From Azolla caroliniana (taxonomy: Eukaryota; Plantae; Polypodiophyta), in NCBI GenBank assembly GCA_043228905.1, contig JBHGNT010000008.1, forward strand, positions 14,942,001 through 15,006,000: 64,000 nt of DNA, read 5' to 3'. Below, in pieces: positions 1 to 64,000 of the stretch. Below the pieces are notes generated by a model that worked only from the letters and a program-made list of their open reading frames with translations, ran no database searches and was not told where the DNA came from. Numbering within the stretch: position 1 is the stretch's first letter; every line of letters starts with the position of its first letter. The translations under genes were made by a program, and so were the position numbers.

Positions 1-191
1 CCCATGGTTTTTAAAACACCTTTGTGTTACCATAGTAACCTGATCTTGAACCTCATCTCATACGTCTAGAGGGGTATTGACGTGAGATAATGATATCGAT
101 TAATGGTCGCCCATGATATGTTTACATCACGACATGATGTTATGACTATATCTCTGACCTTATCCTATTTCTTTTCCAGAAATAATCTTTA

Positions 192-674
192 ATGGCTCAA
201 ATTAACGACCCGATGTCATCCGCTCAAGCGGAAGGAACTCAAGGGAATCCTCCTGGACAAATGTCCACTGAGATGTATTTGGCACAAATAACCCAATACC
301 TTAGTTTCACCGCTCAACAGATGACCGAACTTCGGCAATCTCAGAGTGCTCTTGAGGCACGTGTCATTAGTGTACAACGTGAGACTAATAGACCTGATGA
401 GCGACAAGGTGAACCATCATTTGTCGTTAAGCCATTTACGGGAGACAAAAAGGAAAGAACCGAAGAAGCAATCTGCACATGGCTGGGACGATGGGAGTCT
501 CATTTTGAGCTCTATCCCACGCCAGATAGTACGAAGATTGCATATGTCGGTCGAGAACTCGGGGGTAACGCCGCCGCTTGGTGGCGTGGCCTCCGTACTA
601 TGGGGAAATTGCCCGATACCTGGACAGATTTTGTCACGGTTTTTAAGGGCCAATTTCTGCAACCTCGCTCTTGA
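192..674 (+). CDS. gag: Gag N-terminal part (Retrotrans_gag-like), out of frame with the downstream ORF
   Basis: Motif LGGNAAAWWRG...TWTDFVTVFKGQF typical of Gypsy Gag; directly precedes pol. Confidence 0.85.
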   Translation: MAQINDPMSSAQAEGTQGNPPGQMSTEMYLAQITQYLSFTAQQMTELRQSQSALEARVISVQRETNRPDERQGEPSFVVKPFTGDKKERTEEAICTWLGRWESHFELYPTPDSTKIAYVGRELGGNAAAWWRGLRTMGKLPDTWTDFVTVFKGQFLQPRS

Positions 675-695
675 ACCGAGGCAGCACAAGCTTTA

Positions 696-3600
696 ATGAA
701 CCTCTCTAGCAGGAAATTTTCCTCGCTAGAAGACTATGTTCACCATGCTAGAACCCAAATCCAAAAATCGGGTCTAGAAGGGGACAATTGGTTGATAGCT
801 TGTTTTGTCAATGGCATCCCCAATTCGGACTATCACTGGATAGTGCACGATAAGGATCCAAAATCCTTCGAAGAGGCCGTTGAAATAGTTCTTCGCTATC
901 AACGCACTTCGAAGAAGGACCATAACAAACCCAACGAAGCGCCCGGGACTAAGCAGTCGCAATTTGTTGGGAAACGCAAGACACCCAACGAATTCCTGGA
1001 TCGCGATTGTAAGCGACAACATCCTTTTTGTGTATTCTGCAAAAAGAAGGGTCATACAAAAGATCAATGTCGAAAGCTCCAACGGAAAGAGCACGACAAC
1101 AAAGCTAAAGCTGCAGACCATAAAGGTCAGATTCCTAATGTCCTTCAGGTCTATACACATCATTTAAGTAATTGTCAATGTTCTTTCCCTCACTATGTAT
1201 TGGGTCCCAATGATTTACTACGTGCAAACGGGTATATCAATGGATCTCCCGTACAATTTTTATTTGATTCGGGAAGCTCACACAATTTTGTGAATGATCG
1301 TTTGGTTCAGATATGGGGAATCCAACCCACCGTAAGTGATCACACCTACACGGTGCACTTGGCTGATGGAAGAGTACAATACATCAACGGGGCGATTCAT
1401 TCATTAGGAATTTCTATTGATACTTATATAGAGGAAGTAGACTTCCATGTAATGAATCTTTGTACCACCGATGTAATACTGGGTTATCCCTGGTTTTATA
1501 ATAAAAACTCTTCTTTATTTATTGATTGGGTTTGTCATTCCATTTCTTTTGTACTGAACGATTGTACGCATTTTATTCAATGTGTAAAAAAACAATCCCT
1601 CTCGATTGTTTCCTCGTGTCCATCAATATCCGAGTTGTCTTGTTCTACGTTATTTTATTGTGTACTTGATCCGGACATTCACGTTTACAATATCGATAAT
1701 GTCCCGATTCAATTAACATATTTTGAACAACAACAACTTGATGAAATCTTAAATGATTTTCATGATGTTTTTCCAAGTGAACTACCTAATGGGTTACCTC
1801 CTAAACGTAATATAGACCATCGTATAGATATTGTACCTGGTGTTGCACCAATAAGTATACCTCCGTATCGCTTAAGTCGATCCGAAGAAGATGAGGTATC
1901 TAAGCAACTCAAGGACTATTTACGAATGGGTTATATACGTTATAGTAAATCTCCATGGGGTGCACCAGTTCTCTTGGTTAAAAAGAAAGAGGGCACATGG
2001 CGTATGTGTATTAATTACCGACGCTTGAATAAAGTGACGATCAAGAATTCGTATCCATTGCCCCGGGCTGACGATCTAATTGACCGTCTCCAGGGAGCTC
2101 GGTATTTTACGAAACTTGATCTCCGTACTGGCTACCATCAAATACGAATAAGTGAGGACGATGTTCCTAAAACGGCATTTCGTACGCGCTATGGCCATTA
2201 CGAGTTTTTGGTTATGCCTTTTGGTTTGACCAATGCTCCGGCTACTTTTCAACAAGAAATGAATGACATTTTCCGAGAACAACTTGGAAAATTTGTCGTT
2301 ATTTTCTTGGATGATATTTTAGTTTATAGCCGTACATTACAAGAACATGCTAGACATGTCCGCTTTGTTTTACAAACATTGCGTGACAAACAGTTTTATG
2401 CGAAGATCTCAAAATGTGAGTTCTTCAAGAAATCAATTACTTATCTAGGACATCTCATAACCGAACGAGGAGTTGAAATTGATTCTTCTCGCATTGAGAA
2501 AATCAAGCTTTGGCCCACTCTTCGGAATATTCGAGAAGTTCGATCATTCCTTGGTTTTGTGGGGTTTTTGCGAAAGTCTCTTCGTAATTACTCCCAATTG
2601 ACGATGCTGTTTACTGATCTTTTAAAAGGTCAAACGCGTAAGTCTACAAAACCTATTGTGTGGAATGCTACACTAGACCTTGCCTTTAAGGAACTCAAGG
2701 ACCTGGTTTGCCAGGCTCCTTCACTTCTTTTACCCGATCCTTCAAAACCTTTTGAGGTTGAAACCGATGCAAGCGATTATGCTATAGGTGCTGTCTTGTA
2801 TCAAGATGGTAAACCAATAGCATTCGAGAGTAAGAAACTTGATTCTGCTCAATGTCGGTATACCGTTCAAGAAAAGGAATTATTTGCAGTTATACATGCG
2901 CTCAAAACATGGCGCCATTATCTTTATGGAAATCACTTTGTGGTAACTACGGACCACGAGTCCTTGAAATATTTTTGTGACCAACAAGACCTGAAAGGTC
3001 GTAAGGCACGATGGGCTGATCTCATCCAGGACTTTGATTTTTCCATACGATATCATAAAGGTTCCATGAACACTGTCGCTGATGCACTAAGTCGCATCCG
3101 TGAAGTTAACATGCTTAGCTTCACTGCAATATCATCAGATCTTTATGATCACCTTCGAGGAAAGTATCCTGATGACAGCTATTTCGCAAAATACTGGGCA
3201 AGAGTTGAGTCTGGAACAGACACCACCACATCCTCGAAGGAATACTTCCACATTGCTAACGGTTTGCTCTACCGTAATGGGAAGGTTTGTGTTCCAGATT
3301 TACCCGAGGTCAAAAAGAGGATTCTTTTTGAATGCCATGATGCACCCTCAGCAGGGCACCCTGGAATAAATCGTACACTCGTTCTCATCTCCACTCAATT
3401 TTATTGGCCTAAGATGCGTCCTGACATACATAGCTATGTGACTAAATGTCACCAGTGCCAGGTTAACAAAGCCGAGCGACTTAAAGTCGCAGGACTTTTA
3501 CATCCCTTGGACATTCCCAATAATAAGTGGGAAAGTATATCCATGGATTTTATTGTTAGCCTTCCTCACACCCAAAAAGGTCATGATGCCATCTGGGTTG

Positions 3601-4625
3601 TCGTTGATCGACTAACTAAAATGGCTAGATTTATTGCTACTAAAACCACGGTAACAGCTCCTGAATTGGCTTACCAATTCGTTGACGAATTGTTTCGTTT
3701 TTATGGGTTACCGATGGATATCGTGAGTGATCGAGATCCAAAGTTTACTAGTGACTTCTGGACACAAGTCTTTAAGAAGTTAGAAACTACGTTGAGCATG
3801 AGCTCCACGGATCATCCTCAATCCGATGGACAGACAGAACGAGTAAATCAAATTATTGAGGACATGCTTCGAGCATACGTTGGTGCAAAACCAACAAAAT
3901 GGGAACGTTATCTCCCAATTTTGGAGTTTGCTTATAACAGCTCCAAGCATACGTCGACGGGATATAGTCCTTTTATGTTGATGTATGGTTTTCAGCCACG
4001 AGCCCCGATTGATGTTAATATACATCATGATGAGTTGCGAAGTACGCAAAACTTTCTTCAGGATATGCAAGATATGTTGCATATTGCATGAGATAATATA
4101 AAAACAGCTCAAGATAGAGCGCGTTTTTATGCCGATCATCATAGGCAACCTCGTGTATTCAACCTTGGACAGAAGGTATTTTTACGTGTACCTCACAATT
4201 CTAAGACATTGTCTACGGGTAAGTGCGCTAAGTTAGCCCCACGGTTTTGTGGACCTTTTACAGTCCTCAAACGCATTGGGTCATCAGCCTATCGTCTCGC
4301 TCTTCCCGATGGTGTCGGAATTCATCCAGTCTTTCATGTGAGTCGTCTAAAAGAACTTCTAGGTTCTGGCGACAATACAGTTACGACTGAAACTCTGGTT
4401 ACTTCTGAAGAATTATCTTCTAAACCACATGTACCAGAAAGAATTCTCGATGTTAAAACAAAAAAATTACGTACTAAAGAAATCCAAGAATTCAAAATAA
4501 AATGGATGGATAAATCAATAAAAGATGCCACATGGGAACGTGAAAATACTCTAAGAACTAACTTCCCTAACTTTCCATTGCAAGAGTGCAATGTTTTAAA
4601 GAGGGGGAGTATGTTACGGGCATGA
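696..4625 (+). pseudogene. pol: Gag C-terminus and Pol polyprotein (zinc knuckle, protease, RT, RNase H, integrase, chromodomain) with one premature TGA at 4089-4091
   Basis: [14 protein letters not shown]; FDSGSSHNF; [13 protein letters not shown] and FLDDILVYS; TDASDYAIG; [12 protein letters not shown]; PRFCGPF; PERILD..IKW..DATWE. ORF 4209-4625 is in the same frame as 696-4091. Confidence 0.93.
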
Positions 4626-5045
4626 CCATATAATATCCCGTGGTAAGAATTTACCGTAGTAATCTATACATGTGGATAAGTGTGAGGGTTAAATGAGAGT
4701 GTAAAGAAGGGGAGGATTACTTTTAATCCTCGGGATTGAGACAACCCATTAGGTCAAGTGTGAACTTGCCTGGGGGCCTTGGGTATCGCTATAAATAAGA
4801 GGTCTAGCTACCCTCATTTGATCATCTTTTGACTACATCAAGACTCTGCTCGTGTGGTGGGTCAACTCTTGTAGCGAGCGCGCCAGCACCAGGTACGACT
4901 CGACGCCACGGCGGTGGTATGGGACGCCGATCGAGGCTCGAGTCCGTCTCGATCCCTTCGCTCGGGGGTGGTCGGGTGGATCGGCACCCTTCTTTCTCTT
5001 TCTCCTTTCTATTTATGTTTTCATTATCCTTATCTTAAGCTTACG
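4612..5045 (+). repeat. 3' LTR of the chromovirus (right end approximate)
   Basis: Starts TG after the PPT; TATA CTATAAATA near 4789; ends near GCTTACG. Confidence 0.7.
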
Positions 5046-5429
5046 TTAGTATCAAGATCTATAATAGTAGAACTCTCGAGAGAAGGAAAGAGTGTGTGTG
5101 AGAGAGAGAGATCAAGAGAGAGAGAGAGAGAGAATGATGATAACAAAATATATATATTATGTTAAGAGAATATACAATAGTAGCTAGGAGTCTTAAGACT
5201 AGTGTTGAACCGATTTGGTTCGAAATAATGCCCCATGCCTCCTTTTATAGTGTTCTCAGGAGTACTCTTGAAGTTTCTAGAATGTTCCAGAGAAATGAAA
5301 ATAACAACCTTAAATGAAAATAATAACCTTTCTATTACAACATATAGTCTAATGGTCAAGAGCTCGACCCATATAACATGAGGGCATGGGTTCGAGTCTT
5401 GCCATATCATGACACTATCCCCCTTTTAA

Positions 5430-8400
5430 AACAACAAGTGTCACGAGTCGTTTTGGATTGAGGACCTGGTTTGTCTGGATATTGATGATGGAAGTCTTCA
5501 AGAAGAGCATGAGCATTGGTCACATTCTCTATTGGTTCCCAAGTACGCTCGTTTGGAATATATCCTAGCCAATCGACTAAATAGTACAGCTTGCTGCGAA
5601 CAATCTTGGAATCGAGGATCGCGGCAACGTGTACTCAGGTCCATCTTCAAGTTCAATTGGGGGTGGAGGTTGTTTAATACGACCTGGGATGGTGCTATCT
5701 TGATAGGGTTCGTGGAGAGAACTATGAAACACCGGATGTATCCGAATTTTTGGAGGTAGATCGAGACGAAAAGTGAAATCATTAATTTTTCCAATAATAC
5801 GGAAAGGACCTAATCGCTGATAATCCAACTTCTCGCATGGGCAAGTAGTCTTGATGTGTCGTCGTAGTAGCCATACCCGATCTCCAATGTTAAAACTGGA
5901 TGGAAGCCGAAGACAATCCGCGTAAACCTTGTGTGTTTGTTGAGCTTGTTGTAGATGAGTAGATAAATCCGCTTGTATCTTGCGCAACCGCTCCAAACGA
6001 TCCTCTGCACAAGGATTTGTGGGTATCTCTAGGGTTTCTAATACACACCACCGGGGGTGACAACCTGTATAAGCATAAAATGGTGTAACCTTTGTCGATG
6101 AGTGGAAAGAGTTATTATACGCAAATTCAGTGAAGTGGAGAATATCTGCCGAGTCATCTTGATGATAGCTTACAAAGCACCAAAGATACTGCTCCAACGT
6201 TTGATTTGTTTGTTTTGCTTGGCCGTCTGTTTGCGGGTGGCAGCCAGAGGAGAGGTTACAAGTGACCTTAAGCACTTTAAAGAGGTGCTACCAAAATTTC
6301 GAGACGAACTGGGGTCCACGATCGTTGATGATACTATCGGGAAGGGCATGATGCCGACATACTTCATGCATGACAGTTTTGGTGGTTTCCTCACTGGAGA
6401 TTTCCTTAGTACATGGTAGGAAATGGGCCATCTTCGTATATCGATCTACTACTACTAAGATCACATCGAATCCCTTAGAGACCAGAAGATCTGTGATGAA
6501 ATCTAGAGCAATGGATTGGAACGTCTTGCTTGGAATTGGTAATGGTTCTAATAAACCATATGGATGATGCCTTGACATTTTTGCTCTGCAACATGTATCA
6601 CAAGCCCGAACAAAATCTTCGATAAATTGTCGCATATGACACCACCAGAGTGATCGTTGTACTAAATCTAATGTTTTAGTACTACCAAAATGCCCAACTG
6701 TATATGTGTCATGACAGTTTTGGACTACTCAAAGGCGACAAGAACCATGAGGAACATACACGAGTTTCTTAAAGAATAGTAATCCATCATGACATTCGAA
6801 TTGTCGATAGTCCGTACCTAGTTGTTGCGATTGTAACAAGATGCTCGAGAGGGATCAATTTGTGCTCGAATGGTTTGGGCAAAAGCATCTGTCTTCAATC
6901 TTCACGTATGGTATTGATAACGTGGGAATCCAAGGGCATACCGAAGACCTGTGTTGCTTGCAGTTGTGCCGGTCCCAGGATTACTTGCTTTTGGTTATTG
7001 AAAGTTGGCTCGCTAGGACGCGACGCTAGATACGAGTGCCGTGATAATGCATCTGCCTTCCCTTGTTGTTTCCCTGGACTATATGTAATTTTGAAGTCAA
7101 AACGAGTGAGGAATTGGGCCTACCGAACTTGACGTTGATTTAACACACGAGCATTCTGAAAGTAGGCAAGGTTTTTGTGATCACTGAATACGGTGACTTG
7201 ATGAGAAGATCCCTCTAGAAAGTGCCTCAATTGCGTAAAAGAGTCCACTATTGCTAATAGCTCCTTATCATGAATTTCATAGTTGATTTCGGCGGCGTCA
7301 AACTTGTGTGAGTGGAAAACCATAGGATGTAGCTTTTCATCATCACCTTGTTGTGATAGAATGCTACCCAAGGCGAAATCCGATGTGTCTGCTTTGATGA
7401 TGAATGGTTTTTCCAGATCAACATGGGCTAGAATAGGAGATGATGTAAATGCCTTCTTAAGACTCTCAAAAGCCATGTCTGCTTCTTTAGACCAAACGAA
7501 CAATTGTCCCTTCCTGGTAAGTTGTGTGAGAGGTAGAACAAACTTTGAGTAATCCTGTATAAACTTGCGGTAAAAATTGGCAAAGCCTAAAAAGCATTGC
7601 ACATCTCGCAATGAACACGAAGTCTGCCACTCTACCACCGTTTTGACCTTAGCTTGATCCATGGAGATGCCTTCCGAGGAAATGACATAGCCCAAAAATT
7701 CTACCTGGTTGCACTCAAAACTACATTTTTCTAGCTATGCATAATGACCATGTTCTCGAAGTCATTTTAGTACTAACAGTACATGAGAATCATGCTCTTC
7801 TTGGGTCTTCGAATAAACCAATAGATCATCCAAATAGATGATCAAACAAACATCCAAGAGATCTCAGAATATATCATTTGCCAAGTGTTGGAAGACGGTT
7901 GGCGCATTAGTGAGGCCAAATGGCATGATTGTATACTCGAAGTGCCCATATCTAGTGAAAATGCGGTCTTCCAATCATCTCTTGGTCGGATCCTTACGAG
8001 ATTATATGCTCCTCGTAATTCGATCTTTGTGAAGAACCTTGCACCATTGATCCGTTCTAAAAGACTTGAGATAAGGGGAAGTGCATACCTATTCCTGATA
8101 GTGACCTTATTCAAGCCACGGTAATCTACCACGAGACGAAGTGATCCATTCTTTTTTCTTGACGAAGAAAATGGGTGCACCGGTTGGAGATTTCTAATGT
8201 TGAATGAAACCATTTGCCGAACTCTCCTCTATATAGGCTCGAAGGACTTCTAGCTCGGTTGGTGACAAATTGTCGATCGGTCCCCATGGTGACTCTTTTC
8301 CCGGTTATAAATCGATGGGACAATCCTACGGTCGATGGTGAGGAAGCGTATTGGCTTGTACTTTATTGAACACATCGGCATAATGACGATACTTCTCTGG

Positions 8401-10140
8401 ATGTTGAACGGTGGAATCCTCTTCAGTAGTGTTGGAGGGTTTTATTGATACTGCGAAGAGAAACATTTCTTCCTTGAGTCCTTCCTCACGCAATTGATGT
8501 AGCGAAATGGTTGCAATCTTATGAGTAGATCCTCGGGTTTGTCGATACTAGATTTCTCTTGTTCTCCAATCTATGTCTAGGTTATGTAATTTGAACCATG
8601 GTAATCCCAAAACAATGGGATGTTCTGGGATACTAATGATATTTAAGGATACTACACATGCTAAATTATGTAGGACAATATTAACAGGCTTTGACTCTTC
8701 AATGACATTTTCAGAAGCAATGGGATGACCATCAATGACTACTACAGAGGCTGGACATGGGATTTTCCTTAGGGATATCTGATGAACTTGGGCAAAATTC
8801 CTATCCATGAAGCAAGAATTAGCTCAGGAATCTAGGAGTGTTGATACATGTACTAGAGAGGTACTTTTCGTACTAACTGTTACTTTGGCTAAGAACACAT
8901 TGCTAACTTGCTTAGAGGGAATGGAACCACTAATGGGTTGCATAGATCTAGGGTTGTCCAACCAAACGACTCCTATTTTAGCTAGACTTAGTCATTTAAC
9001 TCTTTTTCTAACTGACTAAGGACATCAAATTTGTTTGATAGATTTGGGCTATTAGTACTATTAGGACTATAAGATATTCCTACTGAAATAGACTCGGGTT
9101 TAGTACAATTAGAACTAGCAACTATTTGGTTTACCTGTCTTCTTGGCCTATGGGCACAGTTCACTGCAATATGCCATGGTCCACCGCAATAAAGACATAG
9201 CCGATTTGCTCAGCGTCACTACTTTTCTCCTTCCGGTAATGGACCACAATGACGTGTAGTGTCAATTTCCGTCGGAGTTGGAGTATTCACTGGAGACACA
9301 TTATATGACTCCCTTGGAAAAGATTTTGCTACCAGTGAGGCGTAGGTGGCCTCTGATCTTGCCCTTGGCATCTGGAATTGACGTTCCAAATGTCGTTCGA
9401 AAAGACGGTTGTCGCATCTCACCACGCGATTGATTGCTTCTGTCAATGACTTTGGTTCTTCTGGGAAGGTCAGGAGTAAATCCTTGACATCATTACGTAG
9501 ACCATAATGAAATTGCTCCATTAGTGCTTAGTCATCCTAGGGGATATTAGAGGCGAGTAGGCAAAAATCTGTAGCATATGCGGAGACTAGACGATCACCT
9601 TGACGTAATCATCGGATTTTGTTGATTGTTGTCCTTATGCTGTCAATATCTCCAAAACAGAATTTAAAATCACTTAAAAACCCTTCAAAATTGTTTAGTA
9701 AAGGAGATTCCTTTTCTAACAATGGAGCGAACCTTGCCAAGGCTAAGCCACTTAGCAACGTGCCTACTAAACCCAGTCATGATGCATCGGTGGGATATCT
9801 TGAAGGATGCATTTGAATGACTAATCGTACCTAATTAAAGAATCCTCTAAACTGCGATTGCGTTCCATCGAATTTAATGGGAAGGGTGATCTTGGGTTCT
9901 TTATGAATCCCTTGCGTACTAGGTCCTTGTTGTTGCAGCGCTACTATAGTTGCTTCGAGCTATTGCACGCGTAACGCTAGTTCCCCATGTTACTGCATCT
10001 GTTGCTTCTCTAATGAGATTTGTTGAAGCTCCCCTAACAGTCATTAATTTTCTTGTTCAATGCGAGAAACTTCTCTTTTAAGCTTTGCAACTCCGAAAAA
10101 ACAGATTGATATTCTTGAGCGCTAGTAGTGGCCATAGTAT
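5430..10140 (-). pseudogene. Fragmented gag-pol of the Tcn1-like element
   Basis: ORF pieces 9219-9521 (FHYGLRNDVKD), 8548-8808 (VLGLPWFKLHN), 7842-8213 (DYRGLNKVT), 7120-7695 (YEIHDKELLAI), 6288-6635 and 5577-6275 (HPQTDGQ, RLGPF). Confidence 0.9.
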
Positions 10141-10190
10141 GAGAGAAAAGAGGAATAAGAGAAGGAAGGAAAGGGAAGAGAAGGAAGGAG

Positions 10191-10207
10191 ACCAAATCGG
10201 TTTAAAC
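10191..10207 (-). promoter_or_regulatory. Self-priming-type PBS of the Tcn1-like element
   Basis: Minus strand GTTTAAACCGATTTGGT abuts the 5' LTR end and is complementary over 12 nt to LTR sequence about 30 nt downstream of the TATA (5208-5219). Confidence 0.7.
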
Positions 10208-12429
10208 TGTTAGGAACAGTACTAAGACAGAGAAGGAATTAGTACTAAAAGATGAGGATTAGTACTAAGGGAGGTATAGAACTCTCAAGAGAATAAACGC
10301 GTGAGAGAGAGAATGATGATAACAAAATATATATATTATGTTAAGAGAATATACAATAGTAGCTAGGAGGCTTAACACTGACGTTGAACCGATTTCGTTA
10401 GAAATTATGCCTTGTGGCTCCTTTTATAGTGTTCTCAAGAGTACTCCTGACGTTTCTAGAATGTTCGAGAGAAATCTAGAATATGCATCAATTTTCTAAA
10501 GTAAAACTTAAATGAAAATAATATCCTTCATATTAGTACAACATATAGTTTAATGGTCAAGAGATCGACCTGTGTACCATAAGGTCATGGGGTTGAGTCT
10601 TGCCATATCATGACGATGGCCATTCCCCCCTTGAGAAAAAGTCTCTCCCTTTCTCCCTCTCCATCACTAATCTCTCTGTCTCCTTCACTACGTGTTTGTG
10701 TTGTGTTAAAAAGTGGTGTGTATGGACTCTCTGTTGAGATCCAATGGCGATTTCTCTTGCTTTTATTTATTATGTATCTAAGGCCTGATGGATAGGGCCT
10801 TTCAACCTCCTCCCCACTTCGTTACTGTCTCTGCAAAAAAAAAACCCTAGCCACCCCAGAGTTCGTCTCTATGTGTTTAGCTCTCTATGTCTCTAGGTGT
10901 GTGTATGTTCTATGTGTGCATCTTTAGCCTTCTTCTCTTCCTAGGTGTGTGTCTATGTTGTATGTGTGCATCTTCAGCCTTCTTCTCTCCGCATTATGGA
11001 TCTCCAAGTAAAATATGTAGGCTTTCACAAAGAAACTAGACACAATCATGGGAGTGAGTCGCAATCGAGTCGTGCAAGTCATGAAGAGGAAGTATTCAGT
11101 TCTTTTCCAACTCACGAAAAATGGATTTGGGAGCGTGTTGGAAGACTATGAGGAACCAAAAGAGAAAGGGAACAAAACAGGAACGTAATCCGAGTGCCGA
11201 CTGAGCAATTGTTGGCTAAGAGACGGCTTGGAAAGCATCTGAGAAGAGCTCGAGCCAACTGAGACAGCCAAAGAGTTCGGCAACCACTAGATGAAGACGA
11301 CCGACCGGAATCCGACAGTTAACCAGATGCAAAAACGGACACAAATAAACCCCAGCACGGTCGAGAAAGTTGCCATGAACCAGAGAATTGGCCTAGAAGC
11401 CGAGCGACAACCACGAGATGGTCTTCTTAGTCATGGCTGAAAAAGGGCCGAGAGTACGGCATAGCCGTGAAACAGCCAAGAATACGACACGGCTGAGAGT
11501 ACAGCACCATCGAGAAATGGCCGAGAGTTTGGCACAGTCGTGAAACGGCTATGAATACGACACGACGGAGAGTTCGGCAGAGCAGTGAAACGGCCAAGAG
11601 TTCGGCGTGGCCGAGAAATGCCCGAGAGTACGGTACAACTGAGAAGCAGCGAGCAAGAAGCTGAGAGTCAGTCCAACCACGGCCGAGAAAGCAGCCGAAA
11701 CCCGAGATTTGGCCCATCCACAGCTGAAAAAGCGGCCGAGAAGCCGAGAAGCCAAGAAACCGAGAAACGGCCAAGAAAGAGAGAGTCGGCCCAACTATGG
11801 CCGAGAATGCGGTTGAGAAAGAGAGAGTCGGCCCAACTACGGCCGAGAAGCCGAGCCACGGCGAGTAGACAACGGCCAAACCGGCGAGTCGACAAGCCAC
11901 GAGACGGCCAAGAAGCCAAAAGTGTGGCCGATAGACGGTCGGGTAAGGACCGAGTGGCAACCAACGGAGAGATACTCAGTTGAGCACCAACCGAGTGGCG
12001 GTTGAGACACGTCCGATGAATAGGCACGATCAGAGAGACACCGACGAAGAGCTAGAAAAAGGACAAAGAAATAGACCAACCCAATCATAGTAGAGACTGA
12101 GCTCCACCTAATTCTTCCATGGCCAAGGAAGAGAAGAACGCAAAAAGAGATAGAAACGAAGAAGAAGAGAGAAGAAGGAGAAATCGTAATCGAACAGGAA
12201 AGAATTAAGGCAAAAGAGGAAGAAGAAGAGGAAAAGGGAGGAACAAGAAGACAATCAGAGAGACGAGCAAGAAGAAAGTGATGAAGAAGTGAAGAGATGA
12301 TCCAGGAAAAGAAGAAGATACACAGAGAGGGACAAAGAAAGAACGAAAAAAAACCTAAAAAAAAGAGGGTACCAGGACAATTTCAAAAGCTCAAGGCCCC
12401 GCATAGAATTTTGAAAATAGGAGGGCAAA

Positions 12430-14111
12430 TGCCCTTATCTCCGACTCTTTTTGGGATCTACATTGATGAGATCACAGATTTTATTGCTCGTAAGGGAGGC
12501 AATGGAGTAGTCCTTGGAGATACGCAGGTGCGTATCTTGCTCTATGCAGATGACATAGTTTTGCTCTCTGAATCCGAACACGACCTACAAAGGCACCTTA
12601 ATGCCTTAGATGACTTTTGCACACAACGAGGATTGGTAGTGAATCTAGGGAAAACTAAAGTCCTTATCTTCCACATGTCGGCCCAAGTTAGAGCTAAGTG
12701 TCACCTAACTATCTCCCATAGCCCAGTTGAGGTGGTTGGATCATATGTCTATCTCGGAGTCACTTTCAGTGCCCGCTCAGGTAAATTTTCGATGACACAA
12801 GCAGCGAAGGATAGACTTACAAGAGGACATGCATCCCTCTCACTCCTCGAGAGACAATGCCACCAAGCATACTTCCAAGAGCCACGAACTAAAGGGTGGC
12901 TCTTTGACTCATTAGTGACTCCCTCTCTCATGTATGCATCAGCGGTTTGGGCCCTAGGACTACCATCTTTCATGTGGACGCAATTAGAGAGACCATTGGT
13001 GATGATGTTATCACGCCAACTCCGAAGCAAATCGTCGGTCCCACATGACATTATTAGGGCTGAGTTCACTCTACCCCCTATGTTAGTAGAAGCACTTTTT
13101 CAACTGGTAGTCTTTATACACAGGATACATAACCAACCACTTGATAGAATATCCCACCATGCCTTTAAGGCTTCTCGAGCATTGTATGAGTCCGGCTATA
13201 CTAGCTCATGGTATGGCATGATGGTGAGTTGGCTTCTTGCCAACGGTCTAGACATTACTAACCTCCCCCCCCTTAAGTACGACCACACGAATGATAACAC
13301 TTTACTCTCTCATGAGGACCGTAATAAAGTAATACGCCAAGAAATATGGCAAATTTATACCCGGTATAAATGGATCACCCCACTAGAGCCACTCCCATCT
13401 AAAATGTCGTACTATAAGGAACACTTTATGCACTTCTCTGAGTTAGGTTTTATCACGCGCCCAAAATATCTAGATGTATTCTTACCACATGCACTAAGGG
13501 TTGCCATTGGTCAACTTAGAATATCATCTCACCAACTTGAGATTGAGAATGGACGTACTAATGGAGTCCCTAGGGAGGAAAGGATATGTAGGTTATGCCA
13601 CATAGAGATAGAGGATGAGTACCATTTTACATGCAAATGCCCCACCTATGCCGAGATAAGGGCAAAATACCAAGACATACTTGGTTCCTCTCCCACCCTC
13701 CCTAAACTATTAGATACACTAGATATAAAGAAATTAGGTAGATACATCTTAGAATTGAAACACCACAGAGAGAACAAATTACAAAACGTTGATAATAATG
13801 TTGCTAATGTTTACCAACATATAACAAATGAAGTTTTTCAGGAACAGGGGGAGACAATGAATGTCGACACACCTGCACCACTCGGACTTCTCCTTGATGA
13901 AGCAGAAAATCAAAGAAGAACCAAACGCCCTCGGATGCCGGGTTTCAAAGCAACTCGACGAGATGTAGAAGCAATAAAGAAAATAAGGGAACGTGAACTA
14001 CACCGCCTAGAAGCCATGGCTAGGGCACTCTATGCATCGGGACCATGGGTCACACCCACACCAAAAACTTTTGACCTCCCACTTCTTTTTGAGAGACTTG
14101 GGTGGAAATGA
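12430..14111 (+). CDS. LINE ORF2 C-terminal half (RT plus CCHC zinc finger), open frame
   Basis: Uninterrupted part of ORF 12297-14111; the first ~45 aa of that ORF are flanking host-element sequence. Confidence 0.85.
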
Positions 14112-14265
14112 GATTAGGCTTGGTGCAAAGTTTTGTACACTACTAGAACTTCCTTAGCTTAAGCTATTTTCTTTTATTTTTAGTTTTGATGATTGGATAA
14201 ACACTCATTTTTTGTTGTAACCTATTTGTCTCATGGGCCAAATTTGGCCTTAGAAGACGTTAATA

Positions 14266-14297
<32 letters not shown>
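12430..14297 (+). mobile_element. 5'-truncated non-LTR retrotransposon (LINE, RTE-X-like)
   Basis: RT motifs PLSPTLFGIY, LLYADDIVL, YVYLGV; C-terminal LRISSHQLEIENGR..CRLC..EDEYHF..C; (TTTC)n tail about 14268-14297. Confidence 0.88.
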
Positions 14298-14934
14298 ATA
14301 AAGGCAATCAATGAAATTTTAAAAGAAATCGAAGGGAAGACATAGAATTTTTCAAAATCACAATGGGACAAAAAGTCATCACTACTTACACTAATGAAAA
14401 ATATATATGTATACACATATACCCATAATCTTTTTAAACCCTTAAACGACTTTACCACAATGGACAAGCCGATTGGTATTTGATCCAATCATGCGATATG
14501 TTGACCGAACGAGAAAGTTCAGGTCAAGCCAGCTCCGATTGAGGTTATTGATCGTAGAGCAATAATCCGGTCGAGGGATTTCCGACCGTGAGAGGACAGA
14601 AGACTGATGGAGTTTTTGGCCAACGCGTGTTTGGCATGGGCTTTGTGGGATCAACGTGCAATGCACTGTCCCACGAGCGTGCCAGGTGTTACCCGTATAG
14701 GTGTACGGGAGGGTTAGGTGCAATGTGGAAGGTGGTGTGTATGGTGTAATATGAAATGTAAATGTGTGAGTGTTAGGTGGGGTAAGTAGGTATACCTACA
14801 TCCATTCGGCTTTTTATAATGATCACATCTTGTGCTATTTAAACCCCACATGTGGGGCATGAAAAAAAGAAGAGAGATATATTGAAGTTACCCTCAACTT
14901 GTGTCTATCTCGATTCCCTCTCTCTCAAGGAACC

Positions 14935-16715
14935 TTCGGAAGAAGGGGGAGCTTCCATGCCGAACAAGGTCAGCAAACGTGGCCCATCACTTGCAACTAT
15001 TGCGGCAAAATCGGCCACCGCGAAGAGGAGTGTCAAAAAAAGAGAAGTGAGTCGGCATCAACAAGCCGAATAACTCACAAATTACGCCACCAACTCCGAA
15101 TACGACCACTACGGTGGAATCTTCGTAATGAGAAATAGAGCGAACTCTATGTCGGCCTCCGACTCCACAAGCACCTCCAACTTGGAAGACGTTGTCGTGA
15201 AGTTATTGCTTCATGATGTCAAAACAATGTCAAAAATCTATAGAAAGAAATTTCCCATATGGATCTTGTGGCAATGAGCATATGCAAGTTTTCGGTTCAT
15301 GAATCGGAGTTCAGGAGCCCAAGATACAAGCTTCAAAAGGATTAATGTTACTCGAGACACAAATGTAATTATGTCAAAAGAGGGAGTCAAAATTAAATGA
15401 GGGCTACTTCTAGAATTTCTCAAATGTACAACTACAAAATCGAATTTGTAGAATCAATAAATAAAATAATATATATATATATATATATATATCAATACAA
15501 CCACCTACATGAGGCGGTTTGTCAACCACCTCAAGAGAGTGGTAGGGCGGTTGACCACCTTATATAAGCCCATGGTGGCTAGAGGGGAGAAGGAGAAAGG
15601 AAAAGAGGAAGAAAAAGCGAGCGAAGATGCTCGCATGGGTGAGCTCGCCAAAGAAGATGGTGACTTGCATAAACAAAAACAAAATTTTAAAAAAAGAAAA
15701 GAAAAGGAAGAAGTTGAAGTGGTGTATCACAAATGCCTCTCTGTAAACAAAAAGTTGTGAGTTTGAATCCTCTCAAAACAATTTCTCTTGGTAATCAAAT
15801 TTTGCAATATAAATTTGATCTGTATAAAGAGAAAGAGGAAAAGAAATAAAAAAATAGAAATCAAAGGAGTTGAAGTTGTCTATCTCAAACACTTCTTCTT
15901 AAACAGAGGTCGTGAGTTCAAGTCTGCCACGTAACTTTTGGCAATTAAATATTGTAAGTGGTGTTTTACAAATAAATTTCTTTTCACGACAACATCGCAC
16001 ATATCTTGCTTTCTCGGCTTCTTGTCATCGTGCCTTGTCATCCTGATCATCCCCGAGTCACAAAACCCCGGCGGTTGCGATGCACAACCACAATCTTCTC
16101 GACAACGCGTGGTTCGTTGATTCCGGCGCTTCAGATCGCATCACATCCCACGAAGAGTGGTTCAGGGTTCAGTGATTTGTGCACACCCCTTCGACTCGGT
16201 GTCATAGAGATGGGTGGCGACACCACACATCTCATTCGACACATCGGCAATGTCCCATTCGGGAAAGAAGGCTAGCAAACTTGCATCAAGAATGTCTTGT
16301 ACATGCCCACAATAACAAAGAATTTGGTCTCGGTCAGCCAAATCGTGGAGCAAGGCATGCAAGTCCGCTTCAACAACGAAGGTTGTTTCATCGAGAAAGA
16401 TGGCCAACTCATAGCCAAGGGATGGAGAGACGGTCGAATGTTCATCCTCGATTCGAACAAGGTGAAATCGGCCATGTATGCCAAAGGTCACAAAACCAAG
16501 ACAAGCATCAAGTTGTGGCACAAGAGAATTGGCCACATAAACCTCCAACGACTCGGCTTCGAGCAATGCAATCAAAGTGAGTGGCCATCAGACTCCCGAC
16601 CTTCGAGTGGTAACGAGTCGACCGAGTATGCAAAGCGTGTCAACTCGGAAAACAACATCGACTCCCATTCTGAAATGAGAGCTCGACGTCATACATTCGG
16701 ATGTATGGGGACTGG
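14935..16715 (+). pseudogene. Ty1/Copia gag-PR-GAGpre fragment split by a solo LTR
   Basis: CNYCGKIGHREEEC; frame LEDA|WFVDSGAS rejoins across 15193-16104; KNLVSVSQI; LWHKRIGH. Confidence 0.88.
15193..16104 (+). mobile_element. Solo LTR (TGTCGTG...CTCGACA) related to the Trp-primed Gypsy lineage
   Basis: TG..CA ends; flanks ACGT (15189-15192) and ACGC (16105-16108); terminal CCCCGGCGGTT motif is the reverse complement of a motif near the ends of related LTRs. Confidence 0.75.
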
Positions 16716-19698
16716 TGTCATGAGAATTCGTCACTATGTGCGGATCGTGAGACGGAACCGTCGGGGTTATGGACTAGAAGGAATTAGTACACACACGCAC
16801 AACACAAGCAAGATTCACATATAAGACAAGTAGATGAGAGGAAATATTCGTTTATTACAAAAGAAATCGATTCTTTATAAACTTAGAATCATGTTACAAT
16901 GGATTGGATATGAATATAAAATATCATTCTTAAAAAAGAAAGGAGCCAACAACCATGTAAGGAGTGGTTCGATATGAATAAGAGAGATATTTCTTCCCCA
17001 AGGAATCGGAGAGAGAAGAAGAAAGGAAAAAAAAGTAGAGGGAAAAAATGGAACATATATTGAGCTCTTTGTTGATCCCCCATGTTACTTTGCATGTCCA
17101 CTTTTAGTTGCATGGCCTCTACTTCTAGTTGGATGCTTCCATTTTTAGTTTCATGCCTTTTACTTTTAGTTGCATGGCCTTGGCTTTTAGTTGCATGCGA
17201 CCATCTGTATAATTTTCCCAAATGATTCAATCATCCATAAAGTTTAGCCCGTGCGCAATCCGTACGTGTGTCGCACCCAAATTGTAGACACATCCGCGCG
17301 CAAACGTCTCGACCGTGCAATGTATGCATCTGCGCACGCACGCGTCCCGACTGCGCAGTACGCATCCACGCGCTCGTCTGAGCCTCCCATGAGGCTGTGC
17401 ATGTGCGCGTCCGTCGGAAACGTCCACACGGTCATGCATGCATACGCCCAAAACTTTCACATGCACGTACATCCGAAAACGTGCACACGTGCGACCGTAG
17501 ACGCGTTTGCACGCAAAAGTCCCGACCACGCAGTGTACGCATGCGGCCACACGCGCGTCCCGACTGTGTAGTATACGCATCTGCATGCTTGTCAAAGCGT
17601 CCCATAAGGCCATGCACGCCCGTGTCCGTCCGAAACGTCCATCCACGCGTACGCCTAAAACTTGCACACGCACGTACGTCCGAAAACGTCTACGCGGCGG
17701 ACGCCCAAAACGTGGACACACACAGACGCCCAAAACATGCACGCCACACAGTCTAGCCCAAGTCACCTTGAACATTCTGTGCTCCACACATTGATATAAT
17801 AATTAGGTTTTGGCTTTCTATATATATTGGGGAATCCAATGTTATCCTATCTATGTGGGATATCTCAAAGTTTATTTTTTTCCCTTTTCTCTTCAAACTT
17901 CTCACTTGCATAACTTGATATTTGTTTATCCATTTCATGTGTAGTAAAATATGTTATGAAGCTCTTGAAGACATCTATCTTTCTATATCAATACATTAAA
18001 TTAATCTTAAATCATTATTTTACTAGTTTTCATATTGTGTGTCCAAAAGCACATGACATTCACCCCCACCAAACCTGCACATCCACCGGTATGTGCCAAT
18101 TGTGGTGATGTTCCTCTTTTAATTACTCTTTTTCAACCTCGATATTCGAGGCTACATCATCTAGAGCTTTGATCTCAAGATTTGGAGCCTCTCTTCTCTT
18201 AAAGATCTTGATCCTCTTTCCTGCAATTGGCAAGATAGAGTCGAGTTCCATCTAACTCCGCTAAAAAATAGGTTGCATTGTTTCCAATTTTATTAACCAT
18301 ATACGGGCCAAACCATTGTTTTGCAAACCATATATTGATTATCGAGACTACTATCATAGACAAGAACGATGCTTTGTATCAAAATTCTCCTTGTTCTTCA
18401 ATCGAGCCTAGCGTAACCATTTTATTGCCAACTCGACATCTTCAGGCCTCCGTTCTAATTGTTGAATCCTTATAGCTAACAAATCTTCTTGAATCATTTC
18501 ATCTTGCCATGGCAAAAATGTCCACGAAGCAATACTTTGTCGATAGGCATTATTGGTTTTTGCCCTAATATGAGTTCGGCCGGCATATATCATGTAGTCA
18601 TGCTATGTGTAGTTCTATCAGCCCACAATGCATAAGGTAGTAATCATGGCCAATTCCCCATCTTGCCGTCGCAAGCCTTTGCTAGAGCTTTTACAATCAG
18701 ACTATGTCCTCATTCTACCTTCCCATTTGCGTCCGCGTTGTATGCCATGGTGAGCGATAGTTTGACACCTATTCTTGAAAAGAACTCTTTAGCTTCATTT
18801 GCATCTAACTCTCTCCCCTATCTGATACTATTTTGCCAACACATCTGTATCGACACATAACATCTTCAAGGAGAAACTTACAAACCTTAGTGCCCATCCT
18901 TCTACTTGGTTGGTGAGATCCTCTCCTACTAGCACGAGATACTTCATTTGCCCCAATGACATTGGTATAACCACTATGTCTACCAACCACTTATAATGCA
19001 TTGATAATGGATATGTCGGATGAAGTTCATCCCTATGTTGAATATTCGAGTATAATTGGCATTGCTCACATGTTTCAACATAGCTTGCTACATCTTTGTA
19101 AACACCAATACTTCTCCTTGAGCTTTGCGAAAGTTGCCCATATACCTCAATGACCTGCCCACACACTATCATGAAATTCAGCAATTAGTGGTTGTTGATC
19201 TTGTTTCTTGCACACCACTCAAAGTGGAGTTCCATTCTTCTTCTTTGGAAACTTCCATAGATGTCCTTCTTTGAGGAAGAACTTGTAGGCCTTCTTCCTA
19301 ATTCGGTAGAAGTCTTCCTTTGACCATGATTCATCCTTTGTAAGAGAGCTTAAGTACTTGCCAATTTCGATGAACTCTCCCTCATAATCTTCTACTTTAA
19401 ACACTACTAGCACCCGAGCACAAGAAACCGTAAAGAAGTTTAGGCCAACATCCTCTTCGTCAGAGTGCAAATCTTCTTCACCCTCATACGTTGCCCTTGA
19501 CAACATATCGGCCACCACATTATGCTTTCCATTTATATGTCAAATCTCAGGGTTGAGGGACTTGATATAGGCAATCCATCGCAACATAGCAATATCCGGT
19601 GTAGGACAACCGGATATCATTCCGAGAATAGGTAGACAATCAATTTCGATTATGACCTCTGTTCTGATAAGGTAGTCACGATCGGTTTTAACCACTAT
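16716..19698 (-). mobile_element. 3' part of a Gypsy element (RH-INT remnant, PPT, 3' LTR 16716-18058)
   Basis: LTR TGTCATGA..CATGACA; PPT GGTGGGGGTGAA (minus) 18059-18070; ORFs 18828-19773 homologous to 30486-32741 (EDLTNQVEG, MLRWIAYIKS). Confidence 0.88.
17250..17750. repeat. GC-rich tandem repeat (~210-bp period) inside LTR
   Basis: CGCGTCCCGACTG near 17341 and 17554; CCGAAAACGT near 17473 and 17680. Confidence 0.7.
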
Positions 19699-20392
19699 CG
19701 TAAAGGGATACGTCTGATTGGTGCCACCACGATTCAACACTTGCATCTTGTCGAAAACAGCGCTCGGCCACAACCGAGGAATAGGATCAACTCACAGAAA
19801 ACAGGAAATACAAAATGCTCGAAGACAATAGAGAGAAGAGTACACAAGATGTTTTACGTGGAAAACCCTAAATGGGAAAAACCACGGGAGTCCTCAAACT
19901 CCAACTATCACTATACACAGAGATGTACAATGGTGAAGCTACAAGGCAACAACCTTGAGCTCACTGTCTTCGCCACAGGCGGCGGCAATACACAGAGGAG
20001 TCGACCTCTTCCTTTCTCTGTCTCTCTCTCTCTCTCGGCTGCTCTCACTTCGCTCTCTCGGCTAAAACATAAAATGAGCAACAACAAAAACTGTTTGCCC
20101 TAAGTCATATTTATACAACATATGACTTTCGGGCTATTTACAAATGTAGCCTAGAGAGCCCTTGGCAAACATATTCACAAATATGTCCCCGCATCCGGAT
20201 CTCTCTCCGGGGTCTTCATCATCTGGCTCCGTAGCCGGGGTCTTCATCATCCGGCTCCGTAGTCGGGTCTTCATCATCCGGCTCCGTAGCCGGGTCTTCA
20301 TCATCCGGCTCCGTAGCCGGGGTCTTCAATCCCGATTCCCGGACATCTGACCATCCCATCCGGAGGGACCGTAATCCCAACAAACTCCCCCT

Positions 20393-23300
20393 TCACTTCG
20401 GCATGGGATGTCTTTCCAGTCCGACCCTCTTCCGGCACGCTTCCAGCTTGTCGGGTGTGAGTACTTTGGTCAGCATATCTGACCCGTTCTCGTCCGTGTG
20501 GATCTTCGTCAGCACGAACTCCTGGTCTTCTATCCTTTCCCGGATCCAGTGATATCTTCGCTGGATGTGCTTCGTCCGGGAGCGATAGGCCGCATTCTTC
20601 GCAAGGTGGATGGCACTCTGACTGTCGCAGTAGAGTCGGTACTCCTCCTGCCGGATACCGAGCTCTCTAATGAAGTCCTTCATCCATATTATTTCCTTGC
20701 CGGCTTCAACAGCCGCCATGTACTCCGCCTCCGTGGTTGACAACGCAACCGTCTTCTGCAGCCTCGACTGCCACGAAATAGCTCCCCCTGCATACGTCAT
20801 CACATACCCTGATGTGGACCGGCTGGTATCTGCATCAGCCGACATATCCGAATCGGTAAAGCCGTCGAGTTCGGGCTAACCGGAGCCGAATCGAAGGCAC
20901 ACGTTTGCCGTGCCCTTCAGGTATCGCAGTATCCACTTGACCGCGTTCCAGTGCTCTTTGCCGGGATTGCTCATGTACCGGCTCACCACTCCGACTGCAT
21001 ATCCTATGTCCGGTCTTGTACACACCATTGCGTACATCAAGCTTCCTACGGCAGAGGCATATGGTATCTTCATCATATCCTCCTTTTCAACCTTTGTCTT
21101 GGGACTTTGCTTGCCGGATAACTTGCAATTTGCCGGGAGGGTCGATCCGACCGGTCTTGCTTCCGACATGTTGAACCGGTGAAGCACCTTTGTCACGTAC
21201 TTCTCCTGTGACAGCCACAACTACTTCTTCTTCCGGTCCCGGATGATGTGCATCCCTAGTATTTGCCTCGCCGGACCCAGGTCCTTCATTGAGAAGGTTC
21301 GGTGAAGCGCGTTCTTCAGCATCCGTATCTTGACCTGGTCCCGTCCGATGATCAACATGTCGTCCACGTACAGGAGGAGTATTAGAGAGTCTCCTCCTTC
21401 GAACTTCTTCACAAACACGCAGTGATCGGACTGCGTTTTGTGGTACCCTTCGTCGGTCATGAAAGAGTCGAACTTCCGGTACCATTGCCGGGGAGCCTGC
21501 TTCAGTCCGTAAAGGTCTTCTTCAGCCGGCATACCAGGTGCTCCTTCCCTTTCTTCTCGAATCCTTCTGGTTGCTGCATGTAGATCTCTTCTTCGAGGTC
21601 ACCGTGAAGGAATGCCGTCTTCACGTCCATCTGTTCTACCTCGGGGTCCATGCTTGCCGCTATGCTCAGCACCGTCCGGATGGAGGTCATCTTCACTACC
21701 GGGGCAAATATCTCGTCGAAGTCGACGCCCTTCTTCTGCTGGAACCCCTTCACCACGATCCTGGCTTTGTATCTCGGGGGGTTTCTGGCATCTCCCGGTT
21801 TCAGCTTGAACACCCACTTGTTTCGAAGTGCCCGCTTTCCTTTTGGCAACTCCACAAGTTCATATGTGTGGTTCTCATGCAGGGAATCCATCTCCTCCTG
21901 CATGGCACTTAACCACCTGCGGCTATGGTTGTCAAGCTTTGCTTCTTCAAAACTCTCCGGCTCCCCTTCGTCGGTTAGCAAAACGTGCTCTGGTTCCGGA
22001 AATCTCTGGGGGGCCCTTCTCTCTCTTAGAGGATATCTCCGTTCCGGAGCTTCGGTAACCGGCTCCTCCGTTTCCTCTTCATCCGAATCCATTTCGGGAT
22101 CGGGGCCGGTTCCGGTATCAGTTTCATCTTCCTCGGCCGGTTCTGTTTCTTCACCGTCTTCGGCCGGATCCTCGAGTGCTAACCGGTCCCTTGCCGGTCG
22201 GGACTGCTCTTCGTAGAGTTGATCCTCACCGGTCGACTTGGAGCTCTTCATCTTCTTCTCCGACTCCCAGTCGGCGAGTGTCTTGTCCTCCATGAAGATG
22301 ATATCTCGACTCCTGAATATCTTCTTGTCGACCGGGTCCCATACTCGGTAGCCGAACTCGTCGTCGCCGTAACCGAGGAATATGCAGGGCCGGGTCTTTG
22401 GATCTAACTTTCCTCTCCGGTCCTTTGCCACATGCACGTATGCGAGACACCCGAACACCTTCAGATGCCGGTAGGACACTTCCTTACCGGTCCACACTTT
22501 CTGCGGCGTGTCTCCGTCCAAAGGTACTGAGGGTGATCTATTTATCACATACGTCGCCGTAGACATTGCCTCAGCCCAAAACCCCTTGGGTAATTTCGCA
22601 TGCGCCAGCATACTCCGGACCCTCTCCATTATGGTCCGGTTCATCCTCTTGGCCAGCCCGTTCAGTTCCGGCGTCTTCAGCACAGTAAACTCGAGCCGGA
22701 TTCCCATCGAACGGCAATACTCCTCGAGTTGCCCTCGGTATTCTCCTCCGTTATCCGCTCGTAGTGCTTTCAGCTTCTTGCCGGATTCCCTTTCCACCCT
22801 CGCGTGGAGTTCTTTGAAGACGGACAATACTTGGTCCTTTGTCTTCAACGGTGCCGTCCACAGCTTCCGGCTGTGGTCATCAATGAATGTCACGAAGTAC
22901 TGGGCTCCGCCATGTGACTTCGTTTCTACTTGACACACGTCAGTGTGCACCAACTCCAATGGTGCGCTACGTCTCGTCGGTGGCCTTGAGTGGAAGGAGG
23001 TTCGGTTCTGCTTACCGGCCAGGCAATCGGTGCACTTCTCCAGGTGCACATGCTTCACTGGAATAAGGTTGTCTTCTGCAAGCCTCTTCATCCCCTTCTC
23101 ACTCATGTGGCACAGTCTCTTGTGCCACAGCTCACCGGCAGTGTCGGCTGCCACGTTCAGCTCCTCCGGACATAGCCGGGAATTCATCAGGTACAGTATG
23201 TTGACATTCCGGGCCCGAGCCACTATCAGGCTCCCTTTGCTGAACTTCATGACACCGTTCCGGATGCTACCCGTGTAGCCTTCATCGTCTAGCCTCCCGG

Positions 23301-24465
23301 CCGAAATCAGGTTCAATCGAACCTCCGGAACGTGTCGAACATCCTTCAGCAGCATCTTGCATCCGGTTGATGTCATCAGCCACACGTCTCCTATGCCGCC
23401 AATCCGGCATGTACCTTCATTTCCCATCCGGACACAGCCGTGCTCACCGGCTGTGTAGGATGAGAAGTATTTCTTCCCCGGGGTCAGGTGGAACGACGCT
23501 CCGGAATCAACCACCCAGGTCATCTCTTCACCGGCAAGGTTCAGCTCCCTCTCTTTGGTAATGAGCATTATCTCTTCTTCACTTGCCGCGAGTGCCGTCG
23601 TTCCTTTCCGGTCCTGCCCTCGCCGATCCGGACCTCTCCGGTCCGTGGCTCCCCGGTATGCACCGTTTCGCTCCGGTGACTTCTTCGAATCGGTACCGTC
23701 GGTTCCGTTGTCTTTCCGGAAATGCCGACAGTTCTTCTGGAAGTGCCCCGGCTTCCCACAGTAGAAGCATGTAGGTCTTCCCCTCGACTGCGACCGTGTC
23801 CCCGACTTCTCCCGTCTTTGCGGACTCCGGTTCCGTTGTCTTCCCCGTTCCGATTCGGTAAGCAGCGCCTTCGAGTCGGAGGCCGATTCTTTATCTCTCC
23901 GACGCGCTTCTTCATTTAGAATACTTGTCTTTACCGTTAGTAAAGACAAGTTCTCTTCCTTACAGGAGGTGCTGAGAGTAACTACCAACTTCTCCCAGCT
24001 CTCCGGAAGGGTACACATCAGCATGATGGCTTGCATTGCGTCATCCAACGGGAACTTGATCGCCGCAAGCTGGTTCACGAATCCCATGAACGTGCTGACG
24101 TGTTCGACCATGCTCTCGCCGTCCCGGTACTTAAGATTCACTATCTTCCGCATCAGGGAGGTCCGGGTCAGAGCATTCTTCCTCTCATACAGTCCGGACA
24201 GCTTCTGCCACATCTCATAGGCATTCGTATCGTTCGCCACATGTTGCAGAACACTCACATCTACATATTGCCGGATCGTCGCTACGGCTTTCCGGTTCAG
24301 GAGCTTCCACTCCGACTCTATTACCCCCTTGGGTATCTCTGCATTGTCGATCGGTTCGTACAGGTCTCGGACGATGAGAAGGTCTTCCATCTTTATCTTC
24401 CAGTCGGCGTAGTTCTGTGAGTTCAACACCATCATGCCCGGAGGCTCACTACCGCCGCCTTCCAT
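20393..24465 (-). pseudogene. Copia Gag-PR-INT-RT-RH polyprotein with one frameshift (~21510) and two stops (~21221, ~20876)
   Basis: CFYCGKPGHFQKNC; WVVDSGASFH; LWHKRLCH; ADNGGEY; YKARIVVKG; LLLYVDDML; TKHIQRRYHWIR. Confidence 0.95.
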
Positions 24466-24956
24466 TTTCTGTGTTAACCTCGCTCTGATACCACTTTGTC
24501 GAAAACAGCGCTCGGCCACAACCGAGGAATAGGATCAACTCACAGAAAACAGGAAATACAAAATGCTCGAAGACAATAGAGAGAAGAGTACACAGGATGT
24601 TTTACGTGGAAAACCCTAAATGGGAAAAACCACGGGAGTCCTCAAACTCCAACTATCACTATACACAGAGATGTACAATGGTGAAGCTACAAGGCAACAA
24701 CCTTGAGCTCACTGTCTTCGCCACAGGCGGCGGCAATACACAGAGGAGTCGACCTCTTCCTTTCTCTCTCTTTCTCTCTCTCTCGGCTGCTCTCACTTCG
24801 CTCTCTCGGCTAAAACATAAAATGAGCAACAACAAAAACTGTTTGCCCTAAGTCATATTTATACAACATATGACTTTCGGGCTATTTACAAATGTAGCCT
24901 AGAGAGCTCTTGGCAAACATATTCACAAATATGTCCCCGCATCCGGATCTCTCTCC

Positions 24957-25078
24957 GGGGTCTTCATCATCCGGCTCCGTAGCCGGGGTCTTCATCATCC
25001 GGCTCCGTAGCCGGGTCTTCATCATCCGGCTCCGTAGCCGGGGTCTTCATCATCCGGCTCCGTAGCCGGGGTCTTCAA
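24957..25078. repeat. 27-28-bp tandem repeat x4 in Copia LTR U3 (also 20209-20330)
   Basis: Unit GGGTCTTCATCATCCGGCTCCGTAGCC repeated head to tail. Confidence 0.9.
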
Positions 25079-26002
25079 TCCCGATTCCCGGACATCTGAC
25101 CATCCCATCCGGAGGGACCGTAATCCCAACACATCTCAACTTGGTTCAGTAACCCAACACTCCTTGGAGATCCACCTGATTTGGGTCATTGGAGTTTATT
25201 TACATTCTAGACTCAAAGTTCTTTAATATTATTGTTCTTAGGGATTATTTGCATTATTTTGGAACAAATGTTGTGTAGTCAAAACCATGTAATGTATTTC
25301 ATCTGCACCATATAACGCACATGCAAAGCTTCTCTACATGTGTGCCACATGGCCCACATGCTTTATATCGTGCACATGCACAAGCTTCTCTAGGTGTGTG
25401 CCACATGGCCTACATATAATGACATCAATTTAGTATAAGAGGGGAGGATTATTGCCATGGAGGGGGGATGAAAACAATCAAAGAGTCCTATTTTGTAAAG
25501 GACATCTGACCATCCCATCCGGAGGGACCGTAATCCCAACACATCTCAACATCATCCGGCTCCGTAGCCGGGGTCTTCAATCCCGATTCCCGGACATCTG
25601 ACCATCCCATCCGGAGGGACCGTAATCCCAACACATCTCAACTTGGTTCAGTAACCCAACACTCCTTGGAGATCCACCTGATTTGGGTCATTGGAGTTTA
25701 TTTACATTCTAGACTCAAAGTTCTTTAATATTATTGTTCTTAGGGATTATTTGCATTATTTTGGAACAAATGTTGTGTAGTCAAAACCATGTAATGTATT
25801 TCATCTGCACCATATAACGCACATGCAAAGCTTCTCTACATGTGTGCCACATGGCCCACATGCTTTATATCGTGCACATGCACAAGCTTCTCTAGGTGTG
25901 TGCCACATGGCCTACATATAATGACATCAATTTAGTATAAGAGGGGAGGATTATTGCCATGGAGGGGGGATGAAAACAATCAAAGAGTCCTATTTTGTAA
26001 AG
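25049..26002. repeat. Tandem duplication of 452 bp (25049-25500 and 25551-26002) with a 50-bp third partial copy between
   Basis: Copies look identical at offset 502; 25501-25550 equals 25091-25140. Confidence 0.9.
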
Positions 26003-26240
26003 GGTTTTTCTCTCGAAGAAATAGTGAATTTCCTATTTTGGCATTTCTTCTTCGTCTGCGTTTCAGGAGTAGCATTGTACAGTATTTTCTTCATAACTCT
26101 GAATTCTGATGTCTGTTTTCGACGTTCTATAGCTCGTTGGAAAGCTCTTCCAGAGGGCTTTCCAATCTGTGTTCAAACACCTAATTTGATTACGTAGGTG
26201 GAACGATATAAAGTTTTTTGTCTTCACGGGTAGGGCTACA
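25132..26240. mobile_element. LTR-like segment of another Gypsy family (target of the Copia; continues at ~19699-19748)
   Basis: CATAACT..GTTGGAAAGCTC..CTTTCCAA block common in plant Gypsy LTRs; ends GGGCTACA. Confidence 0.5.
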
Positions 26241-28358
26241 AACCACTTGTGACTATTGAGATACTTCCGACTCGACTTCCCACTCTTCTCTTTTATGTTG
26301 GTTCCGTGATTGGCAATTTCCACTGCATGAATGGGGCTCTTCCTGTCCACCGCGATTGTTGGTGGTACGCTGTCGTGAAGATTTTCGTCCACAAGCGGAA
26401 ACCCGAGCAACGAGAGCCAAAGAGCGATGTGCAACGTTGCACACGTACATAATGTATTTGTAATAATAATAGGGGAAAAGGGTATGGTGCTAGAAATGCC
26501 CCATAAGATCCCTAAGGTATAAAGGCGATGTGGTCTTGTGCGCACATCCACGCGAGAGAGAGAGAGAGAGGTACTATGCGGTACATAGGTACCTAGTTGT
26601 TTGTGAGGAGGTGGGAGTTAAGTGGCCATCAATCTCACCCTCCCCAAATCAAGGCAAATATCCCCTTTGAATGAAAGGGGATATTTTAGTCTCGTTTTTG
26701 TAAACGGTCTTCCCTCCTTGTGCTATAAAAGGAGAGGGAAGGCACCATTGTGGGGGTTGCCTATTTTGAGTGTGCAAGGTATACCACATAGGTCGAGTGT
26801 TAGGGTTAGGGTTAGGGTTTCGAGTAGTCGTTTGGTGCGGCCTACGCGGCCACCGTTTGTAATCGTTCATTTCATTTTAATACATCTTGTTGTTCATCTT
26901 GTCTCAATCTCCCTCTTGTTTGATCTAGTCTCTTGTTCATTCTTCTTGTTCTTGAGCAAAGCTTCCATTCCGTGTCTGATTCCTTCTCCTCTACTCCTTA
27001 GTCCAAGATCCCCGTGGTCCCGCCCTTCTCCACGCACGCGCGTAGCAACGCGACAACGCTAGTTATCATAGTGGCGCCCTCCTTGAGGATTGTAGCGGTC
27101 ATTGCTCGGATAATCCTCTTCTTCCTGCTCCTCGTCCGAATAAGGTTCGTTTATTGCAACGAAGATGGTTTGGCCTTTCCACACGCCGCTTCCGGTCCGT
27201 GTTACGGTAACGCTCCTCCTGTCAGCCTTGGTCGTTGTGGCGGTAATGCCGCTGAGGCTCCATACGGTCAACTAATGATGTGGGCCTATTTAGCATGTTA
27301 TCTTCGCCTTGGTCCACCGTGGGCACCCGTGAATGACAAATGGGGCAGTGTATCCGCATATTACAATCTACCGCTAAGTGCCCAGAGTTCAAGCAGATTG
27401 TGCATTGAATGGTTTGGAGAAAATGGTGTTCCTCATCCCTGGGTACTCCTTGGTGGAGCGATGCCATAGACAACCCCTCGTCCTCCTCTTCTAACTCAAG
27501 GTGCAACGCACATTCTATGACTGTATCTACCGTTTGGGCCGTGATATTTTTCATATTTAACGTTGTTCGGAGGGGTCATCGTAATGCAGCCAAAAATGTT
27601 TCTTTTGCTTTGTCCTCCGTTGGATCACATCCTAGCTGTTGTCATAAACTCTGGAACCGTAGACTGAAGTCTGCCATGGACTCTTGCAACAATTGTTTTA
27701 TTGTTTAAAATTGGCCGATGATCTCACATTGGGGAATTCTTCAATGTCGTAAAAACAACGATTGGAGCTGATCGAAAGAGGCGAACGACGTGATGTCGAA
27801 CTGGGAATGCCAACGAGCAGCTCGTCCAACCAGGGTTAACCCAAACTCTGTCATTTTTTATGCTTGGGCTTCTACCTCCGGAAGTCGCTACGCCATATGG
27901 TTGGCGTTCAAAACATTGAGGCACGACCAAGCATGGCTCTCGGTGCCAGTATCTCCATTTGGGAGAGTACTACCGACGCGATGTGGGGTTTCGGAGAAGT
28001 GGTAGTTTCACTATACTAGTCCAGTGGAGATGGAACCTCTTGCCCAATGCCGCTCTGTCCGGTGAGTGTAGATTGTAGTGTATACTCCGAGAGAGACGGA
28101 ACACAGTCGTTGAGGTGTGGTGTTCGCGTTGCGCGTTCTTTCGCTTTTCGGGTGAAGGACCGGATCTGCGGTTGATCTTGTCGAGTCGGTTCTCGGGTGC
28201 ATCGGCGGCTAGACATCCATTCCTTGATGCTCGGTTGTGAGAATCATAGATCACCAGGTGTGGCAAAAGTGTTACCGTTTAGGGACACGGTCTACCCTCA
28301 GTCCTTCGGGATACGGCTCAAGAAGACCGTGGTACAGAGAATGGATAGCGTAGTGTGT
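26241..28358 (-). mobile_element. Athila/Tat-like (family Y) 5' fragment: LTR end at 28270, Arg-type PBS, decayed gag with tandem zinc knuckles
   Basis: QCTICLNSGH..CNMRIHCPICHS homologous to ORF 45751-46170; minus TGCCACACCTGGTG next to LTR end GGTAACA. Confidence 0.75.
26371..27055 (+). mobile_element. Solo LTR with perfect 4-bp TSD ACGC
   Basis: TGTCGTGAAG...CGCGACA; ACGC at 26367-26370 and 27056-27059; host gag sequence rejoins across it; TATA CTATAAAAG near 26723. Confidence 0.85.
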
Positions 28359-29539
28359 TGTCGTGAAGATCCGTCACTATGTGCGGATCGTGAGGCGGAA
28401 CCGCCGAGGTTCTAGACCGGAAGGACTCAAAGTACACACTAGCTTTAGCGAGAAAGGATTTAAGATAGATTGAAAGAGAGATATTAAGATAAGATAGAAC
28501 TCTTGACTTTAGATTAAGCGAGATTAAGATTGATACATCAATTGGATAATGAATTTCTTACTTTTAATTTCTTAATTAATACATCGCTCCTTTGATCTTT
28601 TTCATCCACCCTTTTATAGATGCTCCCATGCATATGATGCATGTGAGCGTACAAGCCATGCATACAATGCATTGAATGCATGTGATGCATGTTTGCCATT
28701 TGGCGCTCATGCATCACATGTCACTCAATCAAGCTCTAATATGAGAATTTTCAAGTAAAACTAAAATGATAAAAATATAACTTTCAGGAATTGACTTGGT
28801 TTAGTGGTAAGTATATTGCTTTCTATCTTGGAGGTGCAAGGTTCAAGTTTTGCTTACATCCATTTTAAAGCACAAAATACTTTTAGGCTTTTGGACCAAA
28901 TATCTATAAAACAGCATGCACCACGATCACCCGACCCGACCGATCCGTCCAATTTGCATCCGTGGACCGTTCAATTTGCATCCCGAGGTCGTCGGATCCC
29001 AGTAACTGGTTTTGCTGACACCGGATGGCGTCGCCATCGGTCGCCGTCCGGTTCCGTCGCCGGACGCAGTCGCCTCCCGGTTCCGTTGCCATCCAAAACC
29101 AATGAACTTGGCTACATTCATTCATCAAGTCATTCAACTCATCTATTCTCCTCACATAGACAAAAAGATAATAGCTTTTGCTCTACCTTACATATGATGA
29201 GATCCTTATTTGTCCTGTCTATGTGGGATATCTCACAATTGTTTTATTTTTCTCTTTTTCTTTGCAAACTTCATACCCACATAACTTGACATTTATTTGT
29301 CCGTTTCAAATGTAGTAAAGTACATTCATATGCTCTTGAAGACCTCCATCTTCCCGTACCAAGATATTAAGCTAATCTTAAATAGTATCTTCACTATCAT
29401 TGTTTTATATTTTGTTTGAAGAGCCACACTCGATTTTGGGCATTCCTCGCAATTTTCAAACCATTGTCAAAAATCTTCACGACATCCACCCCCACCAAAC
29501 CGCACGTCCTTCGGTACGTGGCAAGAAGAGAGAGTGTGA

Positions 29540-32500
29540 GATTTCGGATACGGTGATCAATCAGATTCTTCCACGTCTGTCCTAATACCTTCATCATCGA
29601 GGTGGTCAAGGTCAAGATCTCCGTCTTGTCTTTTCTTGAAAATCTTTACTCTTTTCCCCGCAATGGGTATGGCCAACCTTGATCCGTCTAGCTCCGCAAG
29701 GTGGTATGTGGCATTATCGTTGGCATTTGTCACCACATACGACCCGAGCCATCTTCTTGCGAACTTTCTTGTTGTACTGTGTTCATTGTCAAGGCTACTA
29801 TCATAGACCAATACCCAATCTCTTTCTTCGATCTTCTTGGGACGCAGTCGATGCGTCTTGTCAAACCGAATTTTGTTCTTCACTCAGGCTGCCTCCATCA
29901 TCTTTCGCTCTTTTTCTAGATCTTCAGGTCTTCTCTCAAGTTTTGTTATCCGTGCCACTAATAACTCTTCTCGGCTCATCTCGTTCTCCCATGGTATCAC
30001 TACCCATGAGGGGATCGTCCTTTCGATGGGTATTACCAGCTTTTGTCCATACATAAGCTCTGTTGGCATATACCCATCACCGAGTTGTGTGTCGTTTTGT
30101 CAGCCCACAAGGTATAGGGCAATAGTCGTGGCCAATTCCCAGCTCGACCGTTGCATGCTTGTACGATGGCTTTGACGATAGGTTCATGCCCTCGCTCGAT
30201 CTTCCCATTCGCTTCTGGATTGTAGGCAGTCGTGAGGGAGAGCTTCACACCTAGTCATTTGAAAAGCTCTGTTTCTTCGTGTGCATCCAACTCCCCTCAA
30301 TCAGTGACTATCTTTTTCACACATCCGTATCGGCAGACAACCTCTTCGAGTACAAATTTGCAAACAACCAACGTCATCTTATTTGTCAAGGGACGTCCTT
30401 CCACTTGATTTGTCAAGTCTTCTCTTGCCATGTCTAAGTACTTCATTTGTCCCACTCCCATTGGCATTGAGACCAGATCCATTATCTATTTGAAGTGTAT
30501 GGTGAGCGGGTATGTCGGTCGTAGCTCATCACGATGACGTATATTCGAATGTACTTGGCATGTTTCGCATGTGGACACGAAATGGAGTACATCTTTGTAC
30601 ATGCTTTGCCACCAGTACTTCTCCTTCAACTTCTCGAACATCGCCCATGTTCCTCTATGACCTGCCCAGGCACTTTCGTGGAATTCAGTCATTAGCGTCA
30701 CTTGCTCTTCTTTCTTCACCACCACTCGACGTGGTATTCCTGTCCTTCTTTTTAGGTGTCTCCAAAGGAATCCTCCCTTTAAGAAGTATTGGTATGCTTT
30801 CTTCCGGATTCGTCGGGCCTCCTCCTTCGTCAACGAAGCATCCGTCGTCATCGTTCTTAGGAATCTGCTGATTAGTAACCACTCCCCTTCGTACTCGTCC
30901 TCATTGAAGGCGTGGAGGGTTAGCGTGTCCTTGTCTTCCACCGATAGTCGGGCCATCTTGAAGAAGTCAAGGGTGGCGTCTTCATCTTTCGAAACCATGT
31001 CACTTTCATTCTCAAATATTTCCCTCGACAGCATGTCATCCATGGCGTTCTTCTTCCCTGCAATATGGCAGATCTCTAGGTTTAAAGACTTGATATAGGG
31101 GATCCACCTTAGCATAGGTAGATCTAGTGTCGCACATCCTGAGATTATCCTGAGGATTGGGAGACAATCTGTCTCAATTATTACTTCTGACCCGATCAGG
31201 TAGTCTTTGTCCGTCTTTACTGCCGACAAAATACCCCAAAGTTCTCGGTTGACTTGAGCGTATCTTTGTTGTCGTTCGCTGAGAACCTTTGCTCTGAACT
31301 GGATGGCATACCATGCATTATCTTCTCCTTCTTGGTTGATAACCCACCCGATTCCGGTTGGGCTCGTATCTACAGTCACATAAATCGGCTTTCCTTCGGT
31401 ATAGTCGGCCTTTCTTAGTGCTGGAGCTTCAAGAAGTAGTTTCTTCAATCTTCGCATCGCGTTTGTGTGCTCATCTCGCCATTCGAACTTCATTCTTTTC
31501 TTTAGCAATCCATATATAGGCTCGGTGAAATGGGCGTAGTGTGGAATCCAGATACGATAAAATGCGCATGCTCCAAGGAACCTCCGAACCTTCGTTTGGT
31601 TTACGCATTCTTCTTTCATATCTCGGATCGCGTTCACCTTGGATGGCGAAGGCTTCCGGCCATATGCTCCGCACAAGTGACCTACCACCAAGATCTCTGG
31701 TTGCCCGAATGCGGAATTTTCTCCCGAAAATATCAAATTCGCATCTTCGAGCCTTTGGAGCACCTTCTCACAATCTTTCATATGATCCGCGACGAACTTT
31801 CTACACCCTTCCTTATCTATCGATTCATCTTTCTCCTCATCCGAACATCCTTTTATCGGAATATCATCCAAGAACGGTATCGTGATGTCCGGGATGCAAT
31901 CCTTCAAAACCGTGTTCATCGCATTCACCATATGAGCCATCGAGTTCGTTGCACCTTGAGGTAAGGTACACATCCACACGAGCCCAATTGGAGTCCTCAT
32001 GGTTGTAATGTCACGACTGTCAATCGCCAACTGGAATTGGTCGTATCTAGAGTAGAGATCACCAATGGAGTAGATGGATCGCCCCGCAAACGCTTCGGCA
32101 AATTCTTCCACGCTCGGACCAATTCTAGCATTCCGAATTGCCACCTTGTTGACGGGTTGAAGATCTTGGATGAATCGTAATGATCCATTCTTCTTCGGCA
32201 CTATGAACCACCTATTAGAATAAGGAGAATTCGACGGTTCCAGAATTCCCATATTCACCTTCTCCTTTAAGAGCTCGATCAACTTCAGTAGTTGTGCTCT
32301 CGGAACCGGTATCGGTTTCAAATTGCAAGGTACGTGCGGCACAGTGAAGATCACCATCGGCTCTATCGTCCTTGGATCAGCACATCCGATTTCTTGTGGG
32401 AAAAATGCAAAAGCCTTCCCATGTCTTTTTCTCTTTTCTTCGATGAACACCTTGTGGTTGTCGCACATCACTTCTGCAAGTATGGTGTTGTCATCCACCG

Positions 32501-33660
32501 GATCCGACCACCCGGTTATGCTTTGCATGCTTTGGTCCGCAAGCTCTACCTCATTCGATGTGACCTTCCCCATCTTCTCATACTCGAGAACGAAAGACCA
32601 AAACTTTGCTCCCACTTTCGCAGCTTCATTTTTGTCTTTCCCAACTCTTATTCCGGCCGTTGAAGCATAGTGCATCGCATCCACATGAGTCGCCTCAACA
32701 TCTTCCATAGATTTCTTCATTCCCCCTCTTTTGAAATTCACCCGCAGGGATCTTCAAGTTTCAGTCGAGCAGATCATGTTGTCATCCATGTATACGATAT
32801 TTTGTTAGATCGTCTCTCGAAGGCTCGCGCAATCCCTTCTCCTGTGTTCCATGCTATCACACCACACGCATCTAAAGGGTTCTTTTCCTTTGGGGCCCCG
32901 ACGATTCATGTTAGCTAGCGTGACCATCTCAAACTTCTTCCTAGCCCCGGGCTGCTTTGTTTGGGTGGCTCAACTACTTTTGGTTGTCTTGTTTTCTCCG
33001 CGACAGTCAATCCCGCCAAGTCGGTGTCATCAACCCACTGACAACGTTTGTCGAGCCTATTGCATGCTTGCTTCACCGCAACCCAGTCCGCCACAAGCCC
33101 GTTCACTTGGGTATCATCTTCGAGGAGAGTACCCAGTTCTCATCTATCCTTTATATCCACAGCCTTTAGGAAGTACAAAGTTTTGTCCTCCTCAATTAGC
33201 ACTTGGTCTGTGGCAGGGAGACGACGAAACATTTGGTCGAATTCGTTGTACACCCTCGAGGTGCTCATCTTCTTATTCTTCTTTTCTATCCACTTTATCA
33301 ACTCATGTCGAGTCATCCTCGACAAATCTTCCGTCGCAAACTCCGTTAATATCGCTTTCTCGAAGTTCGACCACGTTGTTTACCCTTCTTGAAGCTCGAT
33401 GACGCACCTTTGGATGTTATTGGTGACCACTCTCTTGAAACTCGTGATTTGACGCGCTGCAGACACGTGCCTCTGATTCATCTCCCTTCTTATGCATCAA
33501 GCAACTTCATAATGTTCCTTCCGTCAAATTGACCCTTGAGCTCAACGACACGATCGACAATCGTCTCCATGCTCGCATTGTTGTCTCAAGATCTCATCAT
33601 TTGTTCGACGATCAGCATCATCCTTTCGAACTCTCCCGCTTGATGACTTGAGGGTGCCAT
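29540..33660 (-). pseudogene. Decayed gag and RT-RH-INT; protease region appears deleted
   Basis: FIQDLQPVN, LPQGATNS, PFLDDIPIKG, VDTSPTGIG, HESAWAGH..CETC, YNPEANGKIERGH, RWLGSY. Confidence 0.9.
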
Positions 33661-33700
33661 CTCCAAGTATCGGTTGATCCTCATCCTTCCTACTGCCTCT

Positions 33701-33718
33701 TTCACGTCGGGTTCACCA
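33701..33718 (-). promoter_or_regulatory. 18-nt PBS complementary to tRNA-Trp(CCA)
   Basis: Plus strand TTCACGTCGGGTTCACCA equals the 3' end of plant tRNA-Trp as I recall it; 8 nt from the LTR end. Confidence 0.85.
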
Positions 33719-36009
33719 CTTAATTATGTCGTGAAGATCCATCACTATGTGCGGATCGTGAGGCAAAACCGCCGGGGTTCTGGACCAGAAGGACTCGAAG
33801 TACCCACTAGCTTTACCGAGAAAGGATTTAAGATAGATTGAGAGAGAGAGATTAAGATAAGATAGAACACTTGACTTTAGATTAAGAGAGATTAAGATTG
33901 ATACATCAATTGGATAACGAATTTCTTACCTTTAATTTCTTAATTGAAACATCGCTCCTTTGATCTTTTTCATCCACCCTTTTATAGATGCTCCCATGCA
34001 TATGATGCATGTGAGGGTACAAGGCATGCATACAATGCATTGAATGCATGCGATGCATGTTTTCCATTTGGTGCTCATGCATCACATGTCACTCAATCAA
34101 GCTCTAATATGAGAATTTTCAAGTAAAACTATAATGATAAAAATATAACTTTAAGCAAATCACTTGGCTTAGTGGTAAGTATATTCCCTTCTATTTTGGA
34201 GGTGCAAGGTTCAACTCTTGCTTACATCCATTTTAAAGCACAAAATACGATTAGGATTTTGGACCAAATATCTTTAAAACACCATGCACCGTGATCAACC
34301 GACCCGGCCGATCCCTCCGATTTGCATTCGTGGACCGTCCAATCTGGCTCGGTTCGGTTCGCATCCCGAGGTCGTCGGATGCCAGTAACCGGTTTTGCCG
34401 ACACCGGATGCCGGATGCTGGTCACCGGATGCCGTCACCAGTCGCCAGTTCCATCGCCATCCGGTTCCGTCACCGTCCGTCCGTCCGGTTCCGGTTCCGT
34501 TGCCGTCCAAAACCAATGAACTTGGCTACATTCATTCGTCAAGTCATTCAACTCATCTATTCATAGATTGAGAGAGAGAGATTGAGATAAGACAGAATGC
34601 TTGACTTTAGATTAAGAGAGATTAAAATTGACACATCAATTGGATAACGAATTTCTTACTTTTAATTTCTTAATTAAAACATCGCTCCATTGATCTTTTT
34701 CATCCACCCTTTTATAGATGCTCCCATGCATATGATGCATGCGAGGGTACATGCCATGCATACAATGCATTGAATGCATGCAATGCATACAATGCATTGA
34801 ATGCATGCAATGCATATTTGCCATTTGGCGCTCATGCATCACATGTCACTCAATCAACCTCTAATATAAGAATTTTCAAGTAAAACTATAATGATAAAAA
34901 TATAACTTTAAGAAAATCACTTGGCTTAGTGGTTAGTATATTGTTTTCTATTTTGGAGGTGCAAGGTTCAACTCTTGCTTACATCCATTCTAAAGCACAA
35001 AGTACTATTAGGCTTTTGGACCAAATATCTTTAAAACACCATGCACCGCGATCAACCGACCAAACCGATCCGTCCGATTTGCATCCGTGGACCATTCGGT
35101 CTAGCCCGGTTCGGTTCGCATCCCGAGGTCACCGGATGCCAATAACCGGTTCTGTCAACACCGGTCGCCGGATGGCGTCACCGTATGTCGCCAGTTCCGT
35201 TGCTGGATGCCGTCACCGGTCACCCGTTCCATCGCCGGATGGCGTCACTAGATGGCGTCACCGTCCGTCGCCATCCAGTTCCGTCACTGTCCATCCGTCT
35301 GGTTCCGTCACTGTCCATCCGTCCGGTTCCAGTTCCGTCGCCATAACCCTAAACCGACCAGACCAATCCGTCCGATTTGCATCCATGGACCGTTCGGTCT
35401 AGCCCGGTTCAGTCCGCATCCCAAGGTCGCCGGATGCCAATAACCGGTTTTGCCGACACCGGTCGCCGGATGGCGTCACCGTCCGTCGCCAGTTCCGTTG
35501 TTGGATGCTGTCACCGGTCACCGGTTCCATCGCCGGATGGCGTCACTGGATGGTGTCACCGTCCGTCGCCGTCCAGTTCCGTCACCGTCCGTCCGTCCGG
35601 TTCCAGTTCCGTCGCCGTCCAAAACCAATGAGCTTGGCTACATTCATTCGTCAAGTCATTCAACTCCTCTATTCTCTTCACATAGATACAAAGATAATAG
35701 CTTTTGCTCTGCATTATATATGGTGAGATCCTTATTTGTCCTGTGTATGTGTGATATCTCACAAGTTTTTTATTTTCCTCTGTTCTTTGCAAACTTCATA
35801 CCCACGTAACTTGACATTTATTTGTCCGTTTCAAATGTAATAAAGTACATTCGTAAGCTCTTGAAGACCTCCATCTTCCCGTACCAAGATATTAGGCTAA
35901 TCTAAAATAGTATCTTCACTATCATTGTTTTATATTTTGTGTGAAGAGCCACACTCGATTTTGGGCATTCCTTGCAATTTTCACACCATTACCGAGAATC
36001 TTCACGACA

Positions 36010-36351
36010 TCGTCTACCCTTATTGCATAAGAAGGGACAATGTGCCACTGAGTGGCCACGAGGGTAAGGCGTTATCAGGAGATGGATACAACCGAACCCC
36101 CTTCTTACTGTTTATAAATACACCCGTTACCCTAAACATAGATACACTTCCGAATCGACACATAGTTCAGAAGGTACTCGACACAGAGTTCAGAAAAGAC
36201 AATATGATTATATTAGACGGATTACACACCAAAACTACGCTAGCTCTTTACAATGTTCTTATTCCCTTTATATATTTAGCGCATAGACGGTTACGCTTAT
36301 CCACTAGTCCGCCCTTAGACTTCGCCTCGTTTCTCACAAGGGCGAACAACA
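36010..36351 (-). repeat. Probable U3 part of a family Y-type LTR
   Basis: Minus TATATAAAAGGG near 36275-36264; ends AACAACA; shares GTCTACCCT with 28290. Confidence 0.4.
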
Positions 36352-36464
36352 GTGTACTCCATTGTTTACATTCTTCTATATGTTTCAATTATATTCCTAT
36401 ATACTTGGTTTGTTGACTTATGACTTCTGAAAATTAAAAGTATATGAATGTTATTCAATTATAC

Positions 36465-36612
36465 TTTAGTTAACCTTAAGCCTGATTTTGCGCACATGTT
36501 GTTGACTCTAATTGGAGAAACATGATTTACTTAACCTTAAGCCTAATTTCGGGCATCTATTGTTGTCTCTAATATGGAGAAACATGAATTAGTTAACCAT
36601 AAGGCTGATTTC
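36465..36612. repeat. AT-rich ~60-bp tandem repeat, about 2.5 copies
   Basis: TTAACCTTAAGCCT..TGTTG.CTCTAAT.GGAGAAACATGA recurring. Confidence 0.7.
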
Positions 36613-37444
36613 TAGCATCAAGATACATGACTCATTGATAGTGACAATCTTCCATGTCAAACTTTACCTAAACATTTTATCCCCATTGAATGGTCGTCAA
36701 GACTGTCCATTTGTTAATTGAGACCGGTTGTCGAGACTGTCAAATTGTGTCTAATATTATGGTTCTTTGTCTTCTATTGCTGCTTAGAATGTGTAATGTG
36801 TTTATAATTATCAAACTATTATGTTTGTTTCTCTTCCATTGCTGCTTAGATTGGGTAGTGTGTTGATAATGGTCGATGCCACACTATTCCATTAGTTGCA
36901 CAACCTTGGAGTACACCTCTTATCAATATCCACATGTTTCATACGCTTGTCCTTCGGAGTTGGATTTCATAAGAATCACCTAAGGATTAGATTGCATCAA
37001 CTTTAAACACAAGTATTGAAAGCCTTAATAAGTTTGTTATTTCAATCACATTATTCTAAGGTTCACTATAATCGCATTGCGAACAATTATATACATACGA
37101 GTATGGGTCAAACTATAAATTATAACTCATTTTATTAACATGGATACAATTACACCTCATATTTTTTGTCTAACTTACCAAACAAATATAAGTCTTCATC
37201 TGAGTGTTTGCCATGTCGCACAAAAGTGTGGTATTGAGCCATTGTTGAACTTTATTATAATCGCATTAACATATCAACAATTCCAAACTCAACTGAATTC
37301 ACGTGTTCTCCACTCGAAGACCTATCATGTTTTATTAATTTTGTAAATTCTAATCCAGTTGTGGAACATGTAATACTAGTGCATCCAATTTTTGTAGATA
37401 GGGTATATTTGGATATTTACAAAAGGAATCTACAACTGGAATGC

Positions 37445-39602
37445 GATTTCGCCATCTATAGCCGGGAGGAGGACCATTTTCAGCACCTCCGTCTCTTGTC
37501 TAGAAAAGTGTAGAGCATACCGGCTAAGCTTGAATCCGGCAAAGTGTGTTTTTTGGCATGTCCAGTGGAACTTTATTAGGACATATTGTGAGCCAGGAAG
37601 GTATTGTAGTCGACCCGGACAAAGTGAAAGCCATATTAGAAGCACCGGCGCCAGCAACGGCAAAGGCATTAAGCCGGTTCTCAGGCCAGATCTGGTGGCA
37701 CAACCGGATGCTCCGATACTTGGCCGACCTGACTACACCATTGCATGCTGCCGTACATCGAACACCATTCCAGTGGACCGACACCGAGGATAGGGCGTAT
37801 AGGGCCCTCAAGGTACTATTGTCGCAAGCACTGGTAGTGCAGCCTCCGGATTGGAGTAAAGAATTTCATGTGTTCGTGGACGCCTCCGACATCGCAATCG
37901 GAAGCGTACTGATGCAGCTTACGGAGCCAAAGTGGTACCGGCCAGTGTACTGATGCAGCTTACGGTGTCCAAAGTGTCACTCACCGGTAAGTTGGCCCGG
38001 TGGACCTTAATGTTACAGGAATTCGAGTTTGAAATATTCCACCGACCCGGTATACAGCATGCCGTGGCGGATTACTTAAGCCGATTAGAGTCCGGAGAGA
38101 CGGGTGACGGAGTAGTTGATGAGTTTCCGGATGCAGAGCTGTTTCGAGTCACTACGGAAACGGCAGCAGATGAGACGGTGGCACAAGAAGACAAGTGGCT
38201 CACAAACATGCACCAGTTTCTGAGCACAGGACTGCCTCCGGAAGAGATGAACCGGGACGAAGGGAAACGCCTGGCGGTGCAAAGCCGACATTTCTGCTTA
38301 CTGCAAGACACACTTTACCACAAGGGCGCGGACGGCATATGGAGACGGGTTGTGTGCAACAATGAAAAGGACCTGATATTGAGGAAAGCCCACTGCGAAG
38401 TTGCCGGAGGTCAATATGCCGGAGATGCGACGGCCAGGAAAATATGGCAAAGTGGCCTATGGTGGCAAATGACATTAAGAGATGCGGTACGGTACGCAAA
38501 AGAATGTGACCTATGCCAGCGAATGGGCCAGCTAACGGAGCAGGCTCGTATGCCACACCAGCCGGTACTACCACTCGAGCCATTCCAGAAGTGGGGGCTA
38601 GACTTTGTTGGACCGTTCAAACCACCGGCAATGAGAACGAGTAATCGGTACGTTATCGTCGCGACGGATTACTGCACGAAATGGGTGGAGGCCAAAGCCT
38701 TAAGAGACAACACCGCTGCGTCAACGGCGAAATTTCTATACGAGTACATCTGGTGCCGTTACGGATGCCCAATCGAATTAATAAGTGACCAAGGGGGGCA
38801 CTTTCTCGGCCAAGTAGTTGAAAGCCTGACAACATTCTATGCCGTTGTCCATAAACGGAGCACACCATACTATCCGCAAGCAAACGGGTTAGCGGAATCG
38901 ACGAACAAAACGCTCCAGAATATCCTCCGGAAGATCGTCAACGAAAACCGAACGGATTGGGATACCAAGCTACATAGCGCGCTTTGGGCATACCAGACGG
39001 CATACAAAACGAGCATCCGAACAACACCGTTCCGGTTAGCGTTCATACTAGAGGCGGTAATGCCGGTGGAATTCCAAGTACCCAGCTCACGGATCCAGCT
39101 ACGGGAACGGCTGAACGAGAAGGAGTCGGAGGCAATACGGTTAACAACGTTGTGTGAACTCGAGGAACAACGACTGGCAAGCATCCTGCACTTAGAATTG
39201 GAACAACGGCGATGGAAAGCATTTGTCGACCGGCACAAGAAAGGAAACGAAAAAATGTTCGCAATCGGCAAACCGGTGTTAGTATTTCAGACCCGGATGG
39301 GCAAGATGCCGGGTAAACTACGGTTTAGATGGACCGGACCGTATTGGCTGACACGTGAGTATAATGGGTCCTACCAGTTAGGGACACTTGCCGGCGAAGT
39401 GCTAGGCAAATGGGTCAACGGATTCCGATTGAAGCCATATAAAGGACCGATGCCCAAAAACCCATTTGAGCAAAGGACCGACACTGGTGCGGAAACGGCA
39501 ACCTATGAGGAAAACGGCAACCACCAAGACGGCAGAGACGGCGAGCCAGTAACTGGGGAGAATGAGGCCGGTAAGGGTCCGATAGGACCAAAGAACAAGT
39601 AA
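37445..39602 (+). pseudogene. pol: RT C-terminus, RNase H (internal deletion) and integrase
   Basis: LNPAKCVF, LLGHIVS, VDASDIAIG, KWGLDFVGPF, TDYCTKWVEA, ISDQGGHF, PQANGLAE, RWTGPY. Confidence 0.92.
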
Positions 39603-39987
39603 CGTCACATTTATAAATAATATAAAATAAAATAAAAATAAAAATAAAAACGAAGTATTCATGCAAAAGCGAGGAATGAATGGACGAAAGAGCGAGGCGC
39701 GAAAAGGTACGTAGTGGGCATTTAAGTGCCACCACAGGACATAATGTTATTTTAGTACACGACGTGCACACACTCGAAAAAGGCGCCAGAATGCACAGAG
39801 AAAAACCACTACGCATGGAGACCCTTTACTTTCGCGAACCGAGGAGCACAGAAGCACCAAGGCGCTGCAAGATCATCAGATGAGAACCTACACATAGAGA
39901 ACCCCCGCCTTCTGAACTCTCTCTCTCTCTCAATCTCACTCTCATCACCATCCAACCTCGCCACCGCAATCCGGCCTCAACACAGAC

Positions 39988-42775
39988 ATGGACCCGCAAA
40001 CGTTGTCGGAAGCCGCCAAGACATGGCTAAAGCAACACGGGCTCGAGGGCTTCTTGATGATGATGGAAGTACCGCCACACAAAGAAGCCGACAAGGTGAT
40101 CAAAGAAATCGACACAGAGGTCATAACGGCGGAAGCGATTCGAGCATTTACAGGCCTTCCGGAGGGAGGCATACTCACGATTGACAATCCGACCTCGGAG
40201 CAACTCATAAGGTATTTTGGTGAGTACTCCCTAGCCAACAAGGGCTACCGGACACAGGGCGGCGGAGATATGTTGTTCCGCTAGATTGCTCGTGTGCTCC
40301 ACGAATACGGCCATGTGTACCCTAGACCCCCTGTCATGCTGCAAAACCGGGTAGGGATGATCATCGTCACCTATGAAGGGATCAAGGTGGATTGGCCGGT
40401 ATTGATCGCAAACGGGTTGTGTGCGGCGATCGAGATCGTCAAAGGCAAAGACGGCAAAGAAGGCCGAGACGGACAGAGGATACGGCACGTCGTAACGCAG
40501 TGGCTCACCCGTCCAACTCGTCCAGCCCAAGAAGCGAGGAAGAGTGGCGGACGGCACCCCAAAGACGGCTTCCAAAAGACAACAATTGTTGGCCTCTAAG
40601 GCCACTGAGGGGAAGGCGGCGGATGCAGAACAGGCGGGAAAGGAGAGCGGCAGCCGGAAGCGGCCAACGGATGCGCAGGAGGAACCACCGACACGGCCTG
40701 TAAAGGTTACATTCCGTCGACCGGTGAATCGAGAAGCGGACCCCTTGGCGGCAAAACTCAATGCCGGGACTCAGGAAGAGGAAATAGAGGAGGAGCCTAC
40801 GGAGGACCTCCAACGACGGTCGTTGGCAAGGACCGTTGAGGCAGTCGGGAAATGTTCGGACCCTCAGACGGAGGGAACACCTGCTCCCCATACTGAGACT
40901 CCCACGCCAAGGGAAGAACCGGAACCGGTGCGCATGGCATCGGAATCAGAAGCCCCGGCACCACCGGCAACACCGGCAAGTCCCATCCCGCCAGAGCCGG
41001 AAAGGTCAATGCAGCCTCCCTCGGCCAACCAAGAAGAAGCGCAAGGGGAACCAAGATAGCAGGGTGGTCCACGGGCTGAAACGGAATTGCAACTCGGCGC
41101 AATCAGGCGGGACCACCCATCTACGAGCGAGCCCATCTGTCAAACCTCCGTGCAAGCACAACAATGCACCGGTAGCCTGTGGCTCCGGTGGATAGGCGAA
41201 CAGATTTCCGAAGTAGTGGGGTATATTGAGGCGGAAGAAAGAGCGCAAAGCGAACGGTTGCTCGTCACAACCGAACAACTAGAGACGGGCCAGTCCAGAA
41301 TCCGGTGCCTTGAAAAAGACTTGGATCAGGTCACCGTAGAGATGGCCAAAATGGCCTTAACGGCAACACAGATCCAATCACTGGTGACTCCGGTAAGTGT
41401 ACAGAATAAAGAAACAGATCGACCTGTACATACCAATAAGACCCCGGCAACGAAAACCGTTCCGGCGAGAGATGCGGCACAAGCCCAGGAGCTTGCGGAA
41501 TTGAGAGATGAACTTGCCGCACAAGAAGTGCTAAGGAGCCGTGAACAGGAATTGAAAACAGCGGCCGAAGCCGAATTAAAGAAGACTGCTGAGAACCTCC
41601 GCAGGGTAGAGGAGAGCCTCCAGAAAGGCCATCAAGCGTACGACCGGCTAAGGGAGGAAAAAGACAAAGTGCTGCAGGAAAAGGACAAGCTGCGGAAGAC
41701 AGCGGAAACGGAAATTGAACGGCTAAAGGAAGAGCTCCGCCAGTAGAAGGACCGCGAGGACCGGGCACGTCGACAGATCAATGCACGACTCAAGCAAAAG
41801 ACGGATGATTTTGAGCACCTGCACCGGGACTACAAACAACTGGAAACGGAGCATAAGGAACGGATGGCCGAGCTCCAACAGGAAGTTGATCGGGCCGTGA
41901 CGGCGATCGCCGACGAATGTACGGAAAATACAAGACGGTTGGACGAGGCGGAGAAGGTCTGGATGGAGCTCCAGAGGCAGCAGCAAGAAGAAAAGGAGAG
42001 AGCATCAACGGTATTGCAGAAATTACAAAGCACATATCAAAGGCAATTGACGCATTACAAGGAGCAGGCGGAAGACAATGTCAAAATCATCAAGCAACTG
42101 AAGGAGGAACAACAAGTGGCGGAAATCAAATCGCAATTGGGAACGTGCCGGATTCAGTGCATCCTCCAGGCATGGCTGAATCAGACAAAACGCTTGATTG
42201 ACGAAAGCTCCGTAAGATGGTGGACAAAGTGGGCACAAAATGCGGTGGAACTCCAATTGGTACGGGCATACGTGGCAAACCGGCGGAAGGAAGGAGATGA
42301 TTGTTATACGTTGACTTCCGAGGACTTCACCACCATACGGGACGAGCTGGCCGACGACTTCCAAGTCCTGGCGGATGAATAGCTAGCGTAGGTCTGGCAA
42401 CTCGTAGCTCAGCTAGACGATGATAGTTTGGACGTTCAAATCCAGTTTGAAAGCTACGAGCGGTCCCGGGTTCGGGAAGAAAAAGCACGGGAAGCGGCAA
42501 CAGTTAACCTTAGTGATGAGGAACCGTCACCGGCCGAGGGCCAACCCGGAACCAGTCAACCGGAGACCACTACGACGGAGGGAGCAACGACGGAGACATC
42601 GGTATCAAAGCAACAAATGGAGGAGCAGCCGCAGCAGCCACCAACGGACCCGTCGCAGCAGACATCAACAGAGCAGCAACAACAACCACAACAACAACAA
42701 CAACAACAACCAATTCCAGATGAACCATTGGAGACTCTTGAACAAAGCATTCTAGATATTTTGGACGAAGAATAG
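39988..42775 (+). pseudogene. Extra ORF downstream of pol: globular N-terminus, Pro/Glu-rich linker, long coiled coil, poly-Q acidic tail
   Basis: Chain of plus-strand ORFs 39988-40284, 40294-40599, 40544-41059, 41087-41746, 41864-42382, 42428-42775, mostly separated by in-frame stops; heptad E/K/Q/L composition. Confidence 0.7.
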
Positions 42776-42926
42776 CAAGGGTCGGTTGTGGATTCGACGT
42801 ACAAGGTACTGTCCCACGGGCGTGCCATGTGTTACCGACCGGCAAAGGAGTCCAGAGTGTGAAACGGGGAGTTATTTAATTAGTAGGAATGGTTGTAAGT
42901 AAGCTATGAGTGTGGACGGACGGACC

Positions 42927-44706
42927 GGAATGGGACGTGTTCACAGTTTCCAGTTTCCAGAGAAGCAACACGGAAAAAGTTGGAACCAGAACAAGAGTTG
43001 GTTGGCACCGAAGCGGCGGTAATGGCCGGGCGGCCGTCAGAGTAGACAAAGCCGAAACAACAACAGTGACGCCGAAAAGCGACAGACGGAGAGACAACCA
43101 TCAGATATCAACGGCTGACAACCGGATGACGACTGAACAGACCGGCCAAGTGACTACAGACCGGCCGGACAGGGCCGAAGAAGATGAGAGAGGCTTCAGG
43201 AATGGTCATCACCAACCGACAGCAGCCGGAGCGGCCGGAGGGCCAGACAAGGTCAGGGAAGCAGACAGGCCGCCAGGATGACCGACGGTGTCGGACGACG
43301 ACGAAACCGATAGACGGTGATGGAGTCCGCAACGGAGGCAGCCGGAGCAACCGAGAGCCGAGGAGCGGCCAAAGCAGCCGGAATAGCCGACCAGTGGCCG
43401 GAGTGGCCAGATAGGCCTGGACAGAGACAGAACCGGCCACAGCGATGGCGGTGGCTGAACAATCGACGACCGGATCAAAGATGACGCTGAAACGAAGGGC
43501 CAACCAGACACACACAACAACAAACGAGGCATAGATGGACAGAGACGACAACCGATCGGAAGGAGATACACCAACATGGAGATGGCCAGACATCGGACGG
43601 ACTAATGGCGGAAACGAAATCGTTGCAACGTCTCGATAGGCGGCCGGAGACGGAGCCAAAGATAGAGATAAAGATGGCGACGACGCAAGACACCGGTGAC
43701 CGGATGACGGTCGAAACGGTGACAAAGATGGACGGCCGACAGAGGCAACGGACGACGACGATGATTGCTGGACGAGGCCAAGCGATGGAAACGATGACGA
43801 CAACGGAAACAGAGATGGCAACGATGATGGAGACATCGACAGCCGACTAGCAGTAGGCAAACAACCGACGGAAGAGATGGTCGATGGGAGGAGAAAAAGA
43901 AAAAGCAGCAAACGATGCCGGAAACAGCGATGGCAGTAGAAGAAGAAAGAAGAAGAACAGAAATGAACAAGAAGAAGAAAAACGCAGACCAAAGCAACAC
44001 GAAAGAAGGAAACAGAGAGGAGGAGCAAAGCAAGATTCAGGCACTAGAGATAGAGGCATGGACAGAGAGAGAATCAAGCGGGAGAATCAGAGGGAGAGAA
44101 GAAGCAGAAGGAGACACAGATAAACAGGAGGAAGAGAAGAGAGAAGAAGACAAATACAGAAGGGAAGGTAAAAATGACCTAAAAGCAAAAGAGAGGGAAA
44201 AAGATAAAATAGGGGTATGAGACAAATTTTGAAACCCTGAGGGTATCGAGTAAAATTTCAAAAACTGGAGCGTACATAATTAAAATTTTAAAAATCAAAG
44301 GGCACCTACGAAATTTCGAAAACTCATCAACCTAAAAGAAATGGATGTGATCGACACACAACTCACAAAATCAACAAAAGGAAGATACACATACACACAA
44401 CATTTTTGGACCCATGATATCAATGTTCGTGAACCGACAGAACGAGAATGTTCGTGTCGATGAAGTCGCTGACCGAAGGAGATATTCGAGTCAAGCGCTC
44501 CGATCGAGGGAGTCGATCGTTGAGAAGACCGATGGAAGTTCCGGTCGAAGAAATATCATCATCAAGGCATGTGGGATCGGCATGTGGGATAGGAGGAGGT
44601 ATGAGTGAGTGTCCAGTATGAATGCTCTAGGGGGCTTACACCCCTTTGTATCTACCCCCTCTTGTACTATTTAACCCCCTTATGGGGAATGAATGAAAAA
44701 TGAATC

Positions 44707-44745
<39 letters not shown>

Positions 44746-44800
44746 CATCTCTCTTCCTATCTCTCTCCCTCAACGTTGAACCCCCTTGGGAGGGGGGTGG
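42927..44800 (+). mobile_element. Family X copy 2: non-coding repeat-rich segment and LTR fragment
   Basis: Same block order as 11150-14935; CTATTTAACCCC near 44667 followed by (CT)n. Confidence 0.5.
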
Positions 44801-45213
44801 AGCCATTCTAGGCACCACCCCCCACCCCACAATGCTTCTCAACGATTCTCAACATCTTCATGCCAATCTCTCTTACCATCATACTCTCCATTATCTTCGC
44901 TATTACGCCATGTCTATCTTTGTCATTGATAATCATCATCGTCCTTAACGACCCCCCTTTGGAGACGGAGTCGAAGAATGATACGCGACAATGTGAGGCA
45001 TAGTGATGATGATATGTAAGAGATGTCCGGGTAATGATGGCGATATGCAGCAAAAGGCGGAAGAAATCAGAAATGGAAGATTGACAAGATTGACTGTTGC
45101 ACAATTCTACAACGAATTAATCTCTATATGTGAATGTTTTGTGTGGTCTGTTTTTGCCCTAAATGTCCGAGAAATGTTGGCCAAGATGTACAAAAACGGT
45201 GCCATCCGCACCT

Positions 45214-47555
45214 TGGCCATGCCCTTCGACCTTGTGGTCACCTGCTGCAGATCTGCCACCTCAGGGACTACCATATTACTGCCGGTCGTTTTTCATAGCT
45301 CTTCACCGGGCATTGATTACTATAATGACCTTCCTGTCAGCAGTAGTAGCAGTAGGCTTTCCGGGTATTGCTGGATTCGGCATTATCTGTTGTACCCGAG
45401 GCAGGTCCTATGGTAAGCGCGGGGTTTTGGGCCGGTTGGCTGCTTGAAGCTCCTTGTTCCGGATCCCGTGGGTAGCCGTCTTTTTTGAAATGCCATTTTC
45501 TGTTATAGCTCTTCTTATTGCGGTACTCTTGACGAGGTTGCTCGTTATATCTTTTGTATTCCTCCCGTTGCTGACGATACCCAGGGGAGTGCTCCCGGTC
45601 GTAATGTTCGTATCGTCTATTGTAATCCTGGTACCGATCATATCTATCATGCTGGTCATAGTTATCCCGCCGATCACCGTACTAGACATCATTCTCCCGT
45701 CGGTCGCCATACCGGACATCCTGTCCCGGTCGGTCGCGGTCCATTCGCCGCTAGCGTTCCTCTTCTTCATCCTGGCTGCTGCGTGGCTCTATTTGTCGGA
45801 CGGGCGGTGCTTGCCGGTTCAATAGATTATACTCGCACCTATCCGTCGTATGGCCCTTGGATTGACAGATTACACATTGCGTCCTCATAGTGCATTCTAG
45901 AGCCGAGTGTCCGGAATTCAAGCAGGTTGTGCACTGTATTGCTTGCCGAAACCAGAGGTCTTCATCGGACGGTAACGCCCGTTGGAGTGCTCCTAGTGTG
46001 AGCCAGGAGCTTGTCTTTTCCATCTCTCTCACCCGGTCAATGACCTGGTCGATGGTACTTGTGCAGAAGTCAATTACCATGCAAACCGTGCGTAGGGGTT
46101 CCCGGACCGCATTTAGGAATATAGTCCGTAATTCCTCCTCCGGGGGTGCGCGGGCAAGCTGATTATGCATCCGTTGAAACCGGATGACAAACTGGGGAAT
46201 GCTCTCCCCTGCCTCCTGTCAGATGGTATAAAATAAGCCCACCATTACGGTTTGGTCCACCTCCTTTTGGAAAAGTGCAAGAATTTAGCTTTTAAATATG
46301 CAAAGGTGGTGATGGTAGACGGGTCCGGCGTCCGGCGCCATCTTGCTGCCGGTCCCTCCAATGTGACGCCAAATTCCGCTATCTTAGAGCGTTCCTCTTC
46401 TTCTGGGGTCAATCGCTGGGACACATGGTTGGCTTCCCATGTCTGTTCGAAGGCGTGCACATGAGCTTCCGCGTCCGGATCATCTCTATACTTGGAGTAC
46501 TGGAACGGCGTGTCGTCGTCCGGTATCGGTGCGCGGGCTGGTAGTGTTGGTGCTCGTTCCAGGATTTTCTCCGGCGTCGGTGGTCTTTCCTCTTCTTTTG
46601 GTGACGGAGGCCTCTCCTCTTCGACTTCCGGTGTCGGAGGTCACTCTTCCTCTGCTGGTTCCGGAGGTTCCAGCCTTAGCACTTCCGGTTCCGGTGTCGG
46701 TAAGGTATCCGATCCTTTGTCCTCCGGTCCACCCGGGGTTTCGTTGCTGCTACGGTAGTTCGTGTGCACGCTGTATTCTCCTTCGGAGTCCGATTCATAT
46801 GCTGAAAAGGCTTCTGCTTCGCCTTCTCCATTTGCCAACGCCTGGAGAAGGGATTCGGTTTCTCGGAGGCTGCTTAGGTTGCTGCCGTCGTCCGGGTGCG
46901 ATGTTTGCTGTAACCAGAGGGAGTCCTCCGCTACTCTCCGGATTACGTTGGAAAATGAGCGATCCGCTCTAATTTCCTGCGTTGCTTGCTGGAAAGCCTC
47001 ACGTCTCCTTTGCCTTTCGGCAAGGCGTCGAGTTCGATCTGGAACCAGGTCGTGCGTTGATCTAGTCATCCATTCGTGTCGTCGTTCGCTGCAAAAACAG
47101 GAATTGTGGTGGCCAAAAACTGTGTTAACTCTTAGGGCCGGACAATGGCCTAACACAGGGTGTCTACGGAAGACACTTCACCAAAGGGGTGTTACGGCAA
47201 CAGGATTAGACTCAACGATTAATCCGACTTAATTAGGTTACTTAGCATGATCGTCTTTAATAATCACACGCGTAAGATATAACAATGAATACAGAACGAC
47301 AATTAACATAGAGAGATAACAATACTAAGCTTTATTAATTAACCGTTGTTCATTACATTGTATCCGGGCCTTTAAATAGGTTTCCGGTTTGTATTACAAA
47401 ACGGTGCCATCCGCACCTGTTCGGGATCGGTCCGGATCCGGAACGGCATACCGATTATGGTCCGTCCGTCCACACTCATAGCTTACTTACAACCATTCCT
47501 ACTAATTAAATAACTCCCCGTTTCACACTCTGGACTCCTTTGCCGGCCGGTAACA
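45214..47555 (-). mobile_element. Family Y 5' half: 5' LTR 47121-47555, PBS-like TGGCCACCAC, decayed gag
   Basis: Minus TGTTACC...AACACA; TATA CCTATTTAAA 47380-47371; AATAAA near 47335; gag ORFs 46641-47156, 46245-46460, 45751-46170 (two zinc knuckles). Confidence 0.85.
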
Positions 47556-48423
47556 AATACAAAGTTGATCACCTTGACGACAATGATTCGGATGTGTCGG
47601 CTCCCTCACTAGAAAATGAGTTTGGTGTACCCATCATGTGGACACTTGGAGTAAAGAAGGGACTCACATCAGCAAGCGAAAAAAGTCGACGCTCTTCTAG
47701 AGAGAAGAATCTCGTCGCTCGGGTCGACTACAACGAGTACATGGCACATCATTATGCCTCCGAGATGAAGGTAGCGGCCGAACAAGAGCCCAAGAGCTCT
47801 ACAGAAGCACTCGGCCTTCGCCCATTTCACACAACAAGCCTTCATAACCGCCTTGAGGGGGAGGAACCGAGATTGCCTCGAAAAGGCCAGATGGAAGCCC
47901 ACGAAAGCCAAAGCGAATGTCGAACGCCTCACACTTGAGCATGAGGGGGCGTGTGGAGATATCAAGCTCAACTTAGTTTAATTAGTTAGCCAACACATGT
48001 AACTTAGTAGTTACCTAGATACAATCTAGTTAGTGTGTTGACCTTAAATCGTTAAATAGGATTTTGTACTTGAGTGAGATACATTATAGATCCTCCACTC
48101 CTATGTTCATTTAATAAAGGACTTACACGATTGTACCTATATTCTACTCACACATGTGCACCTTTGCACATGAGATGTATATATACCTCATTGTGGGTAT
48201 TTTTGGATTTGATGATGTTTTCTAATATAGTTAATCATCCCCCATCTTGTCTCGTTGTTCATAAGTGTTAACTTCCTCTCTCTCTTTCTCTCACACACAT
48301 ACACACACATATCACTTAATCTTCCGCTTAACCTAATCACATAATTAGGTGCTAATTAAATCTTGCTTAATTACCTAGTTGTTAATATTGGTTACTTGTA
48401 ATAGCTACACTTGTATCTCAACA
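47556..48423 (+). mobile_element. Internally deleted Copia fragment with PPT and 3' LTR 47952-48423
   Basis: YNEYMAHHYA..EP pre-RT linker; PPT GAGGGGGCG then TGTGGAG...CTCAACA. Confidence 0.65.
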
Positions 48424-48462
48424 ATGTAATATTGGTCCATTTGTCAAAGTCATAAGGGCCGT

Positions 48463-49050
48463 TGTCGCGGAAATCCGCGCGTGCATGTCGGCTTGGGCTA
48501 GACCACGGGGTCTTGGACTAGGGAGTAAAAGAGGGGTGAATTGGAGGTTACCTCTTACGAGCTTCCAAGCACAAAGGGGGAAGAACAATGCACGAAGATT
48601 AACAAGAGAAAGAGCTAGAATAAGACAAGATTCATCAAGCTAATTCCATTATAGGGCACGAAAGTCACAATACGATTTACAACCGCGGCCATATTGTTCG
48701 GACACAAGCATAGAAGAAAAGACAATGACTAAAGAGAGAGAGAAAGAAATCCTAAAACTTCCAAACGACTACCATGATGACCAAACGAAACCCTAAACCG
48801 AAATAGGAACAACATAAAGACGAAGAAACGAAACTCTAACAGTCTACCTCAAAACGACAGAATGGTGACCCCCTCAATGGCAACCCTTCACTCCCTTTTA
48901 TAGTAGAAAGGGCTGAGGCTCATTACAAAAGAAGAGGGCAAATATTTCACGCTTTTCAAAGGGGAATATTTGCCTTGATCTTAGGAGGAGAGATTGATGG
49001 GGCCTTAACTCCCTCTCCTCTCATTTTCACACACACACCACCACTTATTA
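48463..49050 (-). repeat. LTR homologous to solo LTR 26371-27055, inverted; far boundary unresolved
   Basis: TGTCGCGG..GACCACGGGGTCTTGGACTA is the reverse complement of 26997-27055; GGGGAATATTTGCCTTGAT matches ~26650-26665. Confidence 0.7.
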
Positions 49051-49899
49051 CTGAAAGAGTGAAGATAGAAAGAAGAGATAAAGAAGATATATAGATCCAC
49101 AACAACAAAGATTTATTGATAATGAATGATCATGATAGAAGGAAAAGAGAAAGAAGATACATAAATCCAAATCTACAAAGGTATATTGATAACAACTCAA
49201 CCACACTACATGAACGGGCAAGAAAACACCACAAGAAGTAGACTCAATACCCACCATCTTACTCTTCTTGCTTTATATGAAGGTGTCCTCTACTAGATAA
49301 CTTCCCCTTGCTTTCTTTTTTCACCGATTTTTTAGAAGTTTTCCATCTCCTATTCTTAGCTATGACACAACGATCTTCTAATCGTCATATCTCTCTCGTC
49401 GTAGCTCCTAATGTAGAGATCTAACGTTCTAAAGATAGATGAATTCACGAGCTTTCTAACCCATATTTGCACATTATATTTGGGTTCAAATGAAAGAGTT
49501 ATGATCGTTCGTTTCAGACTATGTTTTGGTGGCCCACTTTTTTCTTCTTTTACTTTTCTCCATGTGTCTTGCTTTTAGTTTGACTTATCCTCAAGATCTT
49601 GGTTCATGTTTGCCCTCCGGATGTGAATGCTCCATAGCTTATATTCTTGTAGACTTCAATAGCGTGAATTCTAAAAACACTTTCACATTTAGCCCTCCCC
49701 CTTGCTTCTTGGTGAACCATTTATGGTGAACCCTAAGATAATAATAAAACCAAAGATTCGCCTACGACTTATTCATGGCTATAGACAAAGAAGGAGAGAA
49801 TAAATAGAAAAGAAACAAATTATGTGAGTATAACCCCCGCTAGTCGGTAGGAAAAACCTCACACTCCTAAACATGCACCCACACAAACACCTTGACAAT

Positions 49900-50840
49900 T
49901 GTCTTCACCATCTTTCTCCTTGTCAACACAAAGCAAGAGGTTACTACAATTATTATATCTTCGTCATCTCTCCAAACACAAGTAGGGCCATGCAATACAT
50001 AGCTCTTGAGAGAAGTAAGCATGTCAACATATGAATAAACCTTTTCAGTGAGCGAACCTTTTGCACAAATACCTTCAAAGCTTTGATATTTGTTGGAGTT
50101 GTCACCTTTTGAATTACTTAGATCTTTGATTCATGCATATAAATTCCTTCTTGGCACACAACATTCTCCACACTACCTTGTTTTGTATGTACGACCATTT
50201 CATCTAGAATCTCATCTTGGAAAGGAAGTGAAAAATGATCTCATTTGGTTGAATCATTCAAGGGTTGGAAGTTGATGTCTTTCTGCTTTAGAACCACAAC
50301 AATAGGTGACACACACTTCAAATCCTCCATATGATAAATGAAACTCTCTTGTAACAATGCTTTAAGATCTTCCTTTTGCACAACTTTCGATTGTTGAAGC
50401 ATTTGGGCAATTGGTACAATCTCCTTCAACTTGATGTGGTGTTTGGTGCCATCTTCTCCTTTTTGGAATCTTAGAAAGAAGAGAAGTAAAACTTAGATGT
50501 TCTTCTCCTGGCATATCGTTTGAAATCATCTTCTTTTTCCTTCTTTAATGACTTCTCCTTCATCCTTAAACACCACGTGGAACAATTTGTTTTCCCTACC
50601 CCACAAAGATTCATCAATTGTTATGCTTTCCTCTTCTTGTTTGCCATTGTCAATAGATGATTTATTCTCCTTTATACATTTGATTAGTTGTCGTAGATAC
50701 AAGTTGTAGAAGATGTTAAACCCCTTTGATGGTGATAAGTTCATGATACTCCAAGCATGTATTATATGTAATTCTTGCATCGATGGTCTTACTAATATTA
50801 AGGAATAAGATGGACCTTTAATGAGTATTACATGTAAATA
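49900..50840 (-). pseudogene. Highly decayed Gypsy pol remnant
   Basis: ORF 50241-50429 with VSPIVVVLKQK resembling the start of RT. Confidence 0.45.
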
Positions 50841-50841
50841 C

Positions 50842-51056
50842 TGTTGGGAATTCCGTCCCTCCAGATGGGATCCGGATGAGAACCAGAGGAGCCAGATCAA
50901 ACGAGCCAAAGGAAGGAACCGCACTGGACGGATCCGGAAGATATCTGGATGAATGCGATGTGAACTGGATCTAGGGACATATCTGTAAACATGTTTCTAG
51001 AGGGCTTGTCATGGCCATAATGTTGTTGTCATTAGAGTTGTTATTATTATTGTTGT

Positions 51057-51093
<37 letters not shown>

Positions 51094-52354
51094 CAGAAAG
51101 ATTTTCTGTTGTAGCCGCCGGTTGGTGAAGACATGGAGCTCGAGGTCGTTGCCTCTGAGTCTCGCTTTGTATCCTCTTCTAGTGATAGTTGGAGTCTGTG
51201 GCCTCCCGTGGTTTTTCCCTATTAGGATTTTCCACGTAAACATCTGGTGTGTCGTCTCATACTGTGTAAGTGCATTAATCTCATTTCTATTTCCTGCTTT
51301 CTTCCATTCCGTGTTTAAGTCTTGGTTGTGGTCGAGCGCTATTCTGCACAAACTGGTATCAAAGTTAGGATGTAAACTTCAAACTAAGAAAGAAAGAAAA
51401 ATTGAAGAGTAATTCTAAAGCATGTTCAAGCTCACCAACTCCAACGATCCAATGTGGAAGTTGAAGATGAGGGATATGCTCGTGGTCAAAGATCTTTGGC
51501 TGCTGGTATATTTTGGGGACAAGAAACTAGACAAGATTGATGCCACGACGTGGGAGGTGATGCATATGAAGACCACTACATACATCCGGTGTTTCATCGA
51601 CATGAGCATGTACAACAATTTCAATAAAGAGAGCAAGGCCCATGTGCTTTGGGAGAAAATTGGCACCATGGTGGAGAGTAAAAACGTCGTAAATAGGGTT
51701 TCGGTATTCCAAAAGTTAGTTAGTCTCCGATACCACGATGGATCCAGCATGGCAGGGCACATGAATGTATTCCAGGGGCTCATAAATGAAACATCATTGT
51801 TGGAAGTACCTCTAGCCGACGAGGTACTTGCATTGCTCGTGCTCGGTTCCCTCCCGGATAGTTGGGAGACGTTGTCGTAGTGTATTTCGTACATAATGTG
51901 AAAAACGTATAAAGTACCCGATTTAATAAATATGAAGAAAACGAAGAAAATATGAGAATACATTTTACATGCATAGGGAAAGATTCAAACCTTATAACTC
52001 CATATTAATAATTTGAAGACTTACCATTACACTAACACATCATAAGATAAAAAAGTAGAGATCCCACATAGAAAGGTTTTTTCACGCATATTTTCTAGGA
52101 AAAGCTTTAGTTAGAAGAAAAACGCATTATAGAAAAAAAAGTGACACATGCACATTTAGCGTGCATAAACACTATAGTCGATGAAAAATGCATGAGGTTA
52201 GAAAAAAGAATGATAACTTTTTAAAAAAAACATGTTAGATAAAGCATATAGTCTATAGATAGAGAAAGCATGGAGTCCATAGTTAGAGAAAAAGCATGGA
52301 TTGTTAAGACTCTCTCATCACTATATAAGGATATGGAGCACAATGTAATAAGGA

Positions 52355-52385
<31 letters not shown>

Positions 52386-55300
52386 GGGGTGATTATTAGG
52401 GTCTAAATATTGATTAATATAATACTTGTGGGATTTACGAGGTTTTTGATTTCTCTTTTCCAATCTATTCCTATCGAATCCAAAGTATAATTAGGGTTAA
52501 ATATTAATAAAACTAAAAAACTATATTCGTGGGATTCATGAATTTCTACCTCTCTTTCTTATAATCTATTCATAACTAAACTCGTCTCAAATTCTTCCTC
52601 TTCCTAGTCCAAAACCCCAGCGGTTCCCACCCGACTCACGCAACGATCCGACGTCGAAAGCCACGACAATGCTAGTTGTCACTTTGGGCAATGCTGAGAT
52701 GAAAGGAAAGCATTTGTCCCTAGCAAGAGAAAAGTCAAGCTTGCTAGATGAAGAGGCTCTCTAGAAGGATCAGGAGTCCGGAACCGATCTGAAGGCCTTG
52801 GTTACGGAAGACGACCATAACCGGGGAAGAGGCTGGAATCCGAGTCTCCAGAACCAGGACAAATCGGGGACGACGTCGAAGTCAAGGGGGAGGCCCACTT
52901 GCTTTTATTGTGGAAAGTCGGGCCATTTCCAAAAGAACTGCTAACACTTTCGGAAAGCCAAAGAGGAAGTCGACATTCCGGAACCGAAGAAGATTTCGGA
53001 AAGGAGACGAACATTCGCGATCACGACAAGTGACGAAGAACTGCTACTAATCACCGAGGAGAGTGAGCTGCATCTTGTCAACGACGAGAAAACATGGGTG
53101 GTCGACATCGGAGTGTGTTCCATCTCACCCCCGATCGGAAATGCTTCTCATCACACAAAGCTGGAGATCACGGTTCTTTCTGGATGGGAAATGAAGGTAC
53201 ATGCCGAATTATCGGCATAGGAGACGTCTGGTTGACGATGTCAACCAGGTGCAAGTTGCTATTGAAGGATGTCCGACACGTTCCGGAGGTTCGGCTGAAC
53301 TTGATATCAATCGGTCGGTTGGAATGGAGTCATGCAATTTGGCAAAGGGATCCTGATCGTAGCTCGAGCCCAAAAGATATACCGGGAAGAAATGAACATG
53401 ACATCCAATAATGTCGGTGAGATGTGGCACAAGAGGTTGTGTCACATGAGCTAGAAAGGGATGAGAAGACTTGCCAAAGATAACCTCATTCAGGAGGTGA
53501 AAGACTTGCATCTTGAGAGAGAATGGCCCACTAGAACTTATGCATACTGATGTATGTCAAGTGGACACGAAGTCACATTCCGGATCTCTGTAGTTCGTGA
53601 TGTTCATAGACAACCACATCTTGAAACTATGGGTCTCGCCACTGAAGAAGAAGGACCAAGTATTATCCGTCTTCAAGGAATTCCACACGAGAGTGGGAAG
53701 GGAAACTGGCTGGAAGTTGAAGGCGGTTCGAGTAGACAACAGAGGAGAATACCGGGGGCAGTTGGAGGAGTACTGCTGGTCGAAGGGAATCTGGCTCGAA
53801 TTCACTGTGCTAAAGATGGAGAATGTCCGCAGCATGCTAGCACATGCAAACTTACCGAAGAAATTTTGGCCTGAGGCACTGATGACAACAACCTATGTGA
53901 TAAACAGATCACCCTGAACGCCCTTAGAAGGAGACTCACCGTAGAAAGTATGGACCGGTAAAGAGGTATCTTACCAGCATTTGAAGGTGTTTGGCTGTCT
54001 CACTTAAGTGCATGTTGCAAAGGACAAGAGAGCAGTGTCGGATCCGAAGTCCAAGCCATGCATTTTCCTTGGATACGGCGATGATGAGTTTGGATACCGA
54101 GTGTGGGACTTGGTCGACAAGAAGGTGTTCCAGAGTCGAGACATAGTCTTCATGGAAGACAAGAGTATTGCCAACTAGGAGTCGAAGAACAAGATAGTAG
54201 ACTCTGGATCGACCGATGGGAACCATCCGGCCGGAAGCCAGATAACACCCGAATAACCGTCCAGAGTCGGACAAGAGACCGAACCGATCGAAGAAGTAGA
54301 ATTGGATATTGGAGCCGAACAAGACCCCGAATCGAATTCGGATGAAGAACAAACGATGGATATGAACCAAGGAAGAAGATATCCTCTCAGAGAGAGAAGA
54401 GCCCCCTGGAGATTCCCGGATGCAAAGCATGTGTTGCTAACGGATGAGGGGGAGGCGGTGAGCTTCAAAGAAGCAAAGAAAGACACCCACAACTGGAAGT
54501 GGTTAAGTGCTATGTAGGATGCATGAGAACCACACATATGAATCCACAGAATTTCCGAAAGGAAAGAGACCACTCTGGAACAAGTGGGTGTACAAGTTGA
54601 AACCGAGAGACACTAGAAATCGACCAAGGTACAAAGCGCACATTGTGGTGAAGGGCTTCCAACAGAAGAAAGGAGTGGATTTCAATGATATCTTTGCCTT
54701 GGTAGTGAAGATGTCATCCATCCAGACGGTGTTGAGCATAGCGGCAAGCATGGACCTCTAGGTAGGGCAACTAAACGTCAAGACGATGTTCCTACATGGC
54801 GACCTCAAAGAAGAGATCTACATGCAACAGCCGCAAGGATTCGTCAAGAAAGGCAAGGAGCACTTGGTATGCCGGTTGAAGAAGAGCTTATGCGGAGTGA
54901 AGCAAGCTCCCCGACCATGGTACCAGAAGTTCGACTCCTTCATGACTGATCAAGGATACCACAAGACACAGGCCAAGTAATGCGTGTTCCTGAAGAATTT
55001 CGACTGAGGGGACATCTTGATACTCCTACTATATGTCCATGACATGCTGGTCATCGAACTGGACCGAATCAAAATCGGGAATTTGAAGAAGTCCTTGAAC
55101 CGGGCCTTCTCAATGAAAGATTTGGGTCCGACAAGACAGATATTGGGGATGCACATTGTCCGGGACCGGATGAAGAAGCTATTATGGTTGTTATAGGAGA
55201 AGTATGTGGTGAAGGTGCTCCAATGGTTCAACATGATGGATGTGAACCCAGTCGCATCGAAACTTCTAATAAATTGTAAACTATTCGGAAAACAAAGCCC

Positions 55301-55815
55301 GAAGACGAAGGCAGAGCAGTCGGTGATGATGAAGATACCATACGCCTCTACCGTAGGAAGCCTAATGTACGCAATGGTGTGTAACCGACTGGATTTCGGA
55401 TATGGAGTCAGAGTGGTTAGTCGGTTTATGAGCAATCTGGGAAGAGAACACTAGACCGCAGTCAAGGGAATACTCCGGTACTCGAAAGGCAACTTGAGCA
55501 TGTGCCTCTCATTAAGCTCCTAAAAACCCCAACTTGAAGGATTCACGGATTCGGATATGTCGGCTGATGCGGATACCAACCGATCAACTTCCGGATATGT
55601 TATGACATATGCAGGGGGAGCCGTATCATGGCAGTCAAGGCTCCAGAAGTCCGTTGCACTATTGACAATGGAAGCGGAGTACATAGCGGCCGTAAAAGCC
55701 GGTAAAGAGGTAATCTGGATGAAGGACTTCATTGGAGAGCTAGGGATCCGGCAGGAGGAATTCCGGTTCTACTGTGACTATCAAAGTGTCATTCACCTTG
55801 GAATGAATGTGGTGT
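50842..55815 (+). mobile_element. Decayed Tork-like Copia, relative of 19749-25131; 5' LTR 50842-51350, PBS 51354-51364, 3'-truncated
   Basis: LTR TGTTGGGAATT..GCACA; TGGTATCAAAG; ORF fragments for gag, PR, INT, RT, RH collinear with the intact copy. Confidence 0.92.
51873..52668 (+). mobile_element. Solo LTR inserted in Copia gag
   Basis: TGTCGTAG...CCACGACA; flanks ACGT and ATGC (both derivable from ACGC); host frame WET|LVVT rejoins. Confidence 0.8.
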
Positions 55816-56890
55816 TGTGAGGTGAACGCCGTTTTGAGGCCTTTCGTGAATTGGTGAACTAACTATAGTAGGCGGTCTAGAGGTAGCATGATCTGACATT
55901 GTTGTAACACCTGCCAGGTAATGTCGTTCTCCGTAGTCTCCACTGCCTCTTCCGAATGCGCGTTCTATTTCTGTAATTCGGCCACGTTCCATTCATTGGC
56001 TTTCCGTATCCATTCGGTATCCCAATGGACTTCCGTGACTGCAACGGTTACCATGTTTACCGCTGGTTGTTTCTCATTGGTCTTGACTGAACATTGGCTA
56101 GTATAGTGACCTTCCTTCTAGCAATAATAGCAATACACCTTCCGGTTATTACTTGACTCCCTTTTCTCTGTGTTTCCGGGTTGGGTGCCGGAAGTCATCC
56201 GGTTGTTGTCTTCCCTCTTTCGTTGTTCCGGTGGTGCCACGGTTGTGTTTGTATCCGGTCCCTGGCTGTATTCTCATGTTGCCTCCTGACGCTCAACTCA
56301 TCGAAAATGTGTCGGTTGTTGCATCGGTGACTCCAGTACCCCTATCGTTCCGAGTACCGTCTATCATTCCTCCTTCGGTCATAGTCTGGGGAGTAGTCAT
56401 GCTCATACAGATCTCAGTTGTAGTTGTCTCTACGTTGGTCATCGCGGTCTCAGTCATAGTCGTCCCATCTTTTGTCATTATACCGCTCTCCGCATTCCGG
56501 TCAGTATCGGTCCTCCCTCTGGAATCGTTCTTCGTCCAGTTCGTGCTCGTTTCGGGGTTCATTGTGCGGGACGGGTGCAGCTTGCCGCTCTAGCAAATTG
56601 TGGAGTTGATTGTGTACTATTTGAAACTGGATAATAAACTGTGGCAATGTTTCGTGTTCCTCTTCATAGGTTGTGTAAAACTGGCCGACCAGCTCTCTTT
56701 GTTCTACCTACCAATGGAATAGTTGCAGGAATTTGGTTTTTAGTGCATCAAATGTGGCAAAGCTTCCGGGAAGGTGCTTTGCATGCCACTGTGCCGTTGA
56801 TCCTTCCAACATCATACCGAATTCCGCAATCTTGGACCGTTCAGCTTCTACATCCGTCAACCGTTGCGAGACATGGTTTGCTTCCCACGT

Positions 56891-58239
56891 TGTCGCGAAA
56901 ATACGACGAGGACATGCAAACTTGAGGCAGGACCCCGGGGCCTCCAACCAGAGGATAATCACATTTGTGCGTTTATATTTTTAACAATTAACAAAAAGAA
57001 GAAATTTAATAATTTTCATTAACAAAGGAAAAAGAAATTACAATATGTCCCAAGATTGGGATTTAGAAGTTTTAGGTTTACTAAGATTAATAGAAAAGAA
57101 AAATTAGGGGTTATGAGTATTATGGCTTCTGTAGGGAAGATTAGGATTAGGTTATATGAGTATTATGGCTTCCGTAGGGAAGATTAGGGTTTTTGAGTGT
57201 TATGGATTCCGTAGGGAATTTTAGGGTTTATGAGAGTTATGGCTACCCTAAGATAAGGGAGTTGAGAAGAAAATTAAGATAATATGGAGAGTACCCTCTA
57301 GTGTAGGAAAAAAATTAAATAAATATGGAGTTCTCCCTTGATCATAGCCTTTCCACTTTTTGTTGCATGGCCTCTACTTTTAGTTGCCTAGCTTTTTCTT
57401 TTGGTTGCATGTGACTGTCCACATGACCTTTACTTTTTCCATGCACTCCTTCTTTAGTTGCTTGCGTCCACATGGCCTTTACTTTAGTTCTCTTCACTTT
57501 AATTTAGTTTGTTGCATGATCCAATCTTTCGTCCGTCCGCGTCCAACCTCGTCTGGTAGCCGGTTCCATTTTGCTTGCCGGTCGATTCCGATTTTGCTTG
57601 CCGGCCGGTTCCGGTTTTGCTTGGCGGCCGGTTCCGGTTTTGCTTGCCGGCCGGTTTCCAGTTTTGATTGCCGGCCGGTTCCGGTTTTGCTTACCAACCG
57701 GTTTCCGGTTTTGATTGCCAGCCGGTTCCGGTTCTACTTCCCGGCCGGTTCCGGTTTTGCTTACCAGTCAGTTTCCGGTTTTGCTTGCCGGCCGGTTCCG
57801 GTTTTGCTTACCGGCCGGTTTCCAATTTGAATACCCATTGCGGTTCCGGTTTTGCTTGCCAGCCGGTTCCAGTTTTGCATACCGGCCGGTTTCCGGATTT
57901 GCTTACCGGCCGATTTCCGGTTTTAGGGAATTTGGCCACCATCATCCATCAAGACAAGGTGGCCAAAGTGCTCTTAGCACAAATGAAAAATGAGGGAGCT
58001 CAAGGTGCTTATATAGCCAGGGCCTTAAGTTTCCTATCTATGTGGGATAGTTCTAATTTTTCCTATCTTCTCAAACTTTATTTTCACATAACTTGATATG
58101 TATTTCTCCATTTTGTATATAGTAAAATACGTTTTGAAGCTCTTGAGTATATCCATCTTTCTATAGTAAGATACTAATCTAATCTATAATAATTATTTCA
58201 TTATTATTTTTTACATAATGTGTGAAGATTCACATGACA
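56891..58239 (-). mobile_element. Solo LTR with perfect TSD ACGT, containing two minisatellites
   Basis: TGTCGCG...CATGACA; ACGT at 56887-56890 and 58240-58243; right arm homologous to 17840-18058. Confidence 0.88.
57555..57925. repeat. ~20-bp minisatellite CCGGCCGGTT(T)CCGGTTTTGCTT(G/A), roughly 17 copies
   Basis: Directly visible head-to-tail array. Confidence 0.9.
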
Positions 58240-59342
58240 ACGTCTACAAGAAAGAATACATGGTCATCTCGGTACTTCGAGTACGGGTACCACATGATGT
58301 TTTCTTCGAAAGGTTGTGTCGAGGGTGGTGGTATCGGTATGCGCTCTTCCGCCTATCGGTTTGGTGGCGGTGTCGGTTTGCGCTCTTCCGCCTATCAGTT
58401 TGGTGGCAGTGTCAGTTTGTGCTCCTTTATTTTCTCCGGTAATTGTTCCGGTGGTGGCGTCGGTTGGTGCTCCACTGGTAATATGGTTAATGTTTCTATC
58501 GGTTCCGGTGTCTATGTGTGTTCCGAATCGTCTTCCTTTGGGTTCTTTGGAGTATCGTGGTTACTCCAATAGTTCGAGTGAACACTCTACTCGCTATCTA
58601 ATTCCGACTCCAAGGCGGAGAATGGATCCGAGTCTCCATCGCCTGCGGCGAGGGTTTGCAATACCGATTCTGCCTCCCGCAAGCTACTCAGGTTGCTGCC
58701 CTCTTCGGAAAATTGCTGATTTTGCAATCGAAGTGCTTCCTTCGCGACCCGTCGAAGAACTCTTGGAAAAGACCGGTCTTGTCAGATCTCATCAGCCGCT
58801 TGCTAGAAGGCTTCCTGCCTTTGTAGTCTCTCGGCTAGTCTTCTTCCTCGTTCGGTCACTAGGTCATTCGTCGGTCTAGTCATCCATTCCCTAGCGGTCT
58901 CTGCATGCTACAAGAATCATCGTCACCAAAACTGTGTTTATCTTGGGCCCGACTAGCCATAGACATAGGGTGTCTTTCCGGATCACTTCACCAAAGGTGT
59001 GGTTAGGGATAGGATGCTTTGATTGTTTAACACACCTAAGATCTATGATTAAGCACAGACGGCAAGTACACAAGACCATTGACACGTTACTTAATTAACT
59101 CCAAAACTTATATTACTTTCGTAGTTCTTTACATTGCGTCGTATGCTTTTATAGGCCTCCGGTCTAAATACAAAACGGTGCCATATTGGCAACCGGCTAT
59201 GAATCAGTTTGGATCTAAATCGGTATAACTATTCCGGATCCGTCTGTTCTGAATAATATTTCTCATTAAATAATTATCTACTTATTTCAGCTTTCAGCTT
59301 GCCCCTTTCTCACTTGCGCCTTGGATCATACTCTGGCCAACA

Positions 59343-59870
59343 ATGTCGAATGATGCCGCGAGTTGTGACTTTACGCGACCGATTTCATCTTTGTCCGCGC
59401 CGACGATGACTAAATCATCAACATAAAGTAATATACTAACCAGTCCATGTCGACCTTACCGACCGGACGAACAATGAGGAGTCTTATTTGGACGTCACAA
59501 ACCCCAACTAAAGCAGGCGTTGTGTGATCTTCACGTTCAACACTCACGGGGCTTGCGATAATCCATACAGGGACTTCTTCAGTCGGCATACTACCGAGGT
59601 GTTCTTTCCTGACTGCAATCCGGGGGGTTGTACCATGTACACCTGCTCCCCAAGTTCTCCTTGCAGGAACGCATTCTTTACATCCATCTGATGTAAATGC
59701 CACCCCTTTACCACGGCCACCGCAAGTAGGACACGAACGGTTGTCATCTTTGCAACCGGCGCAAAGGTCTTATCGTAGTCGATGCCGTGTCGTTGTGCAT
59801 ATCCCTTCGCCTCTAACCGGGCCTTGGAGTAGTTGACAAAGTCATCGGTGTTGTACTTGACCTTGTACAC
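59343..59870 (-). pseudogene. Copia RT fragment
   Basis: [27 protein letters not shown]; same family as 62878-63945. Confidence 0.9.
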
Positions 59871-61543
59871 TATTGGGAATTCGGTCCTCCAGATGGGATT
59901 CAGATGAGAACCGAAGGAGCCGGATCAGACGAGCCGAAGGAAGGAGCCGGATCGGACGGATCCAGAAGATATCCGGATGAATCCGGTGTGAATTGGATCA
60001 AGGAACATGTCTGTAAATATGTTTCTAGAGGGCTTTTCATGGCCATATTTGTAAATAGCCCTAAAGTCATATAAGTATAAATATGACTTAGGGCAACCAC
60101 TTGTTCTGTGGTTGTTTCAGTTGTTGTAGTTGTTGAGTTGTTATTATTACTGTTGTATAGTCAGAGAGAGTGTGTGTGAGAGAGAGAGAGAGATATAGAA
60201 GTTTTTCTATTGTAACCACCGGTTGGTGGAGATATAGGGCTAGATTTCGTTACCTCTGATTCTTGCATTGTATCCTCTCCTTATACTGATAGTTGAAGTC
60301 AGTGGACTTCCGTGGTTTCCCTATTAGTGTTTTCCACGTAAACATCATGTGTCCTCCCTATTGTATGTGGAAGTGTTGTAATCCCCTTTTCTATTTTGTT
60401 CTTCCATCAAGTTTAAGACTCGGTTGTTGCCGAGCGTTATTCCACACAAATTGGTATCAGAGCCAACAAAAGATGGAAGAATCATTCAGAAGCATGCTCA
60501 AACTCACTGGCTCCAACTATCCAGCGTGGAAGTCAAGGATGAGGGACATGCTCGTGGTCAAAGATATCTGGTTGCCGGTACAGTTCGGGGACAACAAACC
60601 AAACAAGATTGATGCCATGACATAGGAGGTGATGCATATGAAGAAGACAACATAGATTCGGTGCTTCATTGACATAAGCTTGTACAACAATTTTCACGAA
60701 GAAAGTAACACGCATGTGCTCTGAGAAAAAATCGGTAAAATGTTGTAGAGAAAAAATGTCGTAAATCGGGTTTTGGTATTCCGGAAGCTAGTGAGACTCC
60801 AGTACCAAGACGGATCTAGCATAGCGGAGCGCATGAATGCATTCTAGGGGCTCATAAATCAAACAACCTTGTTGGAAGTACCTCTAGCCAATGAAGTACT
60901 TGTGTTGCTCCTGCTCGGTTCCCTCCCAGATAATTGGGAGTCGCAAGTTGTCACTCTGGGCAACACTGGGCCGGAAGGAAAATAGTTGTCCCTAGCAAAG
61001 GTAAAATCAAGCTTGCTGGATGAAGAGGCTCGCCGGAAGGACCAGGACTCTGGAATCAATCCAAAGGCCTTGGTCACGGAATATGACCATAACCGAGGAA
61101 GAGGCGGGAATCAGAGTCCCCAAACCGGGACAAATCGGGGACGAGGTCGAAGTCAAGGGGAAGGCCCACTTGGTTTTTATTGCGGAAAGCCGACGCACTT
61201 CCAAAAGAATTGCCGACACTTTCGGAAATCCAAAGGTGGAGCTGACATTACAAAACCGAAGAAGATTTAGGAAAGAAAAGGAACGTCTGCGATCACGACA
61301 AGTGAAGATGAATTGTTTATAATCACCAAAGAGAGTGAGTTGTATCTTGGCAGTGATGAAACAACATGGCTGATCGACTCTGGAGTGTCGTTCCATCTGA
61401 CCCCCGACCGGAAGTGCTTCTCATCGTACAGAGCTAGAGATCACAGTTTTGTCCGGATGGGAAACGAAGGTGCATGCTGACTTATCGGCATAGGAAATGT
61501 GTGGTTGACGACATCAACCGGTTGCAAGCTGCTACTGAAGGAT
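59871..61543 (+). mobile_element. Tork-like Copia 5' fragment: LTR 59871-60448, PBS TGGTATCAGAGCC 60452-60464, decayed gag-PR
   Basis: LTR homologous to 50842-51350; FYCGKPTHFQKNC; WLIDSG. Confidence 0.9.
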
Positions 61544-64000
61544 TAAGTAGCGTGCGGAAGCAAGTATGAAGATCGAACAGAAGGAAGGAAACTCAGGTTT
61601 AATGGAGAGCTTGAGTTTACACGGTATACGCGGGAGAGACAGAGTGAGTGAGAGAGAACACAAGAACTATATTTAACAATAATACTCAGTCTGTACATAA
61701 GACGTGCTCAGTGAACACTTTTATACAAGTCCTAGAAGGACTGACCGAAGTACTGACAGTACTTCAATGCTCATCAAGAGCTCCTACACTAACTCCCAAA
61801 TATATTCCTCACGGAATATGTTTCCTAACGACCTCCCGGTTTACGCACTCGGCCTAACCGATCGGTCCCAACCGATCCGGTCCTCGGCTTCTTTAGCTGA
61901 TCCGGCCGATGTTGAGCTTGTCTCTCAACACTCCCCCTCAAGCTCAACTCGAGGCTCTTCGGGATCCTCGGGCTCACAGCTCCGATTCCTCCTGGCTTCA
62001 CGCCTCGCTCGCGCTCCTCGACCTGTTCGACTCCGCGCGCTTCGACCCTTTCGGTCGGCTTGTCTACTCATGCGGCCCTTATCAGCTCTTCTGTTGTTGC
62101 GGTGTTGACGCTTTTCTTGCTGCCTTTTCTTCCGCTTGGGCCTCGGTTGATTCAGCGTATCTGAATCAAACATCCGGACCGACTCGGCTACTTCCGATCG
62201 GTTTTCGATCTCGTCCGAGTTGGCTATCTCCAACTTGTCTTCGGTCTTCTCACCCTCGATGGCGTCATCTTCCCCAGACGTGGTTGGCTTCGGCTGCTCC
62301 CCATCTGTCTGCTCCCAGACTTTTCCGCGGGTCCGCCCTCGGCTTCTTCAGCTGATCCAAAGTCTAACTCGACAACCAAGTAAACCGACTCGGACTCGGT
62401 GTCGCAGTCTCTGCTCCTTTCCTGCTGCCTTGCTTGGTCGTTCGGGACTGTTCTCCCCCTCAAGTTTGGCACATGGAGGTGACGCATCCCGAGCGCACCT
62501 GAGAATTGCCGCAACTTGTCCAAACCAAGAGGCTTTGTGAAGATGTCGACAGTATGCCGATCCGTCGGTACGTACCGAAGTTCGACGTCACCGGCAAGGA
62601 CACACTCACGGACGAAATGGTAGTGCAACTCAATGTGCTTGGTCTATGCGTGGAAAACGGGGTTTTTCGCGAGCTGGATGTTGTTGAGGTTGTCGCAGTA
62701 GATCGTCGTTGGATCGGACACCTCCTCTTGCAGGTCCTTAAGTAGCCGCTTCAACCATATGGCTTCTCATGTCGCAACAGCCACTCCTCGGTACTCAGCT
62801 TCGGTGTTCGACAGTGCAACTGTTGGCTGCTTCTTACTGCTCCACGCGATCGCGGTACTCTCGAGGGAGAACGCGTATCAGGACGTGGATCGGCAATCGG
62901 CGGCGTTGCCAGCCCAATCAACATCGGTGTAGCCGACTATCCGCATGGCTGCACCGGTCTGATATAGCAGTCCCCGGTCCTTAGTGCCGTTGACATACCG
63001 AAGTATGCGTTGCGCACACTGAAGGTGTTCCTCGGTAGGTCGCGCCATGAACTGACTGATCACACCGACCGGATAACTGAGGTCGGGTCGGGTGATGGTC
63101 AAGTATATGAGGCTTCCGACAATTTGTCGGAACCTCGTCGGGTCGCATACCTTTCCCGTATCGGGACGAAGCTTGACGGTTCTATCCAAAGGAGTCGAGA
63201 CGGACTTACAGTCGGCCATCCCGAATTTGAAGAGCATACTTAGCACGTAATGACGTTGGCTGATCAATATGCCTTCGGGGGTACGGATCACTTCGATCCC
63301 GAGGAAGTAATGAAGGTCCCCCAGATCCTTCATGTCGAACGATGCGGCAAGCTGGAGCTTCACGCGGTCGATTTCACCTAGGTCGGCGTTGGTGATGACC
63401 ACGTCATCAACATATAGTAAAATACTAACCGGTCTAAGTCGACCATTCCGGATGAACAGGGAAGAGTCCGATTTTGACGTGACGAAGCCCATCCGACGCA
63501 ATTGTTGCGTGATCTTCGTGTTCCAGGCACGTGGGGCTTGCTTCAGTCCGTAAAGGGACTTCTTTAGTCGGCATACTACCGAGGAGTTCGTTCCGAAGTG
63601 AAATCCGGGGGGTTGTACCATGTACACCTGTTCCTCAAGGTCACCTTGCAAGAACGCATTCTTTACATCCATCTGATGTAAGTGCCACCCCTTGGCCGTG
63701 GCTACTGCGAGCAAAACACGGACGGTCGTCATTTTCGCGACCGACGCAAACGTCTCATCGTAGTCGATGCCATGTTTCTGCGCGTAGCCCTTTGCCACTA
63801 GCCGAGCCTTGTACCGGTTGACCGAGCCATCGGTGTTGTACTTGACTTTGTACACCCACCTACACCCGATCGGTTTTACCCCTGTTGGTGCGTCAACCAG
63901 GTCCCAGGTCTCTTTCTCCGCTAATGCGTGCATCTCTTCCTCCATCGCGGCACGCCAATTCGCGTCTTTAGCCGCTTCTGCGTAGATCTTCGGCTCACGC
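61544..64000 (-). mobile_element. Copia 3' part: RT-RH, extension, PPT 61931-61939, 3' LTR ~61544-61930; continues beyond the window
   Basis: ORF 62878-63945 (YKARLVAKGY, LLYVDDVVI, ITRPDLSY); HYHFVRE..DIFTKPL; minus GAGGGGGAG-TGTTGAGAG. Confidence 0.92.

Follow-up and report, generated by a model that had tools for sequence, protein, structure and literature searches.

Organization of the retrotransposon pieces in the window

The 64-kb stretch of Azolla caroliniana DNA analysed here (the window) contains two broken pieces of one family of LTR retrotransposons, which lie in opposite orientations and are separated by part of a non-autonomous relative. The plus-strand piece (37444-42934) is the 3′ half of an element of approximately 10 kb, and the minus-strand piece (45211-47555) comprises the 5′-most quarter of a second family copy. 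The plus-strand piece begins with the 3′ part of pol (37444-39602, plus strand), which encodes the end of the reverse transcriptase (RT), RNase H, and integrase, as identified by matches to the Pfam families RT_RNaseH, Integrase_H2C2, and rve. This segment is 93-95% identical to full-length copies of the family, and its RNase H is broken near position 37950. It is followed by an extra open reading frame (ORF) in the sense orientation (39988-42775, plus strand), the pieces of which are interrupted by stop codons and frameshifts. The start codon of the extra ORF was chosen by eye, a Pfam search with it gave no match, and all of its matches in the ESM Atlas score below 0.9. A related family, designated X, contains an 875-residue ORF at the equivalent position (L196:6028-8655), which has no Pfam family above the cut-off, a C-terminal half resembling a coiled coil, and a weak ESM Atlas lead to clusters of the plant mobile domain (0.82).

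The 3′ LTR of the plus-strand piece starts with U3 at 42830 and is cut off at 42934; the retained part (42830-42934, plus strand) is 95% identical to 47555-47451 of the second copy. The inserted piece that follows (42935-45210, plus strand) belongs in part to the non-autonomous relative, with 81-86% identity to L142. It includes the internal end of this relative (44268-44579) and an LTR-like segment (44580-44934), and its own copy of the tRNA-like block described below has been deleted. The second family copy comprises the 5′ internal region with a broken gag (45211-47102, minus strand; 92-95% identity to the 5′ parts of full-length copies), an ordinary 13-nt primer-binding site (PBS) located 7 nt past the LTR (47103-47115, minus strand), and a 433-bp 5′ LTR extending from TGTTACC to GTTAACA (47123-47555, minus strand). 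An earlier note on this DNA had delimited the LTR as 47555-47121. The LTR is real; however, target-site duplications (TSDs) place its end at 47123. A TATA-like site (47378-47371) and an AATAAA signal (47336-47331) are both on the sense strand. The PBS-like TGGCCACCAC of the note is a mutated copy, with two changes, of the family PBS TGGCGACCACGAT, 13 nt that match the host tRNA-Arg(UCG).

ARAGORN identified no tRNA gene in the window. Other elements of the window are two more gypsy pol regions, an ORF encoding only RT, a copia polyprotein, and a tandem array of 23-24 nt units (together at 675-4091, 12285-14111, 21502-24534, 30486-32753, and 57563-57937).

A tRNA-like block in the position of the polypurine tract

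A polypurine tract (PPT) before the 3′ LTR is usual, although not universal, in Ty3/gypsy elements. At this position, the plus-strand piece contains a block composed of two boxes. Box 2 (42786-42797, plus strand), with the sequence TTGTGGATTCGA, is by sequence comparison a copy of approximately positions 47-58 of tRNA-Arg(UCU), corresponding to the 5′ strand and loop of the T-arm. A 13-nt spacer (42798-42810), inserted at tRNA position 58/59, contains a 4-bp hairpin (GTAC/GTAC). Box 1 (42811-42827, plus strand), with the sequence GTCCCACGGGCGTGCCA, contains 17 of the 18 nt that end mature tRNA-Arg(UCU), CCA included, and is separated from the LTR start at 42830 by the dinucleotide TG (42828-42829, plus strand). 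The host tRNA-Arg(UCU) genes carry 3′ sequences matching the block. One C of the last 18 nt of the tRNA is missing from box 1, and box 2 differs from the T-arm in one base.

The window 3′ LTR is not preceded by a purine tract: the longest purine run in the preceding 20 nt is 3, as compared to 7-8 at the same place in an outgroup family. The earlier note had proposed that the 3′ half of a tRNA-Arg(UCU), split at position 58, stands here instead of a PPT, and both the location and the match to host tRNAs bear this out. There is no other conserved primer candidate next to U3 in the neighbourhood of the window LTR. Box 1 is likely to be an antisense primer-binding site, as predicted from its sequence, at the position of the PPT, and the minus-strand complement of box 2 is predicted to pair with the tRNA.

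Genome-wide pattern searches covered the 523-Mb assembly. The block followed by two nucleotides and TGT was matched 1,723 times and a looser pattern 2,108 times, whereas the reversed controls gave 0 matches; therefore, the block is not a product of chance. Inspection by eye of the first 100 matches of the looser pattern classified 98 as block-like and two as unrelated. Two blocks that seemed to lack the hairpin are unrelated sequence. The spacer between CCA and the LTR is two nucleotides long in most families (TG, GG, AG, CG, or TC), and non-autonomous and deleted copies retain the block. The block is a real, conserved, and unusual feature.

Distribution of the block among retrotransposon families

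Forty LTR loci of the window family were scored, and the best 30 of the 40 were retrieved; they comprise 17 5′ LTRs, 11 3′ LTRs, and two solo LTRs. Among these best 30 loci, the block stood before each of the 11 3′ LTRs and before none of the 17 5′ LTRs, and the 5′ LTRs were followed by CAGTTTT and a PBS. Matching 5-bp TSDs flank six of seven LTR pairs, and the TSD-flanked elements account for six of the block-bearing 3′ LTRs. In full-length copies, gag-pol reads away from the PBS and towards the block. The earlier note had considered that the block may be a relic PBS of a separate antisense element, with a normal PPT in intact members of the family. This does not hold, because copies flanked by TSDs have the block but lack a PPT, and the block is therefore not a chimera with a joined antisense element.

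The approximately 2,100 copies of the block belong to several families with unrelated LTRs. In family X, a degenerate block precedes 9 of 9 3′ LTRs, and nine LTR pairs have TSDs. The families L129/L138/L127 and W share the block design with unrelated LTRs, and the block is also present in a 2-kb non-autonomous element. Families X and W have non-wobble changes in box 1. The LTR pairs of family W (L290-L293) are 100% identical, a sign of what is probably very recent insertion. Integrases of block-bearing families with unrelated LTRs are 68-75% identical, and in an integrase tree of 122 rows every block-bearing row falls into one clade of 29 (support 100/97). Among named integrases, those of a fern and of liverworts are the nearest.

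The outgroup family from the same genome, the integrase of which is 46-48% identical, has a G-rich PPT in five of five LTR pairs among eight loci; we take its PBS to be of the tRNA-Asp type. The presence of this PPT-bearing outgroup suggests that the PPT is ancestral and was later replaced, and makes the switch from PPT to tRNA traceable. A search for a nearer PPT-bearing sister clade (query P0017) gave top matches of 59-61% identity, and the two that were inspected belong to family W of the same clade. A metagenome scan yielded 82 stretches, from which 80 blocks in 78 loci were parsed, nearly all of them followed by two nucleotides and an LTR start; the assemblies bear close identification numbers and may represent one host lineage, and the scan therefore does not demonstrate a wide host range. 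The integrase is in the sense orientation upstream of the block in seven of the nine metagenome contigs with an integrase match. The feature is confirmed to be lineage-wide.

The elements have the direct LTRs with TG...CA termini and the 5-bp TSDs of Ty3/gypsy retrotransposons. The domain order gag-PR-RT-RH-INT is provided by Pfam matches in two unbroken polyproteins of related families together with the window pieces, and the 5′ LTR is followed by a 13-nt PBS with a match to tRNA-Arg(UCG) or (UCU) of the host. No additional archaeal-type RNase H (aRH), which characterizes the Tat lineages TatI-III, Ogre, and Retand, was matched in the two polyproteins by Pfam at E ≤ 0.05. The lack of an additional RNase H and of a chromodomain, together with the 3′ extra ORF, agrees with Athila (OTA). 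Athila elements typically have a tRNA-Asp PBS, and a part of them carry the Athila ORF1 domain. By contrast, the PBS of the block-bearing elements is of the tRNA-Arg type, and the ORF1 domain PF03078 was not matched. The elements are non-chromovirus Ty3/gypsy retrotransposons, probably near Athila or the aRH-less basal Tat branch, a placement that relates to an integrase tree built without curated REXdb references. The domain order, 3′ extra ORF, absence of an extra RNase H and chromodomain, 5-bp TSDs, and a PBS offset from the LTR are shared with Athila and aRH-less basal Tat elements of the OTA superclade, as far as the available sections of PMC6317226 and PMC13468544 describe them. Unlike these elements, the block clade has no PPT, has tRNA-Arg sites at both ends, and lacks the Athila ORF1 domain. 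One supplement file of PMC6317226 contained no match; the element tables of this paper could include members of the clade.

The ordinary primer-binding site and host tRNAs

The PBS corresponds to tRNA-Arg(UCG) in some related families and to tRNA-Arg(UCU) in others, whereas the block is UCU-like throughout. The block retains the Arg(UCU) type even in families whose PBS is of the Arg(UCG) type; its identity therefore does not follow that of the PBS, and a general role in pairing with the element's own PBS was rejected. A full 18-nt copy of tRNA-Arg(UCG) and then a jump come after three of the 17 5′ LTRs of the window family. This is the usual fossil of a minus-strand primer, given that RT halts at m1A58 after copying 18 nt of the primer tRNA (PMC13191261, available sections).

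The PBS varies across three isodecoder-like sequences, which may reflect methylation decay. Long copies of tRNA-Arg(UCU) at U5-type ends of L112, L117, L118, L120, L146, L149, and L286 record read-through of the minus-strand primer, and one of them covers the entire tRNA. At L105, L107, L109, L113, L121, L156, L279, and L283, which belong to a family that is probably non-autonomous, a second box beside the PBS approximates the complement of the tRNA anticodon arm. The genome also contains tandem arrays of genes for tRNA-Lys(UUU), in some of which the anticodon has become GTT, tRNA-Arg(UCU), and tRNA-Ile(UAU) (G000:C5:17987927-17993943; C11:693747-703394; C2:20108306-20111379).

Predicted pairing of tRNA-Arg(UCU) with the block

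The last 34 nt of tRNA-Arg(UCU) were cofolded with the minus-strand block, with RNA:RNA parameters standing in for a tRNA:DNA hybrid. The predicted complex is a three-way junction in which the spacer is looped out as a hairpin, with an energy of -38.3 kcal/mol under these parameters. The corresponding value for 500 shuffled sequences is -9.2 ± 3.2 kcal/mol, and none of the 500 reaches that of the real block. Box 1 alone provides -22.2 kcal/mol, and box 2 contributes about 16 kcal/mol. Six different fully paired stems occur among 34 distinct spacers. The inner hairpin pairs 2 and 3 covary, with 29 and 32 of the 34 spacers paired, respectively, and 0 of 10,000 permutations equal this, although the counts include related sequences. 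The hairpin is located at tRNA position 58/59, where m1A58 is unable to pair. An apparent wobble bias (77 wobble-type against 0 other transitions) is not counted as evidence: several positions were fixed by the search patterns, and CpG decay is a further confounder. C56-to-T occurs in about six of the first 100 rows listed for the looser pattern (hand count).

Two boxes for the acceptor stem and the T-arm, separated by a loop, recall the bipartite or extended PBS of Ty1 and Ty3; in those elements, the genomic RNA boxes are the complement of the tRNA and function in minus-strand synthesis (PMC5371799, available sections). By contrast, the block in RNA is identical to the tRNA, and pairing is possible for the minus strand alone: cofolding of the tRNA with the sense strand gives only about -10.8 kcal/mol, so that the 3′ box is not complementary to the tRNA in genomic RNA as it is in a Ty3-type PBS.

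The block could instead act in the genomic RNA itself, by surviving RNase H digestion and priming the plus strand as a CCA-ended mimic of a tRNA. Such a primer would have the same geometry of CCA, two nucleotides, and LTR, would require no second tRNA, and would keep the usual logic of PPT priming. However, the sense RNA of the block is not T-arm-like and folds no better than shuffled sequences (z -0.27), as is the case for the block folded alone as DNA or RNA, and the G53-to-A change of the window family would disrupt the T-stem of the mimic. This explanation also leaves open why the block is invariably of the Arg(UCU) type where the minus-strand primer is tRNA-Arg(UCG).

Copies of tRNA at LTR junctions

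All 59 exact 18-mers of tRNA-Arg(UCU) with CCA were examined and placed by a script. Twenty-two are located at U5 ends and seven at U3 starts, and an eighth U3-start copy (L285) was confirmed separately. Another 16 match non-autonomous LTR variants and look U5-type, 11 with A-rich spacers of 5-11 nt are unplaced, one is a tRNA gene, and one is an ectopic join into gag. The eight U3-start cases represent five independent events, in each of which the tRNA copy is joined through the spacer of its own family.

The clearest case is a full element at G000:C20:881284. Host DNA is followed there by 167 nt of U3, an exact 18-mer that belongs to another isodecoder (CCAGG), TG, and the 5′ LTR; the PBS is of the Arg(UCG) type, and past gag-pol a regular 17-nt block precedes the 3′ LTR. 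The TSD of this element is imperfect (AATTA/AAATA). The 18-mer differs from both the minus-strand primer and the block of this element, and it occupies the site at which a plus-strand primer would be attached. Two identical head-to-tail junctions of family X (G000:C16:17527333) consist of the U5 end, T, an exact 18-mer, AG, and U3. They differ from the family's own degenerate block, with the caveat that the minus-strand primer of family X is the same tRNA as the junction copy. At least two of the five events (C2:12004220-12017976 and C3:8094145) are at the position of a 3′ LTR, where template switching fits equally well; even these would imply pairing of tRNA-Arg(UCU) with the nascent minus strand at the block. 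The rare accidents at junctions are the best evidence, at the level of sequence, for the tRNA as a candidate plus-strand primer. They resemble the tRNA copies between the LTRs of murine leukaemia virus (MLV) circles (Colicelli and Goff, cited in PMC12220202, available sections), where a mature tRNA copy at an LTR junction is likewise read as a primer fossil. However, the MLV copy marks the minus-strand primer at U5, whereas copies in the block clade also abut U3.

The junction copies could alternatively have arisen if RT changed templates to a co-packaged tRNA at stretches of identical sequence. If the primer were a mimic released from the genomic RNA, they would be such template-switch accidents, and the fact that just five junction events face about 2,100 blocks favours that account. 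Nevertheless, the head-to-tail junctions, although very few, contain the exact tRNA in every case and the block of the element in none, and together with the folding results this renders a mimic unlikely.

A TSD-flanked (CTTCA) chimera at G000:C3:8087110-8094710 (L103, L143) consists of an inverted segment from a sister family enclosed by non-autonomous LTRs; an 18-nt PBS meets a sense block at the join, and the tRNA copy before the 3′ LTR carries 7 nt of the block spacer. Similar inverted joins of a block and a U5-end PBS are present at L102, L110, L144, L150, and L153. These fold-back products look like a recurring cost of tRNA-identical sequence.

Polarity of replication

The two-nucleotide distance between the block and the LTR is the classic spacing of a PBS, and replication could in principle proceed through an RNA antisense to gag-pol, in which the block is the true minus-strand PBS. 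The conserved one-nucleotide deletion in box 1 is compatible with this, since the primer tRNA does not serve to restore the PBS in Ty1 and Ty3 (PMC5371799, available sections); for the same reason, the deletion is weak evidence of polarity and was given up as a proof of it. By contrast, the TATA-like and AATAAA sites are on the sense strand, the spacing at both ends parallels that of the outgroup PBS and PPT, and 18-nt tRNA copies occur frequently at U5 ends (3 of 17 5′ LTRs; 22 of 59 18-mers) but rarely at U3 ends. The promoter-like signals and the excess of 18-mers at U5 ends appear to weigh more than the conserved deletion, and antisense replication is highly improbable. The opposite end of the element is also without a PPT; therefore, the second strand would need a tRNA even under antisense replication. 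It is improbable as well that the ends are symmetric enough for antisense transcripts to be additionally copied and integrated.

Proposed model of DNA synthesis primed by two tRNAs

The block with its site, sequence, and conservation is confined to a clade of elements that have an ordinary PBS at the opposite end and, rarely, tRNA copies at U3 junctions. Dual tRNA priming would explain the place, sequence, and hairpin of the block and the junction fossils. It is quite probable that plus-strand synthesis starts from tRNA-Arg(UCU) annealed to minus-strand DNA. Among the three options raised by the earlier note this one is the best supported, and we infer the priming from genomic fossils; the options of a tRNA mimic and of an antisense RNA have both been weakened and are less likely.

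Replication would start with minus-strand synthesis at the PBS, with tRNA-Arg(UCG) or (UCU) as the primer. Once the first jump is complete, RT would copy U3 and the block, and the RNA would be cleared by RNase H. The exposed DNA could then pair with nucleotides 76-59 of the tRNA, with one bulge, and with nucleotides 58-47, with the hairpin looped out and the T-arm opened. The CCA end would be extended, starting two nucleotides from U3. The tRNA would normally be removed by RNase H, and the spacer trimmed by integrase. If the removal failed, the minus strand would copy the tRNA, halting at A58 or reading through. A tRNA:DNA hybrid is an expected substrate of RNase H, and we speculate that the bulge and the junction may help it to survive.

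The evidence is wholly comparative, and binding alone would account for the conservation of the block and for some junctions. Thus, tRNA-Arg(UCU) could bind the block to position or pause RT, or the block could be a kept relic, while the plus strand begins from a short product of RNase H. However, the 3′-OH of the bound tRNA would sit two nucleotides from U3, in the position of a primer, the block site has no other conserved primer candidate, and the block is retained in non-autonomous and deleted copies, which makes a role other than priming very unlikely.

Priming of both strands by tRNAs would share with Ty3 and HIV-1 the tRNA-primed minus strand, the copying of 18 nt up to A58, and a plus-strand primer end that adjoins U3 (PMC5371799 and PMC13191261, available sections). 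Unlike in Ty3 and HIV-1, the putative plus-strand site of the block clade is an antisense tRNA-binding site and not an RNase H-resistant purine tract. The earlier note knew of no precedent, and no description of a tRNA-primed plus strand was found in the literature that was searched, including the available sections of PMC10085805, PMC12486564, PMC12220202, and PMC13332604, a body of text to which most subscription papers do not belong.

Implications for LTR retrotransposons

Priming from a PPT is regarded as shared by retroviruses and LTR retrotransposons. The analysis probably describes a recently active clade of plant LTR retrotransposons that lacks a PPT and uses two host tRNAs, often with different anticodons, to prime the two strands, the second of them on DNA through a three-way junction stabilized by a hairpin. 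If confirmed, this would be a new priming step within an otherwise familiar type of element. A successful clade with a second tRNA in place of the PPT would mean that plus-strand priming can be rewired, and would raise the question of how RT extends a DNA-bound tRNA without its destruction by RNase H. The supply of host tRNAs and tRNA fragments would gain a second point of control over the elements. Annotation tools that expect a PPT, or that orient elements by their PBS, may overlook or invert such retrotransposons.
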